From the NCBI GenBank assembly GCA_030432695.1, contig JAUILN010000010.1, positions 114,910 through 178,909 on the forward strand: a DNA stretch of 64,000 bases. The letters are read 5' to 3'. Origin of the DNA: a bacterium. GTDB taxonomy: Bacteria > Planctomycetota > UBA1135 > UBA2386. Below are positions 1 to 64,000 of this stretch, piece after piece; positions within the stretch are counted from its first letter, which is position 1; every line of letters begins with the position of its first letter. The notes under the pieces are model-generated. The model was given only the letters and a program-made list of their open reading frames with translations. It ran no database searches and was not told the DNA's origin. The position numbers were made by a program, and so were the translations under genes.

Positions 1-242
1 ACTTCCCGAACATCAAGGCCTACTGGATCATGCTGACCGCCGAGAGCGCCCAGACCGCCCTGTCGTTCGGCGCCAACGACATCGACGGCACGGTGACCGA
101 GGAGAAGATCACCCACGACGCCGGCACCACCGCACCCGAGCGGATGAACATCGAGGACCTGCAGAACCTCATCCGCGAGGCCGGCTACACCCCCGTCCAG
201 CGCACCACCACCTACGAAGAACTCGAGGCGGTGGGGGGTTAA
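1..242 (+). CDS. 3' end of futalosine-pathway radical SAM enzyme (MqnC/MqnE family, cyclic dehypoxanthinyl futalosine or aminofutalosine synthase); partial, starts upstream of window
   Basis: Frame 3 reads ...FPNIKAYWIMLTAESAQTALSFGANDIDGTV(T)EEKITHDAGT...NLIREAGYTPVQRTTTYEE, typical C-terminus of MqnC/MqnE. High GC3. Stop TAA at 240-242. Confidence 0.65.
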   Translation, partial: FPNIKAYWIMLTAESAQTALSFGANDIDGTVTEEKITHDAGTTAPERMNIEDLQNLIREAGYTPVQRTTTYEELEAVGG

Positions 243-272
243 CAACTCGACCCGGCCGGGTTGTGAACCCCC
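233..272. repeat. REP-like imperfect palindrome (left arm of REPtron); inverted copy of 1282-1320
   Basis: GGGGGGTTAACAACTCGACCCGGCCGGGTTGTGAACCCCC contains the central perfect palindrome CCCGGCCGGG and is ~93% identical to the reverse complement of 1282-1320. Its GTTAAC core supplies stop codons for both convergent genes. Confidence 0.6.
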
Positions 273-1240
273 TCTGCCTCGTCGACGAGAACCCGCTCCG
301 CGAACGCGGCGCACCAGGCCGAGTAGGCGGCGTCCACCTCGATGCGGACGCAGTGGCGCTTCCAGAGCGCATGGGCTCGCTCGGCCGAGATTCCCAGGCA
401 GAGGCCCACGCCGCGAAACGTCTGACCCGTGAGCGAGCGGAGCATTCCGACTAGCACGCAGCGGGACACGACCTCGTCCACATGGACGGCCAGTGGAAGC
501 GCCGCCTCATCCACCTCTCGCCACGCCTCCAGCAATAGCTCCGGCGGGATGAGTCGAGATCCCCGCGTGGCGTCACCGTCCGCCAACCTCGCACGGCGAC
601 GTAACCACCGTTCCGCGCCATCCGCAACGATGGCCCTGGCCCGGACTCCTGCCGCGATCGGCGTCCGATCCCAGAGGCTGTACTCGATGGAGTCGGACTG
701 GCGACCGGTCGGCCTGAAGAGCCGCGAGTATGGCCCCTCGTCGAGATCGCCATCCGGCAGCAGGCTGCGGATCCAATCCGAGCTGAGCCACTTCGGCGGC
801 CCGGCGACGAACCGCCGGGCGCTCCCATGTGGATACTGCACCGGACGATCACAGAGCCTTGCCTGCACCGGATTCCAATCGATGTAGCCGACGAGAACCC
901 GCCGATAGACCCGATCCCCGACGGAGTTCGAGAAGAACCCGTTCCGCACCAGCGGACCGTCCCGATCGTGAAGCTGGTTGAACGCCTGCACGTAGCGCGA
1001 CTGGATCCAGGCAAGCGAGTCGCTGATCCCGCGGGCTCGGGTTCTCACCAGCAGATGGAAGTGCGTGCGGAGGATCGCGAAGGCGTGAACCTCGAGCCAT
1101 CCGCGCCTGACGGCTCGCGCGACCAAGGAGAGGAACATGCGGATCTCGTGATCCGACTCGAAGAAGGGGCGGCGGCCCACCGCGCGATTCATCACGTGGT
1201 GCCAGGCCCCGGGATGGTCCCGACGATCGATCTTGGGCAT
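239..1240 (-). mobile_element. REP-associated tyrosine transposase (RayT / TnpA_REP, IS200-like HUH Y1 family) with ~190-aa C-terminal extension
   Basis: HUH motif THFHLLV and catalytic Tyr context GYIDWNPVQARL (compare RayT YIYINPVKHG). The N-terminal ~140 aa match the Y1 transposase fold. Flanked by inverted REP-like hairpins. Confidence 0.7.
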
Positions 1241-1281
1241 GCGGTCCGGTGCCCCGGCGCAGCCGCTCGGTCACGGTGCAT

Positions 1282-1320
1282 GGGGTTAACAACTCGGCCG
1301 GGTCGAGTTGTTAACCCCCC
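1282..1320. repeat. REP-like perfect hairpin (right arm of REPtron)
   Basis: GGGGTTAACAACTCG-GCCGGGT-CGAGTTGTTAACCCC: 15-bp perfect stem, 7-nt loop. Inverted copy of 233-272. Confidence 0.6.
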
Positions 1321-1450
1321 ATGACGGGTGGGAAAGGTCGGTGCGACCGGCGGAAAAGGGCTGGCCTCCCGAATTTCACTTTCCGTATAGTCGAGGAGTT
1401 CGGCCCGGCCTCGCTGCTCTCGAGGGCGGGCCGATTCGCTCGTTCCTTGG

Positions 1451-3403
1451 ATGCCAAGCGGATATCGCCCCATGCACCACGCCCCTGCTCTCTCCCTCTC
1501 CCTCCTCGCGGCCGCGACGCTGAGCGCGGCCCTCGGCGCGCAGGACGCGCTGCCTTCGATCGAGGTGAAGCCGATGCGTGACGTCACGCAGTTGCCGGCC
1601 CAGTCCTCGACCCGGGTCATCGTGAAGTTCGAGGCCCATGTCGACACCGCCCCGCTGGCGGGTGACCTCGCCGAGCTGCTCGCGCCGCTCGGCGTCCGCC
1701 TGGCCGACCGCGGCTACGCCGGCGCGTTCGAGGTGCTCGAGGTGCCCGCGAACAGCCAGGCGCTGTTCATCGACTGGCTGAACCGCCAGGACGCGGTCGC
1801 CTACGCCGAGCCCGATGGGATGGCCTACGCGTTCGGCAATCCGCCGAACGACACCTACTTCGCCTACCAGTGGCACCTGATGGACCACGGCATGACCAGC
1901 GTCAACGCGGTCAGCAACTTCGGGGTCCAGGCGCCCGAGGCATGGAGCACCGCGAACGGCTCCGGCGCGGTGGTCGCGGTGGTCGACACCGGCGTCGCCT
2001 ACGAGAACTTCGGCGGTTTCGCGCAGGCCCCCGACCTCGCCAACACGTCGTTCACCCCCGGCTACGACTTCGTCAACAACGACACCCACGCCAACGACGA
2101 CGAGGGCCACGGCACGCACGTGACCGGCACCATCGCCCAGTCGACGAACAACAACCTCGGCACGGCAGGCGTCGCCTACGGCGCGACGATCATGCCGGTG
2201 AAGGTGCTCGACAGCAGTGGCTCCGGCGCCATCTCCTGGGTCGCCAGCGGCATCATCTACGCGGCCGACAACGGCGCCGATGTCATCAACCTGAGCCTCG
2301 GCGGCGGCGCCTCGACCACCCTGCAGAGTGCCGTCGACTACGCCTGGAGCCAGGGTGCGGTGGTCGTCGCGGCCACCGGCAACAGCGGCGCCAGCAGCAT
2401 CAGCTACCCGGCCCGCTACACCAACGCCATCGCCGTCGGCGCGACCGACTTCGCCGGCAACCGCTCCTACTACTCCCAGTACGGCACCGGCATCGACGTC
2501 ACCGCACCCGGCGGCGACGTCACCGCCGACCTCAACGGCGACGGCTACGGCGACGGCGTGCTGCAGCAGACGATCGGCACCAGCGTCACCAGCTTCGGCT
2601 ACTACTTCTACCAGGGCACCTCGATGGCCACGCCGCACGCCGCCGGCGTCGCCGCGCTGATCAAGAGCGCCAACCCGAGTCTGAACAACGCCCAGATCCG
2701 CTCGATCCTCGAGTCGACCTGCGTCGACCGCGGGGCCGCTGGCTACGACACGACCTACGGCTACGGAATCGTCGACGCCGCAGCCGCGGTCGCGGCGGCA
2801 GGCGGCGGCGGAGGCGACCCTGCCCCGGGTGCCCCGACCGGCCTCGGCGCCACGGCCGGCGACGGCACCGTGAGCCTCGACTGGAACGACAACTCCGAGT
2901 CCGACCTCGACGGCTACCACGTCTACCGGTCGACCGGCGGCGGCTACACCCGACTGACGAGTTCCCCGATCTCGGCCAGCGCGTACACCGACAACGCGGT
3001 CACCAACGGCACGACCTACACATACGTCGTCACGGCGATCGATAACGCCGGCCAGGAGAGCGCCCAGAGCGGCTCCGCCTCGGCGAGCCCGCAGGGCAGT
3101 GGCGGTGGGGACACCACTCCTCCGGCTACCCCGACCGGCCTCACCGGGAGCAACAGCACGCGTGGAGTCGCCTCGCTCGACTGGAGCGACAACTCCGAGT
3201 CCGACCTCGCCGGCTACAACGTCTATCGGGCAACCAGCCGCAACGGCACCTACTCGCAGATCAACGGCGGCCTGGTGACCTCGAGCGACTACGTCGATTC
3301 CAACGTCAGCCGTCGGGTGCGCTACTACTACAAGGTGACCGCGGTCGACACCTCCGGCAACGAGAGTGGCCAGACCGGCTGGGTCTCGGTCCGCGTCCGC
3401 TGA
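1451..3403 (+). CDS. Secreted subtilisin-like serine peptidase (S8) with two C-terminal fibronectin type III-like domains
   Basis: Signal peptide. Catalytic triad motifs VVDTGV (Asp), HGTHVTGTIA (His), GTSMATPHAAGVAALI (Ser). Two FN3-like repeats (LDWNDNSESDLDGYHVYRS / LDWSDNSESDLAGYNVYRA). Alternative start at 1472. Confidence 0.9.
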   Translation: MPSGYRPMHHAPALSLSLLAAATLSAALGAQDALPSIEVKPMRDVTQLPAQSSTRVIVKFEAHVDTAPLAGDLAELLAPLGVRLADRGYAGAFEVLEVPANSQALFIDWLNRQDAVAYAEPDGMAYAFGNPPNDTYFAYQWHLMDHGMTSVNAVSNFGVQAPEAWSTANGSGAVVAVVDTGVAYENFGGFAQAPDLANTSFTPGYDFVNNDTHANDDEGHGTHVTGTIAQSTNNNLGTAGVAYGATIMPVKVLDSSGSGAISWVASGIIYAADNGADVINLSLGGGASTTLQSAVDYAWSQGAVVVAATGNSGASSISYPARYTNAIAVGATDFAGNRSYYSQYGTGIDVTAPGGDVTADLNGDGYGDGVLQQTIGTSVTSFGYYFYQGTSMATPHAAGVAALIKSANPSLNNAQIRSILESTCVDRGAAGYDTTYGYGIVDAAAAVAAAGGGGGDPAPGAPTGLGATAGDGTVSLDWNDNSESDLDGYHVYRSTGGGYTRLTSSPISASAYTDNAVTNGTTYTYVVTAIDNAGQESAQSGSASASPQGSGGGDTTPPATPTGLTGSNSTRGVASLDWSDNSESDLAGYNVYRATSRNGTYSQINGGLVTSSDYVDSNVSRRVRYYYKVTAVDTSGNESGQTGWVSVRVR

Positions 3404-3407
3404 TCTA

Positions 3408-3452
3408 CTCCTTCCGAGATTCGGCGCGCCCAGCGCAGATTCTCGGAAGGAG
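3408..3452 (+). terminator. Terminator-like hairpin immediately after the subtilase stop
   Basis: ctccttccgagattc-(19 nt)-gattctcggaaggag: ~14-bp stem with one mismatch, 4 nt after the TGA. No T-tract, as is common in high-GC genomes. Confidence 0.4.
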
Positions 3453-3765
3453 TCGATCCAAACAACACCGTCAGCGCGGCCGACTGCCTCGGGGCATGGC
3501 GAGCGCAGCGAGTCGTGCCCCTTCGGTCAAGGCAGGAGGCCGCACAGAGCGACTCCGGAGGAGTCGATCCAAACAACAACGTCAGCGCGGCCGACTGCCT
3601 CGGGGCATGGCGAGCGCAGCGAGTCGTGCCCCTTCGGTCAAGGCAGGAGGCCGCACAGAGCGACTCCGGAGGAGTCGATCCAAACAACAACGTCAGCGCG
3701 GCCGACTGCCTCGGGGCATGGCGAGCGCAGCGAGTCGTGCCCCTTCGGTCAAGGCAGGAGGCCGC
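3450..3765. repeat. Intergenic tandem repeat, 111-bp unit x ~2.9 copies, with nested palindromes
   Basis: The unit gagtcgatccaaacaacaacgtcagcgcggccgactgcctcggggcatggcgagcgcagcgagtcgtgccccttcggtcaaggcaggaggccgcacagagcgactccggag begins at 3450, 3561 and 3672; copy 1 differs by one base (aacaacAcc vs aacaacAAc). Each unit carries the palindrome gactccGGAggagtc and a GGGGCA...TGCCCC stem. Codon third positions are AT-rich in all frames. Confidence 0.85.
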
Positions 3766-3804
3766 GCTGAGCCCGTCGCGATCCTGACGGCTACGCTGGA
3801 ACGC

Positions 3805-5049
3805 GTGACCGGCCTGCGCATCCTCCAACTCCTCGCCCAGCGCCCGGGCCTGACCGGCTCGGGCGCGACCCTCGAAGCACTGACGCGCGAGCTGGAAGGT
3901 CTGGGCCACCGGGTCCACGCCGTCGTCGGTGTCCCCGCCGCGGATGCCCCGCCCCGGATCGCGGAACTCCCGGCCGAGCGCATCCACCCGCTGCGCTTCG
4001 GCCCCGGCGGCGACCTCCCGTTCCCGGTTCCGGGCATGAGCGACGTCATGCCCTACGAATCGACGGTCTTCGCGTCGATGGACGAGGACCAGTGGGCGAG
4101 CTACCGCGAAGCCTGGCGACACCACCTCGCGCGCGTCGTCGCCGACGTCCGACCGGACGTGATCCACTCTCACCACGTGTGGCTGTTGTCCGCACTGGTC
4201 AAGGACGTCGCCCCCGACACCCCTCAGCTGGTCCACTGCCACGCGACCGGCTTGCGTCAGCTCCAGCTCTGCCCTCGTCGTGCGGAAGAGGTCATCAGAG
4301 GAGTGCGCCGGGCCGATGCCTTCGCGACGCTGCAGCAGGAGCATGATGACCGGCTCACGCGCGAACTCGAGATCCCGGAGCACCGCATCCACCGCGTCGG
4401 CGCGGGCTACGACCAGCGGGTCTTCCACGACCGCGGCCGCGCGCCGTCCAAAGGCTCGGTGACCTACGCTGGAAAGATCGCGCTCGCCAAGGGACTGGCC
4501 CCGCTGCTCGACGCGTTCGAGCAGCTGCGCGCGAAGCACCCGAGCGCGCATCTGTTCGTCGCCGGCGGAGGTGCAGGGGCCGAGTCGGACGCCCTCCGCG
4601 CCCGCATCGACGCCGCCCCCTGGGCCACGAAACTCGGACACCTCACGCCCGACCAGCTCGCCGCCCAGCTCCGCACCACCGAGGTCTTCGTCCTGCCCTC
4701 GTTCTACGAGGGCCTGCCACTCGTTCTCGCCGAGGCCCGCGCCTGCGGATGCCGCCTGGTAGCCACCGCACTCCCCTCGATCCAGCAGCTCGCAGCCGCG
4801 TTCGGCGACGCGCTCCGACTGGTCGACCCACCGGAGCGGATCGACGTCGACCGGCCGGCTCCCACCAGCCACTGGACCTTCGTCCGCCGGTTGCAGCAGG
4901 CACTCGACGACTCCCTGTCCCGCCCCGCGGCCCCACCGCCAGACCCGGTATCCGGCCCTCCAGACTGGACTCGCGTGGCCAAACGCATTGCGGGGCTGCA
5001 CGCGAATCTGCTTCGCGAGGGACCCCAGCGAGGGCAAGCCACCGTCTGA
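3805..5049 (+). CDS. Glycosyltransferase family 4 (GT-B fold)
   Basis: N-terminus (M)TGLRILQLLAQRPGLTGSGA...GHRVHAVV matches the GT4 N-terminal pattern, and EGLPLVLAEARACGCRLVAT matches the GT4 catalytic motif. The track ORF starts at 3496 inside the repeat array; I prefer the GTG at 3805 because the repeat-encoded Arg-rich N-terminus has poor GC3. Confidence 0.75.
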   Translation: MTGLRILQLLAQRPGLTGSGATLEALTRELEGLGHRVHAVVGVPAADAPPRIAELPAERIHPLRFGPGGDLPFPVPGMSDVMPYESTVFASMDEDQWASYREAWRHHLARVVADVRPDVIHSHHVWLLSALVKDVAPDTPQLVHCHATGLRQLQLCPRRAEEVIRGVRRADAFATLQQEHDDRLTRELEIPEHRIHRVGAGYDQRVFHDRGRAPSKGSVTYAGKIALAKGLAPLLDAFEQLRAKHPSAHLFVAGGGAGAESDALRARIDAAPWATKLGHLTPDQLAAQLRTTEVFVLPSFYEGLPLVLAEARACGCRLVATALPSIQQLAAAFGDALRLVDPPERIDVDRPAPTSHWTFVRRLQQALDDSLSRPAAPPPDPVSGPPDWTRVAKRIAGLHANLLREGPQRGQATV

Positions 5050-5142
5050 ATCGCTATCCTGGAGCCTTCTCGTCGCGGAAGACCCGGCTGTCCTGCCCTT
5101 CCCACCCTTCCGCTCATCCTCCCCTCCGCAACCTCTCTGTCG

Positions 5143-6879
5143 ATGACCCGATCCCTCAGCGCATTGTGCGCCGTCCTTCTCGCCGCGTCCGTCGCCTCCC
5201 AGGGCATGCCCGGCCCCTGCTGGGAACCGAACCTCGGCACCGGCCTCGCGCTCGGTGACGACGCAGTCTCCCCGGCCCTCCAGCTCGGCTTCCCGTTCCA
5301 GCTGCCGGGCGGCGGCACCACGAACGACATCGAGGTGTCGTCGAACGGATTCATCTACCTGGTGACCGGCTCGAACGGCGGCAACGGCTGCTGTAGCGGC
5401 AACATCGCCACCTTTCTGTCGGGTGTGCCGCGCATCGCCGCAAGCTGGCAGGACCTGAACCCGAACGCCGGTGGTGGTGTCTACTTCAACGCGCTGCCCG
5501 GTAAGGCGGTCATCACCTGGGACCAGGTCCCCGAGTACTCCAGTCAGGGCCAGAACTCCGTCCAGGTGCAGATGTACGCCGACGGCTCGTTCAGCATCGC
5601 GATCCGCGAGTGGACCATGCCCGGCACCCACGACATCCTGGTCGGCGTGACTCCCGGCGGCGGCGTCGCCGACCCGGGCGAGGTCGACTTCACCGGCCCG
5701 AGCCCGGTGCTGAGCCTCAACGACCCGACCGTCTACGAGTTCTACGACAACCCGAACGACTCGCGCGACGTCGCCGGTCGCACCCTCTACTTCCTGCCCT
5801 CGGGCTCGAACGGCTGGGTGGTCTTCGACCAGCCGCAGTGCAGTGCCGCCGGGTTCTCGACCTACGGCACCGGCTGTCCGTTGCGTGGCCCCGTCGCCTA
5901 CGAGTGGTTCGACGTCAACGGCTCGAGCGACTTCCCCGACCTCGCCGCCAACACCGGCGTCGTGTTCACGCGCAACGCCGACGGCACCTACACCACCGGC
6001 CTGTGCCGGAGCAACTGCTTCGAGTCCAACTACCAGGGCCAGTCACTGCCGCTGACCGACGACTCGGTGTCGGCCCCGCTGCCGCTCGGCTTCACGCAGG
6101 ACTTCGCCGGGATACCGAGCGTCTCGCAGATCGTGGTCGCGTCCAACGGCTGGATCCACCTCGACACCACCGCCACGAACAGCCGCTGCTGCAACGGCAA
6201 CGTTCAACAGCTGCTCGACGAGGATCCGGGTCTCGCGCCCTACTGGACCGACCTCAATCCCGCCAGCGGCGGCACCGTGTGGTTCAACGCCCTGCCCGGC
6301 AAGGCGGTCATCACCTGGGATCAGGTTCCCGAGTACGGCGGCGGCAGCCCGCAGACCTTCCAGGCGCAGCTGTTCGCCAACGGCGACATCGTCTACGCCT
6401 ACCAGAGCATCAGCATCGCCACCCACGACGTGCTCGTCGGCCTGTCGGTCGGTGGCGGTGCCGATGATCCGGGCGAGATCGACTTCTCGGTCGGCCAGCC
6501 GTTCACCACCGGCACCTCGGGCACTCCGACCACCCTCGACGTGGTCCCGGGCGCGCTCCCGCAGATCGGTAGCACGCTGCAGGTCGAAGTCGGCTCGATC
6601 CCCAGCACGACCCTGCAGGGCATCCTGTCGTTCGGATTCACCAACCCGAACATCGACCTGACCCTGGCCGGAGCCCCGGGCTGCTGGCTCTACACCTCGA
6701 CCCTGGCGACGCTGCCGTTCAACGCGAACATGCCGACCGCCCAGGTCTCGCTGCCGATCCCGAACAACCCGATGTTCGTCGGCATCGACCTGTTCCTGCA
6801 GGGCGTCATGCTGGTGCCGAGCATCAACAGCCTCAACATCGCGTCGACCAACGGCGGTAACGCGCGCATCGGAACCTGA
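5143..6879 (+). CDS. Secreted protein with an internally duplicated Cys-containing domain plus the shared C-terminal domain
   Basis: Signal peptide. Two paralogous repeats (NGFIYL..GNGCCSGN..NALPGKAVITWDQVPEY and NGWIHLD..SRCCNGN..NALPGKAVITWDQVPEYGG). C-terminus ...GAPGCWLY...LPIPNNPMFVGIDLFLQGV...ARIGT matches the shared domain. Confidence 0.85.
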   Translation: MTRSLSALCAVLLAASVASQGMPGPCWEPNLGTGLALGDDAVSPALQLGFPFQLPGGGTTNDIEVSSNGFIYLVTGSNGGNGCCSGNIATFLSGVPRIAASWQDLNPNAGGGVYFNALPGKAVITWDQVPEYSSQGQNSVQVQMYADGSFSIAIREWTMPGTHDILVGVTPGGGVADPGEVDFTGPSPVLSLNDPTVYEFYDNPNDSRDVAGRTLYFLPSGSNGWVVFDQPQCSAAGFSTYGTGCPLRGPVAYEWFDVNGSSDFPDLAANTGVVFTRNADGTYTTGLCRSNCFESNYQGQSLPLTDDSVSAPLPLGFTQDFAGIPSVSQIVVASNGWIHLDTTATNSRCCNGNVQQLLDEDPGLAPYWTDLNPASGGTVWFNALPGKAVITWDQVPEYGGGSPQTFQAQLFANGDIVYAYQSISIATHDVLVGLSVGGGADDPGEIDFSVGQPFTTGTSGTPTTLDVVPGALPQIGSTLQVEVGSIPSTTLQGILSFGFTNPNIDLTLAGAPGCWLYTSTLATLPFNANMPTAQVSLPIPNNPMFVGIDLFLQGVMLVPSINSLNIASTNGGNARIGT

Positions 6880-6907
6880 TCCGCGATCGGCCGACCGACG
6901 ACGCCGC

Positions 6908-7771
6908 ATGAACGATCCTACCGGGCGCTCGCCCGACGACGAGCCCGAGGACGATCGCTGGTCTCCGGTCGCGGAGGGTTGGGGCCGCTGGGCACCGACC
7001 CTCGACGCCGCGACCGCGGAACTCGACCGCGCGCTGCTCGACACTGCCTGTGTCGGCCGCGGCTCCCACGTGGCCGACCTCGCCTGCGGAACCGGTGAGC
7101 CGGCGTTCGGCGCCGCCCGGCGCGTCGGCCCAGGCGGTCACGTCCTCGCCGTCGACAGCTCCTCGGGCATGCTGCGCGTCGCCCGGATCCGCGCCCGAGC
7201 CCAGGACCTTCCATGGTTGGAGTTCGTCGCGGGCAGCGCCGACGCCATCGCCGAGCGCGGACCGACCCACACCGCGGCACTGTGCCGCTTCGGAGTGATG
7301 CACTTCGACGATCCCCCGCGGGTCCTGGCCACGCTGCGCCAGGGTCTGACCCGAGGCGCACGTGTCGCGTGCGCGGTCTGGGGCACCCGCGCCGAAGTGC
7401 CTTTCCTGCGCCTGCCCCGCGAGGCCGCGCAGCGTCACGGGCTGCTCGACCCCGAGCCGCCAGACGAGGCGTCGGGGCCGTTCCGCTTCGGCGATCCCGC
7501 AGCCGCCAGCGCACTCCTGACCGACGCAGGCTTCGACGAGGTCGGGGTGTCGACGCACAGCGTGCCCCTGCGCTTCCACGGCCCGACCGAGTTCGCCCGC
7601 TTCCTGCTCGACGTCTCGCAGCTGGTCCGTGATGCCGCGCAGCGTGCCGCACCCCAGACCAGGGAGCGCTTCCTCGCCGATCTGGCGGAGACCGCGCTGG
7701 ACCACGCCAGCGCAGACCACGGACTCTGTCTGTCGAACATCGCGCGGATCGTCCACGGGAGAGCGCCTTGA
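6908..7771 (+). CDS. Class I SAM-dependent methyltransferase
   Basis: Motif I VADLACGTGEPA. Good coding bias. Stop overlaps the kefG TTG start (TTGA). Confidence 0.8.
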   Translation: MNDPTGRSPDDEPEDDRWSPVAEGWGRWAPTLDAATAELDRALLDTACVGRGSHVADLACGTGEPAFGAARRVGPGGHVLAVDSSSGMLRVARIRARAQDLPWLEFVAGSADAIAERGPTHTAALCRFGVMHFDDPPRVLATLRQGLTRGARVACAVWGTRAEVPFLRLPREAAQRHGLLDPEPPDEASGPFRFGDPAAASALLTDAGFDEVGVSTHSVPLRFHGPTEFARFLLDVSQLVRDAAQRAAPQTRERFLADLAETALDHASADHGLCLSNIARIVHGRAP

Positions 7772-8340
7772 CCGACAGGTCCTCACCGCAACATCGGACC
7801 CAGGTCCTCTACACGCATCCCGCCCCCGCCAAGTCACGACTCAACGTTGCGCTGCGCAACGCCCTGACCGGGCTGGAGAACGTCACCATCCGCGACCTCT
7901 ACGCCCACTACCCGGACTTCGACATCGACGTCGCCGCCGAGCAACGCGCGCTGCTCGAGCACGACTGCCTGGTGCTCCAGTTCCCGTTCTACTGGTACTC
8001 GAGCCCGGCGCTGCTCAAGCAGTGGCTCGACCTCGTGCTCGAATTCGGCTGGGCCTACGGACCCGGCGCCGACGCCCTGCACGGCAAGCGCGTGATGCTT
8101 GCGGTCACCACCGGCGGCCGCGCCGCCGCCTACCGACCGGACGGCACCAATCGGTTCACGATGACCGAGCTGCTGCGCCCGTTCGAACAGTCGTTCCACC
8201 TCTGCGGAATGCACTGGCTCGAGCCCTTCGTGATCCACGGCAGCCGCGCGGTCACCCACCACGACCTCGAGACCGTCCTGGCACCCGCCTATCGGGCCCG
8301 CGTGGCCGGACTGACCCTCGACGACGGAGTCCACCGTTGA
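7768..8340 (+). CDS. kefG: Glutathione-regulated K+ efflux system ancillary protein KefG-like (NAD(P)H quinone oxidoreductase fold)
   Basis: NVTIRDLYAHYPDFDIDV, LVLQFPFYWYSSPALLKQWLD and RPFEQSFHLCGMHWLEPFVIH align closely with E. coli KefG. TTG start at 7768 is confirmed in the sequence. Confidence 0.8.
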   Translation: MTDRSSPQHRTQVLYTHPAPAKSRLNVALRNALTGLENVTIRDLYAHYPDFDIDVAAEQRALLEHDCLVLQFPFYWYSSPALLKQWLDLVLEFGWAYGPGADALHGKRVMLAVTTGGRAAAYRPDGTNRFTMTELLRPFEQSFHLCGMHWLEPFVIHGSRAVTHHDLETVLAPAYRARVAGLTLDDGVHR

Positions 8341-10199
8341 TCCTCGCCGCCCAGGGGTTCCTCCCGCAGGCCGCGGTCTACCTGGCCGCCGCGGTCCTGG
8401 TCGTGCCGATCGCCCGCCGGCTCGGCCTCGGCTCGGTGCTCGGCTATCTGATCGCCGGCGTCGCGATCGGTCCGTTCGGCCTCGGTCTGGTCGGCGACAC
8501 CGAGAGCGGCGAGATGCTCCACGTCGCCGAGTTCGGCGTGGTGATGATGCTGTTCCTGATCGGCCTGGAGCTGCAGCCGCGCCTCTTGTGGCGCATGCGC
8601 ACGCCGATCCTCGGGCTGGGCGGGCTGCAGGTCGTCGCCACCACCGCGCTGCTGGGCGCTCTCGCGATGGCCGCCGGCCTGAGCTGGCAGGCCGCGTTGG
8701 CGGTCGGCATGACGCTGTCGCTGTCCTCCACGGCGATCGTCCTGCAATCCCTCGCCGAGAAGGGCATGTCCAACAGCGCGGCCGGTCGCTCGGCCTTCGC
8801 GGTGCTGCTGTTCCAGGACATCGCGGTGATCCCGATGCTCGCGCTCCTGCCGCTGTTGGCCAGCGAGTCCACCGCGAGCACGACCGGCGACGGCCAGCAC
8901 CCGCTGGTGGTACTCGGCACGGTCGCCGCCGTGGTGGTCGCCGGCCGCTACCTGTCGCGGCCGGTGTTCCGCTTCCTCGCCGCCTCGGAACTGCGCGAGA
9001 TCTTCACCGCCGCGGCCTTGCTGCTGGTGGTCGGAGTGTCGCTGGCCATGCTCGCGGTCGGCCTGTCGCCAGCGCTCGGCGCGTTCGTCGCCGGCGTGGT
9101 CTTGGCCGAGAACGAGTACCGCCACGAACTCGAGGCCGACATCGAGCCGTTCAAGGGCCTGCTGCTCGGCCTGTTCTTCCTGTCGGTCGGCGCCGGCATC
9201 GACTTCGGCCTGCTCGCCGAACGTCCGGCGACCATCGCCGCGATGGTGGCCGGGCTGGTCATCACCAAGCTCGCGGTCCTGGCGGTGCTCGGACGCGCCT
9301 TTCGGATGCCGGCCGGCGCCGGATTGCTGTTCACCTTCGCGCTGGCCCAGGGCGGCGAGTTCGCCTTCGTGCTGTTCGAGTTCGCGCGGCAGAACGGCGT
9401 CCTCGCGGCAGACACGACCGGCCCCTTGGTCGCCGCCGTCGCGCTCTCGATGCTGGCCACCCCGCTGCTGCTGATCCTCGAAGAGCGCTGGATCCGACCG
9501 CGGCTCCGCTCGGCTGCGTCCTCCGCACCAACCGAAGCGCCGGCCGGCCCCGACGGCCACGCCCGCCGCGTGATCCTCGCCGGCCATGGTCGATACGGTC
9601 ATATCGTCTCGCGCCTGCTCAAGGCCCAGCGGCTGGAACCGACGGTCCTGGAACTCGACCCCACGCAGATCACCCTGCTGTCGCGCTTCGGACTGCAGTC
9701 GTTCTACGGCGACGCCTCGCGCGCCGATCTCCTCGAGGCCGCCGGGGCCCGCGACGCCGAGCTGCTGATCGTCGCCGTCGACGCCCCCGATGCCGCCCTC
9801 GCGATCGTCCGCGAGGCCCGCCGCAGCTTCCCGCATCTGCGCATCCTGGCGCGGGCCCGCGGCCGCGCGTCGGCCTACGACCTGCTCGATGCCGGCGCCG
9901 AGGAGGTGTTCCGCGAGACCCTGGAGAGCTCCCTGGCCCTCGGGGCACGCGCACTCACCGCGTTGGGTCGGCACCCGCACGAGTCCCACCGCGCCGCGCA
10001 GACCTTCGGCCGCCACGACCGCCGCAACTTCCACGAGCTGCACGCGCACCGCCACGACCAGGCGAAGTACGTCTCCGAAGCGCGCGCGCGGATCCAGGCC
10101 CTCGAACAGGTCCTGGAAGCCGACCGGTCCGACGAGTCGCCCGCGGTCGATGGCGCCTGGGACCCACCGGGCCCTCCCGCGCCTCAACCTCCCGCCTGA
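8337..10199 (+). CDS. kefB: Glutathione-regulated K+/H+ antiporter KefB/KefC (CPA2) with C-terminal RCK/TrkA-N domain
   Basis: N-terminus [50 protein letters not shown] matches the KefB/KefC start. RCK domain [18 protein letters not shown]. TTG start overlaps the kefG stop (GTTGA), matching the kefGB operon layout. Confidence 0.85.
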   Translation: [620 protein letters not shown]

Positions 10200-10239
10200 T
10201 CGGTACTCGCGCCGAGCCGGCGTCGCGCGTTGTCCGCCC

Positions 10240-11535
10240 ATGCGCTCACCGTCGATGTCACCGTTCGCCTGTCTGCTCACGGCCTGTGTGATCGCCGGAG
10301 CAGGAGCGTCGCAGGATCGTCCGCCCTCGCGCCGCGAGACCACCGAAATGGTCCGCAGCTTCCTGCAGATCGACGGGAAGACCGCCGACGGCCGCAAGGC
10401 GCAGCGCGAGATCCTGACCCGGCTGGAACTGGTCGCGGGACTGCGCGCGCGCGACGTCCGCGACTGGCGCAAGACCCTGGAGAAGGAGCAGCGCCGCCTG
10501 CGGACCCTCGAAGACGGCCACCGCAACTTCTGGTGGCCCGACGAGGAGCGCGGCCTCTACATGGTCGGCGGCGAGACCCGACGGCCGCGCGGCATCCTGA
10601 TCGCGATGCACGGCGGCGGGGTCGGCTCCGGGGACGCAGCCTCGGCGCACGGCTCCTACGCGCCGGCCGCTGCCGAACTCGACTGGGTGTGCATCAGCCC
10701 CGAGGTGCTGGAGAAGACCGAGCGCGGCTGGACCGACTCCGGCACCGAGGAGTGGGTGATGGACCTCGTCGACGCGGCACTCCGCACCTGGAAGGTCGAC
10801 CCGGCCCACGTCTACCTCGCCGGCCACTCGATGGGCGGCTACGGCAGCTGGACGCTCGGCGCGCACCACGCCGACCGCTGCGCCGGCCTCGCGCCGTCGG
10901 CCGGTGCTCCCACCCCGATCCTGGACCGCGCGACCGGCAAGGTGACCGACCTGGTCGAAGGCGTGATCCCCAACCTCCGGAACGTGCGGATCGCGATCTT
11001 CCAGAGCACCGACGATCCGCGGGTCCCGCCCGGTCCCAACCAGAAGGGCGTCGAGCTGCTCGGCGCGGCACGCGAGCGCTGGGGCGGCTTCGACTTCGAA
11101 TACTGGGAGGTCAGCAACCGTGGCCACGGCTTCCCCGAAGGTGGCGTGGTCGAACTGCTGCGAAGGGTCGAGGAATCGGTTCGCGAGCCGCTCCCCGAGC
11201 GCGTCGTCTGGCAGCCGGCGGTCGCCTGGAAGCGACAGTTCTACTGGCTGCACTGGGAGCGGCCGGCACTCGAGGCCATCGTGGTCGCCGACCTCGACCG
11301 CGAACACAACACCATCGCGATCCAGTCGAACGGCGCCGATCTCGCGGGCCTGTCGGTCTTGCTCGACGAGCGGCTGGTCGACCTCGACGAGGAGGTCGTG
11401 ATCACCGTCGACGGCAAGGAGACCCGCCGCGAGCTGTGCGCGGCGCGGCTGGCCGACCTGCTCGACACCTCGGTGCACCCCGACCCCGCACTCGGCTTCG
11501 CGGCGCGGCTGTCGGTGCTGGCCGACGACGACTGA
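10240..11535 (+). CDS. Secreted alpha/beta-hydrolase (esterase family)
   Basis: Signal peptide. IAMHGGGVG and nucleophile elbow GHSMGGYG. Paralogous to the C-terminal half of the 57305-59674 protein. Confidence 0.8.
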   Translation: MRSPSMSPFACLLTACVIAGAGASQDRPPSRRETTEMVRSFLQIDGKTADGRKAQREILTRLELVAGLRARDVRDWRKTLEKEQRRLRTLEDGHRNFWWPDEERGLYMVGGETRRPRGILIAMHGGGVGSGDAASAHGSYAPAAAELDWVCISPEVLEKTERGWTDSGTEEWVMDLVDAALRTWKVDPAHVYLAGHSMGGYGSWTLGAHHADRCAGLAPSAGAPTPILDRATGKVTDLVEGVIPNLRNVRIAIFQSTDDPRVPPGPNQKGVELLGAARERWGGFDFEYWEVSNRGHGFPEGGVVELLRRVEESVREPLPERVVWQPAVAWKRQFYWLHWERPALEAIVVADLDREHNTIAIQSNGADLAGLSVLLDERLVDLDEEVVITVDGKETRRELCAARLADLLDTSVHPDPALGFAARLSVLADDD

Positions 11536-11541
11536 TCGACG

Positions 11542-12717
11542 TCAGTCTCGCGAGCGCAGCAGCACCGTAAGGTGCGGGCGCGGCGCCTTGCGGATCAGCG
11601 CGTCGGAAGCCTGCTGACGGAGTTCGGCGACCACCGCACGCGGACCCGCCGCCCACTGCTCCAACTCCTCGCGCCGCGCCGCGCGACGCGCCATCGCCTC
11701 GCGATCGGCGCGCTGCGGACGACTCCGATTGAGCTGCTCCAGTTCGGCCTCGATGGTCCGGAGCACCGCGCGCGCCGCGTCGAGGCGCTGCTCCTGCTCG
11801 AGGTCGAGCGGCTGGGCGCCCGGCGCGACCGACTGCCACACGGTCTCGGCGAGCAGCAGGTCGCTGCGCCCATCGCCGTCCCAGTCCAGCGCCGCGAGCC
11901 AGGCCGACTGGTCGTCGGCGCGGAGTTCCTCGAGCGGCTCGGGGGCCGTGAAGCCTGCACCGTCCGCCGCCGCGCGGTGGAGCCGGACCGCGCCGTCGTG
12001 CAGCGTGAACAGATCGATCCGGCCATCGCCGTCCCAGTCGACCGCGACCGGGCCGTGGCCGCGGACTCCGTCGAGTTCCGCGACCTTCCCCGAGTCGGGA
12101 TCGAGCACCGCGAGACGACGCGGGTAGGAGCCGTCGTACTCCAGCAGGTACTCGAGCCGGCCGTCGCCATCCAGGTCGAACGGCATGATGCCGGCCAGGG
12201 TGGTCTCCGACTTCCAGTCCTTGCCGTCCACCTGCAGCAACTGCCGCGCGCCGAAGCCCTCGGGTCCACCGCGGAACCAGGCGATGCAGTCGGGAAGCAG
12301 CAGCGAGAACCCGAGGTTTGCGGCCGCCTGCACGGCGTCGGCGGCGACCAGGTCGAGGAAGCCATCGCCATCGACGTCCACGAGGTGCGGCTGGCCGGCG
12401 TGCTCGCAGGAGGCGGTGACCCGCGGACTCGACAGGTCCCCCGCCCCCGGCAAGGGCGCCAGCGCCGCGAACCGCCGCTCGGGCGCGCCGGCGAGGCCGC
12501 GCTGCCACGCCATCCCGCCGTTCAGGCCGAGGACCAGGTCCTCGATGCCGTCCCCGTCGACGTCGCCGAGCGCGGCTCCCACTCGACCGCTCGGCTCGCC
12601 GGTGTCCGGGGCCTGCAGTCGCAGGCGGGTGAGGGCGGCCTCGGCAGCCTCCTGGGCCGGCAAGGCCGATCCGGCGACGAGGGCAGCGATGAGGACCGTC
12701 AGGCTTCGATTCGGCAT
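11542..12717 (-). CDS. Secreted FG-GAP/VCBS-repeat protein with C-terminal coiled-coil
   Basis: Signal peptide. Repeated DGDGxxDL Ca-binding FG-GAP motifs (DVDGDGIEDL, DVDGDGFLDL, DLDGDGRLEY, DWDGDGRIDL, DWDGDGRSDL). Confidence 0.8.
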   Translation of the reverse strand: MPNRSLTVLIAALVAGSALPAQEAAEAALTRLRLQAPDTGEPSGRVGAALGDVDGDGIEDLVLGLNGGMAWQRGLAGAPERRFAALAPLPGAGDLSSPRVTASCEHAGQPHLVDVDGDGFLDLVAADAVQAAANLGFSLLLPDCIAWFRGGPEGFGARQLLQVDGKDWKSETTLAGIMPFDLDGDGRLEYLLEYDGSYPRRLAVLDPDSGKVAELDGVRGHGPVAVDWDGDGRIDLFTLHDGAVRLHRAAADGAGFTAPEPLEELRADDQSAWLAALDWDGDGRSDLLLAETVWQSVAPGAQPLDLEQEQRLDAARAVLRTIEAELEQLNRSRPQRADREAMARRAARREELEQWAAGPRAVVAELRQQASDALIRKAPRPHLTVLLRSRD

Positions 12718-12992
12718 GGGCTCTCCAGTCTACGAGGGCGGGGCGCTGGGGCGCGGCAGCGTCCGACGCCCACGCCGTTCACGAACTCCGCAGGCTCGAC
12801 GAAAGCCGCCTGCCCCGCTACCTCTTTGGAACGTGGCCCCCTCCAAGCGATCCTCCTCCGCGCCCGACCTGTCGATCGCGATCCCCGACAAGCCTTCGCC
12901 TTCGACGCTGACCGCGCGCATCGCCGGTTCGATCCGTGACCTGCGCCTCGACGTCTCTCCGAGGTCCGCCGGCGAGACCGTGGCACTGCGGA

Positions 12993-13492
12993 ACATGGCA
13001 AAGGCACTCAACCTGGCGCTGCAGGGCGACTTCCTGGAGACCCGGCTAGAGCCGGTCTACGAGGTCGCACGGGTGCGCAAGGGCACGGTCAAACTGCTGC
13101 ACCGCGAGTACATCGGACTCGGCGACGGGATCATGGCGTCGGTCGGCAAGGCCGCGAAGTCGTTCACGCTCACGCTGCGCGGCCCGGACCCGGTGTCGCC
13201 GGCGAATGTCGACGACGAGGGCTTCCGACCGATCCGTGGCACGCTGAGCCTGCTGGCCCGCAAACTCGACCTGGTGCAGGAGTTCGAGGACATGGTGCCG
13301 GGCTACGTCGAGCAGGCGCTGGACCGGCTGGAGAGCGTCGCGGTGATCGTCAACTGGCACCGCGACGAATGGCACATCGAGACCACCGTGGTCGGTCTCG
13401 ACGCCGTGCTCACGCCGGTCGGCGAAGACGAGGAGTCGCGGACGAAGCGCCTCGAGAACGCACCGCGCCGCCGCCGCGGCAAGAAGGGCTGA
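12993..13492 (+). CDS. Conserved hypothetical protein (may start at GTG 12833)
   Basis: Very strong GC3 bias and no internal stops. No family recognised. Coding bias continues upstream to a GTG at 12833. Confidence 0.6.
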
Positions 13493-13522
13493 GCGAGCGC
13501 ACTCTTCAGCGGCCTGCACACG

Positions 13523-15397
13523 TCAGCGAGCCTCGGGCAGCAGCCGGATCGACCGCAGGTTTGCCAGCGCCTTGCCCTCGGGGATCGCCGCTGCCGAGAC
13601 CCGCAGGGTCGCGCCGCCCTCCGGGACCTCGTCGAGGGTCAGCGTGCCGAGCGCGACGCTGCGGTACGCCTGCCAGCCCGCAGTGGCCTCGCCGAGCTTG
13701 CGCTGCACCCTCGCGCCACCGACCTCGACCTGCAGCGTGCCGCCCTCGTTACCCGGCTGGATCGCGACGTCGGCCCAGACCTGGTAGCGCCGCCCCGCCT
13801 CGACGACCAACCCGTCCCACGCCGCACCGTCGCCGACCGTGGTCCAGTAGCCGAGGTTGCTGCGCGCGCCGCCGGCAGCGCGGTCGTCGTGCGACTCGAC
13901 CTGCAGGTCCTTGGCCGGCCCGAGTGCGGCGTCGCCCGCGTCGAGGACGAACGATCCGTCGGCCGCCGGGAAGCGCCGCGGGTCGACGGCCGGCGGCTCG
14001 CGGAAGTCGAGCGCGACCACCGCCGCGTGGGGATCGGGGAACAGGCCCTGCTGGAGCGCGCGGGACAGGTCGATGCCGAGTCCCCGGTCGTTCCACTGGA
14101 ACTCCAGCTGCGGGTCGTCCGCGGGCCCCTTGCCGGTGACCCACCGCACCCGCTTCAGACTGCCCTGCAGCCCCGCGACGTGCAGCCAACCGCGCTCCGG
14201 CCAGTCGTAGAGCTGCAGGTAGACGGTGCCGCCCTTGGCCGTCGCGTTGCCCCAGGGCGTCCGCGTGAACGGCGCGCGCGTGGTGCCATAGATCGACTCG
14301 CCGTACGTCTCCAGCCAGCGCCCGATCGCCAGGAGCCGATCGACCTGGATCAGCGGGATGCGGCCATCGGCAGTCGGCCCGACGTCGAGCAACAAGTTGC
14401 CGCCGCGCGCCACGGTGTCGATCAACAGGCGGACCGCGGCGGTCCTCGAGATGTAGTCGTCGTAGCCCTCGGCGCGGTTGAAGGCGAACGAGCCGGCGGT
14501 GCCGCGACACTCCTCGAAGGGCTTCCTGCCGGCGAAGGTGTCATGGCCACCGTGGTGGCCGTACTCGGTGGTGTAGAAGTCACCGACCCGCCCACGCAGC
14601 CCCTTGCCCCAGCGGTCGTTGATCACCAGCCGCTCGGCGTCGGGGTGATTGGCGCGGATCCAGTCGACGATCTCCAGCGCGCGCCAGCTCGAGTCCGGGT
14701 GGTTCCACTCGCCGTCCGGCCAGAACACCGTCGGCCGGTAGCGTTCGACGAGTTCACGGATCTGCGGGAACATCACCCGCTCGACGTAGGCCGCGCGGTC
14801 GCCGTCGTACAGCGGGCTGTGCCACTCCATGAACGAGTAGTAGAGGCCCATGTCGAGACCGGCCGCGCGCACCGCCTCGGACAGCTCGCCGACCAGATCG
14901 CGCCGCGGCCCGGTCGCCGCACTGTTCCACGCGTAGCCGCGCACCTCGCTCGCCACCTCGCTCGGCCACAGGCAGTAGCCGTCGTGGTGCTTGCTGGTCA
15001 GCACCACGTAGCGCGCGCCGGCCCGCCGGAAGATGTCGGCCCACTCCGCGGGATCGAACAGCTCGGCCCGGAACAGCGGTGCGAACTCGCGGTACTCGAA
15101 GTCCTCGCCATAGTTCGCGGCGTGGAAGCGGCGCTCGAGACCGTCGTGGGCGTTGGTGTCCAGCCAGTGTTGGTACCACTCCGAGTAGGTGCTGGTGTCG
15201 CAGAACGACGGCACCGAGTAGACCCCCCAGTGGATGAAGATCCCGAACTTCGCGTCGGCGAACCACCCGGGCGTCGCGCGGGCGTTGCGCGACTCCCAGC
15301 TGGGATCGAGATCCTGCGCGGGCACCGCGGCGGAGGATCCGGCGATGGCTGCGGCGACCGCCGACACGAACGGGAGGAGCTTGCGAAACAGGGCCAT
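13523..15397 (-). CDS. Secreted alpha-L-fucosidase (GH29) with C-terminal carbohydrate-binding domain
   Basis: FGIFIHWGVYSVP, YVVLTSKHHDGYCLWPS and FWPDGEW are GH29 signatures. Signal peptide MALFRKLLPFVSAVAAAIAGSSAAVPA. The track ORF extends spuriously to 15556. Confidence 0.9.
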   Translation of the reverse strand: MALFRKLLPFVSAVAAAIAGSSAAVPAQDLDPSWESRNARATPGWFADAKFGIFIHWGVYSVPSFCDTSTYSEWYQHWLDTNAHDGLERRFHAANYGEDFEYREFAPLFRAELFDPAEWADIFRRAGARYVVLTSKHHDGYCLWPSEVASEVRGYAWNSAATGPRRDLVGELSEAVRAAGLDMGLYYSFMEWHSPLYDGDRAAYVERVMFPQIRELVERYRPTVFWPDGEWNHPDSSWRALEIVDWIRANHPDAERLVINDRWGKGLRGRVGDFYTTEYGHHGGHDTFAGRKPFEECRGTAGSFAFNRAEGYDDYISRTAAVRLLIDTVARGGNLLLDVGPTADGRIPLIQVDRLLAIGRWLETYGESIYGTTRAPFTRTPWGNATAKGGTVYLQLYDWPERGWLHVAGLQGSLKRVRWVTGKGPADDPQLEFQWNDRGLGIDLSRALQQGLFPDPHAAVVALDFREPPAVDPRRFPAADGSFVLDAGDAALGPAKDLQVESHDDRAAGGARSNLGYWTTVGDGAAWDGLVVEAGRRYQVWADVAIQPGNEGGTLQVEVGGARVQRKLGEATAGWQAYRSVALGTLTLDEVPEGGATLRVSAAAIPEGKALANLRSIRLLPEAR

Positions 15398-15443
15398 GCC
15401 CCCCGTCGTATCCTCGCGGTCCGTCGAAGGCGACGATGACCCG

Positions 15444-16109
15444 ATGACCGCTCCCTCCTCCGAACCCTCGGCGTCCTCCGCGCACCGGCTGGTGGCCTTG
15501 GGAGCGAGCAACCTCACCCGGCTCCTGCCCGCACTGACCCGCGCCGGCGGCTTCACCGAAGTGCGCGCCGCCTGCGGCTACGGCCGCTCCTACGGAGCAC
15601 CGAGCTGGTTCCTGCTGCGGCGGCGCGGCGGCATCGACACCTGCGGCCTGTGGAACGACCTGACGGCAGGCCCCGGTCGCGGCGGGCTCGGCCTCGTCAC
15701 CGATGTCGGCAACGACATCCTGTACGGCTTCGACGTGCCCTGGATCTTGGCGCGGGTCCGGAGCTGCGCGGAGCGGCTCCGCGCGCACTGCGACGAGCTG
15801 GTGGTGACCGGCCTGCCGCTCGACTCGATCGCCAAGGTCGGCCGGCTGCGCTGGCTGTTGCTCCGCACCGTCCTCGTCCCCGGCTGCCGCATCGGGCTCG
15901 CGGAGGCGAAACGTCGGGCACGGCAACTCGACGAGGAGTTGCGGGCGATGGCCGATGGGCTCGGCGCGCGCTTCGTCGAGCTGCCCGGGACGTGGTACGG
16001 AGTCGACCCGATCCACGTGGTCCGCCGCCGCTTCCCCGAGTACTGCACAGCGGTGCTCGGTGGCAGGTCCGCACCGGCCGGCCCGGCGCCGGTCCCGCGC
16101 CAGTTCTGA
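15444..16109 (+). CDS. SGNH/GDSL-like hydrolase family protein
   Basis: Block I GASN, block III VGNDILYG, block V DPIH. Confidence 0.65.
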   Translation: MTAPSSEPSASSAHRLVALGASNLTRLLPALTRAGGFTEVRAACGYGRSYGAPSWFLLRRRGGIDTCGLWNDLTAGPGRGGLGLVTDVGNDILYGFDVPWILARVRSCAERLRAHCDELVVTGLPLDSIAKVGRLRWLLLRTVLVPGCRIGLAEAKRRARQLDEELRAMADGLGARFVELPGTWYGVDPIHVVRRRFPEYCTAVLGGRSAPAGPAPVPRQF

Positions 16110-16129
16110 CCGGACCGCGCCGGCATGCG

Positions 16130-17227
16130 TCAGACGTTGAACAGGAAGTGCACGATGTCGCCGTCGCGCATCACGTACTCCTTGCCCTCCGAACGCATCT
16201 TGCCCGCCGCCTTGATCGCCGCCTCGGTCTTGTGCTGACGCAGGTCGTCGATGCCGTAGACGTTGGCCCGGATGAAGCCGCGCTCGAAGTCGGTGTGGAT
16301 CACGCCGGCAGCCTGCGGTGCGGTCGCTCCCGCCGGAATGGTCCAGGCGCGGATCTCCTTCTCGCCCGCGGTGAAGTAGCTCTGCAGGCCGAGCAACTGA
16401 TAGCAGCCACGGATCAGCTTGTTGAGCGCCGGCTCTTCGAGGCCGTAGGCGCCGAGCATCTCCTTCAGGTCGTCGCCTTCGAGACCGACCAGCTCCTCCT
16501 CGATCTTGGCGCAGACCACCACGCACTCGGCGCCGCGCTCCTTGGCATACTCCGCGACGCGCGCTGCCATCTCGTTGCCGTCCGGCAGCCCGGCCTCGTC
16601 GACGTTGCAGCAGTAGAGCACCGGCTTGGCGGTGAGCAGGCAGAGCTCGCGGAGGATGGCCCGCTGGCCGTCGTTCTTCGCCTCGACGGTGCGCGCCGGG
16701 TGACCGTCGCCCAGCACTGCGCTCAGCTTCTCGACGAACTCCAGCTCGGCCTTCGCCTCCGGCTTGCCGGTGCGGGCATTCTTGCGCGCCCGATCGACCC
16801 GCTTCTCGACCGTCTCCAGGTCGGCGTAGATCAGCTCGAGTTCGATGACCTCGACGTCGCGGAGCGGATCGACCGTGCCGTCGACGTGGATCACGTCGTC
16901 GTCCTCGAAGCAGCGGACCATCATCAGCACGGCATCGGTCTCGCGGATGTTGGCCAGGAACTTGTTCCCGAGGCCCTCTCCCTTCGACGCACCCTTCACC
17001 AGACCGGCGATGTCGACCAGGTCGACCGCGGCCGGGATCACCGCCCGGGTCTTGATGAAGCTCTGGATCTCCGCCAGCCGGCCATCGGGCACCGGCACCA
17101 CGCCGACGTTCGGGTCGATCGTGCAGAAGGGATAGTTGGCGCTCTCGGCGCCTGCCTTGGTGAGGGCATTGAAGAGCGTCGACTTGCCGACGTTCGGCAG
17201 GCCGACGATGCCGACGCTGAGACCCAT
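16130..17227 (-). CDS. ychF: Ribosome-binding ATPase YchF
   Basis: [23 protein letters not shown] (G1), [14 protein letters not shown]-terminal domain. Near full-length match to the YchF/OLA1 family. Confidence 0.95.
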
Positions 17228-17377
17228 GAAGTGCTGCTCCGCTGGAGATTTCGGGGCAAGGGAGATACCGGATCGGCGCGGGACCGGCAAGACCGCTCCG
17301 GGCCCGCGCGATTGCGGCCGGGGAGGCGCGCGGCGAAGATCCCGTCCCCGGGGCTCCTACCCCGCCAAGGTTCCGCC

Positions 17378-17836
17378 ATGTTCCACCACCTCTTCCGCGT
17401 CGTCGCCGCAGCGACGCTCCTCGCCCTCGCCGCCCCCGCCCAGGTCGCCCCGGTCAACAACACCGGCTGCCCGAACTATGCGCCGCCGCAGTGGAACGGC
17501 GCTCCGCGGCTCGGCACGACCCTGACGTTCACGTACCAGCGCCGGCCCACGCCGGGTGGCCTGGCGTTCCTGGCGCTCGGCTACTCCTCGGGTGGCGGCA
17601 TCGACTTCAACCAGCCCGACACCTGCGTGCCGGGTCCCTGCCGCCTCTACGTCGCCCCGCTGGCCGCCGGCTACCTCACGGTCACGGACACCTTCCAGGC
17701 CAACATGCCGATCCCGATTCCCAACGACCGCGCGCTGCTGTTCTCGACCTTCGCGGTCCAGGGCGGCACCTACGACACGCTGGGCGGCGCGTGCTTCACG
17801 CTCAGCCAGGCCGTGAGCTTCGCGATCCAGCCATGA
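17378..17836 (+). CDS. Small secreted protein consisting only of a signal peptide plus the shared C-terminal domain
   Basis: MFHHLFRVVAAATLLALAAPAQV signal. The rest (NTGCP...GPCRLYVAP...MPIPIPNDRALLFSTFAVQGG...FAIQP) aligns with the C-termini of eight other secreted proteins. Stop overlaps the next start (ATGA). Confidence 0.8.
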   Translation: MFHHLFRVVAAATLLALAAPAQVAPVNNTGCPNYAPPQWNGAPRLGTTLTFTYQRRPTPGGLAFLALGYSSGGGIDFNQPDTCVPGPCRLYVAPLAAGYLTVTDTFQANMPIPIPNDRALLFSTFAVQGGTYDTLGGACFTLSQAVSFAIQP

Positions 17837-18585
17837 TCGACCGCTCGTCTCGCCTCGTTCCGCTCCTGCTGCTCGGCAGCCTCGCACTGCTGGCAGCCGG
17901 CTGCGGCACCGGCCCCGCTCCGGCCGACGAGCACGCCGACCTGGTGTTCACGTTCATCCGGACCGGCCCGACGCCTCCTGCCGACCTCGGCGCCGAACGC
18001 ACCTCCGAGCTGTTCGCGGGTCACTTCGCCAACATGACCACGATGGCCGAAGCCGGACAGCTGTTGCTGGCCGGTCCCTTCGGCAGGCCGCCGGTCACCC
18101 CGGACCTCCGCGGCATCTTCGTGTTCGACACCGCCGACCTCGACCAGGGCCATCGCTGGGCCGAGACCGACCCGCCGTCGCAGGCCGGCCTGTTCCGCCT
18201 GGAGAGCTACCATTGGCACGCCGATGCCGACGTCCGCGAGGTGCCGGCGCGCGACCAGGCGATGCTCGCGGCACTCACCGAGGACGAGCGCGAGAACCCC
18301 GGCGCCACCGCCCGCTCCTACGTGCTCTGCATCGGAGCCGACGCGGCGGCGCTCGAGCCGCGCCTCGCGCCCTTCCGCGATGCCGGCGAACTCGGCCTGT
18401 TCGGCGTGCTCGGTGAAGGCACCGAGGGCGCACCCGACCGGACCGGCCAGGCTTTGTTCATCCTGGTGGCGGACACACCCGACGCGGCGCGGGCTCGCGC
18501 CGAGCAACTCGGCGTGGACCTCGACGGCGTCGAGATCCACCCCTGGTTCGCCAGCAAGGCGGTGCAGCAGCTCGCGCGCAACTGA
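17833..18585 (+). CDS. Lipoprotein with two YciI-like (DGPF) domains
   Basis: Lipobox LLAAGC. YciI-like motifs LFAGHFANMTTMAEAGQLLLAGPFG, with a second copy in the C-terminal half. Confidence 0.7.
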   Translation: MIDRSSRLVPLLLLGSLALLAAGCGTGPAPADEHADLVFTFIRTGPTPPADLGAERTSELFAGHFANMTTMAEAGQLLLAGPFGRPPVTPDLRGIFVFDTADLDQGHRWAETDPPSQAGLFRLESYHWHADADVREVPARDQAMLAALTEDERENPGATARSYVLCIGADAAALEPRLAPFRDAGELGLFGVLGEGTEGAPDRTGQALFILVADTPDAARARAEQLGVDLDGVEIHPWFASKAVQQLARN

Positions 18586-18616
18586 GCTCGCGGATTCGCG
18601 GGCTGCGGCGAAGGGC

Positions 18617-19684
18617 TCACGTCCCGAAGCGGACGATCACCTGCTGCGGCGTGACCGGCACGAGCCCGGTGCTCGCCGTCACCGGCGTGCAGATCACCTG
18701 GTGCGCCGGGATCCGCGGCGACGGGCCCGGCGGCAGCTTCAGGTGGAGACCGCGGGTCAGCGTCGCCGGACCGTTGATGCGGAAGCTCACGCCCTGCACG
18801 TAGACCTCGCCGTCGGCCATCGACGGCAGCCAGGGGAAGGTCCAGGACTGGAAGAACACGCCGTTGCGATCCGGGTTGCCGAGGACCACGGTGAGACCGT
18901 CCGTGTAGAGATCGGTCACGCAGCCGGCGGTCGGCACCGGCGCGGCCGGGTTCCGCAAGCCCAGGAGCAGGCCCGCCCAGTTGTCGCCCGGCGCGACCCG
19001 CGTATCGAGGACCATGGTCATCTCGGTGCCGGTGGGCAGGGTGGCGATCGGCGCGCTGATCCCGATCTCCCCCGCGGCGCAGGCCGGGCCGAAGCTGTAG
19101 CTCTGGGCCTGGTTGGGCACCGTGTAGCCCGTCGACTGCACCGCGTAGTCGCTGCCGAAGAAGCCGCCGAAGATCGGGCCGCCGGTGCGCGCGAAGGCCC
19201 GCGACTCCCACACCAGGTCGTGGCTGCCGCTGTGCGCGTACGGCGCATCGAGCGGGATCGTGATGTCCCAGGGCTCCACGAAGGGCTGCGAGATGCCGCC
19301 GCGCGCCGGCAGACTGACGATACGTCGCGCGACCACCGTGCTCGGGGAACCGAGGTAGTTCGCCGCGACGTCGTTGCCGGCGGTGGCGCGATCGCCATCG
19401 CCCATCCACAGCTCGAAGTCGACCGTCCCTGCCGGCACCGCCACCGCATCCTCGTGCGGCCGGAACGACAGGCTGCGGATCGTCATGGGTACGCCACGCA
19501 GGTCGTCGTGGATCTGCTGGTAGCGGATCGTCCCGGGCCAGTTGAACCCGCCACCGAAGGGCAGATCGTTGGCGGCATTGCCGCGGAAGTCGCGGTGGTA
19601 GGACGGCGAGACGAAGTCTTGGGCCGGCGTCGTCACGGCGAGCAGCGACGTGACGACTCCGGCGACGGCGGCGCGGCGGAACAT
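18617..19684 (-). CDS. Secreted hypothetical protein carrying the shared C-terminal domain
   Basis: Signal peptide. C-terminus ...PTAGCVTDLYTD...GEVYVQGVSF...VRFGT. Confidence 0.8.
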   Translation of the reverse strand: MFRRAAVAGVVTSLLAVTTPAQDFVSPSYHRDFRGNAANDLPFGGGFNWPGTIRYQQIHDDLRGVPMTIRSLSFRPHEDAVAVPAGTVDFELWMGDGDRATAGNDVAANYLGSPSTVVARRIVSLPARGGISQPFVEPWDITIPLDAPYAHSGSHDLVWESRAFARTGGPIFGGFFGSDYAVQSTGYTVPNQAQSYSFGPACAAGEIGISAPIATLPTGTEMTMVLDTRVAPGDNWAGLLLGLRNPAAPVPTAGCVTDLYTDGLTVVLGNPDRNGVFFQSWTFPWLPSMADGEVYVQGVSFRINGPATLTRGLHLKLPPGPSPRIPAHQVICTPVTASTGLVPVTPQQVIVRFGT

Positions 19685-19728
19685 CGAAGGAGGCTAGCCC
19701 GCCGCGAGCCCGAAGGCCGAAGGTCGTC

Positions 19729-20652
19729 TCAGCGCGGGACTCCGCTCCGACCGCGGGGCAGTCCTCCCGCGCCCAGTTCGTTCATCATGCGATACCCGAA
19801 GGGATCGACGAAGACGACCAGCACCTCGCCGGACTCCGGCAGCTGAATCCCGGTGACGACCAGAACCCGGGAGCGCTGGAGGATCGCATCGGCGCGCAGC
19901 TCCTGATGCAGGAACACCGGAACCTGCAATGCCAGCCGTCCCCCACCTGGCAGGCGACTGGAGACCTCGTGCATCCCACCGACGAGTTCCGAGGTCCGCA
20001 GTTCGAGATGGCAATCGAACTCGAGCAGACCGGTCTCGGAGTCGTGGGTCGCGACCTGCAGCAGCATCTGCAGGCCGCTACGCGCCTGGTCGACCCGCGG
20101 GTCGGCCATGAAACGCGCGCCATCGACCGTCAGGTCGAAGCCCTCCAGGTAGGAGACCTGGCTGAGCGCGTTGAAGCGCCCCGGGATCCCGTCGCTGACC
20201 ACCAGCGACGGACTCGCGAGTTCGGTCGCGTGTCCGGTCTCGAGAAGCGCGTCGATGCGCTCGTCGAGGCCGTCCCACGCCAACGTGCCGCCGGCGGGTG
20301 TCGCGCCCGCCAACGACGGCAGCGAGTCGAAGCCGAGGAAGCGCGACGCGACGTCGGGCGACATCGCCAGCATCCGCGTGTTCACCTCGTAGCTGTTGGT
20401 GGGAGCCACCGACGCACCGGTGCCCGCATCCAGTTCGACCGCCGGAACCGATCGCGCCAGCAGCGTGCCGCCCTCCGACCGCAACTCCTCGGTCCGGCCC
20501 GAAGTCAGGTTGCCCGAGTAGTCGACCGGGAACCGCTCCATCAACTCGAGGGGTTCCAGCGCAGCCTCGCGTGCGGCGTCAGGCGGCGACGCGCACCCGC
20601 TGAGCAAGAGGAGAGCGACCGGCCATCGGCCGGGACCACGGAGGACGCGCAT
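19729..20652 (-). CDS. Hypothetical lipoprotein
   Basis: MRVLRGPGRWPVALLLLSGCAS lipobox. Good coding bias. No confident family call. Confidence 0.65.
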   Translation of the reverse strand: MRVLRGPGRWPVALLLLSGCASPPDAAREAALEPLELMERFPVDYSGNLTSGRTEELRSEGGTLLARSVPAVELDAGTGASVAPTNSYEVNTRMLAMSPDVASRFLGFDSLPSLAGATPAGGTLAWDGLDERIDALLETGHATELASPSLVVSDGIPGRFNALSQVSYLEGFDLTVDGARFMADPRVDQARSGLQMLLQVATHDSETGLLEFDCHLELRTSELVGGMHEVSSRLPGGGRLALQVPVFLHQELRADAILQRSRVLVVTGIQLPESGEVLVVFVDPFGYRMMNELGAGGLPRGRSGVPR

Positions 20653-20763
20653 GGATTCGTGAGACTGCCGGGACCGCAGGAGGGGGTGGCCTTGCTCCTG
20701 CATGGTCGCCGGCCACGGCCACCGCCACAAGAGCAGGCCGGGCCCTGGCCCCGGCCCTGCAGG

Positions 20764-22146
20764 TCACCGGATTCCGATCACTGCGGTCCCGCCGTCCGAA
20801 GTCGTCGCGTTGCCGGGATTGGCACCCGGATCGAGTGCGAGAGCTTGCGTGTAGAAGCCGAGCCCCAGTGCCGCCGGATCGGTGGGCATCGTCAACGTGA
20901 ATGCTGCACGGCCATTGTTGCTGGGGATGCCTTGGTTCACGAACGGCTCGACCCGCAGCGAGCAACCGGTCAGGCCGAAGGCATCGAGAGCGAACGGCAG
21001 CTGAAAGCCACCCCAGTTGGTGTTCGAGAAGCCGATGAACGCCACCGTGGTCGTCGCCGGGATCCGCAGGTTGGTGAACGCGACCTCGAACGGCTCGCCG
21101 GCCCACGGCAGACCACCGACGTCGTGCAGTGGCGCCCGCCCATTCGAACCGACGCAACCGCCCCCGAAGGCTGCCCAACGAGCCGGGTGATCGGTCGAGA
21201 ACTCCCACAGGTCCGGGTTGCCGGTGAGGCCACCGAACATCACCACGCGCTCGCGCAGCGAGTCCCACACCATGTAGTCGTCGTAGCGGGCCGGCGGCAG
21301 GCTGACCGGCATCCGCTGCACCCAGTCGGCACCATCCCACTCCCAGGTGTCGGCGGTGCCGGTGCCGCCGAACATCACGATTCGTCGGCGCAGCAGGTCG
21401 GTGGCCATCGTGTGGTCGTAGCGCTGCGGCGGCGTGGTCACGGGCTGCAGCTGACGCCAGTCGACGCCGTCGAAGTACCAGGTGTCGGGGCCCTGCTGGT
21501 AACCGCTGAACAGCAGCACGCCGCCCCCCACCGGGTCCCACGCCATGTCGCTGGCGCGCCGGGCTGGCGGTGCGTTCTGGGTGTTGATCTGCCGCCAGTT
21601 CACGCCATCCCACTCCCAGGTGTCGTTCACGTCGGCGTTCGCGTCGATACCACCCCACATCACGGTGGTACCGCGGATCGGATGGAACACCATGCAGTGC
21701 GAGCGGCGCGCCGGCGGCGAGATGGCGGGAGACATCAACGACCAGTCCTGACCATCCCACTCCCAGGTATCGCTGGTGACCCCACTGGCGTCGAGCCCAC
21801 CGAACAGGACGACCCGGTTGCGGATCGAGTCGTAGACCATCGGGTGCGCGACCCGGATGCCCGGCGAGTTCAGCGGCTGGACCTGGGTCCAGTCGTTGCC
21901 GTCGTAGACCCAGGTATCCGCCAGCCGCTGTGTGCCGTCGTATCCACCGTGCAAGACGATGCGGTCATTGACGGTGTCGTAGGCCATTCCATGGCCGGCG
22001 CGACCGGTCGGAGTATTGGCCGGCGTCAGCGGCCGCCAGTCGACCTGCCCGGCGAGAGGGAGCGCCACGCCGGCGAAGACGCAGAACGTCGTGAGGCCGA
22101 GACGGAACGAAACGGACGAAGAGATCGAAGAGCGTGTCTGGGGCAT
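20764..22146 (-). CDS. Secreted Kelch-repeat beta-propeller protein with the shared C-terminal domain
   Basis: Signal peptide. Six or more Kelch-like blades (DTWVYDGNDW, DTWEWDGQDW, DTWEWDGVNW, DTWYFDGVDW, DTWEWDGADW, DLWEF). C-terminus FGGGCVG...LTGCSLRVEP...LGFYTQALALD...VIGIR. Confidence 0.85.
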   Translation of the reverse strand: MPQTRSSISSSVSFRLGLTTFCVFAGVALPLAGQVDWRPLTPANTPTGRAGHGMAYDTVNDRIVLHGGYDGTQRLADTWVYDGNDWTQVQPLNSPGIRVAHPMVYDSIRNRVVLFGGLDASGVTSDTWEWDGQDWSLMSPAISPPARRSHCMVFHPIRGTTVMWGGIDANADVNDTWEWDGVNWRQINTQNAPPARRASDMAWDPVGGGVLLFSGYQQGPDTWYFDGVDWRQLQPVTTPPQRYDHTMATDLLRRRIVMFGGTGTADTWEWDGADWVQRMPVSLPPARYDDYMVWDSLRERVVMFGGLTGNPDLWEFSTDHPARWAAFGGGCVGSNGRAPLHDVGGLPWAGEPFEVAFTNLRIPATTTVAFIGFSNTNWGGFQLPFALDAFGLTGCSLRVEPFVNQGIPSNNGRAAFTLTMPTDPAALGLGFYTQALALDPGANPGNATTSDGGTAVIGIR

Positions 22147-22264
22147 GCTTTCCTCCTCCGGGCCGCGGGAATCGCCGCCCGGGGAGGGGCACGGTAGCGC
22201 CGCGGAGCCCCGACCGCAGGTGCTCAGGCGTTCACGCGACGCCGCGCTCGTCTCGAAGCCTGCG

Positions 22265-22379
22265 CCACCGCTTCAGCGGCCCAGGACCCACCGCTTCAGC
22301 GGCCCAGGACCCACCGCTTCAGCGGCCCAGGACCCACCGCTTCAGCGGCCCAGGACCCACCGCTTCAGCGGCCGAGGAC
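22265..22379. repeat. 23-bp direct tandem repeat x5 (ccaccgcttcagcggcccaggac) in the intergenic region upstream of the Kelch gene
   Basis: Units at 22265, 22288, 22311, 22334 and 22357, the last with a G variant. Period is not a multiple of 3. Overlaps the stop of the 22365 gene. Confidence 0.85.
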
Positions 22380-23528
22380 CCATTGCTCTCCGGCGGTGTA
22401 GGAGAACGGGAAGGTCCCCTGCACCGAGTCGTCCACGACGAATCCCTGCCAGTAGATCAGCTCCGCGCAGAACGACAGCGACGCGGGCACCGGGACCTGC
22501 AGCGTCGAGACTCCCTGTGGATCGGTGACGCCGGTCAAGAAATCGAACTGGAGACCGCGTGGACCCGGCTGGATCAGGAAGGTCAGGTTGTCGACGACGG
22601 TGTTGGCGCGGTCGAAGCCGAACAACCAGATCACGAACGACCGCGGGCGGCCGAACGACAGTTCCAACTCGGCAGTCTCACCGATGCGCGGCAACGCCGA
22701 GGTGGCGATCTCCGGCACTCCGAGAACACCGGGCGCACCCTGGCCATAGGTGATCGACCGCGCCGCACCACACGGACCCGAATCGTGGTCGAGTCGCACC
22801 ACCAGAACGATCGGCAGGTCGGGCGGAACCGTCCGCTTCCAGCAGAAGCACGCGCTCTGGTCGCCGCGCAGCAGCGGGAGACCGGAGTTCGCGAGCCGCA
22901 GTCGACCGGGGTCGAGCAGCCCACATTCCGAGTCGCTGCTCGGCTGGACCTCCCAACGGTCGAGCTGGGTGGCGCGCACCCGCACCTGCTGCAAGGCGCA
23001 CTCGCCCACGATCGTCTGGTCGGGCCCGGAGCCGAAGGTCACGTCGGTCTCGGGGATGCAGGCATCGACATCCACGTAATGGAAGATCGTGATGCCGATC
23101 GGCTCGGAGGTGCGGTTGGTCAGCGTGAGCCGCGACTGCACCACGCCGGAAGCGCTACCGGTCGACAGGACCTCGATCCCCATCCGCGCACGCAGCCGGT
23201 CGCGGCCGCCGAGGTCGTCCCAGGCGAGATCGGCGCGTGGCCCGACGTAGGACTGCACCACGGTGCCGTCGTCGTGGAACGGCGTCTCCTCGGTCTCGTC
23301 GTCGAACCGGTACCACCAGCCCTGCTCGCGCAACACGTCGGGAGCGAACAGCGGATCGGCGGTGAAGTCGCAGTCCACCGTGTCGCCATCGGCACTCGGC
23401 AGCGCGTGGATGGTGTACTGGACGTTGCCGTCCTGGATGGTCCCCTGCGCATGGGCACAGGGGATCGCTACAGCGAGCCAGACGGCGAGCAGGACTGGCC
23501 TGGGGGTTCGAGCAGTCTCCTGGGACAT
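22365..23528 (-). CDS. Secreted hypothetical protein with a divergent copy of the shared C-terminal domain
   Basis: Signal peptide MSQETARTPRPVLLAVWLAVAIPCAHA. C-terminus LTGVTDPQGVSTLQVPVPASLSFCAELIYWQGF...WVLGR. The track ORF upstream of 23528 is spurious. Confidence 0.75.
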   Translation of the reverse strand: MSQETARTPRPVLLAVWLAVAIPCAHAQGTIQDGNVQYTIHALPSADGDTVDCDFTADPLFAPDVLREQGWWYRFDDETEETPFHDDGTVVQSYVGPRADLAWDDLGGRDRLRARMGIEVLSTGSASGVVQSRLTLTNRTSEPIGITIFHYVDVDACIPETDVTFGSGPDQTIVGECALQQVRVRATQLDRWEVQPSSDSECGLLDPGRLRLANSGLPLLRGDQSACFCWKRTVPPDLPIVLVVRLDHDSGPCGAARSITYGQGAPGVLGVPEIATSALPRIGETAELELSFGRPRSFVIWLFGFDRANTVVDNLTFLIQPGPRGLQFDFLTGVTDPQGVSTLQVPVPASLSFCAELIYWQGFVVDDSVQGTFPFSYTAGEQWVLGR

Positions 23529-23850
23529 CCCCTGATCATGTACGACCCGAGGAATCCCACCATCCCTCCCCCACGAACACGCGCCGCGGAAGGCCCTGAT
23601 CCGGCCCGCCGGGCCGCATCTCCGGGAGCCTCGCTCTCGTTCCGAGACGATCCGTCCCCGATCCGACCGCGCGCGCCAACCCGGGCTACCCTTCCTCGAA
23701 GTCCGCGCCTCCCCGCAGACCGACTCGACTGCCTCCGGGTGGTCGCGAGACCCTCTCCACGAGTCTCCCTCCCCTTCCCTCCCTGCCGGCCCGGGCCGCG
23801 CCGCTCCCCTCCGCGGCCCGGGCGACGGCTTTTCTCGCGGGCCGCGCGCA

Positions 23851-24468
23851 TCATTCGGAACGCGCGGCCTCGAGCAACGCGATCCAGGCCCCGACGTAGT
23901 GGCCGTGGTCGTGGTAGGTCCTGCCGCTGACCAGGTTGCCGTCCACGACACACGGCGCGTCGACGAACACACCACCACAGACTTCGAGATCGAAGCGGCA
24001 CTTCGGTACCGTCGCCATCCTCCGACCCGCGACGCAGCCGGCCGCCGCCGGGATCTCGACGCCGTGGCAGACGCTCGCGATCGGCGCACTCCGCTCGAAG
24101 AAGCGCCGCGTGATGCGCAGCAGGTGCTCGTCGTAGCGGAGGTACTCCGGCGCTCGGCCACCCGAGAAGAAGATGCCCAGGTAGTCGTCGGGCTCGATCT
24201 CGGCGAACGCCACGTCGGCGTCGATCGTGTAGCCCTCGAACTCGCGCGTGACCTCCCAGCCCGCGGCGAGTTCGTGCAGCACCATGTGGTAGCGCTTGCG
24301 CTGCGGTGCGGCGACCACGGGCTGGAAGCCGGCCTCCTGGAGCCGATAGTACGGATACAGCGTGTCGACCGTCTCGGTGGCATCACCGACGACGATCAGG
24401 ACCTCGGACTTCGTGGCGGCGCTCACCCCGCCATCGAACGCGGCACGCGATACCGGCACAAGCTGCAC
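23851..24468 (-). CDS. DJ-1/PfpI family protein (class I glutamine amidotransferase-like)
   Basis: VLIVVGD...IASVCHG nucleophile Cys elbow. GTG start immediately follows the upstream gene's stop. Confidence 0.8.
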   Translation of the reverse strand: MQLVPVSRAAFDGGVSAATKSEVLIVVGDATETVDTLYPYYRLQEAGFQPVVAAPQRKRYHMVLHELAAGWEVTREFEGYTIDADVAFAEIEPDDYLGIFFSGGRAPEYLRYDEHLLRITRRFFERSAPIASVCHGVEIPAAAGCVAGRRMATVPKCRFDLEVCGGVFVDAPCVVDGNLVSGRTYHDHGHYVGAWIALLEAARSE

Positions 24469-24999
24469 TCACTTGTCCTGCGACGGGAAGCGGCCGGTGA
24501 TCCGACCCTCGGTGTCGTAGAACGTGAGCCGGCCCTCGTCCTTCCAGTACAGTACCGCGGCACCCTTGGACTCCCGGCCGTGCAGCGCGAAGCCCGCGCC
24601 GCCGTGCTCGAAGAGAGCGGCCCCGAGTCGCGTGACGCCCTCGGGGTCTTCCAGGTAGAGGCCTCCACCGTCGTCGGTCCAGAACAACCGTACGCGGCCG
24701 CGCTGCTGGTCGTCGAGGAGGCGCAGGACCGGGTCACCGTCCTCGAAACCGAGTCTCGCGCGGACCGAGCCTCCTCCGTCGACGAGTTCGAAGGCCGAGG
24801 CCCGCAAGACCTGCTGCGGTTCTCGCTGCGGGTCCACCGCAGCGGCCGCGGGATCCGGACTCGGGTCCTGCCGCCAGCCAGCCGCGGCGAGCAGCCCCAC
24901 GCTCAGGGTGACGATCCACAACGCGAGCGAACCACGCGCCAGCGTCTCGAGGCGACGCAGGCGACGGTCATCGATTGCCACGGTGTCGGAAGTGTCCAT
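24469..24999 (-). CDS. Hypothetical single-pass membrane protein
   Basis: TM helix LALWIVTLSVGLLAAAGW. Strong GC3. Contiguous with the PfpI gene, so probably co-transcribed. Confidence 0.6.
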   Translation of the reverse strand: MDTSDTVAIDDRRLRRLETLARGSLALWIVTLSVGLLAAAGWRQDPSPDPAAAAVDPQREPQQVLRASAFELVDGGGSVRARLGFEDGDPVLRLLDDQQRGRVRLFWTDDGGGLYLEDPEGVTRLGAALFEHGGAGFALHGRESKGAAVLYWKDEGRLTFYDTEGRITGRFPSQDK

Positions 25000-25142
25000 C
25001 CGGGAATCGGAAGGTCACGCACTCCGGCTGGCAATGTCCGTCCCCTCGATTCGCGGCGCCGGAACCGAGCCCTGGGATCGAAGGAGAGACCTGCGGAAAA
25101 GTCCGGCGAGCGTCGCGCCCCCTGGCGCATGACCACATTGCC

Positions 25143-26087
25143 ATGCTCAACACGAAGAAGTGGACCCTCCTCGCGGCCTCGACCGCATTCCTCGCCGTCA
25201 GCTCGACCGTGGGGGCGCAGGGGACGCCCGCGCGGTTCAACACCAACATCTGGTATCGCCTCCAGACCCAGTTCCAGGGACCCGGCAAGGCGCTCGACGT
25301 GATCAACGACGGCGTCAACAACGACCGTCTGCACATGGTCGATGTCGGCCCTTACAGCGGCCAGTACTGGCGGTTGACGCCGGTTCAGGGCTTCCCCGGT
25401 GCCTACCGGATCTCCTCGCTCTGGCAAGGCGAGAACCTGCCGATCGACATCATCAACGGCGGCCCGAACGACAACGAGCCCATCCTGGCTCCGTTCGGCT
25501 CCACCAACGGGCAGTTCTGGTGGATGTACGAGATCCTGCCTCAGGCGCCGGGCCATTACTGGATGACCACGGGCTTCCGCGGACCGAACATGGCACTGGA
25601 AGGTGCGGCCATCAACGGCAACCAACCGCGGCTCGACCCGCGCGGGTTGTTCTCCGGTCAGGCGTGGCGCTTCGTGCCGATCATCTCGATCGACCCGGCC
25701 AGGACCACGCCATTCGGCACCGGCTGCAATGCCGGCAGCGGCAATCTGACCCTGACCACGAACGACCCATGGGTCGGGGAACGCCTGACCGGCGCGGTGC
25801 GCAACCTGCCCGCCGATGCCCCGGCCTGCGAGCTGTTCTTCGGACTGCGCCTGAGCGCGCCGTTGCCGATCTACCAGTCCCCTGGATGCAGCCTGCTCGT
25901 CGATCCGGCCGTCCAGGTGACCCTGCCAGCCGTGAACGGCACCTGCACGATCGACCTGCCGATCCCAGGTGACTCCAACCTGGTCGGCGGAGTGCTGCCG
26001 ATCCAGGCCCTGGCGATCCGACCGCGCGGCGCCGCACCACGGATCCCGGCGACCAACGGCGTCGAGCTGAAGTTCGGGCTCCGCTGA
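25143..26087 (+). CDS. Secreted ricin-B-like (beta-trefoil) lectin with the shared C-terminal domain
   Basis: Signal peptide. Three QxW repeats (GQYWRL, GQFWWM, GQAWRF). C-terminus FGTGCNAG...SPGCSLLVDP...LPIPGDSNLVGGVLPIQALAIRP...KFGLR. Confidence 0.85.
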   Translation: MLNTKKWTLLAASTAFLAVSSTVGAQGTPARFNTNIWYRLQTQFQGPGKALDVINDGVNNDRLHMVDVGPYSGQYWRLTPVQGFPGAYRISSLWQGENLPIDIINGGPNDNEPILAPFGSTNGQFWWMYEILPQAPGHYWMTTGFRGPNMALEGAAINGNQPRLDPRGLFSGQAWRFVPIISIDPARTTPFGTGCNAGSGNLTLTTNDPWVGERLTGAVRNLPADAPACELFFGLRLSAPLPIYQSPGCSLLVDPAVQVTLPAVNGTCTIDLPIPGDSNLVGGVLPIQALAIRPRGAAPRIPATNGVELKFGLR

Positions 26088-26418
26088 AGGCAAACCCCAG
26101 TCCGGGCTCGATTCGCCTGGGAGGTCGGGTCACGGGACCCGTTCCGATCCAGTGCGTGCCAAGACTCCAGAAACACGAGTGCTCAGCTCGAAGCCGCGAA
26201 TCCCAGCCGAATCGGTGGATTGGGCGAGCCTGCGCACCGAGGAGCACTGTACGGGGAGATCCTGGGTGCGAGGGCGCGTGCTGGGCGGAACGGTCTGCCG
26301 TGACACGGCCTCCCAGGGCCGGGGTGCACGCCGCCCCGTCCACGCGACCGCGCCACGCCGCATCGCGAGAGCCTCGGATCTGTGCACCCACTCTCGGCCC
26401 CTGGGCTACCATCCCTGC

Positions 26419-27204
26419 GTGACTGCACCACTCGACGACAGCCCGGTCGCTCCGGACATGGTGGAACGGCTCCGCAGCTTGGCTCCTTGGCATATGGACC
26501 TCGTGCTGCGGTGCGGCACACGGACGGTAGCCGGCAACCTGTGCAACTACGCGGAAGCCGACCACGAACACGTGATCGCGATCGACCCCGACGAGCTTCG
26601 CTCGACGCTCGAACACCTCTACCCCGAGGGCCTGGCTGGCAGGAGCTTCCTCGACGTCGGCTGCAATGCGGGCGGCTACAGCTTCCTCGCCCGGAGCCTC
26701 GGCGCGAGCCGGACCCTCGGCTTCGACGTCCGCGAGCACTGGATCAGGCAGGCCCGCTTCGTTGGCGAACACTGGGATGGTGACACCTCCAACATGCGCT
26801 TCGAGGTCGCCCACATCCATGACGTCGACCTGAGCGACGGCTTCGACCTGACGCTGTTCAAGGGCGTGTTCTACCACCTGCCGGCGCCGATCCACGCGCT
26901 GCTGCGGCTGTGCGACGCGACCCGCGACGTGATCATCGTGGACACGGCCTCACGTAGCGACATCCCCGAGAACGCGCTCGTCACCAACTTCGAGAGCCGT
27001 AGCCACGTGATGTCGGGTGTCGATGGCCTGGCGTGGATGCCCGGCGGACCTCGCGCGGTGATCGACATCCTGACCCACGCGGGTTTCCAGGACTGCCACG
27101 TCGCCTTCTGGCTGAAGGAACTGGCAATGGGTCCGCGCCCGGAGCTGGGTCGGTTCCGGGTGATCGCCGCGCGGCAACCAGGGCGTCTGGCGGCACCGAG
27201 CTGA
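26419..27204 (+). CDS. Class I SAM-dependent methyltransferase
   Basis: Motif I FLDVGCNAGGYSF. Start is GTG 26419 or ATG 26458. The region upstream in the track ORF has AT-rich third positions. Confidence 0.75.
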   Translation: MTAPLDDSPVAPDMVERLRSLAPWHMDLVLRCGTRTVAGNLCNYAEADHEHVIAIDPDELRSTLEHLYPEGLAGRSFLDVGCNAGGYSFLARSLGASRTLGFDVREHWIRQARFVGEHWDGDTSNMRFEVAHIHDVDLSDGFDLTLFKGVFYHLPAPIHALLRLCDATRDVIIVDTASRSDIPENALVTNFESRSHVMSGVDGLAWMPGGPRAVIDILTHAGFQDCHVAFWLKELAMGPRPELGRFRVIAARQPGRLAAPS

Positions 27205-27235
27205 GGATCACGGACCGCGGTGGCAGAATCCTCGC

Positions 27236-30200
27236 ATGGATTCCCGGACCGCGGCGAACCGGGCCTCGATGACCGACTCGAATCCGCTCGACAGACGCTT
27301 CGCCGCCTTCGTACGAACCGGCGATCCCGACCACCTCGCCGCGGTCTTCGACGTGGCGGCGCCGAGGCTGCTGCTGGTGGCGATGCACCTCACCCGCGAC
27401 GTCGCGGAGGCCGAGGACCTGGTGCAGACCACGTTCCTGGAGGCGATCCGCGGTGCGGACCGCTTCGAGGCAGGGCGATCGGTGCTGCCCTGGCTGGTGA
27501 CGATCCTGAGCAGGCGGGCGCAGGACGCGCGGCGACGGCGGCGCGCCGCTGGTGCGGCCGACGAACCCGCGGCCGACGCAGCGGAGCCTCTGGCCGCGCT
27601 CGCGCACGAGGAGACGCTGCGCGCCGTCTCGCAAGCCCTCGACGGACTGCCCGCCCACTACCACGAGGTCGTGAGCCTGCGCTTCGTGCACGGGCTCAAA
27701 GTGGTCGAGATCGCCCGGGCGCTGCGCCGTCCGGTGGGCACGGTGCAGGCGCAGTTGCATCGGGGGTTGGCGATGCTACGGCGAGCGCTGCCGAAGAGCG
27801 TGGCGCTGTCGATGGCGGCGCTGTTGGCGGGGACCGAGCGCGGGCTGGCAGCGGTGCGAACGGAGGTGCTGCGAGCTGCGGGCGCCGGACTGGTCGCCTC
27901 GACCGCGTTCGGCAAGCTCGTGATGTTGGGACTGCTCGTACTCGCCACTGGCGTAGGGTTGTGGTGGATGCTGCCGAGCAGCGCGGCCCCGTCGCAGCTG
28001 CAGGATCGGTCCGCAGCGGCAGGCCCGATCTTCGAAGAGTCGGATCCGCGCGAAGAGCAGCGCATCGCGGTGGCGTCTTCTGGCAGCACCGCTCCGGTGC
28101 ACGAGCGCACCGGCGATCCGGAACCCGCGGCCGACGATCCGAACGTGGTGCGCTTCTCGGGGCGCGTGGTCGCGGCGGAGTCGGGGGAGCCGCTCGAGGG
28201 GGTGGAGATGTGGTTCCGGCAGAGCTGGACCAACCAGGACTACACCTACATCTTCGGGGACGGCCGCTACTGGTTGGTCGAGGACCACTTCGTCACCGGC
28301 ACGGACGGGCGGTTCGCATTCGCCGCGCGTCTGCTCCACGAGACCGGATACCAGCTCAACATGCAGGCCGACCGGCGGATCGGCCGATCGGGGTCCATCA
28401 CGAGGCTCACCGACCCCCTCCATGCCGACTTCGGCGACGTCGCGCTCCACCGTGGCACGCGCGTCACCGGCCGCATACGGAACCGGAACGGCGAAGGGAT
28501 CGAAGCCGGCCTGCACGCCGAAGCCCCGCTCCCGGAACTCCGAGGGCTGCCCGGGCTCGACGGATTCGACCTGATCGGGATCGCGTGGTCGGACGACGAC
28601 GGCCGCATCCGCGAGGGCCACACGACCGCCGCGGGAACGTGGCGACTCCTGTCGACCAGCGGTGAGGTGCTCGAACCGCGCGAGATCGTGGTGCGCGAAG
28701 GCCAGGATCACATCGACCTGAGCGTCCGCCTCGCCACCGCCGGGCCGATCGCCGAACTCGCCGGTCGCGTGATCGATCGCGCGGGCAACCCGGTCGCGAG
28801 GCAAGCAGTGCGCGCCTGGTTCCCTGGATCCGAAGACGCCTTCGACTCCGACTCGACGGACGAGGCCGGCCGATTCGTGATCACGGCGCGGCGCGAGGAA
28901 CAGCTGCAGCCGTTCCACCTCGGGTTGGCGAAGGGCAGGATCTTCTCGCGCTTCGCGGGTGGCGCTCCGGAACGGCTGTGGAACTGGAACGGGAGCGAGC
29001 CCGTGTTGACCGCGCAGCCGGCGTCGACGACCGACCTCGTGGTCGTCGATGCAGCCGGCACACCGATCGAGTCCTTCGGCCTCTGGCTGAAGGCCTCCGA
29101 CGAGCGGCGCTCGTGCTATGCCCACTTCGGCCACCATTCCGAGGGTCGACTCTCCTTGCCTGGACTGACCGACGACGTGCTCTCGCTCACGGTGATCCCC
29201 GAGCGGCGCGACCTCCGCTTCGCCACGATCCACCCCACCGCGGAACCGCAACCGCGTGACTGCGACGTCGCTCTCGTCCGCGGATCACCGCTCGAGATCG
29301 CCCTGCGCAGTGAGAATCGTCCCGTCTCCGGCGCGGACGTGGCGATGACCAGAGTCTCCCCCGTACTTCGCTACCTGAGTGACGACTCGACGGCTCCGCT
29401 CGCGGACGCGCGCGCCTGGTTCCAGACCGGCATCGGCTCCGGAGGCCAGTTCGTCTTCGACGACCGAGCGACCAGCGACGCTTCGGGAAGGGCGACCCTG
29501 TTCGTCGACTCCCGGTGGGAGCCCGAAGAAGGCGAGTTCGCACTCGTGATCCAACACCTCACCCACGAGAGCCAGGTGGTGCCACTCAGCGCCGAGCAGA
29601 TCGTCACCGGACGCGTGGAGGTCGAACTCGTGGCCGGCGGGGCGATCCTCGGCAGGGTCGTGCAACCCGACCTCGCCGGACGCTTCGCGGATCGGGTCGG
29701 CGCCGGCCGGCAACGAGACGATGGGACCTTCAGCCGTCCAGAACACGGTGGCCCGCGGAACACGCCGGCGTGGTGGGCCGAAAGCCCGATCGCCGCAGAT
29801 GGGTCGTTCGAGTTCCGGGGACTGCCGCCGGGCCGCTGGAGGCTCTCGCTGGAGCGGCACGGCCGCAACTTCGTCCACCCGGACATGCCGATCCTCGACA
29901 TCGAAGCGGGCGACACGACGACGGCGATCCTCGATCCGACCTCCCTGGCACCCGCCACGGTGCGCCTCCACGTCACCTTGGATGGACGACCCGCTCCGGA
30001 AGGCCGCTACGCATCCCTGACCCTCCTCGAAGACCACCCCCTCCTGAACCTCACCAGCCTCGACTCCGAGAAGTTCGACCGCGACGGATCCGTGTGCTTC
30101 CTCGACGTGCCAGCCGGATCCTACGCGCTGTTCAGCGGCGGCGTCGTCAACGGCGTCAACGACCACCGCTACTCGGCAGACGTGATCGTGGTCGCGCCGG

Positions 30201-30484
30201 GTCACGATGTGGAACAGCGCGTCGACCTCCCGCGACGCCGGCTGACCCTGGACCTCCGCGCTGCCGACGGGTCACCCACCGGGCTGTGGTCCGGCGCACG
30301 CTACACGGGCGGCGCACACCCCGACATCGGCCCCGACGGCAGGACCTTCGCTCCGCTCCCCGGCTTCGACGGCGTCACCCTCCACCTCCCCCGCCCCGAC
30401 GGCGGCGCCCCCCTCGTCCTCGGCCCCTTCCGGATCCCGGACGGCCAGACCACCCACCACCAGATCGTCCAACTCCCCGACTGA
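27236..30484 (+). CDS. ECF sigma-70 factor fused to a transmembrane segment and large extracytoplasmic beta-sandwich domain (one-component transmembrane sigma factor)
   Basis: Region 2 DLVQTTFLEAIRGADRF. Region 4 HTH YHEVVSLRFVHGLKVVEIARALRRPVGTVQAQLHRGL. TM helix FGKLVMLGLLVLATGVGLWWML. About 850 aa of carboxypeptidase-regulatory-like repeats (FSGRVVAAESGEPLEGVEMW). Single uninterrupted ORF. Confidence 0.8.
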   Translation: MDSRTAANRASMTDSNPLDRRFAAFVRTGDPDHLAAVFDVAAPRLLLVAMHLTRDVAEAEDLVQTTFLEAIRGADRFEAGRSVLPWLVTILSRRAQDARRRRRAAGAADEPAADAAEPLAALAHEETLRAVSQALDGLPAHYHEVVSLRFVHGLKVVEIARALRRPVGTVQAQLHRGLAMLRRALPKSVALSMAALLAGTERGLAAVRTEVLRAAGAGLVASTAFGKLVMLGLLVLATGVGLWWMLPSSAAPSQLQDRSAAAGPIFEESDPREEQRIAVASSGSTAPVHERTGDPEPAADDPNVVRFSGRVVAAESGEPLEGVEMWFRQSWTNQDYTYIFGDGRYWLVEDHFVTGTDGRFAFAARLLHETGYQLNMQADRRIGRSGSITRLTDPLHADFGDVALHRGTRVTGRIRNRNGEGIEAGLHAEAPLPELRGLPGLDGFDLIGIAWSDDDGRIREGHTTAAGTWRLLSTSGEVLEPREIVVREGQDHIDLSVRLATAGPIAELAGRVIDRAGNPVARQAVRAWFPGSEDAFDSDSTDEAGRFVITARREEQLQPFHLGLAKGRIFSRFAGGAPERLWNWNGSEPVLTAQPASTTDLVVVDAAGTPIESFGLWLKASDERRSCYAHFGHHSEGRLSLPGLTDDVLSLTVIPERRDLRFATIHPTAEPQPRDCDVALVRGSPLEIALRSENRPVSGADVAMTRVSPVLRYLSDDSTAPLADARAWFQTGIGSGGQFVFDDRATSDASGRATLFVDSRWEPEEGEFALVIQHLTHESQVVPLSAEQIVTGRVEVELVAGGAILGRVVQPDLAGRFADRVGAGRQRDDGTFSRPEHGGPRNTPAWWAESPIAADGSFEFRGLPPGRWRLSLERHGRNFVHPDMPILDIEAGDTTTAILDPTSLAPATVRLHVTLDGRPAPEGRYASLTLLEDHPLLNLTSLDSEKFDRDGSVCFLDVPAGSYALFSGGVVNGVNDHRYSADVIVVAPGHDVEQRVDLPRRRLTLDLRAADGSPTGLWSGARYTGGAHPDIGPDGRTFAPLPGFDGVTLHLPRPDGGAPLVLGPFRIPDGQTTHHQIVQLPD

Positions 30485-30565
30485 CCGAACCCGCGCGTGT
30501 CCCTCTCGCCCCCCGGGTGAATAATCCGGGCCGGGCCGATCACTCGGCCCAGCACGGAGCCGCAC

Positions 30566-31120
30566 ATGGACACGCTGTTCTTCTACATGGCCGTCGTCGG
30601 CGGGACCTTCCTCGCCATCCAGACCCTGATGCTGGTCCTCGGCATCGGGGTCGACGCCGACGTCGACGTCGATTCGGACTTCGACATCGACGCCGACCAC
30701 GGCGACTCCACCATCCTCAAGAAGCTGTCGCTGCAGGCGATCGTCGCCTTCGTGACCTTCTTCGGGCTCACCGGCCTGGCGATGCGCCATGCCGAGATCG
30801 GCATCGGCGCAGCCTCGGCTGGCGCGGTCGCCGCTGGCGTCGGCGCGATCTGGGTGGTCGGCTCGCTGATGGCGTCGCTCGCGAAGCTGCAGTCGAAGGG
30901 CAACCTCGACCTGCAGAACGCGGTCGGCCAGCGCGCGCGGGTCTACGTGAAGATCCCGAGCGCCGACGCCGGCACCGGCCTGGTCCACGTCGCGGTGCAG
31001 GGCCGCCGCGCCGAGTGCAAGGCGCGCACTGCCGGGCCCGAGATCCCCAGCGGCGCCGAGGTCCAGGTGCTGAGCGTCGCCGCCGATGGCGTGCTCGAGG
31101 TCGCGCTACAAGCTTCCTGA
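30566..31120 (+). CDS. NfeD-like membrane protein (YuaF-type, flotillin-associated)
   Basis: N-terminal TM helices, C-terminal OB-fold-like beta domain. Immediately upstream of the flotillin gene, matching the yuaF-floT arrangement. Confidence 0.7.
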   Translation: MDTLFFYMAVVGGTFLAIQTLMLVLGIGVDADVDVDSDFDIDADHGDSTILKKLSLQAIVAFVTFFGLTGLAMRHAEIGIGAASAGAVAAGVGAIWVVGSLMASLAKLQSKGNLDLQNAVGQRARVYVKIPSADAGTGLVHVAVQGRRAECKARTAGPEIPSGAEVQVLSVAADGVLEVALQAS

Positions 31121-31168
31121 CCGGCCGCCACTCCCCCACACGTCCCCTCGAAGGAGAGTCCCCAGTCG

Positions 31169-32833
31169 ATGCCCGACAATCCGTTCCTGACCTTTCTGGC
31201 GATCGCGGCCACCGCGATCGTCTTCGGCTTCCTGGTCCTCATCGTCAAACGCTACAAGCGCTGCCCCTCGAACCGGATCCTGGTGATCTACGGCAAGGTG
31301 CAGGAAGGTCGCTCGGCGCGCTGCCTGCATGGTGGCGGCGCGTTCGTGTGGCCGCTGATCCAGGACTACGAGTACCTGTCGCTGGATCCGATGCAGATCG
31401 AGATCCCGCTGCGGGGTGCACTCTCGAGCGAGAACATCCGCGTCAACGTGCCGAGCGTGTTCACGGTCGCCGTAGGCACCGAAGAAAGCGTGATGCAGAG
31501 CGCTGCCGAGCGCCTGCTCGGACTGAAGACCGGCGAGATCATCAAGCAGGCCGAGGACATCATCTTCGGCCAGCTCCGCCAGGTGATCGCGTCGATGGCG
31601 ATCGAGGACATCAACCGCGACCGCGACAAGTTCCTCGAGAGCATCCACAGCTCGTTGGCGCCGGAGCTCGAGAAGATCGGTCTGGTGCTGCTCAACGTGA
31701 ACATCACCGACATCACCGACGAGTCGGGCTACATCGAGGCGATCGGTCGGAAGGCCGCCAGCGAGGCGATCCAGCAGGCCGAGATCGACGTCGCGCAGCA
31801 GCAGAAGCATGGTGCGATCGGCGTCGCCGAAGCCAACCGTGAACAGATGATCATGGTCGCGCAGGCCGAGAAGGCTCGCGAGATCGGCACCAAGGAGGCC
31901 GAGCGCGACAAGCTGGTGCGGATCGCCGACATGCAGCGCGAGACCGAGGTCGGCCAGCAGACCGCGATGCTCCAGCAGCAGGCGCAGATCGCCGACGCCG
32001 AGCGGCAGAAGCGCGTCCAGGTCGCCGAGGCCAACGCCCACGCGGTCACCGGCGAGAACGAGGCCAAGAAGACCATCGCCGACACCAACGCGGCACTGCG
32101 GGTCCGTGAGGCCGAGGCGTTCCAGCTCGCCGAGACCCGCCACCGCGAGGCCGATGCGGCGGTCCGCGAGGCCCAGTACATCGCCGAAGCGCGCGCCGCC
32201 GAGGCACTGGCGCAGAAGATCGAGAAGGAGAAGCGCGCCGAACTCGAGGCGGTCGCCAAGGCCGAGAAGGCCAAGCAGATCGTCGACGCCGAGGCGGCCG
32301 CGGAGAAGGTGCGGATCGATGCCAACGCGCGGGCCGCGGCGACCTTCGCCCAGCTCGAGGCCGAGGCGCGCGGTGAGTACGAGATGCTGGCCAAGAAGGC
32401 GGATGGTCTGGAGCGGATCGTCCAGGGCTGCGGTGGCGCGCAGCAGGCCTTCCAGATGCTGATGCTCGAGCAGCTTCCCAAGCTGTCCGAGACCGCCGCA
32501 CAGGCGATCTCCAACATCCGCTTCGACAAGATCGTCGTCTGGGACAACGGCCAGGGCGGCAAGGACGGGCAGGGCGGCACGGCCGGCTTCCTGCGCGGTC
32601 TGGCCGGCGCGCTGCCGCCGATGCTCCACATGATGAAGGACGTCGGCGGCGTCGAGATGCCGGAGTTCCTCGGCAAGTTGGTCGGCCCGGACAGCGCCGC
32701 CGACGACGAGGAGACCTCGACTCTCGCCGAGGCAGGAGACGAGGCCGGTTCGAGCGGCTCGAAGGGGCGATCCTCAGCGCAGCGCGGCAAGCAGGCCAAG
32801 CGCGGAAGCAGTGACGGCGGAGCCGCCGGCTGA
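31169..32833 (+). CDS. floT: Flotillin (SPFH/band 7 family, FloT/YuaG-like)
   Basis: N-terminal TM segment, SPFH domain, and a long Ala/Glu-rich coiled coil (EAERDKLVRIADMQRETEVGQQTAMLQQQAQIADAERQKR...). Confidence 0.85.
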   Translation: MPDNPFLTFLAIAATAIVFGFLVLIVKRYKRCPSNRILVIYGKVQEGRSARCLHGGGAFVWPLIQDYEYLSLDPMQIEIPLRGALSSENIRVNVPSVFTVAVGTEESVMQSAAERLLGLKTGEIIKQAEDIIFGQLRQVIASMAIEDINRDRDKFLESIHSSLAPELEKIGLVLLNVNITDITDESGYIEAIGRKAASEAIQQAEIDVAQQQKHGAIGVAEANREQMIMVAQAEKAREIGTKEAERDKLVRIADMQRETEVGQQTAMLQQQAQIADAERQKRVQVAEANAHAVTGENEAKKTIADTNAALRVREAEAFQLAETRHREADAAVREAQYIAEARAAEALAQKIEKEKRAELEAVAKAEKAKQIVDAEAAAEKVRIDANARAAATFAQLEAEARGEYEMLAKKADGLERIVQGCGGAQQAFQMLMLEQLPKLSETAAQAISNIRFDKIVVWDNGQGGKDGQGGTAGFLRGLAGALPPMLHMMKDVGGVEMPEFLGKLVGPDSAADDEETSTLAEAGDEAGSSGSKGRSSAQRGKQAKRGSSDGGAAG

Positions 32834-32932
32834 GGCCGGAGTCGGAACCACGCGCGGGGCGACGACCGGAAAACGCGGCGTGCGCCGGCCCGCCCCCTGG
32901 ATGCGGACCGCGGCAGGTCTTCAGATCTCTGC

Positions 32933-34003
32933 ATGCTCCGTCGACTCCGCTCCGCTCCCGCCGCCCTCTCCGTGTCCGTGCTGCTGTGCGCGCTGCCGGC
33001 AGTGCCGGGCCAGGACGATCAGGCCCCCGAGGCCGGTGCCGTATCACTCGCGGAGGAGACCGCGCCGAACGACGAGAGCCCTTGGCTCACCCTCCGCGGC
33101 ACCGACGACTCCGCACTCGGCGCCGGCCGCCACGTCGTGTTCGTCACTGGCGACGAGGAGTACCGCTCCGAAGAGGGCATGCCGCAGATCGCCAGGATCC
33201 TGGCCCATCGCCACGGCTTCGACTGCACCGTCCTGTTCGCGGTCGACCCGGAGACCGGCGCCTTCGACCCGAACCACCAGGAGCACATCCCCGGTCTCGA
33301 AGCCCTCGACGACGCCGACCTGATGGTGGTGTTCACGCGCTTCCGGGATCTGCCCGACGAGCAGATGGCGCACTTCGTCGACTACGTCGAATCAGGCCGC
33401 CCCTTGCTCGGCCTGCGCACCGCCACCCACGCCTTCGACATCCGCGAAGACTCCACCTACCGCCGCTGGTCGTGGCGCAATCCGGAATGGGAGGGCGGCT
33501 TCGGCCGGCAGGTCCTCGGCGAGACCTGGATCGCCCATCACGGCGGACACGGCAGCGAGAGCACCCGTGGGCGCATCCCGGAAGATGCCGCCGAGCACGC
33601 CATCCTGCGTGGCATCGACGACGGCGCGGTCTGGGACCCGTCGGACGTGTATCGGGTGCGACTGCCGCTCCCCGAAGGCTGCGAGACCCTGCTGTTCGGC
33701 GAGGTGGTCGCCGGCATGTCGCCCACCGACGACGCGGTCGAAGGCCCCAAGAACGATCCGATGATGCCCGTCGCCTGGGTGCGCGAGCGGACGGTCGAAG
33801 CCGCCGAGGCCCCGCAGCGGGTGTTCGCGACCACCATCGGTGCGTCGCAGGCCTTCGCGCAGGAGGCCAGCCGCCGCCTGGTCGTCAACGCCTGCCTGTG
33901 GGCCATGGGCCTCGACGACCGGATCTCCGCCGACCTCGACGTGCGCCTGGTGGGCGACTACCAGCCGACGCGCTTCGGCTTCCGCCGCCCGAAGAAGGAC
34001 TGA
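32933..34003 (+). CDS. Secreted ThuA-like protein (class I glutamine amidotransferase-like fold)
   Basis: Signal peptide. ThuA-family motifs PVAWVRE...RVFATTIGAS and RRLVVNACLWAMG. Confidence 0.7.
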   Translation: MLRRLRSAPAALSVSVLLCALPAVPGQDDQAPEAGAVSLAEETAPNDESPWLTLRGTDDSALGAGRHVVFVTGDEEYRSEEGMPQIARILAHRHGFDCTVLFAVDPETGAFDPNHQEHIPGLEALDDADLMVVFTRFRDLPDEQMAHFVDYVESGRPLLGLRTATHAFDIREDSTYRRWSWRNPEWEGGFGRQVLGETWIAHHGGHGSESTRGRIPEDAAEHAILRGIDDGAVWDPSDVYRVRLPLPEGCETLLFGEVVAGMSPTDDAVEGPKNDPMMPVAWVRERTVEAAEAPQRVFATTIGASQAFAQEASRRLVVNACLWAMGLDDRISADLDVRLVGDYQPTRFGFRRPKKD

Positions 34004-34016
34004 CCGCGCGCCGGCG

Positions 34017-35894
34017 TCAGTTCCTCTCGAGAACCCAGACCCAGTCGTTCCAGGTCGGGCTCGGCGCCGCCGGGACATTGCGGATGCCGCCACCCCAACG
34101 GGCCTCGGCCGCCCCCTCGAACACCCCGTCCCGCGGATTGAACCAGCGGCCGACGAAGCGCGCGTCACTCGGCTCCTGCCGCAGGTCGATGCGACCGGTC
34201 GTGGTCGCCTCCGGGTAGTAGACCAGATAGACGGATCCCGGCAGCCCGAAGACCTCGGCCTCACCGTAGTTGGAATGGACGGTCTCGTTGGTGACCAGGC
34301 CGTCCGCGGGAAGCATCAGCGGGAACGGGTACCGCTCCAGCAAGCTGCGGGCGTGCCGAGACTGCCGCCACATCGTGTCGCGCGAGCGAAAGTCCTCGAG
34401 GCGGATGTCGCCACCACCGTCCAGGACCGAGTAGTAGCCGCAGTACCACGACAGGTTGCCGCCCGACAACAGCACGTCCCAGAGCACCTTGCGGCGCATC
34501 TCGGCGTGGTTCGAACGCGACAGACCGATCAGCGCCGGACCCTGCTCGTCGACGTCGACGATCGCGTGGCGCCGGAACTGCTCGAACAGCTCGTGCGCCG
34601 CCTCGGTCGCCGGGTTGTAGTCGGCCCGATTGATCTGCAACGAGGCCGAGGTCAGCCACGACGAGTCGTTGGCGTTGGTGAGGATCTGCCGGTAGATGCT
34701 CTGGTCGTCCGGATCGGTGTGCACCGCCATCGGATGCTCGAACGACTGCCAGCGGCGGATCCACTGCGCGATCGCCTCGAGCTCGTTCACGGTGAACTGC
34801 GTGGTCGGCTCGGGCGCGTTCTCCTCGCAGAGGATCCACCGCAGCCCGGGATGGTGACCGAACATCGCCACCATCATCTTGAGGTAGAGCCGCCGCTGGA
34901 CCGACTGGGCTCCACCGAGCCAACTGATGTTCTCCAGCTCCCGCTCCGCCAGCACGAACTCCAGCAGGATGCCGAGCCGCTGCGCGTGCTCGAACACGGT
35001 GTCCCACTGCTCCATCCGGCCGACGTCGTAGTGGGTGACCTTGCCGAACTCGCTGCCGCTCGGATCGACGAAGGGGAACACGTCCTGACCGTCGCCCCCC
35101 AGGTTGTTGGCAAGGAAGTAGACCGAGTTCACCCCCACGTCGTGCAGGTAGTTGAGCGCGCCGACGATGCCCCGGCCGGCGTGAGGGTCCCCTCCGGACC
35201 GCCACTCGGGATCGCCCGGCCGCCAATCGGCCACGTGGTTCGGGTAGTCGTGCAGGAAGGTCTCGCCCAACGGGATGTTGCCCGAGTCGAACGCGCCATC
35301 GAAGCCGCTGTACGCCAGCAGGTTCTCGGGGCTATTGGTCCCGGTCTTCAGGAACCAGGTGCCATCGCGGTGACGTAGGTAGCGAGCGCCGACCGCCTCC
35401 AGCGGGCCATGTCGATGGAAGCCGGTCGCGGCGGGGTCCGGCATCGTCACCTGGAACAGCTGGATCTCGCCGTGCGGAGCGAGCGGCGTGCCCGGAGTCG
35501 CCAGTCCGGCGACGTTGAGGCGCGGCCCCTTCTCGAAGGACACGACCATCGCCCACTGACCGACCTCGTCGGGCGTGAACCGGACCTTCCAGACGCTGCC
35601 GGCATCTCCGCCGAGGCCGTCCGCGGCATAGAACCCGGGCGTGTTCAGGACGCGTCCGCTCGGCGAGACGAACCATCCATGCATCCTGTAGTCGAGGAAC
35701 GGGTGGTCGGGCGACGCGGTGGTCTCCGACAGTCCACCGGGCGCGCGCGCGGCGGTGGAGTAGGCGAATTCGATCGGTTGGAACGCTGCGACGAGTCGAT
35801 GCACGGCGCGACGCGGGCCAGGGTTCACCTGGGCGTCGACGGGGGAGAGGAGCATCGGCACGCCGAAGATCCCGAGGAGGATCGCGGTGCGCAT
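34017..35894 (-). CDS. Secreted putative glycoside hydrolase (DUF5060 N-domain plus DUF4038/GH140-like TIM barrel)
   Basis: Signal peptide MRTAILLGIFGVPMLLSPVDA. Domain architecture resembles GH140 apiosidase-like proteins. The track ORF upstream of 35894 is spurious. Confidence 0.6.
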   Translation of the reverse strand: MRTAILLGIFGVPMLLSPVDAQVNPGPRRAVHRLVAAFQPIEFAYSTAARAPGGLSETTASPDHPFLDYRMHGWFVSPSGRVLNTPGFYAADGLGGDAGSVWKVRFTPDEVGQWAMVVSFEKGPRLNVAGLATPGTPLAPHGEIQLFQVTMPDPAATGFHRHGPLEAVGARYLRHRDGTWFLKTGTNSPENLLAYSGFDGAFDSGNIPLGETFLHDYPNHVADWRPGDPEWRSGGDPHAGRGIVGALNYLHDVGVNSVYFLANNLGGDGQDVFPFVDPSGSEFGKVTHYDVGRMEQWDTVFEHAQRLGILLEFVLAERELENISWLGGAQSVQRRLYLKMMVAMFGHHPGLRWILCEENAPEPTTQFTVNELEAIAQWIRRWQSFEHPMAVHTDPDDQSIYRQILTNANDSSWLTSASLQINRADYNPATEAAHELFEQFRRHAIVDVDEQGPALIGLSRSNHAEMRRKVLWDVLLSGGNLSWYCGYYSVLDGGGDIRLEDFRSRDTMWRQSRHARSLLERYPFPLMLPADGLVTNETVHSNYGEAEVFGLPGSVYLVYYPEATTTGRIDLRQEPSDARFVGRWFNPRDGVFEGAAEARWGGGIRNVPAAPSPTWNDWVWVLERN

Positions 35895-36151
35895 GGAGGG
35901 TAGGGGATGGAGAGTCGTGAGGCGGGGAGAGCCTTGGTGGGTGGAGCCGCCGCTACGATTCCTTTCCACCCACCGGCTATCAGAATCGTCGGAAACTCCG
36001 AGTATGGCAAGCTCGGATCCGAGACGTCCAAAAATTGGCCTGGCCAATATTCGCGACGACACAGAGCCGCATACATCCCCGCAGCCGATAGAAACATCCC
36101 CCAATCAAGTCGTGGGCGGACACACCCCCCGGAGCGCCCGCCCCCGCCGAC

Positions 36152-36847
36152 TCAGCGCAGCGGCACGCCGCTCTCGTCGACAGGCACAGTCTCGCGCGGA
36201 GCGGTCACGATCGCGTCGACCTCGGCCTGGCTCAGAAACACCCCGAACCAGTGGAAGCCGCGCAGCCTCAGCAGCCCATCGAAGCTGCGCAGGTGGTTGC
36301 GCGAGCCGCGCGCCAGGTTCTGCCACACGGTCGCGAGGTCCCGGTTGTCGGTGCGAGCGATCGCGTGCTGCAGGTCGACGATGTCGAGGTCCTCGATGAG
36401 CGCCCCCACCACCTCGGCATGCAAGGGCGACATCCGACCGAACGAGACCAACATCAAGTAGAGGTCTCGGAAGACCACGTCGCGGTAGACACCGGGCTGG
36501 TCGGACGGCAGTGGATCAGGGATGCGGTAGCGGACGAGCATCGCGGCGACCAGGTCCATGTGCGACTGCTCGGAGTCGGCGATGTTGGCGAAGGCCGGAG
36601 TGCCGTGGACCTGGAACAGCGCCAGGTAGACGTCGCGAGCCAGCTTCTCCTCCTGACGCATGTGCTCCAGGTCGGCGCGCTCGACCGCGTCGACGACCTG
36701 CAACGGCAGCGACGCCAGGTAGCGGTCCAGCAACCCCTGGCCGTTGCCGCCGCCGCCATTGCCGTTGCCCGGCCCACCCTGCGCAACGGCGACGGGTGCC
36801 AGAACCAGCAGGATCCACAGGAGACGGACAGGGGAACGGATCTTCAT
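36152..36847 (-). CDS. Secreted DUF2202 (ferritin-like) domain protein
   Basis: Signal peptide, Gly/Asn linker, then HMRQEEKLARDVYLALF, which is characteristic of DUF2202. Confidence 0.6.
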   Translation of the reverse strand: MKIRSPVRLLWILLVLAPVAVAQGGPGNGNGGGGNGQGLLDRYLASLPLQVVDAVERADLEHMRQEEKLARDVYLALFQVHGTPAFANIADSEQSHMDLVAAMLVRYRIPDPLPSDQPGVYRDVVFRDLYLMLVSFGRMSPLHAEVVGALIEDLDIVDLQHAIARTDNRDLATVWQNLARGSRNHLRSFDGLLRLRGFHWFGVFLSQAEVDAIVTAPRETVPVDESGVPLR

Positions 36848-36993
36848 GGGTCACCTCGGAGTCGGTCGCCGGCGACGACGCCGGCTTCGTCCCCGAGCGA
36901 GGGCAACGGCCATGCCACCCCGCGATGGTGGAGTTCTTCGGCACCACCTTGCGCACTCCGGTGCCCGTCTGCGCAGGATGTGCGCACTCGCGA

Positions 36994-38370
36994 TCAATCC
37001 CGCCCCGACCGCTCGTCGCTGCGGTACTCCTTGAGCCGGTAGAGCAGCTTCCGGCGACTGATCCCCAGTTGCCGCGCCGCCGCGCTACGGTTGCCCCCGG
37101 TGCGACGGAGGGCCTCGAGGATCGCCGTCTTCTCGAGATCGGCGAGCGGTGCGGCCCACGAGGTCATGGTCTCCGCGGGAACGGACGCCCCACTCGACGA
37201 GCGCCCGCGGAGCGCCGGCGGCAGATGTTCGGCGAGCACCACCTCCCCTGCGGAGAGCACCGCGGCCCGCTTCATCGCATTGGCGAGTTCGCGCACGTTC
37301 CCGGGCCACGCGGCGTCGAGCAGCACTCGCTCGGCATCGGGCGACAGGCGCTTGCGCCCCGCTCCGGCCTCGACGAGGAACCGCCGCGCCAGCGGCAGCA
37401 CGTCCTCGGGCCGCTCGCGCAGCGGTGGGATCTCCACGGTCAGCACGGCCAGCCGGTAGTAGAGGTCCTGGCGGAACGAGCCCTCCTCGACCATCCGCTC
37501 GAGATCGCGATGGGTCGCGCTGACCAATCGGAAGTCGATCTGCCGACCGTTCGACTCGCCCAGCCGCACGACCTGTCGTGACTCGACGACCCGGAGGAGC
37601 TTGGGCTGTAGATCGAGCGCGAGCTCACCCAACTCGTCGAGGAACAGCGTCCCGCCGTCGGCCGCCTGGAAGCGGCCGTCGCGAGCCGCGCCGGCGCCGG
37701 TGTACGCACCCCGCGCGACACCGAACAGCTCGCTCTCGACCAGCGTCTCCGGCAATGCCGCGACGTTGACCGGCACGAACGGGCCGGCGTCGGCTCGCGG
37801 GCTCCAACGGTGCACGAGTCCAGCGAGCACGTCCTTGCCCGTGCCGGTCTCGCCCAACAGGAGCACCGGCACCTCGCTGCGCGCTGCGCGACCGAGCTCG
37901 CGTAGGACGTCGCGGATCAGCGGCGACTCGGCAACCAGACCGGGCGGCAGATCGGGCAGCTCGTCGGCTGGAGCACGGGCCACGACACGCCCACCGCACA
38001 CCCCGTCGAGCAGGTCCTCCAGGCTGGCGAGATCGATCGGTTTGCGCAGGTAGTCGAGCGCACCCAGTTTCAGCACGTCGACCGCGTCGTCGAGATCGGC
38101 GTGGGCGGTCATCACCACGACCGGCGGCAGGTCACCGCGCTCACGCAGCAACCGCAAGGTTGACGGGCCGTCGAGACCCGGCATCCGCACGTCGAGCAGG
38201 CACAGCGCCGGAGGGTGGGCTGCGATCTCCTGCAGGGCCGCGTGACCATCGTCGGCAGTGCGCACCTCGCAGCCGAGGTCTTCGAGGAGCCCCCGCAGCA
38301 TGCGGCGCTGGCCGGGATCGTCGTCGACCACCAGGATCGGCCCGCTGCGTCGGGTTCCGTGCCCACTCAT
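36994..38370 (-). CDS. Sigma-54-dependent response regulator (NtrC family: REC + AAA+ + Fis HTH)
   Basis: REC ILVVDDDPGQRRML...LLDVRMPGLDG. Walker A LLLGETGTGKDVLA. GAFTGA-like GAYTGA and ESELFG. HTH AARQLGISRRKLLYRLKEY. Confidence 0.9.
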   Translation of the reverse strand: MSGHGTRRSGPILVVDDDPGQRRMLRGLLEDLGCEVRTADDGHAALQEIAAHPPALCLLDVRMPGLDGPSTLRLLRERGDLPPVVVMTAHADLDDAVDVLKLGALDYLRKPIDLASLEDLLDGVCGGRVVARAPADELPDLPPGLVAESPLIRDVLRELGRAARSEVPVLLLGETGTGKDVLAGLVHRWSPRADAGPFVPVNVAALPETLVESELFGVARGAYTGAGAARDGRFQAADGGTLFLDELGELALDLQPKLLRVVESRQVVRLGESNGRQIDFRLVSATHRDLERMVEEGSFRQDLYYRLAVLTVEIPPLRERPEDVLPLARRFLVEAGAGRKRLSPDAERVLLDAAWPGNVRELANAMKRAAVLSAGEVVLAEHLPPALRGRSSSGASVPAETMTSWAAPLADLEKTAILEALRRTGGNRSAAARQLGISRRKLLYRLKEYRSDERSGRD

Positions 38371-39653
38371 GCGATCTTCTCCGCCATCCCGAACAGCTCC
38401 AGGAGGAAGCGGCTGCCATGCGGGCTACGCGGCTCGTAGCTCAGCGCGAAGCCGTGGTCGACCGCGATCCGTCGAGCGATCGCCAGACCGAGCCCGGAGC
38501 CGCCTTCCCGACCGCTGACGTACGGTTCGAACAGGGTCTCCCGGATCTCCGGCGGCACACCGGGACCGTCATCCTCCACCACGAACCTCCCGCCACCGTC
38601 CGACTCGAACGCGAGCCTGACATGGCCGCGTCCGCCGAGCGCACGCGCCGCGTTGAGCAGCAGGTTGAGCAGCAACCGCCGGAGCTGCTCGGGGTCGGCG
38701 TCGACGCTCCAGCCGGTCGGCACGTCGACCTCGAGACGTCCGCCGTCCGCAGTGAACTCACCTCCGCACAGCGCCGCGAGATCGGCGGCCAGTGCATCGA
38801 CCGCCACCTGCGCACGTCGCAGCGAAGCCGGCCGACTCAACAACAGGAACTCGTCGAGCCGGGCGACCAGGCGATCCGACTCCTCGACGATGCTCCGCGC
38901 CACCGCCGGTCGCTCGCCGTCGGGGACCCGCCCACCGTGCAGCCGTTCGGCCAGGCCTCGGATGACCCCGAGTGGGTTGCGGGTCTCGTGCGCCAGACCG
39001 GCGCCGAGTCGGCGCAGCGTCTCCAGCCCCTCCAGCTCGGTCCGGCTGCGGGCGAGGTCGGCGCGCAGGCGGGCGGCGCGGGCCCGCCACCCCACCCCGA
39101 TCCCGAACCCGGCCACCAACAACGAGAGGACCGCCGCGACCGACCAGCCCCGGAACCGCGCCCGCGACCGCGCCTCCCGACGCGGCTCGGGATCCAGATC
39201 GACCAGCAGCTCCAGCTCGGCCGCGAGTTCGACCAGGTCGGCGTTGCGGCGCCCGCCGAACAGGCCGAACCCCGGCCCCAGCGGACGCAGCGGCCGGAAC
39301 CGGCGGCGGAACCGCTCCGGTCCCTCACCGACCGGTTCGCCGCTCGCAGCGAGCGACCCGACCGCCGCTCCCGGCTCCCCGATCGCGATCCAGGCCACGT
39401 CCAGCACCTCGCGGGTCTCGGTGATCGCGGCCGCGAGTTCGCGAAGATCGGCCCGCCCGCCCCGGCACTCGCGGATCGCCACCGCCTCGGCCGCCCCGGC
39501 GAGCGCATCACCGAGACGGCTCTGCTCGGCGTCGATGCGCCGCAGCTCTCGCCGCACCGCGACGATCTGCCAGACCACGATCGCGAGCACCAGCGCCGAG
39601 ACCCCCGCCAGCAATCCCCAAGGTCGATCGATGGACCTCCCGTCGCCGTTCAT
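38367..39653 (-). CDS. Sensor histidine kinase (NtrB/AtoS-like)
   Basis: TM helix. H-box LAHETRNPL. HATPase G2 box GSGLGLAIARRIAVDHGF. ATGA overlap with the downstream response regulator. Confidence 0.85.
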   Translation of the reverse strand: MNGDGRSIDRPWGLLAGVSALVLAIVVWQIVAVRRELRRIDAEQSRLGDALAGAAEAVAIRECRGGRADLRELAAAITETREVLDVAWIAIGEPGAAVGSLAASGEPVGEGPERFRRRFRPLRPLGPGFGLFGGRRNADLVELAAELELLVDLDPEPRREARSRARFRGWSVAAVLSLLVAGFGIGVGWRARAARLRADLARSRTELEGLETLRRLGAGLAHETRNPLGVIRGLAERLHGGRVPDGERPAVARSIVEESDRLVARLDEFLLLSRPASLRRAQVAVDALAADLAALCGGEFTADGGRLEVDVPTGWSVDADPEQLRRLLLNLLLNAARALGGRGHVRLAFESDGGGRFVVEDDGPGVPPEIRETLFEPYVSGREGGSGLGLAIARRIAVDHGFALSYEPRSPHGSRFLLELFGMAEKIA

Positions 39654-41104
39654 CGATCGAGCAGCTCGACCGCGTAGCGGATCGGCACTCCGAAGTTGGA
39701 GCCGTCGAAGCCTCGGGTGATGGCGAAGTTCACGCCGAGGACCTTGCCGGTCGAACCGAACACCGGGCCGCCCGAGCCGCCGCTGGTGGTCTCCGCGTCG
39801 TAGACCAGCCGGGACTCGCGCACCTCGCTGAGCACACCGCGGGTGATGATCGGCGAGACCGCGCCGCGCGCCGCGAGGCCGTCGATGATGCGGCCCAGAT
39901 CACCGGCCGACGCCGTGAGCACCTCGCGCGCCACGGCGGGATCGGTCTTGGCGAGCAGCGCATTCACACCGGTCGGATAGCCGACGACCAAGACCGTCTC
40001 GCCGCCCAGCTCCTCGGCATCGCGCGCATCGACCTCGAGCACCGGCACGTCGGCGGGGACGTCGGCGCGGAGCACCGCGACGTCGATGTCGTCCCCGGGC
40101 CTGAGCCGGGTCGACGCCGGATCCACCAACAGCGGCGAACCGCCCGGGAAGGTCGCGCTCAAGGCCAGCATCTGCGGCTCGAAGCCGCGCTCGATCAGAC
40201 CGGAGAAGGTCTCGTCGGCATCCCAGGGCACGGCGACGTGGCGGTTGGTGACGATGCGCCCTTCGCCGAGGTGGAAACCGGAACCGGTGTAGTCGATGCG
40301 CAGCGGCTTGCCGGACGCGTCGGTCAGCACGTCGGCACCGGGACTGCGCGCCGCCTCGGGCAGCTTCATGCCCCACACGCCATGGATCAGACAGGCCGCA
40401 CGGCTCTGGCGGAGCAGCACGTCGCGGACCACGTCACGGACCGCCGCCAGCTCGTCGACCTCGGCGGAACGCTCGGCGAGTTCGACGCGGAGTTCGTCGA
40501 TCTCGGCCTGCAGCACCGGTCCGAGGTCGCGCTCGCGCAACTCGGCGAGCTCGGTGCGCAGGGCCTCGAGCTCCGGGCCCAGCCGCTTCGACGCCGAACG
40601 GCCGCCGCCGAGCCATCCGAACCCGAACCCCAGCCCGACCAAGGCCACCACGAGCAGCGGGAAGCCGATCTTCAGGGTAAGCGTCGCCTGGGTCAGCAGG
40701 TCTCGGACCAGGCTCTGTCCCGACGCGACCACCCCGCTACTGCGACCGACCGCCACCGCGTCCTCGACCATCCGCCGGACCGGCTTGCACGCGCGGCCAT
40801 TGCCCTGCCACACCCGGAAGCGGGCCTTCGGCCCCCCGACGCCGAACTCGATCAGGTCGCCGCTCTTCAGGATCGCCTCCTCGACCTGACGGTGTTCGAC
40901 GAACACCTGGCCACCGCGCGCCTCGATCAGGAAGTCGCAGCCGCAGTCGTCGAAGCGGATCACCGCGTGCTCGGCGGCGACCCCCGAGTGGGTCGGGAAG
41001 CGCACGTCCGCATCCACCGCCGAGCCGATGCGGATCGTCGGGCCGGCCGGCGTGTCGGTCCGGCCACGGCGCGAGCCGGAGAGATGCAGGAGCTGGGCGC
41101 GCAT
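39650..41104 (-). CDS. FHA-domain-containing membrane-anchored trypsin-like serine protease (S1C/DegP-like)
   Basis: N-terminal FHA (TIRIGSAVDADVRFP...GDLIEFG). TM helix. Coiled coil. Protease His GRIVTNRHV and Ser TTSGGSGGPVF. The stop overlaps the HK start. The track ORF extension to 41740 is spurious. Confidence 0.8.
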   Translation of the reverse strand: MRAQLLHLSGSRRGRTDTPAGPTIRIGSAVDADVRFPTHSGVAAEHAVIRFDDCGCDFLIEARGGQVFVEHRQVEEAILKSGDLIEFGVGGPKARFRVWQGNGRACKPVRRMVEDAVAVGRSSGVVASGQSLVRDLLTQATLTLKIGFPLLVVALVGLGFGFGWLGGGRSASKRLGPELEALRTELAELRERDLGPVLQAEIDELRVELAERSAEVDELAAVRDVVRDVLLRQSRAACLIHGVWGMKLPEAARSPGADVLTDASGKPLRIDYTGSGFHLGEGRIVTNRHVAVPWDADETFSGLIERGFEPQMLALSATFPGGSPLLVDPASTRLRPGDDIDVAVLRADVPADVPVLEVDARDAEELGGETVLVVGYPTGVNALLAKTDPAVAREVLTASAGDLGRIIDGLAARGAVSPIITRGVLSEVRESRLVYDAETTSGGSGGPVFGSTGKVLGVNFAITRGFDGSNFGVPIRYAVELLDR

Positions 41105-41140
41105 CGACCAGGATGCTACGGCCCGCGCTATCCTGCCGCC

Positions 41141-42625
41141 ATGCGACCGATCGGAGCCCTCCTGATTTGCGGCCTGCTCGCCGTCCTGCTGCCGGCCCAG
41201 TCGTCGCGCGAGCCCTTCGAGGAATGCTCGGTCGGCGTGGCCTGTGGCCGGGCCACAGCCGACGGCCGACCGCTGCTCTGGAAGAACCGCGACGCGACGG
41301 CCCGCGACAACGTGATCCGCGCCTTCGACGACGGGAAGCACCGATACGTCGCGCTGTGCAACGCCGGCAGCACGGGCAGCAGCGTGTGGGGCGGCGCCAA
41401 CGCGGCAGGGTTCTGCATCATGAACTCGGTGTCCCGCGACCTCGCGGGTGACAACGGCGAAGGGCCGGGCAACGGACCGTTCATGAAGCTCGCGCTGCAG
41501 AGCTGTGCCAGCGTGGAAGAGTTCGAGGAGCTGCTCGAGAGCACCGCGACCAGCGGGCGACGGACCCGGGCCAACTTCGGGGTGATCGACGCTCGCGGCG
41601 CCGCGGCCGTCTTCGAGACCGGCCATGCGCACCACGTCCGCTTCGACGCCGACGATGTGGAGTCCGGCATCCTGCTGCGCACCAACTTCGCGACCACCGC
41701 CGACGGCGACCGGGGCCGCGAGCGCTTCGCCAGGGCCCACGCGATCTGTCGGTCACTGCCCGGACCCGAGGGCCTCGACCACCGCTTCCTGCTGCGCCGG
41801 TTCCAGCGCGACCTGACCCCGCCGCCGAGCGCGCTCGCGAGCCAGGATGAACGACAGGACGTACGCGAGACGATCCACCGCCAGACCACCGTCGCGTCGA
41901 TGGTCTTCCACGGGGTCCGCGCCGACGAAGCGCCTGAGGTGACGACGATGTGGGCCGTCCTCGGTCAGCCGCTGTTCTCGATCGCGGTGCCCTGCTGGCC
42001 GGGCGAGGTCGGTGTCTCCCCGCTCCTCTCCGGAACCCGGAAGCAGCCGCGCAGCCCGCTCTGCGACGCGGCGATCGGCCTGCAGACGGGCTTCTACGAG
42101 GAGCCGCGCGATGCCCTTGCCGAGGCGAACCGCGACGACGAGGTGGCCGGCGCGGTGCGTTGGCTGCACGTCGGCGACGAACTGGCGGCACTCGGCAGGG
42201 AGCGGGACGCGGTCGAGGACGAGATCCTCTCGATGGTCGAGACCCGACGCACGACCGACGTCGAGCGCCTTCGTGCAATGCACGACCACGCGGCCCGGCG
42301 CGCGCTCGATGCGCTCCGCGCGTTCGACAGCCGCTTCGACCCCCTCGACGTGGTGCGGGTCCACGGCCGCATCGCGGTCGGCGGCGAGATCGAGGAGCCG
42401 TGGATCCTCGAGATCAACCACGCGCGGTTCCGGATCGCGGCGGAGAGCTTCGACGTCACCGTGCCGACGGCACCGGAGTACCGCCTCCGCGTGGAGCTGC
42501 CCGGGCATGCGCCGCTGACCAAATCCCTGCCGGCCCAGGACGTCGTGGACGACGCGCTGCAGGTTCCGACGTTGCGCCCGCGGGCGCTGCCGGAGCCCGC
42601 GCTCGGCACAGGTGGCAGGCGTTAG
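41141..42625 (+). CDS. Secreted Ntn-hydrolase family protein (choloylglycine hydrolase / peptidase C45 / NAAA-like)
   Basis: Signal peptide followed by CSVGVACGRATADGRPLLWKNRD, the Ntn nucleophile-Cys pattern C-[ST]-x...DG...G-[KR]-N-x-D. Confidence 0.65.
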   Translation: MRPIGALLICGLLAVLLPAQSSREPFEECSVGVACGRATADGRPLLWKNRDATARDNVIRAFDDGKHRYVALCNAGSTGSSVWGGANAAGFCIMNSVSRDLAGDNGEGPGNGPFMKLALQSCASVEEFEELLESTATSGRRTRANFGVIDARGAAAVFETGHAHHVRFDADDVESGILLRTNFATTADGDRGRERFARAHAICRSLPGPEGLDHRFLLRRFQRDLTPPPSALASQDERQDVRETIHRQTTVASMVFHGVRADEAPEVTTMWAVLGQPLFSIAVPCWPGEVGVSPLLSGTRKQPRSPLCDAAIGLQTGFYEEPRDALAEANRDDEVAGAVRWLHVGDELAALGRERDAVEDEILSMVETRRTTDVERLRAMHDHAARRALDALRAFDSRFDPLDVVRVHGRIAVGGEIEEPWILEINHARFRIAAESFDVTVPTAPEYRLRVELPGHAPLTKSLPAQDVVDDALQVPTLRPRALPEPALGTGGRR

Positions 42626-42807
42626 CGCACGCAGCCTACCGTCTCCTCTGCGCCCCTGCGGGAATCCGGGCCCGCTGTCACCGCCACGAACCCGTCGGTC
42701 GCGACGACTACGTACCGCGGAACCCGCGGAATTGTCGAACCGCGCAGGCGAGGCTGGACCCTCTCCCCATCAGCACTCGGACTCCATCCGGCCCCGTCCT
42801 TCCAGCG

Positions 42808-44352
42808 ATGACCCTCCCCCACACTCCGCGCGCCACATGGCGGATCTCCGCGGCGGTAGCGACAGCGCTCGCCGCTCCGTTCGCAGCGGGCCAAGCTCCG
42901 GAACTATTCCGGGTCTACCCGACGCGCACGCAACCCCTGACCGGCACTCCCTTCGCCGTGGTCGCTGCCGACTTCGACGGCGACGGTGACCGGGACGTCG
43001 CGGCGTCGAGCGACAGCGCCGGCCTCCGGCTGTTCCGCAATGACGGCCTCGGCAACCTGCCGATCGATCTGCTCGCCACGGTCCTGACCGGCCGGATGCT
43101 CGATCTGCACGCCGTGGATGTGGATGGCGACGGCGACCTCGACATCGTCGGTGCAGAGGCTTCGATCGTGCTCCGCAACGACGGACGGGGTCGGTTCACG
43201 AACGACACCGCGGCGATCCCCTCGGGGGCACTCGCGCGGACCACCGAACTGGCGGTCGTCGACCTCGACGGCGACGGCGATCTCGATCTGGTCCACACCG
43301 GACAGGACGCGCCCAAGGGCGCGCTGTTCAACGACGGCGCCGGGCGGTTCCTCGATCTGGGACCCAGGTTCGCGGCCGACCCGTTCGTCTCCCGTACCGT
43401 CGCAGTGGGCGACGTCGATGGGGACGGCGACGTCGACGTGGTGTTCGCCGGCTACCGGCCGACGCCCCCCTACACAGAGTCGTCGTCGTTGCACCTGAAC
43501 GACGGCACCGGCCACTTCACGATGGCCAACGGCCACGGCCTGCGGACGTTCGAGGTCGGTGCCTCCAGCTCCGCGTTGACCGACGTCGATGGCGACGGCG
43601 ACCTCGACTACCTGATCGCGCAGTGGTCGGGATTCGGCACCTCCCAACCGGGAGTGCGCATGCTGCTGAACGACGGTTCCGGTCACTACACCGAAGCGCC
43701 GGCGGGCATGCTTCCGGCCGATCAACCGAGCTTCGCAGGCGAGCTCCGCGCAGCCGACGCGGATCGGGACGGCGACATCGACCTGCTGGTGTTCTTCAAC
43801 CGCGACCCGGCCCTTTGGCTGAACGACGGACGGGGTGCCTACACGATCGCCAGCAACGGTGTGGTCCCAGCGATGCCCGATCCCGACGCCGTGCTCTACG
43901 ACGCGGTCTGGGGCGATCTCGACGACGACGGCGACCACGACCTCGTGTTCACGACCAGCACCAACGGCAGCGGGATCGTGCCCTGGTTCAACCAGTCCGT
44001 GCAGATCGACGCCACGACCGAGCCGCGACTCGGACAGTCCTTCGGCATGCAGATCTCGCGGCGCCCCCTGGGCAGCGCCAACCTTGCGGTCGCCGTGCCG
44101 CTGGTTGCCGACACCCGGACCCGCATCGAGCTGCCCTCGCTCGGCGTGCTCGGTCTGATGCCCGGCCGGGCCCTGGCGCTTCCTCCGGTGCTGCTGGCCC
44201 CGAACGGTGGCGCGACCGGCTTCTCGATCGCGGTACCCGACGATCCCGACCTCGAGGGTGTCGAGATGTTCTGGCAGGCCGCCATCCTCGAGAGCGGGCC
44301 CGGCGCCGCCGACCGGCTCACCAACGTCTGGCCGAGCCGCATCCTCCGCTGA
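42808..44352 (+). CDS. Secreted FG-GAP/VCBS-repeat protein with the shared C-terminal domain
   Basis: Signal peptide. Seven DxDGDGDxD repeats. C-terminus LGVLGLMPGRALALPPVLLAPNGGATGFSIAVPDDPDLEGVEMFWQAAILE...SRILR. Confidence 0.85.
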   Translation: MTLPHTPRATWRISAAVATALAAPFAAGQAPELFRVYPTRTQPLTGTPFAVVAADFDGDGDRDVAASSDSAGLRLFRNDGLGNLPIDLLATVLTGRMLDLHAVDVDGDGDLDIVGAEASIVLRNDGRGRFTNDTAAIPSGALARTTELAVVDLDGDGDLDLVHTGQDAPKGALFNDGAGRFLDLGPRFAADPFVSRTVAVGDVDGDGDVDVVFAGYRPTPPYTESSSLHLNDGTGHFTMANGHGLRTFEVGASSSALTDVDGDGDLDYLIAQWSGFGTSQPGVRMLLNDGSGHYTEAPAGMLPADQPSFAGELRAADADRDGDIDLLVFFNRDPALWLNDGRGAYTIASNGVVPAMPDPDAVLYDAVWGDLDDDGDHDLVFTTSTNGSGIVPWFNQSVQIDATTEPRLGQSFGMQISRRPLGSANLAVAVPLVADTRTRIELPSLGVLGLMPGRALALPPVLLAPNGGATGFSIAVPDDPDLEGVEMFWQAAILESGPGAADRLTNVWPSRILR

Positions 44353-44382
44353 CCTCCCGCCGCATCCAGGAGTCTCGATCCC

Positions 44383-46041
44383 ATGAACTTCGTCCGTCTC
44401 ACCCGATGCGTGCTGACCACCGCTGCGGCGTCGCTCTGTCCGACCGACGCCGTGGCCCAGCTGAATCTCCTCGCCGACCTGCTGCCCGGTAGCCAGCCGA
44501 GCAATCCGCGAGACTTCTTCGAACTCGACGGTCGCACGCTGTTCCTCACCGCGGAGTACAACGGCCCCGCCCGGCTCTGGCGGACCAACGGCACCACCCA
44601 GAGCACGCGGGAGGTCGCGACGCTGGGCACGTTCGGATCGCCGCGAGCCTTCGTGCTCGGCTCGCGTGGCGTGCTGGTCCTGGGATCGAACGTCGCCCCG
44701 CTCGAGATCTGGCGCACCGACGGCACCGCGTCCGGGACCCAGGCCATCGAGACCATCGGGACCGAGTTCGGGCGCATCGACCAGGCCCACGCGGTCGGTG
44801 GCCGGGTGTTCTTCGTGCACGAGGTGTTCGCGCCGGGGTCGCCTCGCCTGCAGGTCCTTCATGCCACCGACGGCCAGCTCGGCGGGACTGTCCGCCTCGG
44901 CGAGTTCCTGGAAATCGGCGAACTGCTGGTGTTCGACGACGAGGTGGTGTTCCTCGGCCGAACGCTCACCGAGGGCCGCGAGCTGTGGCGCTCCGACGGG
45001 ACGGTCTCCGGCACGCAGATGCTGGTCGATCTCGCGCCCGGCGCCGCCGACGGTCTGGAGACCGACCCGATCGCGTTCCGCGGCCGCATCTACTTCGTGA
45101 AGCGCGATGGACAGGACGACGACGCGGTGTGGATCAGCGACGGGACCGCCGCCGGCACGCGTGAGTTCGCCCGCGTCTTCTCGCTGGCGCAGCAGATCGA
45201 ACTGGTCGGCGGGGCCACCGACTTCGTGTTCCTCCGCGCCAACCACGGCGGCTCCTACAACGACTACCACGCGATCCACCGCCTCGACGGCACGACCCGA
45301 TACGTCGGTGTCGAGGAGCGTCTGCACAGCGGCTTCGAGTTCCGTGACCGTCTGCTCGCCCGTGGCAGCGTCCAGGGAGCGAACGGCCTGTACGAACTCG
45401 ACGAGACGGCGACGAGTCCGCGCTTCCTGGCGGCACTGGGAACGTACCGACCCGAGGACGAGACCCTGGTGAGCGGTTCGCGACGCGTCTACCTGACCTC
45501 CGGAGGCCAGGTCTGGCTGACGGGCACCGACGTGCCGACGATCCCGCTGAACCAGGACGTGTCCGGAGCGTCCGACCTGACGATCATCGATCGATCGCTC
45601 TACTGCACGGGACGGACGACCAACTCGCTGTGGGAACCCTACGTCGGCCCGGTCGGGGCCTACGCGATCCCGGCGGGCTCCGGCGTGGGAAGCGGTCTGC
45701 GGGTGCCGGAACTCCGCAGCGAGGATCCCTTGCCCGGCGCGACGATCACGATCTCACTGCGCGACGCCACTCCCGACACCCCGGTCGGTCTCGCCGTCGG
45801 CTTCCACCCACCCGCGCCGCTGAGCCTAGACCGCGACGCGACGATCTACGTCGACCCGAACCGTTCCACGACCATCCTGGGTCGCACCGACGCGACGGCA
45901 CATTGGAGCACGACTGTCCAGGTCCCCGACGATCCGTCGCTGATCGGACTGCGCCTGACCCTGCAAGCGCTGGTGCAAGGCTCTCCCAGCCCGCGTGGCT
46001 ACGAGCTGAGCAACGGCCTGGTGCTCCGCATCGGGCGCTGA
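44383..46041 (+). CDS. Secreted ELWxxDG-repeat protein with the shared C-terminal domain
   Basis: Repeats RLWRTNGT, EIWRTDGT, ELWRSDGT, AVWISDGT. C-terminus ATIYVDP...VQVPDDPSLIGLRLTLQALVQG...LRIGR. Confidence 0.8.
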   Translation: MNFVRLTRCVLTTAAASLCPTDAVAQLNLLADLLPGSQPSNPRDFFELDGRTLFLTAEYNGPARLWRTNGTTQSTREVATLGTFGSPRAFVLGSRGVLVLGSNVAPLEIWRTDGTASGTQAIETIGTEFGRIDQAHAVGGRVFFVHEVFAPGSPRLQVLHATDGQLGGTVRLGEFLEIGELLVFDDEVVFLGRTLTEGRELWRSDGTVSGTQMLVDLAPGAADGLETDPIAFRGRIYFVKRDGQDDDAVWISDGTAAGTREFARVFSLAQQIELVGGATDFVFLRANHGGSYNDYHAIHRLDGTTRYVGVEERLHSGFEFRDRLLARGSVQGANGLYELDETATSPRFLAALGTYRPEDETLVSGSRRVYLTSGGQVWLTGTDVPTIPLNQDVSGASDLTIIDRSLYCTGRTTNSLWEPYVGPVGAYAIPAGSGVGSGLRVPELRSEDPLPGATITISLRDATPDTPVGLAVGFHPPAPLSLDRDATIYVDPNRSTTILGRTDATAHWSTTVQVPDDPSLIGLRLTLQALVQGSPSPRGYELSNGLVLRIGR

Positions 46042-46100
46042 GCAACCCGCGGTTGCCGGGAGCGGGCAAGTGGGCACCCGATGACGATCGGGTGATCCCT

Positions 46101-46146
46101 CGAATCTGTCGTGGTCGGTGCCTGGCACCAACTACGACAGATTCTG
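46101..46146. terminator. Bidirectional terminator-like hairpin between convergent genes
   Basis: cgaatctgtcgtggtcggtgcc / tggcaccaactacgacagattctg: ~21-bp imperfect stem. Confidence 0.45.
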
Positions 46147-47592
46147 TCAGGCCAGGATGCCGTGGACGACGCGCGCCGGCTCCACTCCGGTCAGCCGCTG
46201 GTCGAGGCCCTGGAACGGGAACACCAGGCGCTCATGGTCGATGCCGAGCTGGTGGAGGATCGTCGCGTGCAGGTCACGGACGTGGACCGGGTCCTTGGCG
46301 ATGTTGTAGGAGAAGTCGTCGGTCTCGCCGTAGTCGATGCCGCCCTGGATGCCGCCGCCGGCCAGCCAGGCGGAGAAGCAACGCGGGTGGTGGTCGCGGC
46401 CGTAGTCGTCGCGCTCGAGTCGACCCTGGCAGTAGACCGTGCGACCGAACTCGCCAGTACAGACGATCAGCGTGTCGTCGAGCAGGCCGCGGCGCTCGAG
46501 GTCGAGGATCAGCGCGGCGGCCGGTTGGTCGACGTCGTAGCACTGGCCGGGTAGCTGCTGCGGCAGGATCGAGTGGTGGTCCCAGCCGCGGTGGAAGATC
46601 TGCACGAAGCGCACGTCGCGCTCGATCAGCCGGCGCGCGAGCAGGCAGTTGCGCGCGAACGAGCCGTTCTTCTCGACCTCGGGTCCGTACAGCTCCTTGA
46701 TGTGCCGCGGCTCGCTGTCGATGTCGGTCACCTCGGGCACCGACATCTGCATCCGGAACGCCATCTCCTGCTGGGCGATGGTCGTCGCGATCTCCGGATC
46801 GCCGATCTCGGCGCGGTGCTTGGCGTTGAGCTCGCCGAGGCTGTCGAGCATGCGACGCCGCACGCCACGGTCGATGCCCGCCGGGTTCGACAGGAACAGC
46901 ACCGGATCGCCGTTGGTCTGGAACGCCACGCCCTGGTGACGCGAGGGCAGGAAGCCGCTGCCCCACAGTCGACTGTAGAGGCCTTGGACGTTGCGCTTGC
47001 CGCCGGTCCAGAACGCCGAGGTCAGCACCACGAAGTCCGGCAGGTCGCGGTTCAACGAGCCGAGGCCGTAGCTCAGCCATGCCCCCATGCTGGCCTTGCC
47101 CGGGATCTCGGCACCGGTGCACAGCGAGGTCTTGCCCGGGTCGTGGTTGATCGCGTTGGTGTGCATCGACTTCACCACGCAGACCCGGTCCTGCACCGCG
47201 GCCAGATGCGGGAACAGCTCGCACCACCACACGCCGTTCTGACCCTTCTGCTCGAAGCGGTACATCGACGGCGCGACCCGCTGCTCGCGGCCGCGCGTCA
47301 TCGCGGTGACCCGCTGCCCCATGCTGACGCTCGGCGGCAACGGCTCCTGGAAGCGCTTGGCGAGGTCGGGTTTGTGGTCGAAGGTGTCGAGCTGGCTCGG
47401 TGCACCGGCCATGAACAGGAAGATGACCCGCTTGGCGCGGGCCCGGTGGGTCCGCGCGTCGCCAGGTCTTTCCTCACGCCGGACACCGGGCAGCAGCGAC
47501 GCCATCGCCGGCAGGCCGAGGCCCACGCCGGCGTTCTGCAGGAAGCGCCGCCGATCCTGCAGCACGTCGAACTCGATGCGTGGATCGCTCAT
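46147..47592 (-). CDS. DUF1501 domain protein (sulfatase-like fold, Tat-secreted)
   Basis: Tat motif RRRFLQNAGVGLGLPAMA. Full-length DUF1501 architecture, typically paired with DUF1549/DUF1553 proteins. Confidence 0.8.
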   Translation of the reverse strand: MSDPRIEFDVLQDRRRFLQNAGVGLGLPAMASLLPGVRREERPGDARTHRARAKRVIFLFMAGAPSQLDTFDHKPDLAKRFQEPLPPSVSMGQRVTAMTRGREQRVAPSMYRFEQKGQNGVWWCELFPHLAAVQDRVCVVKSMHTNAINHDPGKTSLCTGAEIPGKASMGAWLSYGLGSLNRDLPDFVVLTSAFWTGGKRNVQGLYSRLWGSGFLPSRHQGVAFQTNGDPVLFLSNPAGIDRGVRRRMLDSLGELNAKHRAEIGDPEIATTIAQQEMAFRMQMSVPEVTDIDSEPRHIKELYGPEVEKNGSFARNCLLARRLIERDVRFVQIFHRGWDHHSILPQQLPGQCYDVDQPAAALILDLERRGLLDDTLIVCTGEFGRTVYCQGRLERDDYGRDHHPRCFSAWLAGGGIQGGIDYGETDDFSYNIAKDPVHVRDLHATILHQLGIDHERLVFPFQGLDQRLTGVEPARVVHGILA

Positions 47593-47595
47593 GGC

Positions 47596-50019
47596 TCAGT
47601 CCTTGGTCCGGGTGATGTCGAGGTTGTAGATCGTGTTGGCGACCACGGTCAGCGCCGCGTGCACCGCCAACGGTGGGGCGACCGGCGAGCTGGCCGCCTC
47701 GGCATCGAGCGCGAGCAACGCCCGGGCCGCCGCCTCGTCGGCGAGGTAGTGATCCCGCAGATCCTCGAACAGTGCGGTGAGCACCCGCAACTCGTCGCGG
47801 TCGGTAGGCCGACTCGTCACCGTCTCGTAGATCCAGCCGATCCGATACTCGTTGCTCGGCGCGGCGATCTCGGTGCAGGCCCGCGTCGCGACGTGCCGTG
47901 CCGCCTCCACGCACTGCTGCTCGTTGAACTGCAGCAATGCCTGCAACGGCGTGTTGGTCCGCTCGCGCCGCGCCACGCAGGACTCGCGACCCGGCGCGTC
48001 GAAGATCGTCATCTGCGGCGGCGGCAGGCCGCGCTTCCAGAAGGTGTAGACGCTGCGCCGGTAGGCGTCGCGGCCGGGCGAGGTCTGGTGGACCCGCGGG
48101 TAGGAGTCCGGCAGCGCCACCGCCTCCCAGAGTCCGGCCGGCTGCGGCGGCTTGACGCTCGGCCCGTAGAGCCGCTCCTCCAGGAGCCCGCTGGTGGACA
48201 GCATCGAGTCGCGGATCACCTCGGCGTCGAGACGGAACCGCGGGCCGCGGGCCAGCAGGCGGTTCTCCGGGTCGCTCGCGAATGCCTCGGGAGCGGCGCG
48301 CGAGGCCTGCTTGTAGGTGTCCGAGCAGACGATCCGACGCACCAGCTCCTTCACGTCCCACCCCGACCGCACGAACGACCGCGCCAGGAAGTCGAGCAGC
48401 TCCGGATGGCTCGGCACCTCGCCCTGGCTGCCGAGGTCCTCGGAGGTCTTCACCAGACCCACGCCGAAGAACTGCTGCCAGGTCCGGTTGACCATCACGC
48501 GCGCGGTGAGCGGGTGGTCGGGCCGGACGGTCCAACGGGCGAGGTCCATGCGCGTCGGCAGGTCGTCCCCCGTCTCGAGCGGCGGTAGAAACGCCGGCGT
48601 GCCGCGCGGGACCTCGGCACCCGGCCGGTCGTACTGGCCTCGGATCAACACGTGCGCCGGCCGCGGCTCGGCGCGCTCGCGCATCACCATCGCGCCAGGG
48701 ATCGTGGTACGGAACTGGTTGAACTCGCGACGCAGCGCCCCGAGCCGCTGTTCGGCCGCCTTGCGCGCGGCCTCGTGCGTGGCCTTCGCATCGCCCTCGG
48801 CCGACGACTCCGCGGCCCTGGCCTCGGCGACCGCCCGCTCGGCCGACGCGATCTGCTGCTCCAGCTCGGTGCGTCGCGCCGCCTGCTCCTCGCTCGGGAA
48901 CTCCAGGTAGGGCGGCTGCAGGCCACGCACGAAGTCGGGCCCGCTGCGTCCGCCGGTCTCCGGCGCGCCGTCGAGGTTGTTGAAGAACGCCGACAGCGAG
49001 AAGAAGTCGGCCTGGGTGACCGGGTCGAACTTGTGGTCGTGGCAGACCGCGCAGCCGAGCGTCAGGCCGAGGAACGCGGTGCCGTAGGCGCTGGTCCGGT
49101 CGATGACGTTCCGACTCAGGCTCTCCTCGGGCAGCATCGTGCCGACGTCGATGATCAGGTGCAGGCGGTGGAAGCCCGACGCGATCAACTGGTCGGTGGT
49201 CGGCTCGGGATACAGATCGCCGGCGATCTGGTCGGTCGCGAAGCGGTCGTACGGCAGGTTGTCGTTGAAGGCCCGGATCACCCAATCGCGGTACGGGCTC
49301 GAGTCGCGGAAGTGGTCGTGGTGGATGCCGTTGGTGTCCGCGAAGCGCACCAGGTCGAGCCAGTAGCGCGCCATGTGCTCGCCGTAGCGCGGGCTGGCAA
49401 GGAGCCGGTCGACGAGGCGCTGCCAGGCCAGCGGCGAGTCGTCGGCGAGGAAGCGGGTGACCTCCAGCGAGGTCGGTGGCAGGCCGGTGAGGTCGAGCGT
49501 GACCCGGCGGATCAGCGTGCCTTTGTCGGCCTCGGGAGCAGGCTCGAGTCCCTCGGCGCGCAGCCGGCGCAGCACGTAGCCGTCGAGGTCCCGCGGCGCG
49601 TCGGCGGCGACGCTCGGCGGCACGAACGACCAGTGGGTCTGGTACTCGGCGCCGCTCTCGATCCAGCGCCGGATCAACGCGCGCTGGGCTTCGTCGAACG
49701 GCTGCTCGTGCGAATCCGCGGGCGGCATGCGGTCGCCCTCGTCGGCCTCGGCGATGCGGAACCAGAGTTCGCTGGCCGCGAGATCACCGGGCACCACCGC
49801 CGCCACGCCGTCGCGTGGCGTCAACGCCCCGTGCTCGCCGTCGGGCACGTCGAGCCGCAGGTCGGCCTTGCGGTCCTCGGCGTCGGGGCCGTGGCAGGCG
49901 AAGCACCGATCGGCCAGGAGCGGCCGGATGTCGCGGTTGAACGACGGGGCAGGCGCGCCGTCCTGGCTCGCGACAGCGCAGCACAGGATCGGCAGGAACA
50001 GGAGCGCGAGACGGGTCAC
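47596..50019 (-). CDS. Planctomycete-type cytochrome c domain protein (PSCyt + DUF1549 + DUF1553)
   Basis: Signal peptide. N-terminal heme motif CFACHGPD. DUF1549 and DUF1553 regions. 3 bp downstream of the DUF1501 gene, the classic pair. Confidence 0.8.
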   Translation of the reverse strand: MTRLALLFLPILCCAVASQDGAPAPSFNRDIRPLLADRCFACHGPDAEDRKADLRLDVPDGEHGALTPRDGVAAVVPGDLAASELWFRIAEADEGDRMPPADSHEQPFDEAQRALIRRWIESGAEYQTHWSFVPPSVAADAPRDLDGYVLRRLRAEGLEPAPEADKGTLIRRVTLDLTGLPPTSLEVTRFLADDSPLAWQRLVDRLLASPRYGEHMARYWLDLVRFADTNGIHHDHFRDSSPYRDWVIRAFNDNLPYDRFATDQIAGDLYPEPTTDQLIASGFHRLHLIIDVGTMLPEESLSRNVIDRTSAYGTAFLGLTLGCAVCHDHKFDPVTQADFFSLSAFFNNLDGAPETGGRSGPDFVRGLQPPYLEFPSEEQAARRTELEQQIASAERAVAEARAAESSAEGDAKATHEAARKAAEQRLGALRREFNQFRTTIPGAMVMRERAEPRPAHVLIRGQYDRPGAEVPRGTPAFLPPLETGDDLPTRMDLARWTVRPDHPLTARVMVNRTWQQFFGVGLVKTSEDLGSQGEVPSHPELLDFLARSFVRSGWDVKELVRRIVCSDTYKQASRAAPEAFASDPENRLLARGPRFRLDAEVIRDSMLSTSGLLEERLYGPSVKPPQPAGLWEAVALPDSYPRVHQTSPGRDAYRRSVYTFWKRGLPPPQMTIFDAPGRESCVARRERTNTPLQALLQFNEQQCVEAARHVATRACTEIAAPSNEYRIGWIYETVTSRPTDRDELRVLTALFEDLRDHYLADEAAARALLALDAEAASSPVAPPLAVHAALTVVANTIYNLDITRTKD

Positions 50020-50068
50020 GCTCCGGAGTGTACGGGGCTGGGTCGGTCGCGGTCGAGGTGCCTTCGGA

Positions 50069-51052
50069 TCATCGCAGCGTGCCCGCCGGAGCGTCGAGCA
50101 GCAGCGAGTTGGAGACCGAGTTGCCGAAGTCGTCGAAGCGGTCGAAGGTCCAGACGACCTCCTTGCTGGCCGGATCGACCTCGATCAGCAGGGGCTGACC
50201 CGGACCCGCGTGGCAGTTGCCGAGCACGTAGTGGCCGTTCGGCAGGACCTCGAGCGTCGTGACCCAGGCCAGTCGGATCCCCTCCAGATCGTCCTGGTGC
50301 AGCGCCCAGACGATCTCCTGCTCCGGGGTGACCTCGAGCACCGAGTGGCCGTTGCCGGTGGCGACCAGGGTGTTGCCCGAGGCGAGCCGCAGCGCCGCGA
50401 AGACCTGGTTGCCGAACGCCTCGGGACCGTGGCCGGGCTTGGGTTCGTGGTCGAAGAGCGGCACTGCGAACGACCACACCACCTCGCCACTGTCGCCGTC
50501 GTACTCGCGCACCACCCCGTCGCCCTCGTGACAGACGAGGTAGTTGCCGCCGGGCAGCTTGCGCGCGAGGCGGGTATCGCGGTGCGGGTGCGGGTGCTCG
50601 ACCACCAGCTCCACCTCCTTCAGGACCTTCCCCTCGCGATCGATCTCGAGGATCCGCGCCGGCCCGCTCTCGACCACCATCAGCCGGCCGTCGCCCAGCG
50701 GCTGGAAGGCATGGACCTCGACCTTGCGACCCTCGTTGCCGTTCCGCTGCGCGGCGTCGTAGCTCCAGACCACCGCTTTGGTCTCGGGATCGAGCTCGCA
50801 GATCCGCCGCATCCGCTCCTGCACCAGGATGTGGCCGTTCGGCAGGCGGTGCAGATCGTGGATGCCGTCCCAAGGCATCTCCCATTCGATCGTGCCGTCG
50901 ACGGCGACCACCGCGAGGCGGCCCTTGCCCTGCAGCAACACGCGGTGACCGGGGGCGGGAGGCGTTTCGGGCGCGGGGTCCTGTGCACGGATCGCGGCCA
51001 GGGGGAGGGCCACGACGAGCGCGGCAGAGAGCAGATCGCGGAGCTGGAGCAT
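50069..51052 (-). CDS. Secreted PQQ-like beta-propeller repeat protein
   Basis: Signal peptide MLQLRDLLSAALVVALPLAAIRA. Repeated blade motifs KAVVWSYD, EVVWSFA, EIVWALH, EVVWTFD. The track ORF upstream of 51052 is spurious. Confidence 0.7.
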   Translation of the reverse strand: MLQLRDLLSAALVVALPLAAIRAQDPAPETPPAPGHRVLLQGKGRLAVVAVDGTIEWEMPWDGIHDLHRLPNGHILVQERMRRICELDPETKAVVWSYDAAQRNGNEGRKVEVHAFQPLGDGRLMVVESGPARILEIDREGKVLKEVELVVEHPHPHRDTRLARKLPGGNYLVCHEGDGVVREYDGDSGEVVWSFAVPLFDHEPKPGHGPEAFGNQVFAALRLASGNTLVATGNGHSVLEVTPEQEIVWALHQDDLEGIRLAWVTTLEVLPNGHYVLGNCHAGPGQPLLIEVDPASKEVVWTFDRFDDFGNSVSNSLLLDAPAGTLR

Positions 51053-51149
51053 CGTCGCGACGCATCGTAGCCCCCCGAACACGCCGGACCCGACTTCCGA
51101 CTCGTCGATCCTCCCGCGCTGGGCCAGCGGGTACAGTCCCCGGCCGACC

Positions 51150-54100
51150 ATGATGCGACCCCTCTCTCCCCTGGTTCTCCTCTGCTCGCTCGGCGCGGCG
51201 GCCCATCCGGTGGCGCTGCCCGCCCAGGGCGGTGGCTCGACGGCTCGATCCCTGTTCGACGGCGAGACCCTCGCCGGCTGGCGCGGCGACCAACGCCTGT
51301 GGACGGTCGAGGACGGCGCCATCAAGGGTTCGACCCTCGACCACAAGATCGACTCCAACACCTTCCTGATCTGGGAGGGCGGCGAGGTCGAGGACTTCGA
51401 ACTGCGCTTCGAGGCGAAGTTCACCCCGGCGAACAACTCGGGCGTGCAGTATCGGTCGCGACCGCTCGACTCGAACCCGTACGGCGTGGCCGGCAACCAG
51501 TTCGACCTGCACCCGAGTCCCAACTACCTCGCGATGCTCTACGGCGAGCGCGAGCGTGGGATCGTCGCACAGCGCGGCCAGCAGGTGGTGGTCGGCGAGA
51601 ACGGCAAGTCGAAGGTGGTGGGCGCGACCAATCCGACCACGCCGATCGACGTGTCGCAGTGGCACGACTACCGCATCGTGGCGCGCGGCAACCACCTGAT
51701 CCACGAGGTCGACGGGGTGGTCGCGGTGGACATCACCGACAACGATCCGAAGGCGCGGCGCAGTGGCGTGATCGCCTTGCAGCTCCATCAGGGCGCACCG
51801 ATGAACGTCTGGTTCCGCAACCTGGAGCTGACGGCGTTCGCGCCCGACGGCGCCGAGGTGAGCGCCGCACCGGCAGCCGCCGGGACGCCGGACGAACCGG
51901 AGACGGCACCCCACTGGATCTGGAGTGGCGCCAGTGACGGCGAGCGGGCGTCGTTCCGCCACGCGTTCGAGGTCTCCGGCGACGTCGCCCTCGCCTCGCT
52001 GCACACGGCGGCCGACAACCACTGCGAAGTCTGGCTCAACGGCAAGCGGGTGCTGAAGAACGACGACTGGGCCGGGCCGAGCCGGGCCGACGTGAAGGAC
52101 GCACTGCGCGCCGGCCGCAACCAGCTCGCGGTCCACGCCTGGAACGACGGCGGACCGGCGGCCCTGGCGCTGCGCCTGTGGATCCGCGGCAGCGACGAGC
52201 AGGACACGGTGGTCGTCAGCGACGGTTCGTGGCGGGCGATCGCCGCTCAGGGGGCCGACGGCTGGCGAGACGGCTCGTTCGACGACTCGTCGTGGGGCAC
52301 GGCGACCGACCTCGGCGAGGTCGGCAGCTCCGGTCTGCCGTGGTCGGGCTCGGTGGGAGCCACCTCGTTCGGCGCTCGGCCGACACCGCCGAAGCCGCAG
52401 ACGGTGCGCGACGCCGAGATCCAGACGCTGCCGGGCTTCGTCGCCGAACTGGTCTACGAGGTGCCGCGCGACAGCCAGGGCTCGTGGGTCAGCCTCGGCA
52501 CGCTGCCCGACGGCAGCCTGATCGCCTCCGACCAGGCCGACAAGGGGCTGTTCCGGATCCGGCCGGCCGCGGTGGGCGTGCCCGGCGCGACCACCAGCGT
52601 GACGCGGATCCCGGTAGAGATCGGCGGCGCGCAGGGGCTCCTGTGGGCGTTCGACAGCCTGTACGTGATGGTCAACGGCCGCGGCTCGGGGCTCTACCGG
52701 ATCACCGACCAGGACGGCGACGGCGAACTCGACGACGTGAAGCTGCTGCGCAAGCTCGAGGGCGCGGGTGAGCACGGGCCGCACGCGGTCCGCCTGTCGC
52801 CCGACGGCGAGGCCCTGGTGGTCTGCGCCGGCAACCACACCAACCCGCCGGAGTTCGACGGCTCGCGGATCCCGACCAACTGGGGCGAAGACCTGCTGCT
52901 GCCGCGGCAGTGGGACGCACGCGGCCACGCCCGCGGGCGGATGGCGCCCGGTGGCTGGATCGCGCGGGTGTCTCCCGACGGCGAACACTGGGAGATGCTG
53001 AGCGTCGGCTACCGGAACGAGTACGACTTCGCGTTCGACCGGAGCGGCGAGATGTTCGCCTACGACGCCGACATGGAGTGGGACATGGGCATGCCCTGGT
53101 ACCGCCCCACCCGGATCTCCCACGCGACGAGCGGCAGCGAATTCGGCTGGCGCTCGGGAACCGGCAAGTGGCCGACCGACTACCCGGATTCGCTGCCGCC
53201 GCTGCTGGAGATCGGTCCCGGCTCGCCGACCGGCCTGACCTTCGGCTACGGCGCACGGTTCCCGGCCCGCTACGAGCAGGCGCTCTACGCGTGCGACTGG
53301 ACCTTCGGCACGATCTGGGCCGTCCACCTCGAGCCCGACGGCGCGACGTACCGGGCGACCAGCGAGGAGTTCGCCAGCGGCAAGCCGCTCGCGCTCACCG
53401 ACGTGGTGGTCGGCGCGGACGGCGCGATGTACCTCACGGTCGGCGGACGCGGTACGCAGTCGAAGCTGTACCGCATCCGCCACGAGTCGGCGCAGGCGGG
53501 TCCGGCCGGGCCGGCACTCGCGCTGACCACGCCCGAGGCCACGCTGCGCAAGCAGCTCGAGGCGTTCCACGGCAAGGCAGACCCCAAGGCGGTCGACACG
53601 GCCTGGCCGGCGCTCGGCCACCAGGACCGCTTCGTCGCCTACGCGGCCCGGATCGCACTCGAGTCCCAGACGGTCGCCGAGTGGCGGGAGCGGGCGATCG
53701 CCGAGACCGACCCGGCCATCGCCAGCAACGCGATGCTGGCCCTGGCCCGCCAGGGCTCCGGTGCCGAGGACCGCGACGCCGTGCTCCGCAAGCTGATGGG
53801 CCTGCGCGGTCCGTTCGGTGGCGAGTTCGGGGTGATCTCGCGGCTGCGCACCGCCGGGGTCGCGATGGCCCGCCACGGCATGCCGGACGAGCAACTCCGC
53901 CAGCAGATGATCGAGCTGTTGAGCAACAACCTCCGGCCGCGCAACAAGCGCATCTTCGTCGAGATGGTCAAGCTGCTGGCCTACCTCGGCGCGCCAACGG
54001 TGGTCGAGCAGGCGATGCCGATGCTGGTCGCGGCCGAGCCGTCGCCGGCCCCGGCGTGGTCGGAGCTGATCCAGCGGAACGACGGCTACGGCGGCCCGAT

Positions 54101-54887
54101 CGCCAAGATGCTCGCCGACATGCCGCCGCTCGAAGGCATCGACCTGGCCTTCGCACTGCGCAACGTGCGCTACGGCTGGACCCTGCCGCTGCGGCGCCAG
54201 TACTTCGAGTTCATCAACCGCGCCGCGAAGCACCCCGGCGGCGCCAGCTACGCCGGCTTCCTGACCAACTGCCGCAACGAGGCGCTGGAGAACTGCTCGT
54301 TCTTCGAGCGCGCCGCCTGCGCGGACCTGACCGGTGAGGAGCTGGCCGCGAAGCCCGACTTCGAGATCACGCCGCCGCAGGGACCGGGCCGGGCCTGGAC
54401 GATCGACGCCGCGGTGGAGGCCATCGAGGCCGGTCAGGGGCCACGCGACTTCGCCGCGGGTCGCAACCTGTTCCACGCGGTCGCCTGCGTGGCCTGCCAC
54501 CGCTTCGACGGCGCGGGTGGCGACATCGGCCCGGACCTGACCACGGTCGCCAACAAGTTCTCCACCCGCGACCTGCTGACCTCGATCGTGGAGCCGAGCC
54601 AGGTGATCTCCGACCAGTACGGCTCGTCGATCGTCACCCGCAGGAACGGCACCGAGGTGTTCGGCCGCGTCAACGAGAAGGACGGCGGCGACCTCGAGGT
54701 CTACCCGATGGACCCGAAGGCCGACCCGGTGCTGATCCCCGCCGCCGACGTCGCCGCGGTGAAGGCCTCACCGATCTCGCAGATGCCGCAGGGCCTGATC
54801 AACTCGCTGAACGCCGACGAGCTCCGCGACCTGATCGCCTACCTGATGTCGCGCGGCGACGAGAACGCCCCGGCCTACCGCCGCTGA
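51150..54887 (+). CDS. Giant Pirellula/Verrucomicrobium-type putative membrane-bound dehydrogenase: DUF1080 (3-keto-disaccharide hydrolase-like) + PA14/F5-8-like + glucose/sorbosone dehydrogenase-like beta-propeller + HEAT repeats + C-terminal cytochrome c
   Basis: Signal peptide. DUF1080 N-domain. HEAT-like region. C-terminal CVACH heme motif within a TIGR02603-like block (PDLTTVANKFSTRDLLTSIVEPS...ISQMPQGLINSLNADELRDLIAYL). Confidence 0.8.
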   Translation: MMRPLSPLVLLCSLGAAAHPVALPAQGGGSTARSLFDGETLAGWRGDQRLWTVEDGAIKGSTLDHKIDSNTFLIWEGGEVEDFELRFEAKFTPANNSGVQYRSRPLDSNPYGVAGNQFDLHPSPNYLAMLYGERERGIVAQRGQQVVVGENGKSKVVGATNPTTPIDVSQWHDYRIVARGNHLIHEVDGVVAVDITDNDPKARRSGVIALQLHQGAPMNVWFRNLELTAFAPDGAEVSAAPAAAGTPDEPETAPHWIWSGASDGERASFRHAFEVSGDVALASLHTAADNHCEVWLNGKRVLKNDDWAGPSRADVKDALRAGRNQLAVHAWNDGGPAALALRLWIRGSDEQDTVVVSDGSWRAIAAQGADGWRDGSFDDSSWGTATDLGEVGSSGLPWSGSVGATSFGARPTPPKPQTVRDAEIQTLPGFVAELVYEVPRDSQGSWVSLGTLPDGSLIASDQADKGLFRIRPAAVGVPGATTSVTRIPVEIGGAQGLLWAFDSLYVMVNGRGSGLYRITDQDGDGELDDVKLLRKLEGAGEHGPHAVRLSPDGEALVVCAGNHTNPPEFDGSRIPTNWGEDLLLPRQWDARGHARGRMAPGGWIARVSPDGEHWEMLSVGYRNEYDFAFDRSGEMFAYDADMEWDMGMPWYRPTRISHATSGSEFGWRSGTGKWPTDYPDSLPPLLEIGPGSPTGLTFGYGARFPARYEQALYACDWTFGTIWAVHLEPDGATYRATSEEFASGKPLALTDVVVGADGAMYLTVGGRGTQSKLYRIRHESAQAGPAGPALALTTPEATLRKQLEAFHGKADPKAVDTAWPALGHQDRFVAYAARIALESQTVAEWRERAIAETDPAIASNAMLALARQGSGAEDRDAVLRKLMGLRGPFGGEFGVISRLRTAGVAMARHGMPDEQLRQQMIELLSNNLRPRNKRIFVEMVKLLAYLGAPTVVEQAMPMLVAAEPSPAPAWSELIQRNDGYGGPIAKMLADMPPLEGIDLAFALRNVRYGWTLPLRRQYFEFINRAAKHPGGASYAGFLTNCRNEALENCSFFERAACADLTGEELAAKPDFEITPPQGPGRAWTIDAAVEAIEAGQGPRDFAAGRNLFHAVACVACHRFDGAGGDIGPDLTTVANKFSTRDLLTSIVEPSQVISDQYGSSIVTRRNGTEVFGRVNEKDGGDLEVYPMDPKADPVLIPAADVAAVKASPISQMPQGLINSLNADELRDLIAYLMSRGDENAPAYRR

Positions 54888-54894
54888 CGTGCCA

Positions 54895-54936
54895 GAGGGG
54901 TGAACATCTCGGCCCGGCCGAGAGGTTCACCCCCTC
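54895..54936. terminator. Near-perfect palindrome / bidirectional terminator between convergent genes
   Basis: gaggggtgaacatctcggcc|cggccgagaggttcaccccctc: ~19-bp stem. Confidence 0.45.
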
Positions 54937-54949
54937 GCAACGGACGAGG

Positions 54950-56290
54950 TCAGCCCCCTCGGGGTGAGAGCAGCGGGCGCAGCGCGATGCGCTTGAAGTG
55001 GATCTCGGCGCCCTCGGACTGGAAGCAGAGCGGGCCCGCGACGTCGTCGCACGACCAGGCCTCGTTCACGACCTCGCCGTTGACCCGCAGGCTGACCCAA
55101 CCGTCGTCGCAGACGATCTCGTAGCGGTTCCACTCGCCGAGCGGCTTCTCGTTGCCGTGGGTCTTCTTGGTGTTGCGACCCTTGGTCCGCGACGCGTCGA
55201 CCTGCATGCCGAACTGGTCGATGTTCCAGAAGTCGCCGGCCTGGCCCGACTGGAGCTGCGCCTCGATGCTCTTCGGCCAGACCTTGTGCGGCCCGACCTG
55301 TCGCAGCAGCACGCCGCTGTTGCCAGGCCCCTTCGCGGGGTCGAAGCGCCACTCGACCTCGAGCACGAAGTCCTCGAACGAATCCTTCGAGTAGAGGTAG
55401 CCGACCGGCTGGCCCTTGCAGACCAGCACCCCGTCCCGCACCGTCCAGATCGCGGCCAGCGGCGCATCGGTGTCGCCGCGCAGGTGGTATCCGAAAGCCG
55501 CGAGGTTGGCGTGGTTCTCGCTCGTGCCGTCGAACAGCACCACCTCCTCGCCGCGCCGCGCTTCCTCGGGCACCAGCTCGCGGATCTTGATGTTGCGGAA
55601 CGCGACCTCGTCACCGTGGTCCTGCAGGCAGATCAGACCGCGCGGATGGACGCCGAAGCCCTCCCACTTGGCGAACTTGCTGGCCGCGACGCGCTCCTTC
55701 CAGTCGTCCGAACCGAACTCGGCCTCGACGACCTTCGTGCCGTTCAGCCAATGCTCGACGCGGGCACCGTCGAGGACGATCCGCGTCTCGTTCCACTCCC
55801 CGGCCGGCTTCGGCTCCGCGCCCTCCGCGGCGTAGAGCGCGTACAGCGCCCCGACCCGGTGCTTCGGGTCGGCGTTGCCCGGATCGTCGAACACCTGGTA
55901 CTCCGGCCCGGTGTGGTAGCTCGGCCCGTCGGTCTCGACCACGCGGTACATGATCCCGCTGTTGCCCCCCGCCGCGATCCGCCACTCCAGCTGCAACTCG
56001 AAGTTGCGGTAGTCGCGTCGGGTGACCAGATCACCGCCACCCCCGCCGGCCCCGTGCCGCAGTTCGCCGGCGACCACCCGCCAGCCCCGATCGGGCATCT
56101 CCTCTCGCCGGTAGCCGCGCCAGGCATCGGTCGAGCGGCCGTCGAACAACACGTGCCAGCCCTGCGCGATCTCCTCCTGCGTCAGGCGGAAGGTCGGCTC
56201 GGGACTCCTGGTGGTCACGACCTCTTGCGCGGACGCGGTGAGGAGCAGCGACGCGGCGGCAACCGCGGGGAACAGGGATCGGACGGGCAT
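54950..56290 (-). CDS. Secreted protein with two DUF1080 (3-keto-disaccharide hydrolase / LamG-like) domains
   Basis: Signal peptide MPVRSLFPAVAAASLLLTASA. Two tandem DUF1080 domains (the WHVLFDG...FRNIKIREL pattern twice). Confidence 0.75.
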   Translation of the reverse strand: MPVRSLFPAVAAASLLLTASAQEVVTTRSPEPTFRLTQEEIAQGWHVLFDGRSTDAWRGYRREEMPDRGWRVVAGELRHGAGGGGGDLVTRRDYRNFELQLEWRIAAGGNSGIMYRVVETDGPSYHTGPEYQVFDDPGNADPKHRVGALYALYAAEGAEPKPAGEWNETRIVLDGARVEHWLNGTKVVEAEFGSDDWKERVAASKFAKWEGFGVHPRGLICLQDHGDEVAFRNIKIRELVPEEARRGEEVVLFDGTSENHANLAAFGYHLRGDTDAPLAAIWTVRDGVLVCKGQPVGYLYSKDSFEDFVLEVEWRFDPAKGPGNSGVLLRQVGPHKVWPKSIEAQLQSGQAGDFWNIDQFGMQVDASRTKGRNTKKTHGNEKPLGEWNRYEIVCDDGWVSLRVNGEVVNEAWSCDDVAGPLCFQSEGAEIHFKRIALRPLLSPRGG

Positions 56291-56342
56291 GCTGCGGGTC
56301 TCCAGCGGATCGGGGGAACGAGGGGGTATCTTGACCCTCGTG

Positions 56343-56987
56343 CCCGCTCCGACGCCACCGCCACCCCGCCTCGCCTGGCTGCCGAACGCCATCTCGGTGC
56401 TGCGCCTCGTGCTGGTTCCGGTGTGGTTCCTCGCGGCGGAGCGCACGCTCGTGCCCTCGAGCGATCCCGAGGGGTCCCTCGCCGGCCGGGACCTGACTCC
56501 GCTGCTGATCTGGCTCGCCATTGGCATCAGCGACGTGCTGGACGGTCACCTCGCCCGCCGTTGGCACGTCGAGAGCCGGGCCGGCGCGACCATCGACGCG
56601 GTCGCCGACAAGGCCGCCCAGATCGTCGCCTTCACCTGGCTCGCGCTGCGCGCGCCGGGCCACGCGTGGATGACCGCCGTCCCGCTGTGGTTCCTGCTGC
56701 TCCTGATCGCCCGCGACGCCGTGCTGCTGACCGGCTCGCTGTACGTCCGCGCCCGCCGGGGCGGTGTCGCGGTGGTCCACCGGTGGCACGGCAAGCTCGC
56801 CAGCCTGTTGCTGTTCGCGGTCGTCCCGGTCGCCACCAGCCTCGATGTGCCGTCGGCCGAGCTGGCCCTGTTCGCGCCACTCGCCCTGCTGGTGACCCTG
56901 AGCACCGTCGACTACTTCCGCGACGGACTCCGGCAGCTCCCGCGCGGCAGGCACCCGCCCCAGGGCACCCCGGAGAGCCCGCGGTAA
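56343..56987 (+). CDS. CDP-alcohol phosphatidyltransferase (PgsA-like)
   Basis: LPNAISVLRLVLVP N-terminus. Motif ISDVLDGHLAR...GATIDAVADK (D-x2-DG-x2-AR...G-x3-D-x3-D). Start uncertain (ATG 56289, TTG 56331 or GTG 56343); 56289 would collide with the divergent gene's start. Confidence 0.7.
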   Translation, partial: PAPTPPPPRLAWLPNAISVLRLVLVPVWFLAAERTLVPSSDPEGSLAGRDLTPLLIWLAIGISDVLDGHLARRWHVESRAGATIDAVADKAAQIVAFTWLALRAPGHAWMTAVPLWFLLLLIARDAVLLTGSLYVRARRGGVAVVHRWHGKLASLLLFAVVPVATSLDVPSAELALFAPLALLVTLSTVDYFRDGLRQLPRGRHPPQGTPESPR

Positions 56988-57304
56988 CCGTGGGCACGCC
57001 GACGATCGACGCCCGCGGGGCAGTCGGTGGCCCTGCGCTGCCGGTGTTCACGCTGGACCATGTCGCCGGCTCCCGACCTGCGGTTGGTCCCCGCCGCCGA
57101 CGCGGCGTTGCCACTCGCGGCCGGCGGCGCACCGTGGCAGATCGACGCCACCGTGCTCACCGGCATGCCCAGCGGCCAGGACCTCTACGCGCAGGCGCTG
57201 TTCCTCGACCCGGCGGTGCCTGGAGGCTTGACGCCCTCCACACGCGGATGCCCTGAAGGCCCGGCAGTCCTGAACGACCGGATGCCCGCCCTCCGCGGCG
57301 CGAC

Positions 57305-59674
57305 TCACCCGTCCCCCGGCACGCGGACCACCACCGGCACCGCGTAGCCGGGATCGCCGCGCCGCAGCAGCTCGGCGCAGAGCAGCGCCGCCGACACGGA
57401 GATCGGCAGGGCCGACTCGCGGCCGTCCCGCACCACCTTCAGCTCGTGTGCACCGAGGTCGATCAGCCGCTCGTCGAGATGGAGGACGATCTCGCCCGCC
57501 CCGCCTTCGGTGTCGAGCGTCACCACGCCGTCCGCCACGCTGCCTGCGAGCCGTAGCCCGGCGCGCGGCTCCGCCAGACCGAGCCAGTAGCTGTCGGCCA
57601 GCCGGTCGTCGCTGGTCCACCACACGACCCGCGACGGCATCGGTTCGCGCACCGCATCCCGCAGGCTCGCCAACTTGTCGCGGTCGGGCAGGCCGCCGTG
57701 ACCCACGCCCTGCTGCTCTTCGAAGACCACCCGCCGGTAGCCCCCCGGGTCGCGGCTCGCGAGTTCCTCCATCCGCTTCGCGAACGCGACGCAGCGCGGA
57801 TGGCGGCCGTAGGCGGTGTCCTTGGTTCCGACCATGAACGAGAACGCCAGGTTGCGCAGGTTCTCGCCGATGGTCTCGCCGTCGGTCGGCGCGGCGGCCG
57901 AGGCGTGCACCGCGGCGAAGCGGTCGGCCATCTTCGGGCCGATCACGAACGCGCCGTAGCCGCCGTGCGAGTAGCCGAGCGCGTAGACGCGGTTCGCGTC
58001 GACCTCGGCGAAGCACACGAACTGCGCGACCAGCCGGGCGAGCAGCGGGCAGATGGCGTCGTCGTAGAAGCCGTTCCACTCGTCGTTCGGGGCCCGCAGC
58101 GCGACGTAGTGGTAGCCGACCCCCTCGGCGTCGTCGCGGTAGTAGCGCCGCATGACCCGCCACTGCGAGTCGTTGACATCTTTGGGGACGCCGCCCCCGC
58201 CGTGCATCGCGATCACCAGCCCGTAGCCATCCGGACCGGGCTCGCCGACGGTCTTGACGGTGTAGGCGCTCTCCCGGTCGGCCGTCCGGACCACGTTCGC
58301 CTCGAACTCGGCGCGGGCCGCCGCGTGCTCGGCCTTCCGCCAGGCGGCCAACGCGAGTTCGCGGGCCCGGGCCGGATGCGCGGCCACGAACGCGTCCGCC
58401 GCCGCGGGGAAGTCCGCCGCCGCTACGGGGGCCGCGTCGAGCAGCGGCCGGGTGGCGAACCACGCCTCGGCGGCGGCGACGAACCCGGCTTCGCCCGCCA
58501 CGCCCGCCGGGGTGTCGGCAGCCTGCGCCGGGGCCTCCTCGGGGCCATCCAGGTGGACCACGACCAGCTCCTGCGGCGCACCCGCCTCGGTGGTGTGCGC
58601 GACCCGCAGCGAACCCGCGTCGTGCCGCACGCGTAGCTGCCAGTCACTCCCTGCCGGCACCACGAACTCGAGATGGTCGTTGGTGTCCGCGGTCTCGCCG
58701 CGACTCAGCCCGGCGTGCCGCACCACCCCCTCGCGATCGAGCAGGGCCACGTCCGCCGCGACCCGCGGCCCGCCGTCCGCGGCACGCACGTCGACCCACA
58801 GCCGCATCATCCCCGCCGGCAGCGCGTGCTCGCCTTCGCCGACGTAGCGATGGGTGACGTTCTCACCGCGGACGTCCCAGCCCGGTGCGAACACCAGCGG
58901 AAAGCGCGCCGCGTCCGGCTGCCAGGTGACCGCCCAGACCGCATGCCGCGGCTCGTCGGCGCGGGCCAGCGCGGCATCGGCCTGGAACCAGGTGTGGTCG
59001 AGGCCACGCGGATCGGGCTCGGCGGCGCCGAGGAAGTGCCAGCCGTCGAAGTCCCAGACCTCGACCCAGGTGTGATTGCCCGGCTTGTTGGGCCACTCGG
59101 CGATGCCGGCCAGACGCGCCGGCACGCCGACCGAACGGCAGGCGGAGGCGAGCAGGATCGACAGGCCGGTGCACGAGGCCAGGCCCTGCTCGATCGACTC
59201 GCTGGGACTCTGGTCGGCGCGCCGCCGCCCGGTCGAGTACTTCACCCCGACCGCTCCGAACAGCTTCGCGTTGATCGCCAACGCCGCCTCGCCGGGCGTG
59301 GTGCACTCGGCGATCCAGGGCAGGCAGCGCTCCCGGAGCGCGTCGTGCCAGCGTTCGCGGGTCTCCGAGACGTGGGCGTAGGGCAGCACCGCGTCGCGGA
59401 AGATCGACTCCGGGATCCGCGCGCCCCACGGTGCCGCAGCCCGCGCCGCGCGGGCCTCGCGCACCCGACCGACCAGGAACTCCGCGTCGAGCCGCTCGCG
59501 GTCGCGCGCCGGCATCCCCGCGAGCAGGAACTCGAGGGCCGGCAGTTCGTCCGCCGCGGCCTGGGCCCGCGCGCTTTCGGCGAGGCCGGAGTCCTGCGCG
59601 GCGAGATCGGGCGCCGCGCCCACGAGCGCGAGCAGCGAGAGGGCGGCGACGGCCGAAGCGGTGGTCCACTGCAT
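57305..59674 (-). CDS. Secreted two-domain protein: N-terminal transglutaminase-like cysteine protease domain fused to C-terminal alpha/beta-hydrolase (paralog of 10240-11535)
   Basis: Signal peptide. TGase-like core LASCTGLSILLASACRSVGVPARL...GNHTWVEVW. C-terminal IAMHGGGGV...GYSHGGYGAF...REPMPSRVVWW aligns with the 10240-11535 protein. Confidence 0.8.
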   Translation of the reverse strand: MQWTTASAVAALSLLALVGAAPDLAAQDSGLAESARAQAAADELPALEFLLAGMPARDRERLDAEFLVGRVREARAARAAAPWGARIPESIFRDAVLPYAHVSETRERWHDALRERCLPWIAECTTPGEAALAINAKLFGAVGVKYSTGRRRADQSPSESIEQGLASCTGLSILLASACRSVGVPARLAGIAEWPNKPGNHTWVEVWDFDGWHFLGAAEPDPRGLDHTWFQADAALARADEPRHAVWAVTWQPDAARFPLVFAPGWDVRGENVTHRYVGEGEHALPAGMMRLWVDVRAADGGPRVAADVALLDREGVVRHAGLSRGETADTNDHLEFVVPAGSDWQLRVRHDAGSLRVAHTTEAGAPQELVVVHLDGPEEAPAQAADTPAGVAGEAGFVAAAEAWFATRPLLDAAPVAAADFPAAADAFVAAHPARARELALAAWRKAEHAAARAEFEANVVRTADRESAYTVKTVGEPGPDGYGLVIAMHGGGGVPKDVNDSQWRVMRRYYRDDAEGVGYHYVALRAPNDEWNGFYDDAICPLLARLVAQFVCFAEVDANRVYALGYSHGGYGAFVIGPKMADRFAAVHASAAAPTDGETIGENLRNLAFSFMVGTKDTAYGRHPRCVAFAKRMEELASRDPGGYRRVVFEEQQGVGHGGLPDRDKLASLRDAVREPMPSRVVWWTSDDRLADSYWLGLAEPRAGLRLAGSVADGVVTLDTEGGAGEIVLHLDERLIDLGAHELKVVRDGRESALPISVSAALLCAELLRRGDPGYAVPVVVRVPGDG

Positions 59675-60110
59675 GCCGCGGATTGTGCGGCCGCGCCCCG
59701 CCATCGGTAGGGAAACCGTACAAGAAGAGACCCGCGGTCCGGTCTCCCGGGCCGCGGGCCTCGCTCCCTCTCGTCTCTCTAGTCTCTGGAGCCCGCCGGG
59801 CTTGGTTCCGGCCCTCCCCTCTCGAGTGCCGGGCCTGACGGGTTCCTTCCCTCACTTCCTTGATCGGACCGAGGGGAGGGCGACTGGAGGCCGCAGGGCA
59901 GAAAAACTGCGACAGCGGGCGGCGGGCAGGAGATGCCGCCCAGACGACGGCGCCCTCAGCGTGGCCGGCGTGCGCGATGCCGCTGACGGCCGCCGCCGAC
60001 CGGCCGGCGGTCGCCACCGCTCGTCCTGGATCGAGGCTTCCCCGCCGGCATGATGGGAGCCCCGGCGCCCACCCCACGGCGCCCGCCCCCCTCTCCCGAG
60101 ACCCGAACCG

Positions 60111-61244
60111 ATGCGCACAGAGACGCTCGTCCTCGCCGCCGCCGCACTCGCGCTCGCCGGCTGCCAGTCCACCGACACCTCCCTTCCCCAGGTCCGCACG
60201 ATGTCCTTCGGCAAGACCGCGGCGGGCGAGCCCGCCACCCTGTTCGAACTCCGGAGCCCGAGCGGTGCGATCGCGCGGCTGACCGACTACGGCGCCACGC
60301 TGGTCGAGATGTGGGCGCCCGACCGCGACGGCAAGCTCGCCGACGTGATCCTCGGCTTCGACGACGTCTCGGGCTACCAATCGGACCGCAACCAGTACTT
60401 CGGCTGCACCACCGGCCGGGTCGCCAACCGCATCGACGGGGCGATGTTCGAGCTCGACGGCGAGATCTACCGGCTCGAGGCCAACGACAACGGCAAGAAC
60501 ACCCTGCACGGCGGCGGGGACCGAGCACTGAGCCGGGTGATGTGGCAGGCCGAGCCGTTCGAGGAGACCGACCGGATGGGTGTTCGCTTCCGCTACACCA
60601 GTCCGGACGGCGAGGAGGGCTTCCCGGGCAATCTGCAGATGGAGGTCGTCTACACGCTCGACCTGCGCGGCGACCTCACGGTCGACTACACGGCGACCAC
60701 CGACCAGGACACGCCGGTCAACCTGACCAACCACGCGTACTGGAACCTGTCGGGCCACGGCTCCCCGACCGTGCTCGACCATGTGCTGACCCTCGAGGCC
60801 TCGCACTACACGCCGACCAACGACGATCTGATCCCGATCGGGTCGGTCGCACCCGTGGCGGGGACGGCACTGGACTTCCGGACCCCGCACGTGATCGGCG
60901 AGCGCATCGCACCCCTGATCGAGAGCCCGGCGCTGGGCTACGACCACAACTTCGTGCTCGACAGCCCCGGCGGCTCGATGGCCAAGGCCGCCGAGCTGTA
61001 CGACCCCGCCTCGGGCCGGGTCCTCGGGGTCTGGACGACCGAGCCCGGTATCCAGTTCTACAGCGGCAACTTCCTGTTCGGGCAGATCGGCAAGGGTGGC
61101 CGCGAATACGCCAACCGCAGCGCCTGCTGCCTGGAGACCCAGCACTTCCCGGACTCGGTCAACCAGCCGGCGTTCCCGGACACCGTGCTGCGGCCGGGCA
61201 AGACCTACCGGCACACCACGGTGCACCGGTTCGGGGTCCGCTGA
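60111..61244 (+). CDS. galM: Aldose 1-epimerase (galactose mutarotase), lipoprotein
   Basis: Lipobox LALAGC. Mutarotase motifs TNHAYWNL and HGG. Full-length family match. Confidence 0.9.
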   Translation: MRTETLVLAAAALALAGCQSTDTSLPQVRTMSFGKTAAGEPATLFELRSPSGAIARLTDYGATLVEMWAPDRDGKLADVILGFDDVSGYQSDRNQYFGCTTGRVANRIDGAMFELDGEIYRLEANDNGKNTLHGGGDRALSRVMWQAEPFEETDRMGVRFRYTSPDGEEGFPGNLQMEVVYTLDLRGDLTVDYTATTDQDTPVNLTNHAYWNLSGHGSPTVLDHVLTLEASHYTPTNDDLIPIGSVAPVAGTALDFRTPHVIGERIAPLIESPALGYDHNFVLDSPGGSMAKAAELYDPASGRVLGVWTTEPGIQFYSGNFLFGQIGKGGREYANRSACCLETQHFPDSVNQPAFPDTVLRPGKTYRHTTVHRFGVR

Positions 61245-61289
61245 GGCCCGTCGCGGCAGCGCGTAGCCGCCCACCGCGAAGCACGGGCT

Positions 61290-62750
61290 TCACGGCTGGA
61301 AGATCGTGAACTCGCGACCAGCCGACGCGGCGAGACCCAGCGGGCCACCGGCATCGAGGCACAGGCCCTGCACGTCGATCGTCGCGCCGACGAGCGCCAT
61401 GTCGTTCGGCATCGCGAACGGGAAGCGGCCCTGACCGTTCGTGTCGGTCGCGGCTCCGACCACGCTGCTCAGGGTCAGGTCGACCAGGATCTCGAGACCC
61501 TGGACGTTGGTGCTCGTGCGCCCCGCGCCGACGATCAGCCACGCCGACGAGGACGGCGTCGCGTCGTCGATCTCGAACGCGAAGTTCGCGTTGCCGATCC
61601 AAGGCGCGCCGAACAGGTGGATCTCCGGCGTGGTGTTGCCCGCGGTCGGCTGCCCGTAGTTGGCGCTGCTCGCCGCCGGCTTGAACACGAACAGGCCGTA
61701 GTCCATGTCGGTGATCAGCACGTTGCCCGACGGCAGGAACGGATAGCAGCCCCAATTGCCCTCGTAGCCCGAGGTATGGGTCGGGGCGGTGTCGTACCAG
61801 CCGACCCGCACCGGGTTGGCCGGGTCGGAAGCGTCGAGCACCTGATAGCCCTCCGAGTAGTAGGAGGCGTGGACCACGCGGTCGAGGAAGAACGCGTTGT
61901 GCACGATCGCCTGCGTGCTCCCGGTCTTCCAGGTGCCGAGACTGATCGGGTTCAGCTTGTTGCGGACGTCGACGAAGGTCATGCCGACATTGGTCGTCTC
62001 CGAGGTCGCGACCGCATACTGGTTGTCGCGGGACGGGAACGACGTGTGGCAGACGGCGACCGGAATCGACGCGCCGCTGCTCGGAATCGTCGGCAGGTTC
62101 GAGACGTCGAGGACGCGCATGGTCCCGCGGTTGATCTCCGCCAGGTACGCCCAGCCGTCCTGGGCCTGCATGTCGTGCACGTACTCCGCGGTGTAGCTGC
62201 CGATGAGCGGCGGGTCGGTCGGGTTGGCGTTCAGATCGAACAGGTGCATGCCGCCGCGGGTGCCGACCACGTAGCAGACCCCGGTGTCGGTATCGATCGA
62301 GATGTTGTGGGTGTTCCGCCACGTGACGCTCGCAGTGTCGGTGCGCACGAACTGCGGATTGTCCGGGTCAGCCAGATCGATGACCTGCATGCCGCTACCG
62401 CCCTCGGTGACGACGTAGGCGTAGTGGCCGTAGGTCCGCGCGTCGCGCCACAGCGAGCTGCGCCAACCCGACAGGCTGGCGCTGAACTGGCCGCGGACGG
62501 CGGGCGCCCCGGGGTTCGTCACGTCGACGACGATGGTCCGCGACTGGGTCAGGACGAGGGCGTACTCCTTGCCGTTCGCAGGGTTGGTGTAGCCCCAGAC
62601 ATCGTTGGTGAACTCGGAGGGGTTGTAGGTGCCTAGAAGGGTGACGTTGCGGCTCTGGGCACCGAGCGCACCCGCGAGAGCGAGGCTGCCGGCGGTCCAG
62701 AGGAGGGTTCGCCAAGCAGGGGATCGACTGAGAAGCATGGAAAGGTCCAT
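61290..62750 (-). CDS. Secreted LVIVD-repeat beta-propeller (choice-of-anchor B-like) protein with the shared C-terminal domain
   Basis: Signal peptide. LVIVD-like blades (YAYVVTEGGSGMQVIDLADP, CYVVGTRGGMHLFDLNANP, AYLAEINRGTMRVLDVSNLP, ASYYSEGYQVLDASDP). C-terminus ...GLEILVDLTL...FAMPNDMALVGATIDVQGLCLD...TIFQP. Confidence 0.8.
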   Translation of the reverse strand: MDLSMLLSRSPAWRTLLWTAGSLALAGALGAQSRNVTLLGTYNPSEFTNDVWGYTNPANGKEYALVLTQSRTIVVDVTNPGAPAVRGQFSASLSGWRSSLWRDARTYGHYAYVVTEGGSGMQVIDLADPDNPQFVRTDTASVTWRNTHNISIDTDTGVCYVVGTRGGMHLFDLNANPTDPPLIGSYTAEYVHDMQAQDGWAYLAEINRGTMRVLDVSNLPTIPSSGASIPVAVCHTSFPSRDNQYAVATSETTNVGMTFVDVRNKLNPISLGTWKTGSTQAIVHNAFFLDRVVHASYYSEGYQVLDASDPANPVRVGWYDTAPTHTSGYEGNWGCYPFLPSGNVLITDMDYGLFVFKPAASSANYGQPTAGNTTPEIHLFGAPWIGNANFAFEIDDATPSSSAWLIVGAGRTSTNVQGLEILVDLTLSSVVGAATDTNGQGRFPFAMPNDMALVGATIDVQGLCLDAGGPLGLAASAGREFTIFQP

Positions 62751-62948
62751 TGAGCAGGGCGTGCGGACCGGGGCTGCGGACGCACGAGGAACGAGCAGGC
62801 GCAGGGTAGGCCCGGGCAGAATAGGGCACGCGTCCGGAACATGGAACGCCCCGATCACTGAGGCTCCCAGGGCTGACCGAGGATGCGATCCGCGCCGGGG
62901 GCACACCCCCGCCCCATCACACCTCCGACCCGCCGAACTCCCGACCGG

Positions 62949-63449
62949 TCACGCCTCCGGCACGACCCGCACCACGCCCCGCTGCCCCGGAGTCTCCTCC
63001 ACCCCGACCTGCACCGCAGCCGGCCGGACAGTCGGCAACCGCTCCCGCAGGCGCTCCAATAGCTGCTGCGCGACGTAGCCCGCGAGGTTCTCGGCGCTCG
63101 AGTTCGAGATCGGAAGCACCCTGATCTCGTTGCTGGGGACCAGATAGCGCCGCTCGCGGTAGCGGATCTCGGACAGCCCGTCGCCACGCGCCTCGCAGGT
63201 CAACACGGGATGGAGGCCGGGGATCAGCAGGTACTCGTCCAACTCATCACAGATCGAGCGGACGATCGGCTTGATCTCCTTGAAGTTGATCACCAGCCCG
63301 TGCTCGTCGAGCGGCGTCTCCACCTCGACGAAGACCTTGTAGTTGTGTCCGTGCAGCCGCTCCGCCTCCCCGTCGGGGAAGATCAGGAAGTGCGCGGCGG
63401 AGAACTTCAGGTAGTCCTTGTGGATCTGGATCGACCAGGTCTTCGTCAC
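62949..63449 (-). CDS. queD: 6-carboxy-5,6,7,8-tetrahydropterin synthase (QueD / PTPS family)
   Basis: FSAAHFL and HGHNYKVFVEV are PTPS signatures. The track start at 63506 is not ATG; a GTG near 63449 gives the canonical N-terminus. Confidence 0.8.
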   Translation of the reverse strand: MTKTWSIQIHKDYLKFSAAHFLIFPDGEAERLHGHNYKVFVEVETPLDEHGLVINFKEIKPIVRSICDELDEYLLIPGLHPVLTCEARGDGLSEIRYRERRYLVPSNEIRVLPISNSSAENLAGYVAQQLLERLRERLPTVRPAAVQVGVEETPGQRGVVRVVPEA

Positions 63450-63511
63450 GTGTGCCGTCTCCTCGCTGTGGTGTGAGCCACGTCGCAACAAGCGTCCTCG
63501 GAACAAGCGTC

Positions 63512-63880
63512 TTGATCGACCTCGATGCCGTCCCGTTCAAGTCGACCCGCTACCGGGGCGTCTCGATCCACTTCTACCGGACCGACCGGGAAACCGGCCG
63601 CGCCGCGGTGCTGATCCGGATGGAGCCGGGCTGCAGCTATCCGCGCCACCGACACACCGGACCGGAGGAACTGCTGGTCTTGCAGGGCGGCTTCCGCGAC
63701 GAACGCGGCAGCTGGCGAGCCGGCGAATACGCCTGGTTCCCCGCCGGCTCACAGCATCACCCCGTCGCGCTGGAGGGCGACGAGGCCTGCGTGTTCTTCG
63801 CCGTCGCGCACGAAGGCATCGAGCTGTTCCAGGACGCCCACGATGGCGCACCCGGCGTCGATCCCTCCGGCGACGACTGA
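63512..63880 (+). CDS. Cupin-domain protein (ChrR-like cupin)
   Basis: LIDLDAVPF...YPRHRHTGPEELLVLQGGFRDERGSWRAGEYAWFPAGSQHHPV is the ChrR-cupin pattern. Start uncertain (63452-63512); I chose a downstream start to avoid a head-to-head overlap with queD. Confidence 0.55.
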   Translation: MIDLDAVPFKSTRYRGVSIHFYRTDRETGRAAVLIRMEPGCSYPRHRHTGPEELLVLQGGFRDERGSWRAGEYAWFPAGSQHHPVALEGDEACVFFAVAHEGIELFQDAHDGAPGVDPSGDD

Positions 63881-63926
63881 ATCAGCGACCCACGGATCAG
63901 CGCCCGACGGATCACCGAGCCTCGGA

Positions 63927-64000
63927 TCACTGACCTTCCTTGATCACCTTCTCGGCGACGTTCGGCGGCACGGCCTCGTAGCTGTGCGGCTCCATCGAGT
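63927..64000 (-). CDS. 3' end of an unidentified minus-strand gene continuing beyond the window
   Basis: Minus-strand frame reads ...SMEPHSYEAVPPNVAEKVIKEGQ* with GC-rich third positions. Too short to classify. Confidence 0.3.
   Translation of the reverse strand, partial: SMEPHSYEAVPPNVAEKVIKEGQ

What the first reader, a model, noticed from the sequence alone, without database searches (positions are those of the whole stretch)
232..1321. REPtron: RayT-like HUH tyrosine transposase bracketed by inverted palindromic REP-like hairpins, with an unusual C-terminal extension
The 239-1240 gene has HUH (THFHLLV) and catalytic Tyr (GYIDWNPV) motifs of REP-associated tyrosine transposases. It is flanked by 40-bp imperfect palindromes at 233-272 and 1282-1320 that are inverted copies of each other, about 93% identical. 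The left hairpin overlaps the stop codons of both convergent genes; its GTTAAC core supplies TAA on both strands. The protein is ~333 aa against the usual ~150-180 aa for RayT, so it has an extra ~190-aa C-terminal domain of unknown function. No further copies of the hairpin occur in this window.
Basis: partly seen in the sequence, partly recalled or inferred. Interest (0 to 1): 0.6.

Follow-up and report, generated by a model that had tools for sequence, protein, structure and literature searches.

The report
RayT-like nuclease gene bracketed by hairpins
This is a single-copy gene for a RayT/TIRYT-type single-strand DNA nuclease fused to a DnaA-like DNA-binding domain, bracketed by two inverted copies of its own hairpin repeat; it is a new example of an arrangement already described in bacteria, not a new kind of system.

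Summary

Inverted repeats flank the gene in all nine homologue genomic loci examined. In the four closest loci the hairpin keeps the apex TCGRCCGGGTCGA while its stem covaries (11 of 16 pairs compensatory).

One relative also has an orphan copy, and a more distant relative has clearly dispersed copies. The genome-wide copy number for this organism could not be measured.

The classical GTAG tag is absent, and the NCBIfam RayT model scores below its cut-off.

Verdict: a REPtron/TIRtron-type locus, a new member of a known kind, of modest interest.

The parts
239..1240 (-). Gene for a 333-aa class-2 TnpA_Y1 (RayT/TIRYT-like) protein; single copy in the window
   Evidence: ORF. Pfam Y1_Tnp 23 bits. 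NCBIfam REP_Tyr_transpos 54 bits, below cut-off. 113 homologues. tblastn of the protein against the window finds no second copy.
761..1240 (-). HUH-Y1 nuclease domain (residues ~1-160). H60/H62 are at 1055-1063 and the catalytic Y119 at 884-886. Includes the Y---NP motif and the GSA motif (S140, A141).
554..760 (-). Helical middle region (residues ~161-229) with the conserved RxKARLADG motif (A220, D221 invariant); function unknown
   Evidence: Alignment A1. Secondary structure and lower pLDDT (60-83) in this stretch.
266..553 (-). C-terminal DnaA-domain-IV-like helix-turn-helix DNA-binding domain (residues ~230-325)
1282..1321 (+). Upstream hairpin, well preserved: GGGGTTAACAACTCGG-CCGGG-TCGAGTTGTTAACCCC plus a CCA tail. 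It lies 42 nt before the start codon. The canonical strand is the gene's non-coding strand.
   Evidence: 15/16 Watson-Crick pairs plus G:T; -17.9 kcal/mol, z -5.9.
232..272 (-). Downstream hairpin, a degraded inverted copy with 2 stem mismatches. It overlaps the stop codons of the Y1 gene and of the convergent upstream gene, and encodes the non-conserved last ~10 residues of the protein.
   Evidence: The C-terminal tail is not conserved and has pLDDT <50.
54897..54933 (-). Orphan third copy of the hairpin, 53.6 kb away, in a 62-nt spacer between convergent ORFs 51150..54887 (+) and 54950..56527 (-)
   Evidence: 59.5 bits, though this copy was in the model's training set; 15/16 pairs; -20.1 kcal/mol, z -6.5.

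Best explanation
The locus is a REPtron/TIRtron-type unit. It has a single-copy, chromosomally fixed gene for a class-2 HUH-tyrosine (Y1) single-strand DNA nuclease/ligase of the RayT/TIRYT lineage. The gene is flanked on both sides by inverted copies of the protein's cognate ~37-nt hairpin.

Shown here:
- The fold and the catalytic residues.
- The inverted flanking hairpins.
- Co-variation of hairpin and protein across lineages.
- A conserved apex (TCGRCCGGGTCGA).
- A fixed geometry: the upstream hairpin sits ~40 nt before the start codon, the stop codon lies inside the downstream hairpin, and the canonical strands point outward.
- Orphan copies in intergenic spacers.
- Purifying selection on the gene in one homologue pair (L022/L024), and occupation of the same chromosomal site in related genomes (L022/L024 and L006/L023).

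Inferred by analogy with E. coli TnpA_REP and IS608 TnpA:
- The Y1 domain binds the folded hairpin on single-stranded DNA, for example at the replication fork.
- H60/H62 hold the metal ion, and Y119 cuts next to the hairpin foot, forming a 5'-phosphotyrosine link.
- The strand is then rejoined, so that hairpin copies are occasionally excised and re-inserted elsewhere. This gives a low-density repeat family.
- The DnaA-domain-IV-like C-terminal domain adds double-strand DNA binding. It may recognise the conserved GTTNAC(A) stem motif, or repress the gene's own expression, since the upstream hairpin sits just before the start codon.
For: Protein:
- Pfam Y1_Tnp match.
- HUH, Tyr and Y---NP are invariant in 52 homologues.
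- The C-terminal half is found only fused to Y1 domains.

DNA:
- Inverted arms are 38/40 complementary.
- Strand assignment is supported by 20-30 bits.
- All nine homologue genomic loci examined (L006, L007, L008, L022, L023, L024, L026, L027, L028) have flanking inverted repeats.
- Across 13 hairpins from 5 loci, 11 of 16 stem pairs show compensatory changes. 85% of cells are paired, against 25-46% in the slid controls, and 0/500 shuffles reach the covariation score.
- Orphan copies occur at window 54897-54933 and L022 14581-14618.
- In L026 the cognate palindrome occurs in 5 clusters within 21 kb.

Fixation:
- L022 and L024 are collinear, with dN/dS 0.21 for the gene.
- L006 and L023 share neighbours.
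- A Logan k=31 contig equals window 242-1311 exactly. It stops at hairpin position 30 on both sides, as expected if each hairpin's 31-mers also occur elsewhere in that sample. This last point is inference.

Literature:
- HTH-bearing subclass 2.1 and TIRYT (PMC6006769).
- TIRtrons with self-complementary TIRs in moderately abundant families (PMC3733652).
- Bertels Group 1 flanking 16-mers occur about 12 times per replicon (PMC5581495).
Against: - The NCBIfam RayT equivalog scores 54.2, below its cut-off of 80, and Pfam is only at threshold.
- The sequence signatures differ from every published subclass: THFH instead of N/DHxH, RF-S instead of W[EQ], and YIDWNP.
- There is no conserved GTAG/CGTC-type tag 5' of the hairpin.
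- Only one orphan copy occurs in 64 kb. None was found within +-10 kb in L006. The other loci with this hairpin type were not scored exhaustively or are short.
- Genome-wide copy number for this organism is unknown, because the source genome could not be retrieved.
- No biochemical activity has been tested for any member of this sub-family.
- The role of the HTH domain is conjecture.
Confidence: 0.75

Rival explanations
1. The whole 1.09-kb unit (hairpin, gene, hairpin) is an autonomous insertion sequence that moves as one piece, with the hairpins serving as its terminal inverted repeats.
For: - The ends are terminal inverted repeats.
- Many homologues sit alone on contigs of about 1.1 kb, as repeated ISs often do in assemblies.
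- The gene's GC3 is 0.81 against 0.93 in the neighbouring gene.
- In L022/L024 the cassette's dS (0.94) far exceeds that of its flanks (0.18-0.38). This could mean replacement by a foreign copy.
- Bertels' Group 1 is the most IS-like RAYT group (PMC5581495).
Against: - The gene is single copy in 64 kb.
- Related genomes carry diverged alleles (72% and 53% aa identity) at the same chromosomal site.
- The Logan contig breaks at the inner foot of each hairpin, not at the outer end. This implies that the hairpins are repeated elsewhere in the sample, but the gene is not.
- Orphan hairpins occur without any gene.
- There is no tnpB and no target duplication.
Confidence: 0.12
2. The hairpins are ordinary regulatory or structural elements (bidirectional terminators, mRNA 3' stabilisers, or operator sites). 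The protein is now only a DNA-binding regulator that uses its HTH, with no ongoing DNA cleavage.
For: - The left hairpin and the orphan copy both lie between convergent genes, just after stop codons.
- The upstream hairpin lies ~40 nt before the start codon in every close relative. This fits an operator.
- The protein has a bona fide dsDNA-binding fold at its C terminus.
Against: - There is no T-tract and no terminator-like site.
- HUH, Tyr and Y---NP are invariant in 52 homologues under purifying selection. That is unexpected for a protein that no longer cuts DNA.
- The hairpin apex is conserved and the stem covaries with the protein, as for RAYT/REP pairs.
Confidence: 0.1
3. The two palindromes and the ORF lie next to each other by chance, or the ORF is a decaying pseudogene.
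For: The left hairpin is degraded. Pfam is only at threshold.
Against: - The same arrangement occurs in all nine homologue genomic loci examined.
- The ORF is intact and full length relative to its family.
- dN/dS is 0.21 in the L022/L024 homologue pair.
- Motif counts are far above the shuffled expectation.
Confidence: 0.02

Closest known systems
TIRYT / 'TIRtron' (Di Nocera et al. 2013, PMC3733652), which TnpA_Y1 subclass 2.1 (Quentin et al. 2018, PMC6006769; said there to match Bertels' RAYT Group 1) probably corresponds to
   Same: - A class-2 Y1 protein (Y---NP), longer than RayT, with a C-terminal HTH related to Bac_DnaA_C / HTH_23.
- The N terminus MPRxxRxDxPG..HV.NRG is shared with a typical 2.1 member, the R. 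rubrum plasmid protein (235 aa, NHIH, YIELNP): 30% identity over residues 1-146, hhalign probability 99.8%.
- The gene is flanked by inverted repeats at a fixed distance.
- Published TIRs are sometimes self-complementary and sometimes members of moderately abundant repeat families.
- A G-rich GGGGW... start of the repeat.
   Different: - The protein is 333 aa against a median of 238. The extra ~70-100 residues form a helical middle region with an ARLADG motif.
- Signatures are THFH, RF-S, YIDWNP and GSA instead of NH[VYF]H, W[EQ], YIELNP and SS.
- The repeat begins GGGGTTAA or GGGGTGAA, so it matches GGGGWSAS at only 6-7 of 8 positions.
- Quentin et al. found no REP-like sequences next to subclass 2.1 genes. 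Here the flanks are clear hairpins, with orphan copies.
Classical REPtron: E. coli TnpA_REP/RayT (yafM) with REP/BIME (structure 4ER8; PMC3479197, PMC8266576)
   Same: - Single-copy gene flanked by inverted copies of an imperfect palindrome.
- Hairpin and protein co-evolve.
- Orphan copies lie in intergenic spacers between convergent genes.
   Different: - No GTAG tag.
- No evidence yet of hundreds of copies.
- The protein is twice as long, with a DnaA-IV-like domain that RayT lacks.
- The NCBIfam RayT model scores below its cut-off (54 against 80).
IS200/IS605 TnpA (IS608, ISDra2)
   Different: - The Y motif is Y---NP, not Y---Q.
- The hairpins are inverted relative to each other rather than on the same strand.
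- The gene is single copy and stays at a fixed locus.
- No tnpB.
- Extra C-terminal domains.
DnaA domain IV (1J1V, 3PVP)
   Different: - 9-13% sequence identity.
- No AAA+ module.
- The target is unlikely to be a DnaA box. The stem motif GTTNACA only loosely resembles TNCACA.

Membership tests
HUH / Y1 transposase superfamily (Pfam PF01797) | HUH metal-binding motif and a single catalytic Tyr on the IS200-like fold | tested here: met
   [not shown]
Class 2 TnpA_Y1 (RAYT sensu lato; Quentin 2018) | Y---NP signature of the tyrosine motif | tested here: met
   YIDWNP. Y119 and N123 are invariant across the family alignment; the P is seen here and in the alignment consensus.
REP-associated tyrosine transposase (NCBIfam NF047646 equivalog) | Score at or above the curated cut-off of 80 bits | tested here: not met
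   54.2 bits, E 1.4e-14, over residues 6-138.
REPtron | tnpA_REP-like gene flanked by cognate palindromes in inverted orientation | tested here: met
   Arms 232-271 and 1282-1321 are 38/40 complementary. Strand calls come from the covariance model. The same arrangement occurs in all nine homologue genomic loci examined.
REPtron | The same palindrome dispersed genome-wide in high copy number, mostly intergenic | tested here: inconclusive
   - One orphan copy in 64 kb and one in L022.
- Clearly dispersed copies in the distant relative L026.
- The Logan contig ends suggest further copies.
- The source genome is not available and the metagenome scan gave only chance hits.
REPtron (GTAG or CGTC REP super-families) | Conserved tetranucleotide tag (GTAG or CGTC) at the foot of the palindrome | tested here: not met
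   The 6-nt 5' flanks of 13 aligned hairpins show no conserved tetranucleotide. There is only a weak xCA tendency on the 3' side.
REPtron / domesticated RAYT | Single copy per genome, vertically inherited, under purifying selection | tested here: inconclusive
   - Single copy in the window.
- Same locus in related genomes, with dN/dS 0.21.
- However, cassette dS is 0.94 against 0.18-0.38 in the flanks, and the whole genome was not seen.
TIRYT / TnpA_Y1 subclass 2.1 | C-terminal HTH domain related to Bac_DnaA_C / HTH_23 / HTH_28 | tested here: met
   [not shown]
TIRYT / TnpA_Y1 subclass 2.1 | Subclass signatures NH[VYF]H, W[EQ] or FQ, YIELNP or Y[IV]HLNP, SS; median length 238 aa | tested here: not met
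   This protein has THFH, RF-S, YIDWNP and GSA, and is 333 aa. A typical 2.1 protein aligns only over residues 1-146, at 30% identity. The authors' subclass HMMs were not available.
TIRtron | Flanking TIRs carrying the GGGGWSAS motif | tested here: inconclusive
   GGGGTTAA and GGGGTGAA match 6-7 of 8 positions. Figure 9 of PMC3733652 could not be read for a direct comparison.
IS200/IS605 insertion sequence | Multiple near-identical copies; Y---Q motif; left and right hairpins on the same strand; often tnpB | tested here: not met
   Y---NP motif. Inverted hairpins. Single copy and no tnpB in the window.

The most novel reading that the evidence does not exclude
The ~330-350-aa proteins found here may form a distinct, so far unclassified subclass of class-2 TnpA_Y1. 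The only taxon labels seen for them are Planctomycetota. The subclass would carry the signatures THFH, RF-S, YIDxNP, GSA and ARLADG plus a DnaA domain IV. Unlike published subclass 2.1, it would be genuinely REP-associated, with a new tag-less REP type defined by a conserved CCGGG apex. Its gene cassette would be inverted or replaced in situ between the flanking inverted hairpins (L006/L023 inversion; L022/L024 cassette dS 0.94 against flank dS 0.18-0.38).
Probability: 0.3. Interest if true: 0.5.

Novelty: new member of a known kind. Interest (0 to 1): 0.3.

Why it matters
RAYT/REP pairs are the main model for a domesticated transposase that maintains a population of short repeats inside a bacterial genome. 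All of the biochemistry comes from short proteobacterial enzymes that use a GTAG-tagged REP.

This locus and its relatives give a clean, co-varying protein/hairpin pair from a different branch. The enzyme carries a DnaA-like double-strand DNA-binding domain and the hairpin has no tag. It could therefore be used to ask how the cleavage site is chosen without a guide tetranucleotide, and what the HTH domain adds.

It also shows that at least some HTH-bearing Y1 proteins do have cognate hairpin repeats, which a 2018 survey did not find for subclass 2.1, the published subclass these proteins most resemble. As a single locus it remains an expected kind of element.

Tried and rejected
- **Genome scan.** An exact scan of genome contigs with GGTCGAGTTGTTAACCCC gave 4 unrelated single hits. 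L001, for example, lies in an ATP-synthase-like coding sequence.
- **Metagenome scan.** The degenerate 33-nt pattern gave 12 hits. None folds into the hairpin or scores with model R1, apart from a marginal 17 bits in L018, so all are chance.
- **Recovering more of the source contig.** The Y1 protein is on record only on a 1,070-bp Logan contig. The neighbouring S8 peptidase is not on record.
- **More copies in the window.** Model R1 with filters off finds nothing beyond the three copies. The next best hit scores 11.8 bits, E 0.46. The 15-mer match at 59234-59248 lies on its own, without a partner arm, and is taken as chance.
- **Known RNA families.** No Rfam family matches anywhere in the window.
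- **Promoters and terminators.** No sigma-70-like promoter or intrinsic terminator was found in 1-1600. The 'plain terminator' reading was dropped.
- **C-terminal half alone.** phmmer against 1.84 billion representatives found only 11 proteins, all with the same Y1 fusion architecture. There are no stand-alone or differently fused versions to hint at function.
- **Plasmids.** tblastn matches only the N-terminal domain, at 25-33% identity. The long architecture was not seen on plasmids.
- **DnaA box in the stem.** There is only a loose TTCACA/TTAACA resemblance to TNCACA. This was not pursued.
- **Palindrome effect on the Logan contig ends.** The idea that the hairpin alone breaks the assembly graph was rejected. 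The central asymmetry stops any 31-mer from equalling its own reverse complement, and the two flanking copies share only 27 exact bases (plus reading of the sequences).
Full report
**What is in the sequence**

The ORF at 239..1240 on the minus strand encodes 333 aa. THFHLLV is encoded at 1046-1066 and GYIDWNPV at 866-889. The repeat finder reports inverted arms at 232-271 and 1282-1321, 40 nt long and 95% complementary.

Each arm is itself an imperfect palindrome. The right copy reads GGGGTTAACAACTCGG-CCGGG-TCGAGTTGTTAACCCC, with 15 Watson-Crick pairs and one G:T pair. As ssDNA it folds at -17.9 kcal/mol (z -5.9). The left copy has two extra stem mismatches and folds at -11.9 kcal/mol (z -2.4).

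Because the units are near-palindromes, I checked that the inverted orientation is real. A covariance model scores right(+) 63.3 against right(-) 43.2 bits, and left(-) 65.9 against left(+) 34.1 bits. Direct alignment gives only 87%.

GTTAAC in the left copy supplies TAA for both convergent genes, at 240-242 (+) and 239-241 (-). The last ~10 residues of the protein are encoded by the hairpin. They are unconserved and modelled with low confidence.

Searching the 15-mer with up to 3 mismatches gives 7 matches against 0.72 expected. Six of them are the arms of three hairpins. The third hairpin lies at 54897-54933, in a 62-nt spacer between convergent ORFs.

Read on the minus strand it is 31/37 identical to the right copy. 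Two stem pairs changed on both sides, the G:T pair is repaired to G:C, and it folds at -20.1 kcal/mol. An exhaustive model search of the window finds no further copies.

**The protein**

- Pfam Y1_Tnp is matched at exactly its gathering score, 23.0 against 23.
- The curated NCBIfam RayT equivalog is matched below its cut-off, 54.2 against 80.
- A database search returns 113 homologues, mostly 320-360 aa and 33-49% identical over more than 90% of the query. The 'extension' is therefore the family norm.
- In an alignment of 52 members, N18, R19, H60, H62, Y119, N123, S140, A141, A220 and D221 are invariant.
- An AlphaFold model built on that alignment has mean pLDDT 88.6.
- A phmmer search with residues 140-333 against 1.84 billion representatives finds only 11 proteins. 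All have the same fusion architecture.

**Relatives have the same locus architecture**

I fetched nine genomic loci of homologues. All have inverted repeats flanking the gene.

In the four closest loci (L006, L022, L023, L024; 46-49% protein identity) the repeat is the same kind of hairpin. It has an invariant apex, TCG[A/G]CCGGGTCGA, and a stem that differs between lineages.

Thirteen hairpins from five loci align without gaps. Of the 16 stem pairs, 11 show changes on both sides. 85% of cells are paired, against 25-46% when the partner column is slid. No shuffle out of 500 reaches the observed covariation.

The geometry is constant:
- The upstream hairpin lies ~40 nt before the start codon, with its canonical strand on the non-coding strand.
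- The stop codon lies in the 5' arm of the downstream hairpin, whose canonical strand is the coding strand.
- The 3' tails therefore point outward.

More distant members have other repeats:
- CCGGG-apex hairpins with a different stem in L007.
- 65-74-nt non-palindromic TIRs in L008 and L028.
- 31-nt perfect palindromes in L026.
- Tandem arrays of a ~31-nt unit in inverted orientation in L027.

**Are the hairpins a dispersed family?**

Evidence for dispersal:
- The orphan copy in the window.
- An orphan in L022 at 14581-14618, directly after a stop codon and 7.3 kb from the gene.
- In L026, five clusters of the cognate palindrome within 21 kb, three of them away from the gene.
- A Logan (k=31) contig, reported in four samples, equals window 242-1311 exactly. 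It ends at hairpin position 30 on both sides. That is where a unitig stops if the 31-mer starting at the hairpin's inner foot also occurs with other left-hand neighbours in the sample. This point is inference.

Evidence against, or missing:
- No orphan was found within +-10 kb in L006. The other loci with this hairpin type were not scored exhaustively or are short.
- Two public-collection scans gave only chance hits.
- The rest of the source genome could not be obtained.

The density seen, roughly one orphan per 50 kb of relevant sequence, is far below classical REPs. It is in line with the ~12 occurrences per replicon reported for 16-mers flanking Group 1 RAYTs (PMC5581495).

**Is the gene mobile?**

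It is single copy in the window.

L022 and L024 are collinear across the cassette. Flanking genes are 87-94% identical and the Y1 gene 72%, with dN/dS 0.21. The gene is therefore under purifying selection at a conserved site.

L006 and L023 share neighbours at up to ~60-76% aa identity in tblastx segments, but the Y1 gene is inverted relative to them.

The cassette's dS (0.94) is much higher than that of its flanks (0.18-0.38). I cannot explain this. Replacement of the cassette by recombination at the hairpins is one possibility.

**Most likely mechanism**

By analogy with TnpA_REP and IS608 TnpA (PMC8266576, PMC3479197), the Y1 domain would recognise the folded hairpin on single-stranded DNA. 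H60 and H62 would hold the metal ion. Y119 would cleave next to the hairpin foot and rejoin the strand, occasionally moving hairpin copies.

The DnaA-IV-like domain would add duplex-DNA binding. It could recognise the conserved GTTNAC(A) stem motif, or act as an autorepressor at the upstream hairpin.

The fold, the motifs, the co-variation and the geometry are shown here. Cleavage, the strand used, the cleavage site and the HTH target are all inferred.

**Comparison with what is known**

Quentin et al. 2018 (PMC6006769) describe TnpA_Y1 subclass 2.1, which they say corresponds to Bertels' Group 1. These are long class-2 proteins with a C-terminal Bac_DnaA_C / HTH_23 / HTH_28 domain, and the authors found no REPs next to them.

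Di Nocera et al. 2013 (PMC3733652) call such genes TIRYTs and their loci TIRtrons. Those genes are flanked by TIRs at a fixed distance. Many carry GGGGWSAS, some are self-complementary, and some belong to moderately abundant repeat families. That paper mentions the planctomycete R. baltica as rich in such genes and repeats.

A typical 2.1 protein, the 235-aa R. rubrum plasmid protein (NHIH, YIELNP), aligns with this family at 30% identity over residues 1-146, including the N-terminal MPRxxRxDxPG motif. The present family differs in several ways:
- Its signatures are THFH, RF-S, YIDWNP and GSA.
- It is about 100 aa longer.
- It has clear hairpin flanks with orphan copies.
- Its repeat matches GGGGWSAS only partly.
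- It lacks the GTAG or CGTC tag of classical REPs.

**Verdict**

The REPtron reading is right in outline. The better label is a TIRYT/TIRtron-like (subclass 2.1-like) class-2 Y1 locus with hairpin-type inverted repeats.

The 'unusual' C-terminal domain is a known DnaA-like HTH, and the claim of no further copies is wrong. This is a new member of a known kind. Whether the Planctomycetota-labelled long proteins deserve their own subclass, and whether their hairpins form a true genome-wide family, remain open.

Noticed in passing
window 3448-3772: A tandem repeat of a 111-bp unit, 2.9 copies, 98% matches. It begins 45 nt downstream of the stop codon of the S8 peptidase ORF (ORF end 3403). No Rfam family matches it.
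   Followed up: no
L022 5736-8221 against L024 1-2472: The loci are collinear. The Y1 cassette is far more diverged (72% aa, dS 0.94) than its flanking genes (87-94% aa, dS 0.18-0.38), while dN/dS is 0.21. This suggests cassette replacement, or a locally raised substitution rate, at a fixed site.
   Followed up: partly
L006 9959-16445 against L023 2060-8293: The neighbours are the same (PepX_C peptidase, FIST protein), but the Y1 gene is inverted relative to them. About 250 extra bases lie between the gene and the neighbour in L023.
   Followed up: partly
L005 (Logan ERR3428543 contig) = window 242-1311: The contig, reported in four samples, matches the window exactly and stops at hairpin position 30 on both sides. 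This is as expected if each hairpin's 31-mers also occur elsewhere in that sample. Many homologues likewise sit on contigs of about 1.1 kb.
   Followed up: partly
L026 8234-8290, 9867-9970, 11003-11059, 14596-14646, 15052-15108: A 31-nt perfect palindrome (CGACACGCCGGTGTCTGACACCGGCGTGTCG) flanks a distant family member, P0085. It recurs in three further clusters within 21 kb of a 1.86-Mb contig. This is a clear dispersed REP family tied to this protein architecture.
   Followed up: partly
L027 9661-9897 and 11042-11214: The homologue P0070 is flanked by tandem arrays of a ~31-nt unit (GGTGGTCACGGATCGCAGCCGCC...). There are eight copies upstream and about five downstream, in inverted orientation.
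   Followed up: no
L022 14581-14618: This orphan hairpin resembles the downstream hairpin of the related genome L024 (GTTTACGAAT.GACCGGGTCGAAACGTAAAGGG) more than the hairpins flanking L022's own gene.
   Followed up: no
window 239-1240 against 1451-3403: The Y1 gene has lower third-position GC (0.81) than the neighbouring peptidase gene (0.93), in a window of 70% GC.
   Followed up: no
L007 9882-9973 and 10981-11079: A 40%-identical homologue has two hairpins on each side. The stem is different (CAGCAGTTCACA...TGTGGTTTGCTG) but the CCGGG apex and the strand rule are the same. The stem contains a T(T/C)CACA motif that loosely resembles the conserved half of a DnaA box.
   Followed up: no

Follow-up and report, generated by a model that had tools for sequence, protein, structure and literature searches.

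A 111-bp tandem repeat between a subtilase gene and a glycosyltransferase gene as a probable amplified insertion of a dispersed non-coding hairpin element

The window, the whole 64-kb stretch of DNA that was analysed, holds a tandem repeat between a subtilase gene and a GT4 glycosyltransferase gene, both co-directional. The sequence-only reading of this DNA had described it as a 111-bp repeat in about 2.9 copies, and this was borne out by Tandem Repeats Finder. By far the strongest repeat of the window was reported at 3448-3772 with a period of 111, 98% matches, a score of 629 and, in the window as assembled, 2.9 copies. The stop codon TGA of the subtilase gene (3401-3403) adjoins the element, and the hairpin ahead of the array begins inside this codon. 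Contigs from short-read assemblies of three independent public sequencing runs were 100% identical to the window and were broken at both array edges (1291-3477 for L004, 3720-8553 for L001 and 3736-8553 for L002), which is the expected behaviour of a short-read assembler at a real repeat. The coordinates of all features are collected in Table 1.

The gap-free copies of the 111-bp unit were located at 3442-3552, 3553-3663 and 3664-3774. Copies 1 and 2 had been said to differ by one base, and this was the case within the repeat proper (C at 3468 versus A), but their first six bases differed as well, copy 1 having there the 3′ arm of the upstream hairpin. Copy 3 had been called truncated. It matched the other copies exactly up to 3765 and diverged after that position (GCGCTGAGCCC vs GCACAGAGCGA); however, it ended with GGAGGCCGCGCTG, the predominant right end at array ends and junctions of the repeat family described below. 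The palindrome and the stem that had been named as parts of each unit were both present, the former (GACTCC-GGA-GGAGTC) at both unit junctions with arms at 3547-3556/3560-3569 and 3658-3667/3671-3680, the latter (GGGGCA...TGCCCC) in each 111-bp unit. Every unit held a 78-nt imperfect hairpin, which was named H-A. The best outer stem of the three, TCAGCGCGGCC.../...GGCCGCGCTGA, belonged to H-A copy 3 (19-nt arms, 89% complementary; fold of -61.7 kcal/mol). A separate 45-bp hairpin had been placed ahead of the array; the hairpin was real, but larger, and it is probably not separate from the element, as it sits where the full units of the family carry a second hairpin. Beyond H-A copy 3, positions 3770-3781 (GCCCGTCGCGAT) weakly resembled the start of a further unit; the blastn match of a unit from contig L086 extended to 3781, and a repeat search gave a 71% copy at 3779-3795. 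A CRISPR was excluded, as it had been before, because whole units including the inter-hairpin segments were repeated and there were no unique spacers.

Table 1. Features of the window around the array and copies of the related element on contigs of assembly ERZ25039549
Sequence	Feature	Position	Strand	Evidence or copy number
Window	Subtilase gene (S8 + fn3)	1472..3403	+	Pfam; exact protein on Logan contig L004
Window	Left hairpin, probably of the first unit	3402..3458	+	Inverted repeat, 26-nt arms (3402-3427 / 3433-3458) 88% complementary; fold -40 kcal/mol, z -7.1
Window	A/C-rich linker CAAACAACACC, left hairpin to H-A copy 1	3459..3469	+	Sequence; unpaired in folds
Window	H-A copy 1	3470..3547	+	Covariance model R1 85.3 bits; HMM from ERZ25039549 copies only, E 8.8e-13
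Window	Short junction palindrome GAGCGACTCC-GGA-GGAGTCGATC, then linker to 3580	3547..3569	+	Inverted repeat; fold -11.6 kcal/mol, z -3.5
Window	H-A copy 2	3581..3658	+	R1 85.3 bits; HMM from ERZ25039549 copies only, E 8.8e-13
Window	Second short junction palindrome, then linker to 3691	3658..3680	+	Inverted repeat
Window	H-A copy 3	3692..3769	+	R1 91 bits; HMM from ERZ25039549 copies only, E 4.1e-13
Window	Right flank and GT4 5′ region	3770..3804	+	Between H-A copy 3 and GTG 3805
Window	GT4 glycosyltransferase gene, outside the repeat, most likely start GTG 3805	3805..5049	+	Homologue starts, codon statistics
L085	Array	172-673		About 3.5 copies
L085	Array	10784-11359		4.0 copies
L086	Array	10051-11133		7.7 copies
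L087	Array	9808-10615		5.7 copies
L090	Array	about 9954-10640		5 copies
L091	Array	about 9887-10325		3 copies
L089	Pair of copies	3158-3378		
L087	Solitary copy	18991		
L089	Solitary copy	10662		
L086	Degenerate copy	1004-1080		
L086	Copy with apical stem deleted	13610-13722		

The coding status of the array was investigated by codon statistics and by comparison with homologues. It had been pointed out that ATG 3496 would give the glycosyltransferase three copies of an Arg-rich peptide, and the corresponding 517-aa ORF was confirmed. The accompanying claim that the repeats are non-coding, made from third-position composition, also held. GC3 of the array in the frame of ATG 3496 was 0.57-0.60 versus 0.85-0.94 in the four neighbouring genes, and its codon-usage log-odds fell below zero whichever of the six frames was read (-0.2 to -0.8 bits per codon), whereas real genes in their true frame gave values of +0.25 to +0.75. 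The codon statistics shifted at about 3760-3800. The best database match, P0001, was 100% identical and 443 aa long, which corresponds to a gene call from ATG 3718, inside copy 3. The other listed GT4 homologues were at most 55% identical and about 400-430 aa long, too short for the Arg-rich extension, which is therefore absent from them. Ten aligned homologues began 1-3 residues ahead of a conserved (V/I)L(Q/H)xLxQRP motif, pointing to GTG 3805 as the start, and the extension was present in none of the ten. The array is non-coding. Based on GC3, the log-odds and the homologue starts, it was concluded that the Arg-rich peptide is spurious and the database start wrong, both the NCBI gene start (ATG 3718) and the longest ORF (ATG 3496) being false extensions into the array. 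The true start of the GT4 gene, as predicted from these comparisons, is most likely GTG 3805.

RNA folding, which had been suggested as a check, gave stable hairpins. On both strands, the predicted fold of spacer 3404-3804 was far more stable than that of shuffled sequences (z = -8.4 and -7.9), and the predicted structure consisted of one hairpin of -40 kcal/mol and three hairpins of about -56 kcal/mol. No U-tract followed the stems on the + strand of the array, and neither a promoter nor a terminator was evident within each unit.

Further, relatives of the unit were searched for in sequence collections. No Rfam family was found, the best scores being those of the let-7 and mir-306 microRNA precursor models (E 0.27-1.6), which are artefacts of the long hairpin. 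Within the 64-kb window, no further copies were revealed by blastn, a mismatch search or a covariance model with filters off. Exact patterns of 22-24 nt taken from the unit were absent from the collections of genomes, metagenomes and viruses, with 0 matches for GGAGTCGATCCAAACAACAMCG among the species representatives of the genome collection, 0 matches for GTGCCCCTTCGGTCAAGGCAGG in the JGI metagenomes and 0 matches in the scans of the viral collection. One JGI metagenome sequence (L088) matched the conserved core CGGCCGACTGCCTCGGGGCRTG, but it lay in an AT-rich context with no further similarity and was judged unrelated. The plasmid and phage collections gave no match, and no match to the core sequence was found in the literature. 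Neither subtilase synteny nor unit homology nor a comparable upstream repeat was seen at 80 loci of GT4 homologues (about 50% identity, many phyla). The H-A model found no match in 880 kb from 80 other genomes.

Gene callers at 70% GC often call ORFs across non-coding repeats. For this reason, the six-frame translation of the unit was used as a query against protein databases. The matches were three proteins, P0124-P0126, each of which resembled all three forward frames of the unit (RGRLPRGM, SAADCLGA, ARPTASGH) several times over. The DNA behind them was found on four contigs of the ENA/NCBI assembly ERZ25039549, of 70-71% GC and thus close to the window in base composition. Later searches yielded P0127-P0129 as well as two additional loci, again of the same assembly, and a protein search with P0126 together with an exhaustive representative search returned proteins of ERZ25039549 only.

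In about 127 kb of ERZ25039549, 34 copies of the 78-nt core were recorded at about 11 loci. Tandem arrays of 143-144-bp units, with 2-8 units each, were located at six loci, and solitary and decayed copies occurred in addition to them. The units within arrays were strictly head-to-tail. The genes beside these loci were mutually unrelated, and the element was in the sense orientation to at least one adjacent gene in 11 of the 12 loci; the L085 172-673 array was antisense to both neighbouring genes. The sampled regions of the window and of ERZ25039549 had no genes in common. The planctomycete signature domains PSCyt1/PSCyt2/PSD1 and DUF1501 were found both in the window and in the ERZ25039549 loci, hence both organisms probably belong to the Planctomycetota.

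The homology of the core was examined with an HMM built without the window copies, from ERZ25039549 alone, so that the result was not circular. The model found exactly the three window copies with E values of 4e-13 to 9e-13, the next match having an E value of 1.6. Identities of 76-80% over 71-92 nt were obtained by blastn between the window and the ERZ25039549 units, and H-A was 78 nt long in both. Its 5′ arm of 25 nt, GCGCGGCCGACTGCCTCGGGGCATG, was identical between the window and nearly all ERZ25039549 copies, and the 3′ foot of about 13 nt, GGAGGCCGC(G/A)C, was also conserved. In the alignment, the basal arms of H-A showed 0 differences between the two assemblies, versus 17 differences in the other 40 positions.

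The fold of H-A consisted, in order, of an outer stem, an internal loop, a second stem, a bulge and a 14-bp apical stem with a triloop, making 29 pairs in three helices. Pairing was kept in 88.8% of cells across 20 distinct copies versus 35-49% with slid partners, and compensatory changes were recorded for three pairs. An excess of G.T-type over A.C-type variants in the stems was considered in the analysis as a sign of a top-strand (RNA or single-stranded DNA) structure and was not retained, as all 27 distinct copies gave 11 versus 6 pair-column types, which was not significant (p = 0.17). The structure may act as RNA, as single-stranded DNA or as a cruciform, on either strand.

The units of ERZ25039549 carried a second hairpin, H-B (GGATCCTCGCG-loop-CGCGAGGATTC), and a purine-rich linker ahead of H-A. 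H-B was 95% paired with one double change. Its loop read GGA in most copies, TCC or TCG in L087, and flipped between GGA and TCC within the single L091 array, hence the loop polarity is not conserved. The 57-nt hairpin 3402-3458 of the window precedes the first H-A at the position equivalent to H-B, and ahead of H-A copies 2 and 3 the palindrome, with a GGA loop, is far shorter. A sequence homology of hairpin 3402-3458 to the left module of ERZ25039549 was not supported by shuffling tests, the similarity being not significant; the hairpin is probably part of the element by its position and size only. The 111-bp period would fit a unit of ~148 bp minus the tip of its left hairpin, which would have been lost before or during amplification. 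The ends of the element, G(T/C)CGCGRAG on the left and GGAGGCCGCGCTG on the right, did not form an inverted repeat.

Several paralogues of a DUF222-HNH gene in ERZ25039549 allowed a site to be compared with and without the insert. The uninterrupted paralogue (L089, minus strand, about 1500-780) reads ...PVQWQTW-KNATAKLRAEMGCPDD..., and two further paralogues were split at that exact codon by one unit (L089 10595-10741) and by four units (L085 10784-11359), giving a series of 0, 1 and 4 units at one codon of paralogous genes. A rearranged fragment of the gene contained two H-A copies. An HNH gene was also considered as a partner of the arrays and rejected, since the '241-aa HNH ORF' annotated beside several of them is what remains, as a 3′ half, of a DUF222-HNH gene that the insertion has split. 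TGG occurs once in the uninterrupted paralogue and on both sides of the insert in the filled ones, and it preceded six of seven intact left ends. The window array is flanked by CGCTGA, at 3398-3403 including the subtilase stop codon and at 3765-3770 at the end of the last H-A. These TGG and CGCTGA flanks could fit a short target duplication, a target motif mimicking the element's own end, or slippage at a microhomology. Insertion beside such a mimicking motif would in itself produce head-to-tail arrays. No transposase linked to the element, nor a cognate Y1 transposase for the H-A family, was found in the 64-kb window and about 127 kb of ERZ25039549.

The family was compared with the known interspersed repeats of bacteria. 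Its nearest analogues were the REPIN/REP clusters of Pseudomonas and Enterobacteria, which likewise consist of a long imperfect hairpin of about 70-110 nt with two inverted arms and a variable spacer, and they are extragenic, dispersed and present in numerous copies, with singlets that decay. REP clusters form ordered head-to-tail tandem arrays of nearly identical hairpin units including flanking segments (PMC3116915). REP elements sit near the 3′ ends of the genes ahead of them and lead to falsely extended N-termini in the genes that follow, and the REP arm is a 20-40-bp palindrome with a conserved GTAG or CGTC tag (PMC3733652). In contrast, the arms of H-A were not clear palindromes of this kind, the self-complement of the arm being just 4 bp; GTAG was not present, and CGTC lay one base 5′ of H-A in the window only (AACGTCAGCGCGG), where ERZ25039549 had ACGGAAGCGCGG. 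A RAYT-like ORF was recorded 2 kb upstream at 239-1240, with 23.0 bits for Pfam Y1_Tnp (equal to the cut-off of 23) and 54 bits for NCBIfam REP_Tyr_transpos (cut-off 80). It was rejected as a partner of the array, as the GGGGTTAACAACTCG palindromes on either side of it belong to another family. No RAYT gene was seen in the ERZ25039549 loci. In the absence of a conserved tag and of REP palindromes in the arms, and with the RAYT-like gene having different palindromes of its own, the data do not support placing the family in the REP/RAYT system proper.

BIME-2 of E. coli and BOX of Streptococcus pneumoniae are modular mosaics, with hairpin modules and linkers repeated to a variable extent from one locus to another, and they are transcribed together with neighbouring genes. 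The H-A family resembles them as a modular mosaic of hairpins and linkers with variable reiteration between loci; however, there is no sequence relationship, the H-A modules are larger (78 nt plus 33-65 nt) and the phylum is different. The MIRUs of Mycobacterium have a 40-140-bp unit that lies in tandem between co-directional genes at many loci in variable copy number, and descriptions of them include small ORFs overlapping the neighbouring stop and start codons. The likeness to MIRU/VNTR loci lies in a tandem intergenic unit whose copy number varies between homologous sites, here the DUF222-HNH paralogues, and the difference in units of 143-144 bp, which are not multiples of 3, and in a non-coding sequence. 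The small size, the lack of an ORF, a hairpin near each end, the constant TGG left flank and the lack of terminal inverted repeats recall the IS200/IS605-derived PATE elements and other MITEs. The ends of IS200/IS605 usually have similar hairpins, whereas the two hairpins of the H-A unit are unlike each other; IS200/IS605 elements are not known to make a target duplication, whereas TGG may be one of 3 bp. Classical MITEs have terminal inverted repeats and were excluded, since the element has none.

Taken together, we consider it likely that the array arose when a small non-coding repeat element from a dispersed hairpin family was inserted at this site and amplified in tandem, where the dispersal was observed in ERZ25039549 and the genome of the window contributed one locus within 64 kb. 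By analogy with REPIN, BIME, BOX and MIRU, the family is regarded as a previously undescribed one within the well-known class of bacterial interspersed hairpin repeats. It was proposed that one element of about 150 bp, consisting of hairpin 3402-3458, the linker and H-A, would have landed directly 3′ of the subtilase stop codon, where CGCTGA is the same as at the right end of the element itself. A form with a reduced left hairpin would then have been amplified to three H-A copies, whether through slipped-strand mispairing, through unequal recombination or through further insertions at the end of the element. That the copies are nearly identical speaks for a recent event or for homogenisation. 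Any consequence for the host is most likely incidental.

Among the explanations offered by the sequence-only reading (a structured leader, a protein-binding array or a recently expanded minisatellite), the last came closest, while a dedicated GT4 leader or a locus-specific protein-binding array is unlikely because the 78-nt core is dispersed over many ERZ25039549 loci. Even so, a minisatellite confined to this locus, in which ordinary intergenic DNA lacking both relatives at other sites and the identity of an element was recently duplicated in tandem, appears very improbable. It would account for the almost identical copies, for the lack of another copy in the 64-kb window and for the absence of repeat-specific 22-24-mers from the genome, metagenome and viral collections, but not for the homology of the core to 34 copies at about 11 loci of ERZ25039549 with the same length and an invariant 25-nt arm. 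A cis-regulatory RNA kept for its function, either a riboswitch-like 5′ leader of GT4 or a tandem terminator of the subtilase gene, would agree with the very stable folds (z -4 to -8), with the orientation of the array along both flanking genes, with the compensatory changes in H-A and with the fact that 11 of 12 loci have the element in sense to one or both neighbouring genes. It is nevertheless quite improbable. Rfam gave no match, the neighbour genes at other loci were unrelated, one insertion lay within a coding sequence and one array (L085 172-673) was antisense to both of its neighbours; decayed and internally deleted copies exist, the + strand has no U-tract after the stems, and nothing comparable was found upstream at the 80 GT4 homologue loci. 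An array of small RNAs titrating CsrA/RsmA through GGA motifs in hairpin loops was suggested by the GGA triloop, present in the junction palindrome and in the left hairpin of most ERZ25039549 units, and by the best Rfam scores on the L086 array, which were those of RsmW (20-28 bits, E 0.02-0.65, all below threshold). These scores were far under the gathering score of 52 and the window had none, so the CsrB/Rsm clan was rejected; moreover, the loop polarity is not conserved (TCC/TCG in L087, GGA/TCC flips in L091), no promoter or terminator was evident per unit and insertions lie inside an ORF. We therefore regard such a sponge as highly unlikely.

To the coding alternative, an Arg-rich N-terminal extension of the glycosyltransferase (MASAASRAPSVKAGGR... 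peptide), we give practically no credence. The ORF is open from ATG 3496, 111 equals 37 x 3 and the database gene call takes in 29 repeat-derived residues, but every plus-strand frame is open, which a GC content of 70% leads one to expect, and the related units of 143-144 bp are not a multiple of 3. Against it stand also the GC3 of 0.57-0.60, log-odds of -0.6 to -0.7 bits per codon versus +0.25 to +0.75, and the homologues, with the extension in 0 of 10 aligned and about 400-430 aa in the listed ones, too short for it. A DNA-level array bound by a nucleoid-associated protein, gyrase or a recombinase that recognises the 25-nt arm is compatible with the insertion of a dispersed element, although as an explanation of its own it has a low probability. 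The 25-nt 5′ arm and the 13-nt 3′ arm were invariant between the assemblies, versus 17 of 40 other positions differing, and the stem variants showed no significant strand bias; however, no candidate protein was found, and a recognition site of a transposase or nuclease at the end of the element explains the same pattern. We also considered, as an unlikely but broader reading, that H-A represents a new type of non-autonomous mobile DNA with an enzyme-recognised 25-nt foot, which would build head-to-tail arrays by insertion beside a TGG/CTGR motif resembling its own 3′ end, or else that the arrays are co-opted, copy-number-tunable RNA structures lying between genes. Such mobile DNA would have no terminal inverted repeats and would be moved by an enzyme possibly acting on single-stranded DNA, and its arrays would grow by insertion behind an existing copy rather than by slippage.

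Returning to the amplified insertion, its most direct effect is on annotation and assembly. The array gives the GT4 protein a false start in the database, 443 aa instead of about 414. In ERZ25039549 the family creates the fictitious proteins P0124-P0127 and P0129 as well as a false N-terminal extension of the Omp85-like P0128. For short-read assemblies the array is a break point. It reveals no new regulatory or defence system. If co-transcribed, it would place a stack of very stable hairpins in the 3′ UTR of the subtilase mRNA and the 5′ UTR of GT4. REP/BIME elements have been reported to attenuate read-through or to protect upstream mRNA 3′ ends. By analogy, the array may attenuate read-through into GT4 or protect the 3′ end of the upstream mRNA, in which case the copy number would set the strength of the effect. 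The finding adds a new repeat family to the REP/REPIN/BIME/BOX class, from uncultured, probably planctomycete, genomes, and the empty and filled sites with 0, 1 and 4 units, together with the conserved 25-nt arm, could help to find the enzyme that moves such elements.

The ORF near the left end of the window, together with the palindromes on both sides of it, represents the classic RAYT-plus-REP arrangement (Table). The ORF scored 23.0 bits with the Pfam Y1 transposase model, which equalled the curated cut-off of 23; the NCBIfam model for REP-associated tyrosine transposases gave 54 bits, below its cut-off of 80. The Logan contig L004, identical to the window, begins at position 1291 within the second flanking palindrome, which suggests that this palindrome is present repeatedly in the genome. 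The palindrome family has no relation to the 111-bp unit.

Table. Coordinates of the features in the window and in the assembly ERZ25039549
Feature	Location	Position (strand)	Description
RAYT-like ORF	Window	239-1240 (-)	333 aa; IS200-like Y1 transposase domain
37-nt palindromes	Window	234-272; 1282-1318	Near-identical, GGGGTTAACAACTCGrCC / inverse; both sides of ORF 239-1240
Third palindrome of the RAYT-flanking family	Window	54897-54933	Diverged
23-bp tandem repeat	Window	22265-22382	Unit CCACCGCTTCAGCGGCCCAGGAC; 5.1 copies, 98% identity
DUF1501 + PSCyt1/PSCyt2/PSD1 gene pair	Window	46147-50019	'Planctomycete cytochrome C' domains
DUF222-HNH endonuclease gene paralogues	L085	10444-12093	Full or partial
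DUF222-HNH endonuclease gene paralogues	L089	680-1500 (-); 3389-3600; 10053-11475	Full or partial

All three Logan contigs, each from a different sequencing run, end exactly at window position 8553, within a conserved transmembrane motif of a Na+/H+ exchanger gene. This shared end probably marks a branch of the assembly graph with related organisms sampled in these runs, rather than a repeat. The DUF1501 and PSCyt1/PSCyt2/PSD1 gene pair of the window points to an origin in the Planctomycetota. The organism is also present in SRR24442557, one of the sequencing runs, which is a metagenome from biofloc aquaculture (PMC10582022).

The database protein P0001 (443 aa), identical to the window GT4 glycosyltransferase, corresponds to positions 3718-5049 and starts at an ATG within repeat copy 3. 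Homologues indicate a predicted start at GTG 3805, giving a protein of 414 aa. A 98-bp tandem repeat (1.9 copies, 96% identity) was observed at 4980-5170 of L049, a locus from a Sulfomarinibacteraceae MAG, ~830 bp upstream of a GT4 homologue; its sequence is unrelated to the 111-bp unit. The 23-bp repeat of the window lies just beyond the start of a Kelch-repeat gene (20764-22146, minus strand), with the small palindrome CCGCT-TC-AGCGG present in every unit.

Over 22 nt (CGGCCGACTGCCTCGGGGCGTG), the JGI metagenome contig L088 agrees exactly with the conserved 5' arm of hairpin H-A, at 6162-6183 (minus strand). The surrounding AT-rich intergenic region showed no further similarity, and the match is probably due to chance or to an unrelated small hairpin.

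In the array of three units at 9887-10325 of L091, a locus of ERZ25039549, the left hairpin has the triloop GGA in the first unit and TCC in the other two. This switch is a palindrome-tip inversion, in which the hairpin tip was flipped in place.

Several DUF222-HNH paralogues (79-95% identical) were found in the same assembly. An IS110-family transposase gene adjoins the DUF222-HNH gene in L089, and the HNH part matches the HNH region of IscB weakly (38.7 bits versus a cut-off of 175). The DUF222-HNH gene is itself multi-copy in ERZ25039549 and probably selfish.

Follow-up and report, generated by a model that had tools for sequence, protein, structure and literature searches.

The locus analysed here lies in a 64-kb window, by which we mean the whole stretch of DNA under analysis, with a GC content of 70%. 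The gene at 17378-17836 encodes a small exported protein related to a domain of about 130 aa (the C-terminal domain, CTD) that is shared by larger secreted proteins of the same window, and it overlaps a downstream gene for a lipoprotein. The features of the locus are as follows.

16130-17290, minus strand: ychF (YchF-GTPase_C and MMR_HSR1 by Pfam), upstream of and divergent from the small gene
17291-17377, no strand: intergenic region of 87 nt between the divergent ychF and small gene, from the gene layout
17378-17836, plus strand: small CTD-only gene of 152 codons (ATG at 17378, TGA at 17834-17836)
17378-17440, plus strand: Sec-type signal peptide spanning aa 1-21 (MFHHLFRVVAAATLLALAAPA), read from the sequence; cleavage is predicted before Gln22
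17441-17836, plus strand: mature 131-aa single-domain protein (a divergent, complete CTD copy) and the stop codon
17833-17836, plus strand: ATGA, the 4 nt shared by the end of the small gene and the beginning of the lipoprotein gene, in which stop and start codon overlap
17833-18585, plus strand: lipoprotein gene with a 250-aa product (ATG at 17833-17835, stop codon at 18583-18585)
17833-17904, plus strand: lipoprotein signal peptide with a lipobox (MIDRSSRLVPLLLLGSLALLAAG followed by C), read from the sequence
17905-18585, plus strand: mature YciI-like protein, with Pfam YCII at aa 49-122 (17977-18198)
18617-19684, minus strand: convergent gene for a 355-aa secreted protein, the right boundary of the two-gene unit

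Because ychF diverges upstream and the gene at 18617-19684 converges downstream, the small gene and the lipoprotein gene constitute an isolated two-gene unit. Divergent promoters for ychF and the small gene are presumed to lie within 17291-17377. Scans for sigma-70 promoters and intrinsic terminators gave no site, and a consensus scan of this kind says little for Planctomycetota. A 728-aa ORF at 15650-17836 was rejected as a high-GC artefact antisense to ychF. The homologues of the small protein all start at the equivalent Met.

Eight CTD copies are present in the 64 kb. Besides the stand-alone copy at 17378-17836, seven are parts of larger secreted proteins.

5050-6879, plus strand: CTD protein with a NIDO-like N-terminal part
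20764-22146, minus strand: CTD protein with a Kelch N-terminal part
22368 to about 23850, minus strand: CTD protein whose N-terminal part has no Pfam match
24912-26087, plus strand: CTD protein whose N-terminal part has no Pfam match
41938-44349, plus strand: CTD protein with an FG-GAP N-terminal part
44353-46041, plus strand: CTD protein with an N-terminal repeat of unknown type and no Pfam match
61290-62948, minus strand: CTD protein with an LVIVD N-terminal part

The relationship of the 152-aa protein to these CTDs was evident from profile comparisons. An HMM built from the five best other CTDs of the window, with the query excluded, matched the 152-aa ORF at 21.9 bits (E = 3e-6 among 407 window ORFs), and an HMM from 149 database CTDs matched it at 28.6 bits (E = 1.4e-8). 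When the family of small proteins was compared with the 149 database CTDs by hhalign, 120 columns covering residues 28-149 were aligned with 95.2% probability and E = 2.7e-8. The CTD alignment extends to residue 149-152 of 152, that is, to the C-terminus of the protein, and the N-terminus is taken up by the signal peptide, which ends in LAAPA before QV. Although identity to the window paralogues is 16-26%, C31 and C88 correspond to the two Cys that are nearly invariant in the CTD (GxGC near the start and PGC in mid-domain), the IPNDxxL...Q motif is present, and P115 and Q128 fall in invariant CTD columns. Three elements that are nearly invariant in ordinary CTDs, namely LPxxL, the Gly following IPNDxxL and the C-terminal SNxGxxxIG, are absent from the small family, which has FNQPxTC, LLFxTF and LSQAxSFAIQP at those positions. 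Because these elements are replaced, the small family constitutes a divergent CTD subfamily, and with the three motifs lost it may no longer bind what ordinary CTDs bind.

We also noticed by eye that residues 195-305 or so of the 355-aa product of 18617-19684 (minus strand) resemble the CTD (GPAC..., ...AGC..LY..., ...VYVQG). The similarity is not significant (E of about 0.8-1.3), the stretch is not C-terminal, and a Pfam search of this product gave no match; the stretch could be a CTD copy that has diverged very far or degenerated.

A search of 5.8 billion proteins yielded 12 homologues of the small protein, 146-155 aa in length and 54-97% identical to it. Further members were P0013 and three loci in Planctomycetota MAGs of GTDB, which brings the small family to about 15 orthologues of 146-155 aa, from Planctomycetota MAGs and metagenomes. 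A scan of JGI metagenomes with the small family found nothing, and a profile search of a word-indexed database with A2 recovered mainly the small family again. Of the columns in the 13-sequence alignment 51 are invariant, four Cys and the mature N-terminus QVxPVNNTGCP among them. The boundary between A21 and Q22 is invariant in all 13 homologues, while the h-region is variable. In the 131-aa mature domain the invariant cysteines are C31, C83, C88 and C139, and the motifs IPNDxxL and VQGG are found. The family thus has an invariant N-terminus of its own and an extra cysteine pair. Mean column identity in the small family is 76%, as against identities of 18-33% among the CTDs of the window. This much stronger conservation, together with the family's own invariant motifs, argues against a degenerate or fast-evolving decoy, and favours neither of the two other readings in the original prediction, an adaptor or an ancestral form of the module, over the other. 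The conservation pattern instead points to a specific role kept by the stand-alone family, and makes a decoy or a remnant less likely.

We next modelled the structure of the small protein. With the 13-sequence alignment of the small family alone, AF2 gave a pLDDT of 54. With 34 ordinary CTDs added (alignment A4) it gave a pLDDT of 87.6 and a pTM of 0.81, with ten strands and no helices, and the confident model depends on this mixing of the small family with ordinary CTDs. On the strength of the latter model, the mature domain of the 152-aa protein can be assigned with confidence as a predicted all-beta fold of the beta-sandwich type. A sequence search of the PDB gave a best E value of 0.076, and no specific fold match was found for the CTD model. 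Cleavage of the signal peptide and formation of disulfides in the 152-aa protein, for which the expected pairs are C31-C88 and C83-C139, are predictions.

We then looked at the CTD family at large, a family found in secreted proteins of Planctomycetota. Using a profile made from the eight copies of the window (A3), we searched 1.84 billion representatives of clusters formed at 50% identity, of which at least 12,845 matched at E ≤ 1e-3 and 2,493 at E ≤ 1e-10. Among the best 149 of the 12,845 representatives, the CTD ended within two residues of the C-terminus in 146. Pfam analysis of 115 representatives identified Kelch propellers as the partner of the CTD in 60; the other partners included C-type lectin (Lectin_C), FG-GAP, LamG, GSDH, sulfatase, beta-lactamase, subtilase (S8), reprolysin, PKD and fn3 domains. 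No Pfam family covered the CTD itself in these 115 representatives, NCBIfam also has no model for it, and a literature search found no description of it. Short matches to the CTD were mostly truncated Kelch proteins. A few, namely P0096, P0114, P0142 and P0146, were true proteins of a signal peptide plus a CTD with the ordinary CTD motifs; they look unrelated to the small family and would be separate stand-alone forms. The original prediction had described the 152-aa protein as a signal peptide and the shared CTD with nothing else, which the HMM and hhalign matches bore out. Its view of the CTD as an autonomous fold and not a low-complexity tail also held, in light of the confident all-beta model, the orthologues of the same length and the other stand-alone forms.

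From these results, we consider it likely that the product of 17378-17836 is a Sec-exported single beta-sandwich of about 131 aa, probably disulfide-bonded, which belongs to a conserved stand-alone branch of the CTD family and is encoded in an operon particular to this lineage. The CTD looks as a sorting or anchoring tag would: it is strictly C-terminal, follows very diverse passenger domains and has many paralogues, eight of them within 64 kb. The CTD would then bind a common partner in the envelope or at the surface, for anchoring or sorting, a step that we propose with low certainty. The stand-alone protein would use the same CTD surface without a cargo, as a dedicated and conserved envelope component and not as a decayed copy. 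What points to anchoring or sorting, tentatively, is the position of the domain and the architecture of the proteins that carry it, and a carbohydrate-binding or oligomerisation module would fit these equally well.

A serious rival to the sorting or anchoring tag is a ligand-binding module, that is, a CTD that binds glycans or polymers in the manner of a CBM or of an Ig-like adhesion domain, with the 152-aa protein as a small secreted or periplasmic binding protein and no sorting involved. The beta-sandwich model agrees with such a module, as do the partner domains, which are largely related to binding or carbohydrates (Kelch, C-type lectin, LamG, FG-GAP, sulfatase and GSDH), and the window abounds in genes for glycan processing, such as those for fucosidase, 3-keto-disaccharide hydrolase and aldose epimerase. 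However, CBMs are not restricted to the extreme end of a protein, whereas no more than two residues follow the CTD in 146 of 149 cases, and neither a CBM or lectin family matching the CTD by sequence nor a specific fold match was found. On balance we regard this explanation as unlikely, though it deserves to be taken seriously.

Returning to the sorting or anchoring tag, its most far-reaching form is that the CTD might be the recognition or attachment signal of an undescribed sorting or anchoring pathway of Planctomycetota, and the stand-alone orthologue a cargo-less core component, such as a structural subunit, an adaptor or a regulator sitting on the same receptor. This is an analogy with known systems, and in so specific a form we hold it to be rather improbable. 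The nearest analogue is the C-terminal sorting domain of the T9SS of Bacteroidota (Por_Secre_tail, PF18962 / TIGR04183), which, like the CTD, is a strictly C-terminal beta-sandwich (Ig-like) on many unrelated Sec-exported cargoes, with many paralogues per genome. PF18962, TIGR04183 and TIGR04131 gave no match at E ≤ 0.1 with the 152-aa protein or the Kelch and CTD protein. No T9SS machinery genes (porK/L/M/N, sov, porU/V) were seen within the 64 kb of genome, nor was any candidate sorting machinery seen in the same 64-kb window.

Two other C-terminal beta-sandwich domains resemble the CTD. The galactose-oxidase-type C-terminal E-set (DUF1929, PF09118) is also a secreted beta-sandwich placed directly after a Kelch propeller, and about half of the CTD representatives have Kelch. 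However, PF09118 is neither among the 7 Pfam families that match the Kelch and CTD protein of the window at E ≤ 0.1 nor among the 25 families found for the 115 representatives, and, unlike DUF1929, the CTD can also stand alone or come after many domains other than Kelch. PPC (PF04151) and similar domains are, like the CTD, C-terminal beta-sandwiches on secreted hydrolases, but the CTD has no profile match to them, a different and much wider range of partners, and conserved stand-alone orthologues. Identification of the CTD as the T9SS domain, PPC or DUF1929 was thus rejected for lack of a Pfam or NCBIfam match.

Little is understood of how Planctomycetota direct proteins to the outer membrane, the cell surface or the medium. 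With at least 12,845 clusters, a strictly C-terminal placement, very diverse exported partners and no curated model, the CTD could plausibly serve as a tag for sorting or anchoring. The stand-alone 131-aa version would be the simplest reagent for testing this idea; its expression, structure determination and localisation, and its use as bait, should pose little difficulty. The stand-alone copy is of value chiefly because it opens a large uncharacterised family of C-terminal domains to experiment.

We also characterised the overlapping gene at 17833-18585. Its product matches PF03795 (YCII) at 30.6 bits, above the gathering score of 24 (E = 4.8e-7), while NCBIfam YciI matches are weak and all equivalog scores are far under their cut-offs. 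The lipobox LLAAG followed by C at aa 19-24 (Cys24) fits [LVI][ASTVI][GAS]C after an N-terminal signal peptide. No Pfam family was recognised in the C-terminal half. Comparison of the N-half with the C-half by hhalign gave 84% probability and E = 7e-6 over 49 columns, a moderate support for internal duplication, so that the C-half is probably a second, degenerate YciI-like repeat and the product a probable tandem YciI-like lipoprotein. Classical YciI proteins are cytoplasmic and about 100 aa long. In contrast, the lipoprotein, although its domain lies above the Pfam gathering score for the YciI family, appears to be exported and lipid-anchored, given the predicted lipobox, and is doubled in length by the degenerate second repeat. 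Its family comprises 54 homologues, 30 of which are at least 220 aa long (226-277 aa); 23 of these 30 have a lipobox-like motif, and PF03795 is found in almost all of the approximately 30 homologues of 226-277 aa. A scan of JGI metagenomes with the lipoprotein found nothing.

The ATGA overlap implies that the small gene and the lipoprotein gene are co-transcribed, possibly with coupled translation; by itself it is no sign of a shared function. We therefore asked how far the pair is conserved. An identical contig containing the pair was found in Logan (ERR3428543). In L022 (ENA ERZ28668870) both genes occur, joined by the same ATGA, and their products are identical to those of the window at 103 of 115 positions for the small protein (90%) and 211 of 250 for the lipoprotein (84%). 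Between the window and L022, dN/dS is 0.21 for the small gene and 0.25 for the lipoprotein gene, so that both are under purifying selection. A third locus, L015, belongs to the closest relative; it is 93% identical in nucleotide sequence and keeps the ATGA junction and the first 20 or so lipoprotein codons. Its synteny with the window stops at about position 827 (about 17892 of the window), 60 nt into the lipoprotein gene. What L015 has at this place is a 76-aa ORF whose signal peptide begins in the same way but which lacks a lipobox. Because GC stays at about 0.66-0.70, the breakpoint may reflect either a real rearrangement or a chimeric assembly.

Outside these close relatives the two genes were found apart. 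The lipoprotein gene is absent beside the small-protein homologues of 68% identity or less (P0003, P0005, P0006, P0007, P0009, P0012, L016 and L018), and the small gene is absent beside the lipoprotein orthologues P0017 and P0019 (47-48% identity), where the upstream genes are unrelated and divergent. The neighbours of the distant small-protein homologues include LexA, a Ser/Thr kinase and a GFO_IDH_MocA oxidoreductase upstream and a convergent HAD or PKD gene downstream; other distant homologues lie between LOG and YndJ/DUF1990 or beside large unrelated proteins. A block of LexA, a Ser/Thr kinase of about 1000 aa, the GFO_IDH_MocA oxidoreductase and the small protein is kept in L002, L004-L010, L017 and L018, and may reflect synteny by descent among related genomes, not necessarily a functional link.

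The original prediction was thus right in its observations of a stand-alone CTD and of an ATGA overlap with a YciI-like lipoprotein gene, whose coordinates were exact and whose junction is the same in L015 and L022. As a conserved unit, however, the pair was not borne out: it recurs in L022, at about 85-90% identity, and is missing from all the more distant contexts examined, whichever gene was followed. A pair found only in close relatives indicates a recent, lineage-specific operon. We suppose that, in this lineage only, the small gene became the first cistron of a two-gene operon whose second cistron encodes the probable tandem YciI-like lipoprotein. One might also see in the two products a functional pair, in which, to give an example, the CTD-only protein is tethered, modified or chaperoned at the membrane by its lipoprotein partner and the overlapping codons keep their amounts matched. 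The retention of the overlap in L015 and L022, the export of both products to the same compartment and the purifying selection on both genes between the window and L022 speak for such a pair. Yet the small-protein homologues of 68% identity or less have other neighbours, the lipoprotein orthologues of 47-48% identity have unrelated divergent genes upstream, and the lipoprotein family, with its 54 matches, is far more widely spread than the pairing. Moreover, the four-base overlap is the commonest gene junction in bacteria. We accordingly think a functional pair improbable, and the coupling to YciI, restricted as it is to a single narrow lineage, is of minor importance.

That 17378-17836 is the decaying 3' end of a once longer CTD-bearing gene or a spurious high-GC ORF, as the abundance of long spurious ORFs in high-GC DNA and the usual place of the CTD at the ends of larger proteins might lead one to suspect, is scarcely credible and was dropped in view of orthologues that match it in length and each carry a signal peptide, found in 15 or more independent assemblies, their conservation, a GC3 of 0.95 over the 152 codons and a dN/dS of 0.09 against L015 and 0.21 against L022, which support a coding gene under purifying selection, and its annotation by gene callers in public assemblies; the pseudogene remnant that the original prediction had allowed for is thereby ruled out.

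Several further features of the window were recorded. At 27164-30484 (plus strand) lies a stop-to-stop ORF of 1106 aa with ECF sigma-factor regions 2 and 4 in its N-terminal part and CarboxypepD_reg-like beta-sandwich matches near residue 880; the ORF boundaries used may have fused two neighbouring genes here, one for a sigma factor and one for an anti-sigma factor or a large exported protein. The product of 239-1270 (minus strand) has a weak match to an IS200-like transposase (Y1_Tnp), at 22.9 bits against a gathering score of 23. At 46147-50184 (minus strand), a DUF1501 gene adjoins a PSCyt1/PSCyt2/PSD1 gene, a pairing typical of Planctomycetota; together with the homologues from MAGs labelled Planctomycetota, it supports placing the window in this phylum. 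Finally, inspection by eye revealed Gln at position +1 after eight of eight predicted signal peptides (AQ, SQ or GQ, with cleavage before Gln), in the genes starting at 1391, 5050, 17378, 18617, 20764, 24912, 44353 and 61290. This pattern resembles the 'Q-rule' (N-terminal pyroglutamate) of signal peptidase I substrates in Bacteroidetes.

What the first reader, a model, noticed from the sequence alone, without database searches (positions are those of the whole stretch)
27236..30484. 1082-aa ECF sigma factor fused to a transmembrane helix and ~850-aa extracytoplasmic beta-sandwich array
One continuous ORF carries sigma-70 regions 2 and 4 (ECF-type) at the N-terminus, then a hydrophobic helix and a long extracytoplasmic region with carboxypeptidase-regulatory-like repeats. 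This could be a one-component transmembrane sigma factor, with the anti-sigma and sensor functions fused in cis. ECFs with long C-terminal extensions are known mainly from Planctomycetes, but this domain composition is unusual. It lies immediately upstream of an NfeD-flotillin operon.
Basis: partly seen in the sequence, partly recalled or inferred. Interest (0 to 1): 0.7.

Follow-up and report, generated by a model that had tools for sequence, protein, structure and literature searches.

The report
Membrane-tethered ECF sigma factor family
This is a real planctomycete gene in which an ECF sigma factor is joined, through one membrane-spanning helix, to a long external chain of beta-sandwich domains; it belongs to a multi-copy family that probably signals by being cut loose from the membrane, a design known from a few other bacteria.

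Summary
ORF 27236-30484 (+) is one coherent 1082-aa gene: a complete ECF sigma core (sigma2 42-103, sigma4 129-181), a conserved ~38-aa linker, one TM helix (~226-246), a disordered acidic spacer, and a ~780-aa all-beta region with at least six related transthyretin/CarboxypepD_reg-like units. It is not an assembly artefact: about 20 full-length relatives share the same colinear layout, and about 40 sigma-TM fusions occur in Planctomycetota loci. These often lie in clusters, such as four tandem genes in cultured Rohdeia mirabilis. "Anti-sigma fused in cis" is not supported: there is no room for an anti-sigma domain, the linker has no Cys, and no Pfam or PDB match lies beyond residue ~189. The same ectodomain is more often found alone on a signal anchor (80 versus 44 of 150 representatives). 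No anti-sigma gene is adjacent and neighbourhoods vary. The NfeD-flotillin adjacency is not conserved, and no ECF-type promoter was found. The best reading, by analogy with IutY and not shown here, is a one-component transmembrane signaller whose sigma domain is released by regulated proteolysis. It is a new variant of a known kind and of moderate interest.

The parts
27236..30484 (+). Whole gene: 1082-aa ECF sigma - linker - TM - spacer - beta-sandwich array (stop codon 30482-30484)
   Evidence: ORF; coherent GC3 frame; full-length homologs of 1061-1116 aa at 27-39% identity
27359..27544 (+). Sigma-70 region 2 (residues 42-103)
   Evidence: Pfam PF04542, 52.2 bits; AF2 pLDDT 82-92; mean pairwise identity in the family 0.70; PDB matches to SigW/SigH/SigK/SigE
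27620..27796 (+). Sigma-70 region 4 (residues 129-187), with recognition helix PVGTVQAQLHRG
   Evidence: Pfam PF08281, 44.2 bits, and PF04545, 28 bits; family identity 0.63; minority subtype of recognition helix shared with P0002, P0006 and P0007
27797..27907 (+). Conserved post-sigma4 linker (residues 188-224; motif GL.AVR..VL.AA); cytoplasmic, predicted helical, function unknown
   Evidence: Family identity 0.49, higher than the TM (0.26) or the ectodomain (0.33); AF2 helices 187-199 and 201-216 at pLDDT ~50; no Pfam or PDB match; no Cys
27911..27973 (+). Single transmembrane helix (residues ~226-246), N-in/C-out
   Evidence: Kyte-Doolittle 2.16, the only such segment; present 35-59 residues after sigma4 in all but one of the 32 full-length planctomycete relatives of 813 aa or more; positive-inside bias, N flank +1.4 net and C flank -0.4
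27974..28144 (+). Juxtamembrane spacer (residues 247-303): acidic, Pro/Ala/Ser-rich, poorly conserved, probably disordered; candidate site-1 cleavage region (inferred)
   Evidence: Net charge -7; pLDDT 24-45; family identity 0.21; 70% P/A/S/G/T/D/E
28145..30481 (+). Extracytoplasmic array of ~8 beta-sandwich units (residues 304-1082), at least six of them related to one another
   Evidence: All-beta AF2 model; Foldseek hits to tandem beta-sandwich proteins (TIE, alpha2-macroglobulin MG domains, pilins, SdrD); HHalign between units D1-D4, D6 and D7 at 86-97% probability; CarboxypepD_reg 41.4 bits
26152..27204 (+). Context only: SAM-dependent methyltransferase ending 32 nt upstream (its start codon is uncertain); possibly co-transcribed; not conserved next to relatives
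   Evidence: Pfam Methyltransf_31/9/25; no homolog in related loci
30566..32833 (+). Context only: NfeD-like gene (30566-31120) and flotillin/SPFH gene (31169-32833), same strand, 81 nt downstream; no evidence that they belong to the system
   Evidence: Band_7 105.6 bits, NfeD 14.8 bits and below cut-off; adjacency absent from planctomycete relatives; no ECF-type promoter

Best explanation
The gene encodes a membrane-tethered ECF sigma factor, that is, a one-component transmembrane signal transducer. Shown: a complete sigma2-sigma4 core sits in the cytoplasm. It is joined by a conserved ~38-residue linker to a single N-in/C-out TM helix. Outside the membrane a disordered acidic spacer leads to a ~780-residue string of about eight transthyretin/CarboxypepD_reg-like beta-sandwiches. 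It belongs to a Planctomycetota-restricted, multi-copy and fast-diversifying family, probably of the Saltatorellus/Rohdeia clade. In that family the sigma-linker-TM module is conserved and the ectodomain varies. The family has no partner anti-sigma gene. Inferred: while tethered, the sigma domain is kept away from RNA polymerase or promoters. An envelope or surface cue acting on the ectodomain exposes the spacer to a periplasmic site-1 protease. A site-2 (RseP-type) intramembrane protease then cuts the TM helix. The freed ~22-25 kDa sigma domain binds core RNAP and turns on its regulon. This is the mechanism demonstrated for Pseudomonas putida IutY and proposed for actinobacterial ECF52. The regulon and the signal are unknown.
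For: The gene and its architecture are real. The fusion is conserved colinearly in ~20 full-length homologs at 27-39% identity. Of 38 planctomycete sigma hits in the loci of the genome scan (L001-L034 and L042) that read through to a stop codon, 36 are 813-1198 aa, and 31 of the 32 that are 813 aa or longer have a TM 35-59 aa after sigma4; hits from other phyla are plain ECFs of 179-284 aa. Sigma2 and sigma4 are the most conserved parts (0.70 and 0.63) and match solved, functional ECFs over their whole length. This indicates that the sigma domain is under selection to work as a sigma. No anti-sigma, FecR, zf-HC2 or RskA domain is found in the protein or within about +/-10 kb here, or in four other annotated neighbourhoods. 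Topology fits N-in/C-out. A ~55-aa disordered spacer lies next to the membrane. In IutY the periplasmic part must be trimmed to ~50 residues before RseP acts. Experimental precedent for sigma-TM-periplasmic-domain proteins activated by Prc then RseP comes from PMC5411451, and the ECF48/52/53 proposal from PMC8999054 and PMC5826349.
Against: No cleavage, protease or released fragment can be seen from sequence, so the mechanism rests on analogy. No site-2 protease or PDZ protease gene is linked to the locus. No autoregulatory ECF promoter was found upstream of 48 family genes, so the usual ECF signature of positive autoregulation is missing. The conserved linker (0.49 identity) is not explained by a pure tether model. 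The same ectodomain exists more often without any sigma domain (80 versus 44 of 150 representatives), so its primary role may be structural rather than sensory. Pinto and da Fonseca (PMC7671368) argue that some planctomycetal ECF extensions arose by fortuitous insertion and question whether they regulate anything.
Confidence: 0.55

Rival explanations
1. It works without being cut. The sigma domain recruits RNA polymerase to promoters while still anchored in the membrane, as ToxR, CadC or TcpP do as transcription factors. The ectodomain would modulate activity through oligomerisation or conformational change passed through the conserved linker.
For: The linker between sigma4 and the TM is more conserved (0.49) than the TM (0.26) or the ectodomain (0.33). 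A signal-transmitting element might be expected to look like this. No protease genes are linked to the locus.
Against: A ~38-residue linker gives little reach for a sigma factor that must dock on core RNAP and then on DNA. No membrane-bound functional sigma is described in the papers found. The only tested analogue, IutY, needs RseP cleavage to become active.
Confidence: 0.15
2. Processing is constitutive, not signal-dependent. The hydrophobic segment acts as an internal export signal for the beta-sandwich protein. The leftover sigma-TM stub is cleared by signal-peptide or site-2 proteases, so sigma release simply reports how much of the exported protein is being made or inserted.
For: The same ectodomain, with the same kind of spacer, is normally made as a stand-alone protein behind a plain N-terminal hydrophobic anchor with only 5-20 cytoplasmic residues. 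The fusion therefore looks like a sigma domain placed in front of an export signal.
Against: No clear AXA-type signal-peptidase site follows the hydrophobic segment, either in the fusions or in the stand-alone proteins. Conservation of many diverged paralogs per genome fits diversified inputs better than a simple dosage reporter.
Confidence: 0.1
3. It is an evolutionary accident with no regulatory role. A duplicated sigma2-sigma4 cassette landed in front of a gene for a membrane-anchored beta-sandwich protein (the 'fortuitous insertion' model), and one of the two halves is functionally irrelevant.
For: This model was proposed for planctomycetal ECFs with very large and unrelated extensions (PMC7671368). 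The stand-alone ectodomain genes that could have served as recipients exist and outnumber the fusions.
Against: The fusion is kept intact and colinear across homologs down to 27% identity, with both halves in frame and under purifying selection. The sigma-linker-TM module recurs in ~40 genes. Fortuitous insertion may explain how it arose, but not why it has been kept.
Confidence: 0.08
4. The sigma factor's main job is to control the adjacent NfeD-flotillin operon, as a membrane-stress module comparable to sigmaW control of the floT and floA operons in Bacillus subtilis (own knowledge).
For: The genes are on the same strand with an 81-nt gap and no terminator-like site. Two Latescibacterota loci have PspA, then a short ECF, then NfeD and flotillin.
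Against: None of the planctomycete relatives examined has NfeD or flotillin within 8-10 kb, nor on the 0.8 kb held downstream of the closest one, P0002. The Latescibacterota operon is preceded by a sigma70-type TTGACA/TATCAT promoter, not an ECF-type one. No AAC-N16/17-CGT motif lies upstream of the window's NfeD gene.
Confidence: 0.1
5. It is an assembly or sequencing artefact: a frameshift or lost stop codon has joined a sigma gene to a downstream anti-sigma or sensor gene.
For: None was found. Long spurious ORFs are common at 70% GC.
Against: The GC3 signal is continuous across the junction. Identical architecture is found in dozens of independent assemblies, including a finished genome. 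The stand-alone ectodomain proteins start at their own anchor and have no cytoplasmic anti-sigma part.
Confidence: 0.02

Closest known systems
IutY of Pseudomonas putida (sigma/anti-sigma hybrid of the FecI-FecR cell-surface signalling type; ECF243)
   Same: One polypeptide with a cytosolic ECF sigma domain, a single TM segment close behind sigma4 and a periplasmic domain. There is no separate anti-sigma gene. IutY is activated by removal of the periplasmic part (Prc) followed by intramembrane cleavage (RseP), which releases a ~23 kDa sigma (PMC5411451).
   Different: IutY is 374 aa, has a FecR-type periplasmic domain and works with an adjacent TonB-dependent receptor (IutA). The window protein is 1082 aa and has a ~780-aa beta-sandwich array, with no FecR domain and no receptor gene nearby. 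Its sigma core scores only at ECF-superfamily level. IutY is described as unique in its genome, whereas this is a multi-copy family.
ECF52 (SCO4117 of Streptomyces coelicolor), and ECF48/ECF53
   Same: An ECF sigma with a long C-terminal extension containing TM helix(es), a Pro-rich extracytoplasmic spacer and an extracellular binding-type domain. Release by proteolysis has been proposed.
   Different: ECF52 has a zinc-finger (ZAS, PF13490) anti-sigma domain between sigma4 and the TM, and a carbohydrate-binding module, and it is exclusive to Actinobacteria. Here there is no zinc finger (no Cys in residues 1-305; no Pfam hit) and no CBM, and the lineage is Planctomycetota.
Planctomycetal ECFs with large C-terminal extensions (ECF01-Gob / ECF57; Pinto and da Fonseca's duplicated clusters)
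   Same: Same phylum, several copies per genome, very large C-terminal extensions and no anti-sigma partner.
   Different: ECF57 is characterised by WD40-like repeats and two conserved cysteines linking sigma2 and sigma4. The window protein has neither. In the published duplicated clusters the extensions are unrelated to one another. Here the extension aligns colinearly across the core subfamily.
Canonical ECF sigma plus single-pass anti-sigma factor activated by regulated intramembrane proteolysis (RpoE-RseA, SigW-RsiW, SigV-RsiV)
   Same: A cytoplasmic ECF sigma held at the membrane, an extracytoplasmic sensing part, and presumed sequential site-1 and site-2 proteolysis. The sigma core is most similar to SigW, SigH, SigK and SigE among solved structures.
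   Different: There, the sigma is held non-covalently by a ~80-90-residue anti-sigma domain on a separate protein. Here the link is covalent and no anti-sigma domain is detectable.
Stand-alone signal-anchored beta-sandwich array proteins of the same lineage (e.g. P0036, P0058)
   Same: The same colinear ectodomain and the same kind of low-complexity juxtamembrane spacer. One such gene lies head-to-head with a sigma-fusion gene.
   Different: They have only 5-20 cytoplasmic residues, with no sigma domain and no conserved linker.

Membership tests
ECF (group 4) sigma-70 family | Sigma region 2 and region 4 present and complete; regions 1.1 and 3 absent | tested here: met
   PF04542 covers model positions 6-69 of 71 and PF08281 covers 2-54 of 54, both above their cut-offs, and no r3 or r1 hit appears. 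TIGR02937 scores 77.9 bits against a cut-off of 42.9. PDB matches to SigW, SigH, SigK and SigE span residues 25-185.
Named ECF subfamilies in NCBIfam (TIGR02983 SigE-fam_strep, TIGR02989 Rhodopirellula/Verrucomicrobium, TIGR02984 Planctomycetaceae subfamily 1, SigW, SigK and others) | Score at or above the curated cut-off of the subfamily model | tested here: not met
   The best scores are 88.5 against 141.55, 60.9 against 124.55 and 59.7 against 183.75. All others are also far below their cut-offs.
ECF Hub groups (Casas-Pastor 2021 classification) | Assignment by the group-specific HMMs of the sigma2-sigma4 core | not testable with these tools
   The group HMMs and Supplementary Text S2 are not available here. 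The main text names no group with one TM plus a beta-sandwich array.
IutY-type sigma/anti-sigma hybrid (cell-surface signalling) | Sigma domain, single TM and periplasmic domain in one polypeptide | tested here: met
IutY-type sigma/anti-sigma hybrid (cell-surface signalling) | FecR-type periplasmic domain and an adjacent TonB-dependent transducer | tested here: not met
   No FecR or STN/TonB-receptor domain is found in the protein or its neighbours.
IutY-type sigma/anti-sigma hybrid (cell-surface signalling) | Activation by site-1 (Prc) and site-2 (RseP) proteolysis | not testable with these tools
   This needs protein-level experiments. The only relevant sequence feature is a disordered ~55-aa spacer next to the TM.
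ECF52 (SCO4117 type) | Zinc-finger (ZAS, PF13490) domain between sigma4 and the TM; carbohydrate-binding module; Actinobacteria only | tested here: not met
   Residues 1-305 have no Cys. Pfam finds nothing at E<=10 in the linker region. No CBM is found. The family is confined to Planctomycetota.
ECF57 / ECF01-Gob (planctomycetal ECFs with extensions) | WD40-like repeats in the extension; two conserved cysteines linking sigma2 and sigma4 | tested here: not met
   There is no WD40 hit and no cysteine in the sigma core.
Fused class I anti-sigma domain | A ~80-90-residue helical anti-sigma domain on the cytoplasmic side of the TM | tested here: not met
   Only ~38 residues lie between sigma4 and the TM here, and 35-59 in all but one of the relatives that have a TM. 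There is no Pfam or PDB match. A short CnrY-like (class II) element cannot be excluded by these tests.
CarboxypepD_reg / transthyretin-like beta-sandwich repeats | Repeated ~90-100-residue beta-sandwich units detectable by profile and by fold | tested here: met
   PF13620 scores 41.4 bits against a cut-off of 32.3 (summed; no single stretch is significant). Relatives score up to 147 bits. The AF2 model is all-beta. Foldseek hits tandem beta-sandwich proteins. HHalign between units gives 86-97% probability.
NfeD-flotillin operon (context) | An SPFH/Band_7 flotillin preceded by an NfeD-family membrane protein | tested here: inconclusive
   Band_7 is clear (105.6 bits), and FloT scores 160.9 against a cut-off of 700. 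NfeD scores 14.8 bits, below its cut-off of 29.1. The NfeD-like ORF is 28% identical to the equivalent ORF in L040.

The most novel reading that the evidence does not exclude
The family could be a repertoire of sigma-tethered surface receptors peculiar to the Saltatorellus/Rohdeia lineage. Many paralogs per genome, some in tandem arrays, have fast-diverging beta-sandwich ectodomains. All carry nearly the same sigma2/sigma4 promoter-recognition determinants, in just two sigma4 helix subtypes. Many different envelope or surface cues would then converge, by direct proteolytic release of a sigma domain, on one or two shared regulons. The more numerous sigma-less paralogs would act as partners, decoys or targets. 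That would be a signalling logic not described for ECFs. It could bear on the unusual cell-surface behaviour reported for this lineage (shape-shifting, aggregation, extracellular matrix).
Probability: 0.2. Interest if true: 0.7.

Novelty: new variant of a known kind. Interest (0 to 1): 0.4.

Why it matters
ECF sigma factors are usually controlled by a separate anti-sigma protein. Covalent sigma-TM-sensor proteins have been tested experimentally in only one case (IutY) and partly in a second (SCO4117). A lineage in which this design is the rule would be useful: dozens of paralogs, no anti-sigma domain and a modular beta-sandwich ectodomain. It would be a natural system for asking whether membrane tethering alone is enough to silence a sigma factor. 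It would also let one ask how site-2 proteases recognise such substrates, and how extension-bearing ECFs in Planctomycetes arise and are kept. The stand-alone ectodomain genes look like the recipients that the 'fortuitous insertion' model requires. A compact single-protein sensor-to-sigma switch could also have uses in synthetic biology. None of this changes a textbook concept. The value lies in extending a known but poorly sampled class.

Tried and rejected
1. An exact-sequence look-up of the window protein on contigs found nothing. The cluster look-up gave no accession or name, so the source organism is inferred only from relatives and from hallmark genes.
2. A self-BLAST of the ectodomain found no internal repeats. 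Profile-profile comparison was needed to see them.
3. A spaced-dyad search (4-mer, N15-18, 3-mer) on 48 upstream regions of family genes gave nothing widely shared. The best motif occurred in 5 of 48, and the most frequent dyad among the 25 top-ranked in 13 of 48, against counts of 26-33 for the commonest dyad in the shuffled sets. The idea of autoregulation through a recognisable ECF promoter was dropped for lack of evidence.
4. A regex search for GAAC/AAC-N15-18-CGT near the sigma and NfeD starts found nothing. The consensus promoter and terminator scan of 24000-34500 found nothing useful.
5. I tested the idea that NfeD-flotillin is a conserved partner and rejected it. The Latescibacterota ECF-NfeD-flotillin loci have a sigma70-type promoter.
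6. I tested the idea that the ~850-aa ectodomain-only proteins are the unfused anti-sigma factors and rejected it, because they have no cytoplasmic domain.
7. A Foldseek search against AFDB50 was not possible because the library is unavailable. The PDB search gave only generic tandem beta-sandwich and ECF hits.
8. Model coordinates are not exposed. I could therefore not test whether the linker helices pack on sigma2 or sigma4.
9. Wiegand et al. 2020, Jogler et al. 2012 and the supplements of Casas-Pastor et al. 2021 are not held. Whether this family already has an ECF group number is unresolved.


Full report

Yes. ORF 27236..30484 on the + strand starts with ATG and encodes 1082 aa. The window is ~70% G+C, and long spurious ORFs are common at that composition, so I checked the frame directly. 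GC at the third codon position is 0.86 overall and stays at 0.78-0.98 in every 150-nt window, including the sigma/TM junction. There is no switch to another frame. The antisense and off-frame ORFs that overlap it fail the same test.

Pfam finds Sigma70_r2 at residues 42-103 (52.2 bits) and Sigma70_r4_2 at 129-181 (44.2 bits), both nearly full length. CarboxypepD_reg passes its whole-protein cut-off (41.4 against 32.3 bits), though no single repeat is significant. NCBIfam places the N-terminus in the ECF superfamily: TIGR02937 scores 77.9 bits against a cut-off of 42.9. Every named subfamily model scores far below its cut-off. There is one strong hydrophobic segment, at residues ~226-246.

**2. 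Is the fusion an artefact?**

No. A search of 5.8 billion proteins returned 35 relatives. About 20 of them are 1061-1116 aa and align with the query over 85-99% of its length at 27-39% identity, with the same Pfam content. They align colinearly from the sigma core to the C-terminus.

A scan of one genome per species found relatives only in Planctomycetota among the fused forms. In the 35 planctomycete loci of that scan (L001-L034 and L042), 38 sigma hits read through to their own stop codon and four more are cut by a locus edge. Of the 38, 36 are 813-1198 aa and two are shorter (444 and 509 aa). Among the 32 hits of 813 aa or more, all but one have a hydrophobic segment 35-59 residues after sigma4, with almost no Cys or His in between. 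Hits from other phyla are ordinary ECFs of 179-284 aa.

The finished genome of the cultured *Rohdeia mirabilis* Pla163 carries four such genes in tandem, of 1088-1111 aa, each with r2, r4 and CarboxypepD_reg. The window itself carries planctomycete hallmark genes: PSCyt1/PSCyt2/PSD1 next to DUF1501, plus FG-GAP and Kelch genes. Its G+C content matches the 70.5% reported for *Rohdeia*. The source is therefore most likely a member of the deep-branching Saltatorellus/Rohdeia lineage, which is reported to be particularly rich in ECFs.

**3. Anatomy**

| Region | Residues | Evidence |
|---|---|---|
| Sigma2 | 42-103 | AF2 pLDDT 80-92 |
| Sigma4 | 129-187 | AF2 pLDDT 80-92 |
| Post-sigma4 linker | 188-224 | Predicted helical but low confidence; motif GL.AVR..VL.AA |
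| TM helix | ~226-246 | Only strong hydrophobic segment |
| Spacer | 247-303 | Acidic, net charge -7; Pro/Ala/Ser-rich; pLDDT 24-45 |
| Ectodomain | 304-1082 | All-beta |

Foldseek against the PDB matches the C-terminal part only to generic tandem beta-sandwich proteins: *B. anthracis* TIE, alpha2-macroglobulin MG domains, Gram-positive pilins and SdrD. It matches the N-terminus to SigW, SigH and AlgU.

I cut the family alignment into eight putative units and compared their profiles. D1-D4, D6 and D7 are related to one another at 86-97% HHalign probability, directly or through D2 (D3 and D4 do not match each other directly). This makes it a true repeat array. D5 and D8 are divergent.

Charge flanking the TM fits N-in/C-out across the family. 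Mean pairwise identity by region is:

| Region | Mean pairwise identity |
|---|---|
| Sigma2 | 0.70 |
| Sigma4 | 0.63 |
| Post-sigma4 linker | 0.49 |
| Ectodomain | 0.33 |
| TM | 0.26 |
| Spacer | 0.21 |

The window protein shares a minority sigma4 recognition helix (PVGTV[QH]AQLHRG) with P0002, P0006 and P0007. Most members have PPATVRTRLRRG.

**4. Is an anti-sigma function fused in cis?**

There is no evidence for one.
- The ~38 residues between sigma4 and the TM are too few for a class I anti-sigma domain.
- Residues 1-305 contain no cysteine, so a zinc-finger (ZAS) element is excluded.
- Pfam finds nothing in the linker, TM or spacer of four family members, even at E<=10.
- All matches to solved structures end at residues 185-189.

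A short class II (CnrY-like) element cannot be ruled out, and the conservation of the linker remains unexplained.

**5. The ectodomain also exists on its own**

A search of 1.84 billion cluster representatives with residues 301-1082 alone gave 208 hits at E<=1e-3 and 63 at E<=1e-10. Of the best 150:

| Class | Count | Median length |
|---|---|---|
| Carry the sigma domain | 44 | 1055 aa |
| No sigma domain, N-terminal hydrophobic anchor | 80 | 864 aa |
| Fragments or other | 26 | 737 aa |

. The stand-alone proteins have only 5-20 residues before the anchor, followed by the same kind of spacer and the same colinear array. They are therefore not anti-sigma factors that lack a partner. One of them is encoded head-to-head with a sigma-fusion gene in three assemblies, and another has no sigma neighbour.

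This is the raw material required by the 'duplication and fortuitous insertion' model proposed for planctomycetal ECF extensions. In contrast to that model's unrelated extensions, however, the fusion here has been kept intact through deep divergence.

**6. Genomic context**

Within ~10 kb on either side there is no anti-sigma gene and no site-2 or PDZ protease gene. There is no second paralog anywhere in the window. The neighbourhoods of four other members share nothing consistent and contain no anti-sigma domain. Paralogs often cluster, with two to five per locus.

The NfeD-like and flotillin genes downstream are real, but the adjacency is not conserved in any planctomycete relative. Two Latescibacterota loci do have PspA, a short ECF, NfeD and flotillin in that order. 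There, however, the flotillin operon is preceded by a sigma70-type promoter. I found no ECF-type motif upstream of the sigma gene, of NfeD, or shared among 48 family genes.

**7. Mechanism**

The architecture, the topology, the selection on the sigma core and the lack of a partner are shown. How the protein is activated is inferred.

The best-supported model is the one demonstrated for *P. putida* IutY. IutY is a 374-aa protein with a cytosolic sigma domain, one TM and a periplasmic domain. Prc trims the periplasmic part to ~50 residues, and RseP then cuts in or near the TM, which releases an active ~23 kDa sigma. The same model has been proposed for the actinobacterial groups ECF48, ECF52 and ECF53. 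The disordered ~55-residue spacer next to the membrane is a plausible place for site-1 attack.

I give this model about 0.55. The rivals are:
- function while still tethered (0.15);
- constitutive, export-coupled processing (0.10);
- a dedicated regulator of the flotillin operon (0.10; this is compatible with any of the activation modes);
- a retained but functionless accident (0.08);
- an assembly artefact (0.02).

**8. Comparison with what is known, and novelty**

ECFs with C-terminal extensions are the second most common regulatory type, at 19 groups. Planctomycetal ECFs with extensions up to ten times the size of the sigma core have been noted. Sigma-TM-sensor hybrids are known.

This protein fails the defining features of each named group that I could test:
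- no FecR domain and no TonB-dependent receptor, as IutY has;
- no zinc finger, no CBM and not from Actinobacteria, as ECF52 requires;
- no WD40 repeats and no conserved cysteines, as ECF57 has.

It works like those proteins without being a member of their groups. I found no paper describing an ECF joined to a CarboxypepD_reg-type array. I could not read Wiegand et al. 2020, Jogler et al. 2012 or the supplementary group descriptions of the 2021 reclassification. Those works analysed *Rohdeia* and its relatives and defined about 30 new planctomycetal groups. The family may therefore already have a group number.

My verdict is a new variant of a known kind. It is real and well supported as an object. 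Its mechanism rests on analogy, and it is of moderate interest.

Noticed in passing
L017 (Rohdeia mirabilis Pla163, CP036290) 3005-16692: Four consecutive same-strand genes of 1088-1111 aa all have the sigma r2 + r4 + CarboxypepD_reg architecture. A fifth ORF rich in CarboxypepD_reg (9-2657) is cut by the locus edge. Similar clusters of 2-3 paralogs occur in L001, L005, L012, L028, L088 and L089.
   Followed up: partly
L083 2721-8516 (the same arrangement occurs in L084 and L085): A stand-alone ectodomain gene (P0058, 844 aa, no sigma domain) lies head-to-head with a 1013-aa sigma-fusion gene, separated by ~220 bp. It may be a target or a partner. Only two stand-alone contexts were examined.
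   Followed up: partly
L040 8103-12823 and L041 (Latescibacterota): The gene order is PspA-like, then a short ECF sigma (193 aa), then NfeD-like, then flotillin. A textbook sigma70-type promoter (TTGACA ... TATCAT) sits between the sigma and NfeD genes. An ECF-flotillin adjacency therefore recurs outside Planctomycetota, but without an ECF-type promoter.
   Followed up: partly
window 20764-22146 (-); L087 6262-7809; L083 1248-2684; L081 3212-6043: Kelch-repeat beta-propeller genes recur next to or near sigma-fusion or stand-alone ectodomain genes, head-to-head in L087. This could be chance in genomes rich in such repeat proteins.
   Followed up: no
window 36994-41740 (-): This looks like an operon of an FHA-domain plus trypsin-like peptidase protein (696 aa), a histidine kinase (428 aa) and a sigma54-dependent response regulator (458 aa). 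The pairing of an FHA-protease with a two-component system is unusual.
   Followed up: no
window 46147-50019 (-): A PSCyt1/PSCyt2/PSD1 (DUF1549/DUF1553) protein lies next to a DUF1501 protein. This is the gene pair typical of Planctomycetes and supports the taxonomic assignment of the window.
   Followed up: no
alignment A1, residues ~165-177 of the window protein (window ~27728-27766): There are two subtypes of the sigma4 recognition helix in the family. PVGTV[QH]AQLHRG is found in the window protein, P0002, P0006 and P0007, and PPATVRTRLRRG in most others. This hints at two different -35 specificities.
   Followed up: no
window 239-1240 (-): An ORF shows a borderline match to the IS200-like Y1 transposase family (23 bits, exactly at the cut-off).
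   Followed up: no
window 24975-26087 (+) and 22365-23399 (-): Two probable secreted proteins with signal-peptide-like N-termini have no Pfam match. The first has a weak relative next to a sigma-fusion gene in L031 (25% identity).
   Followed up: no
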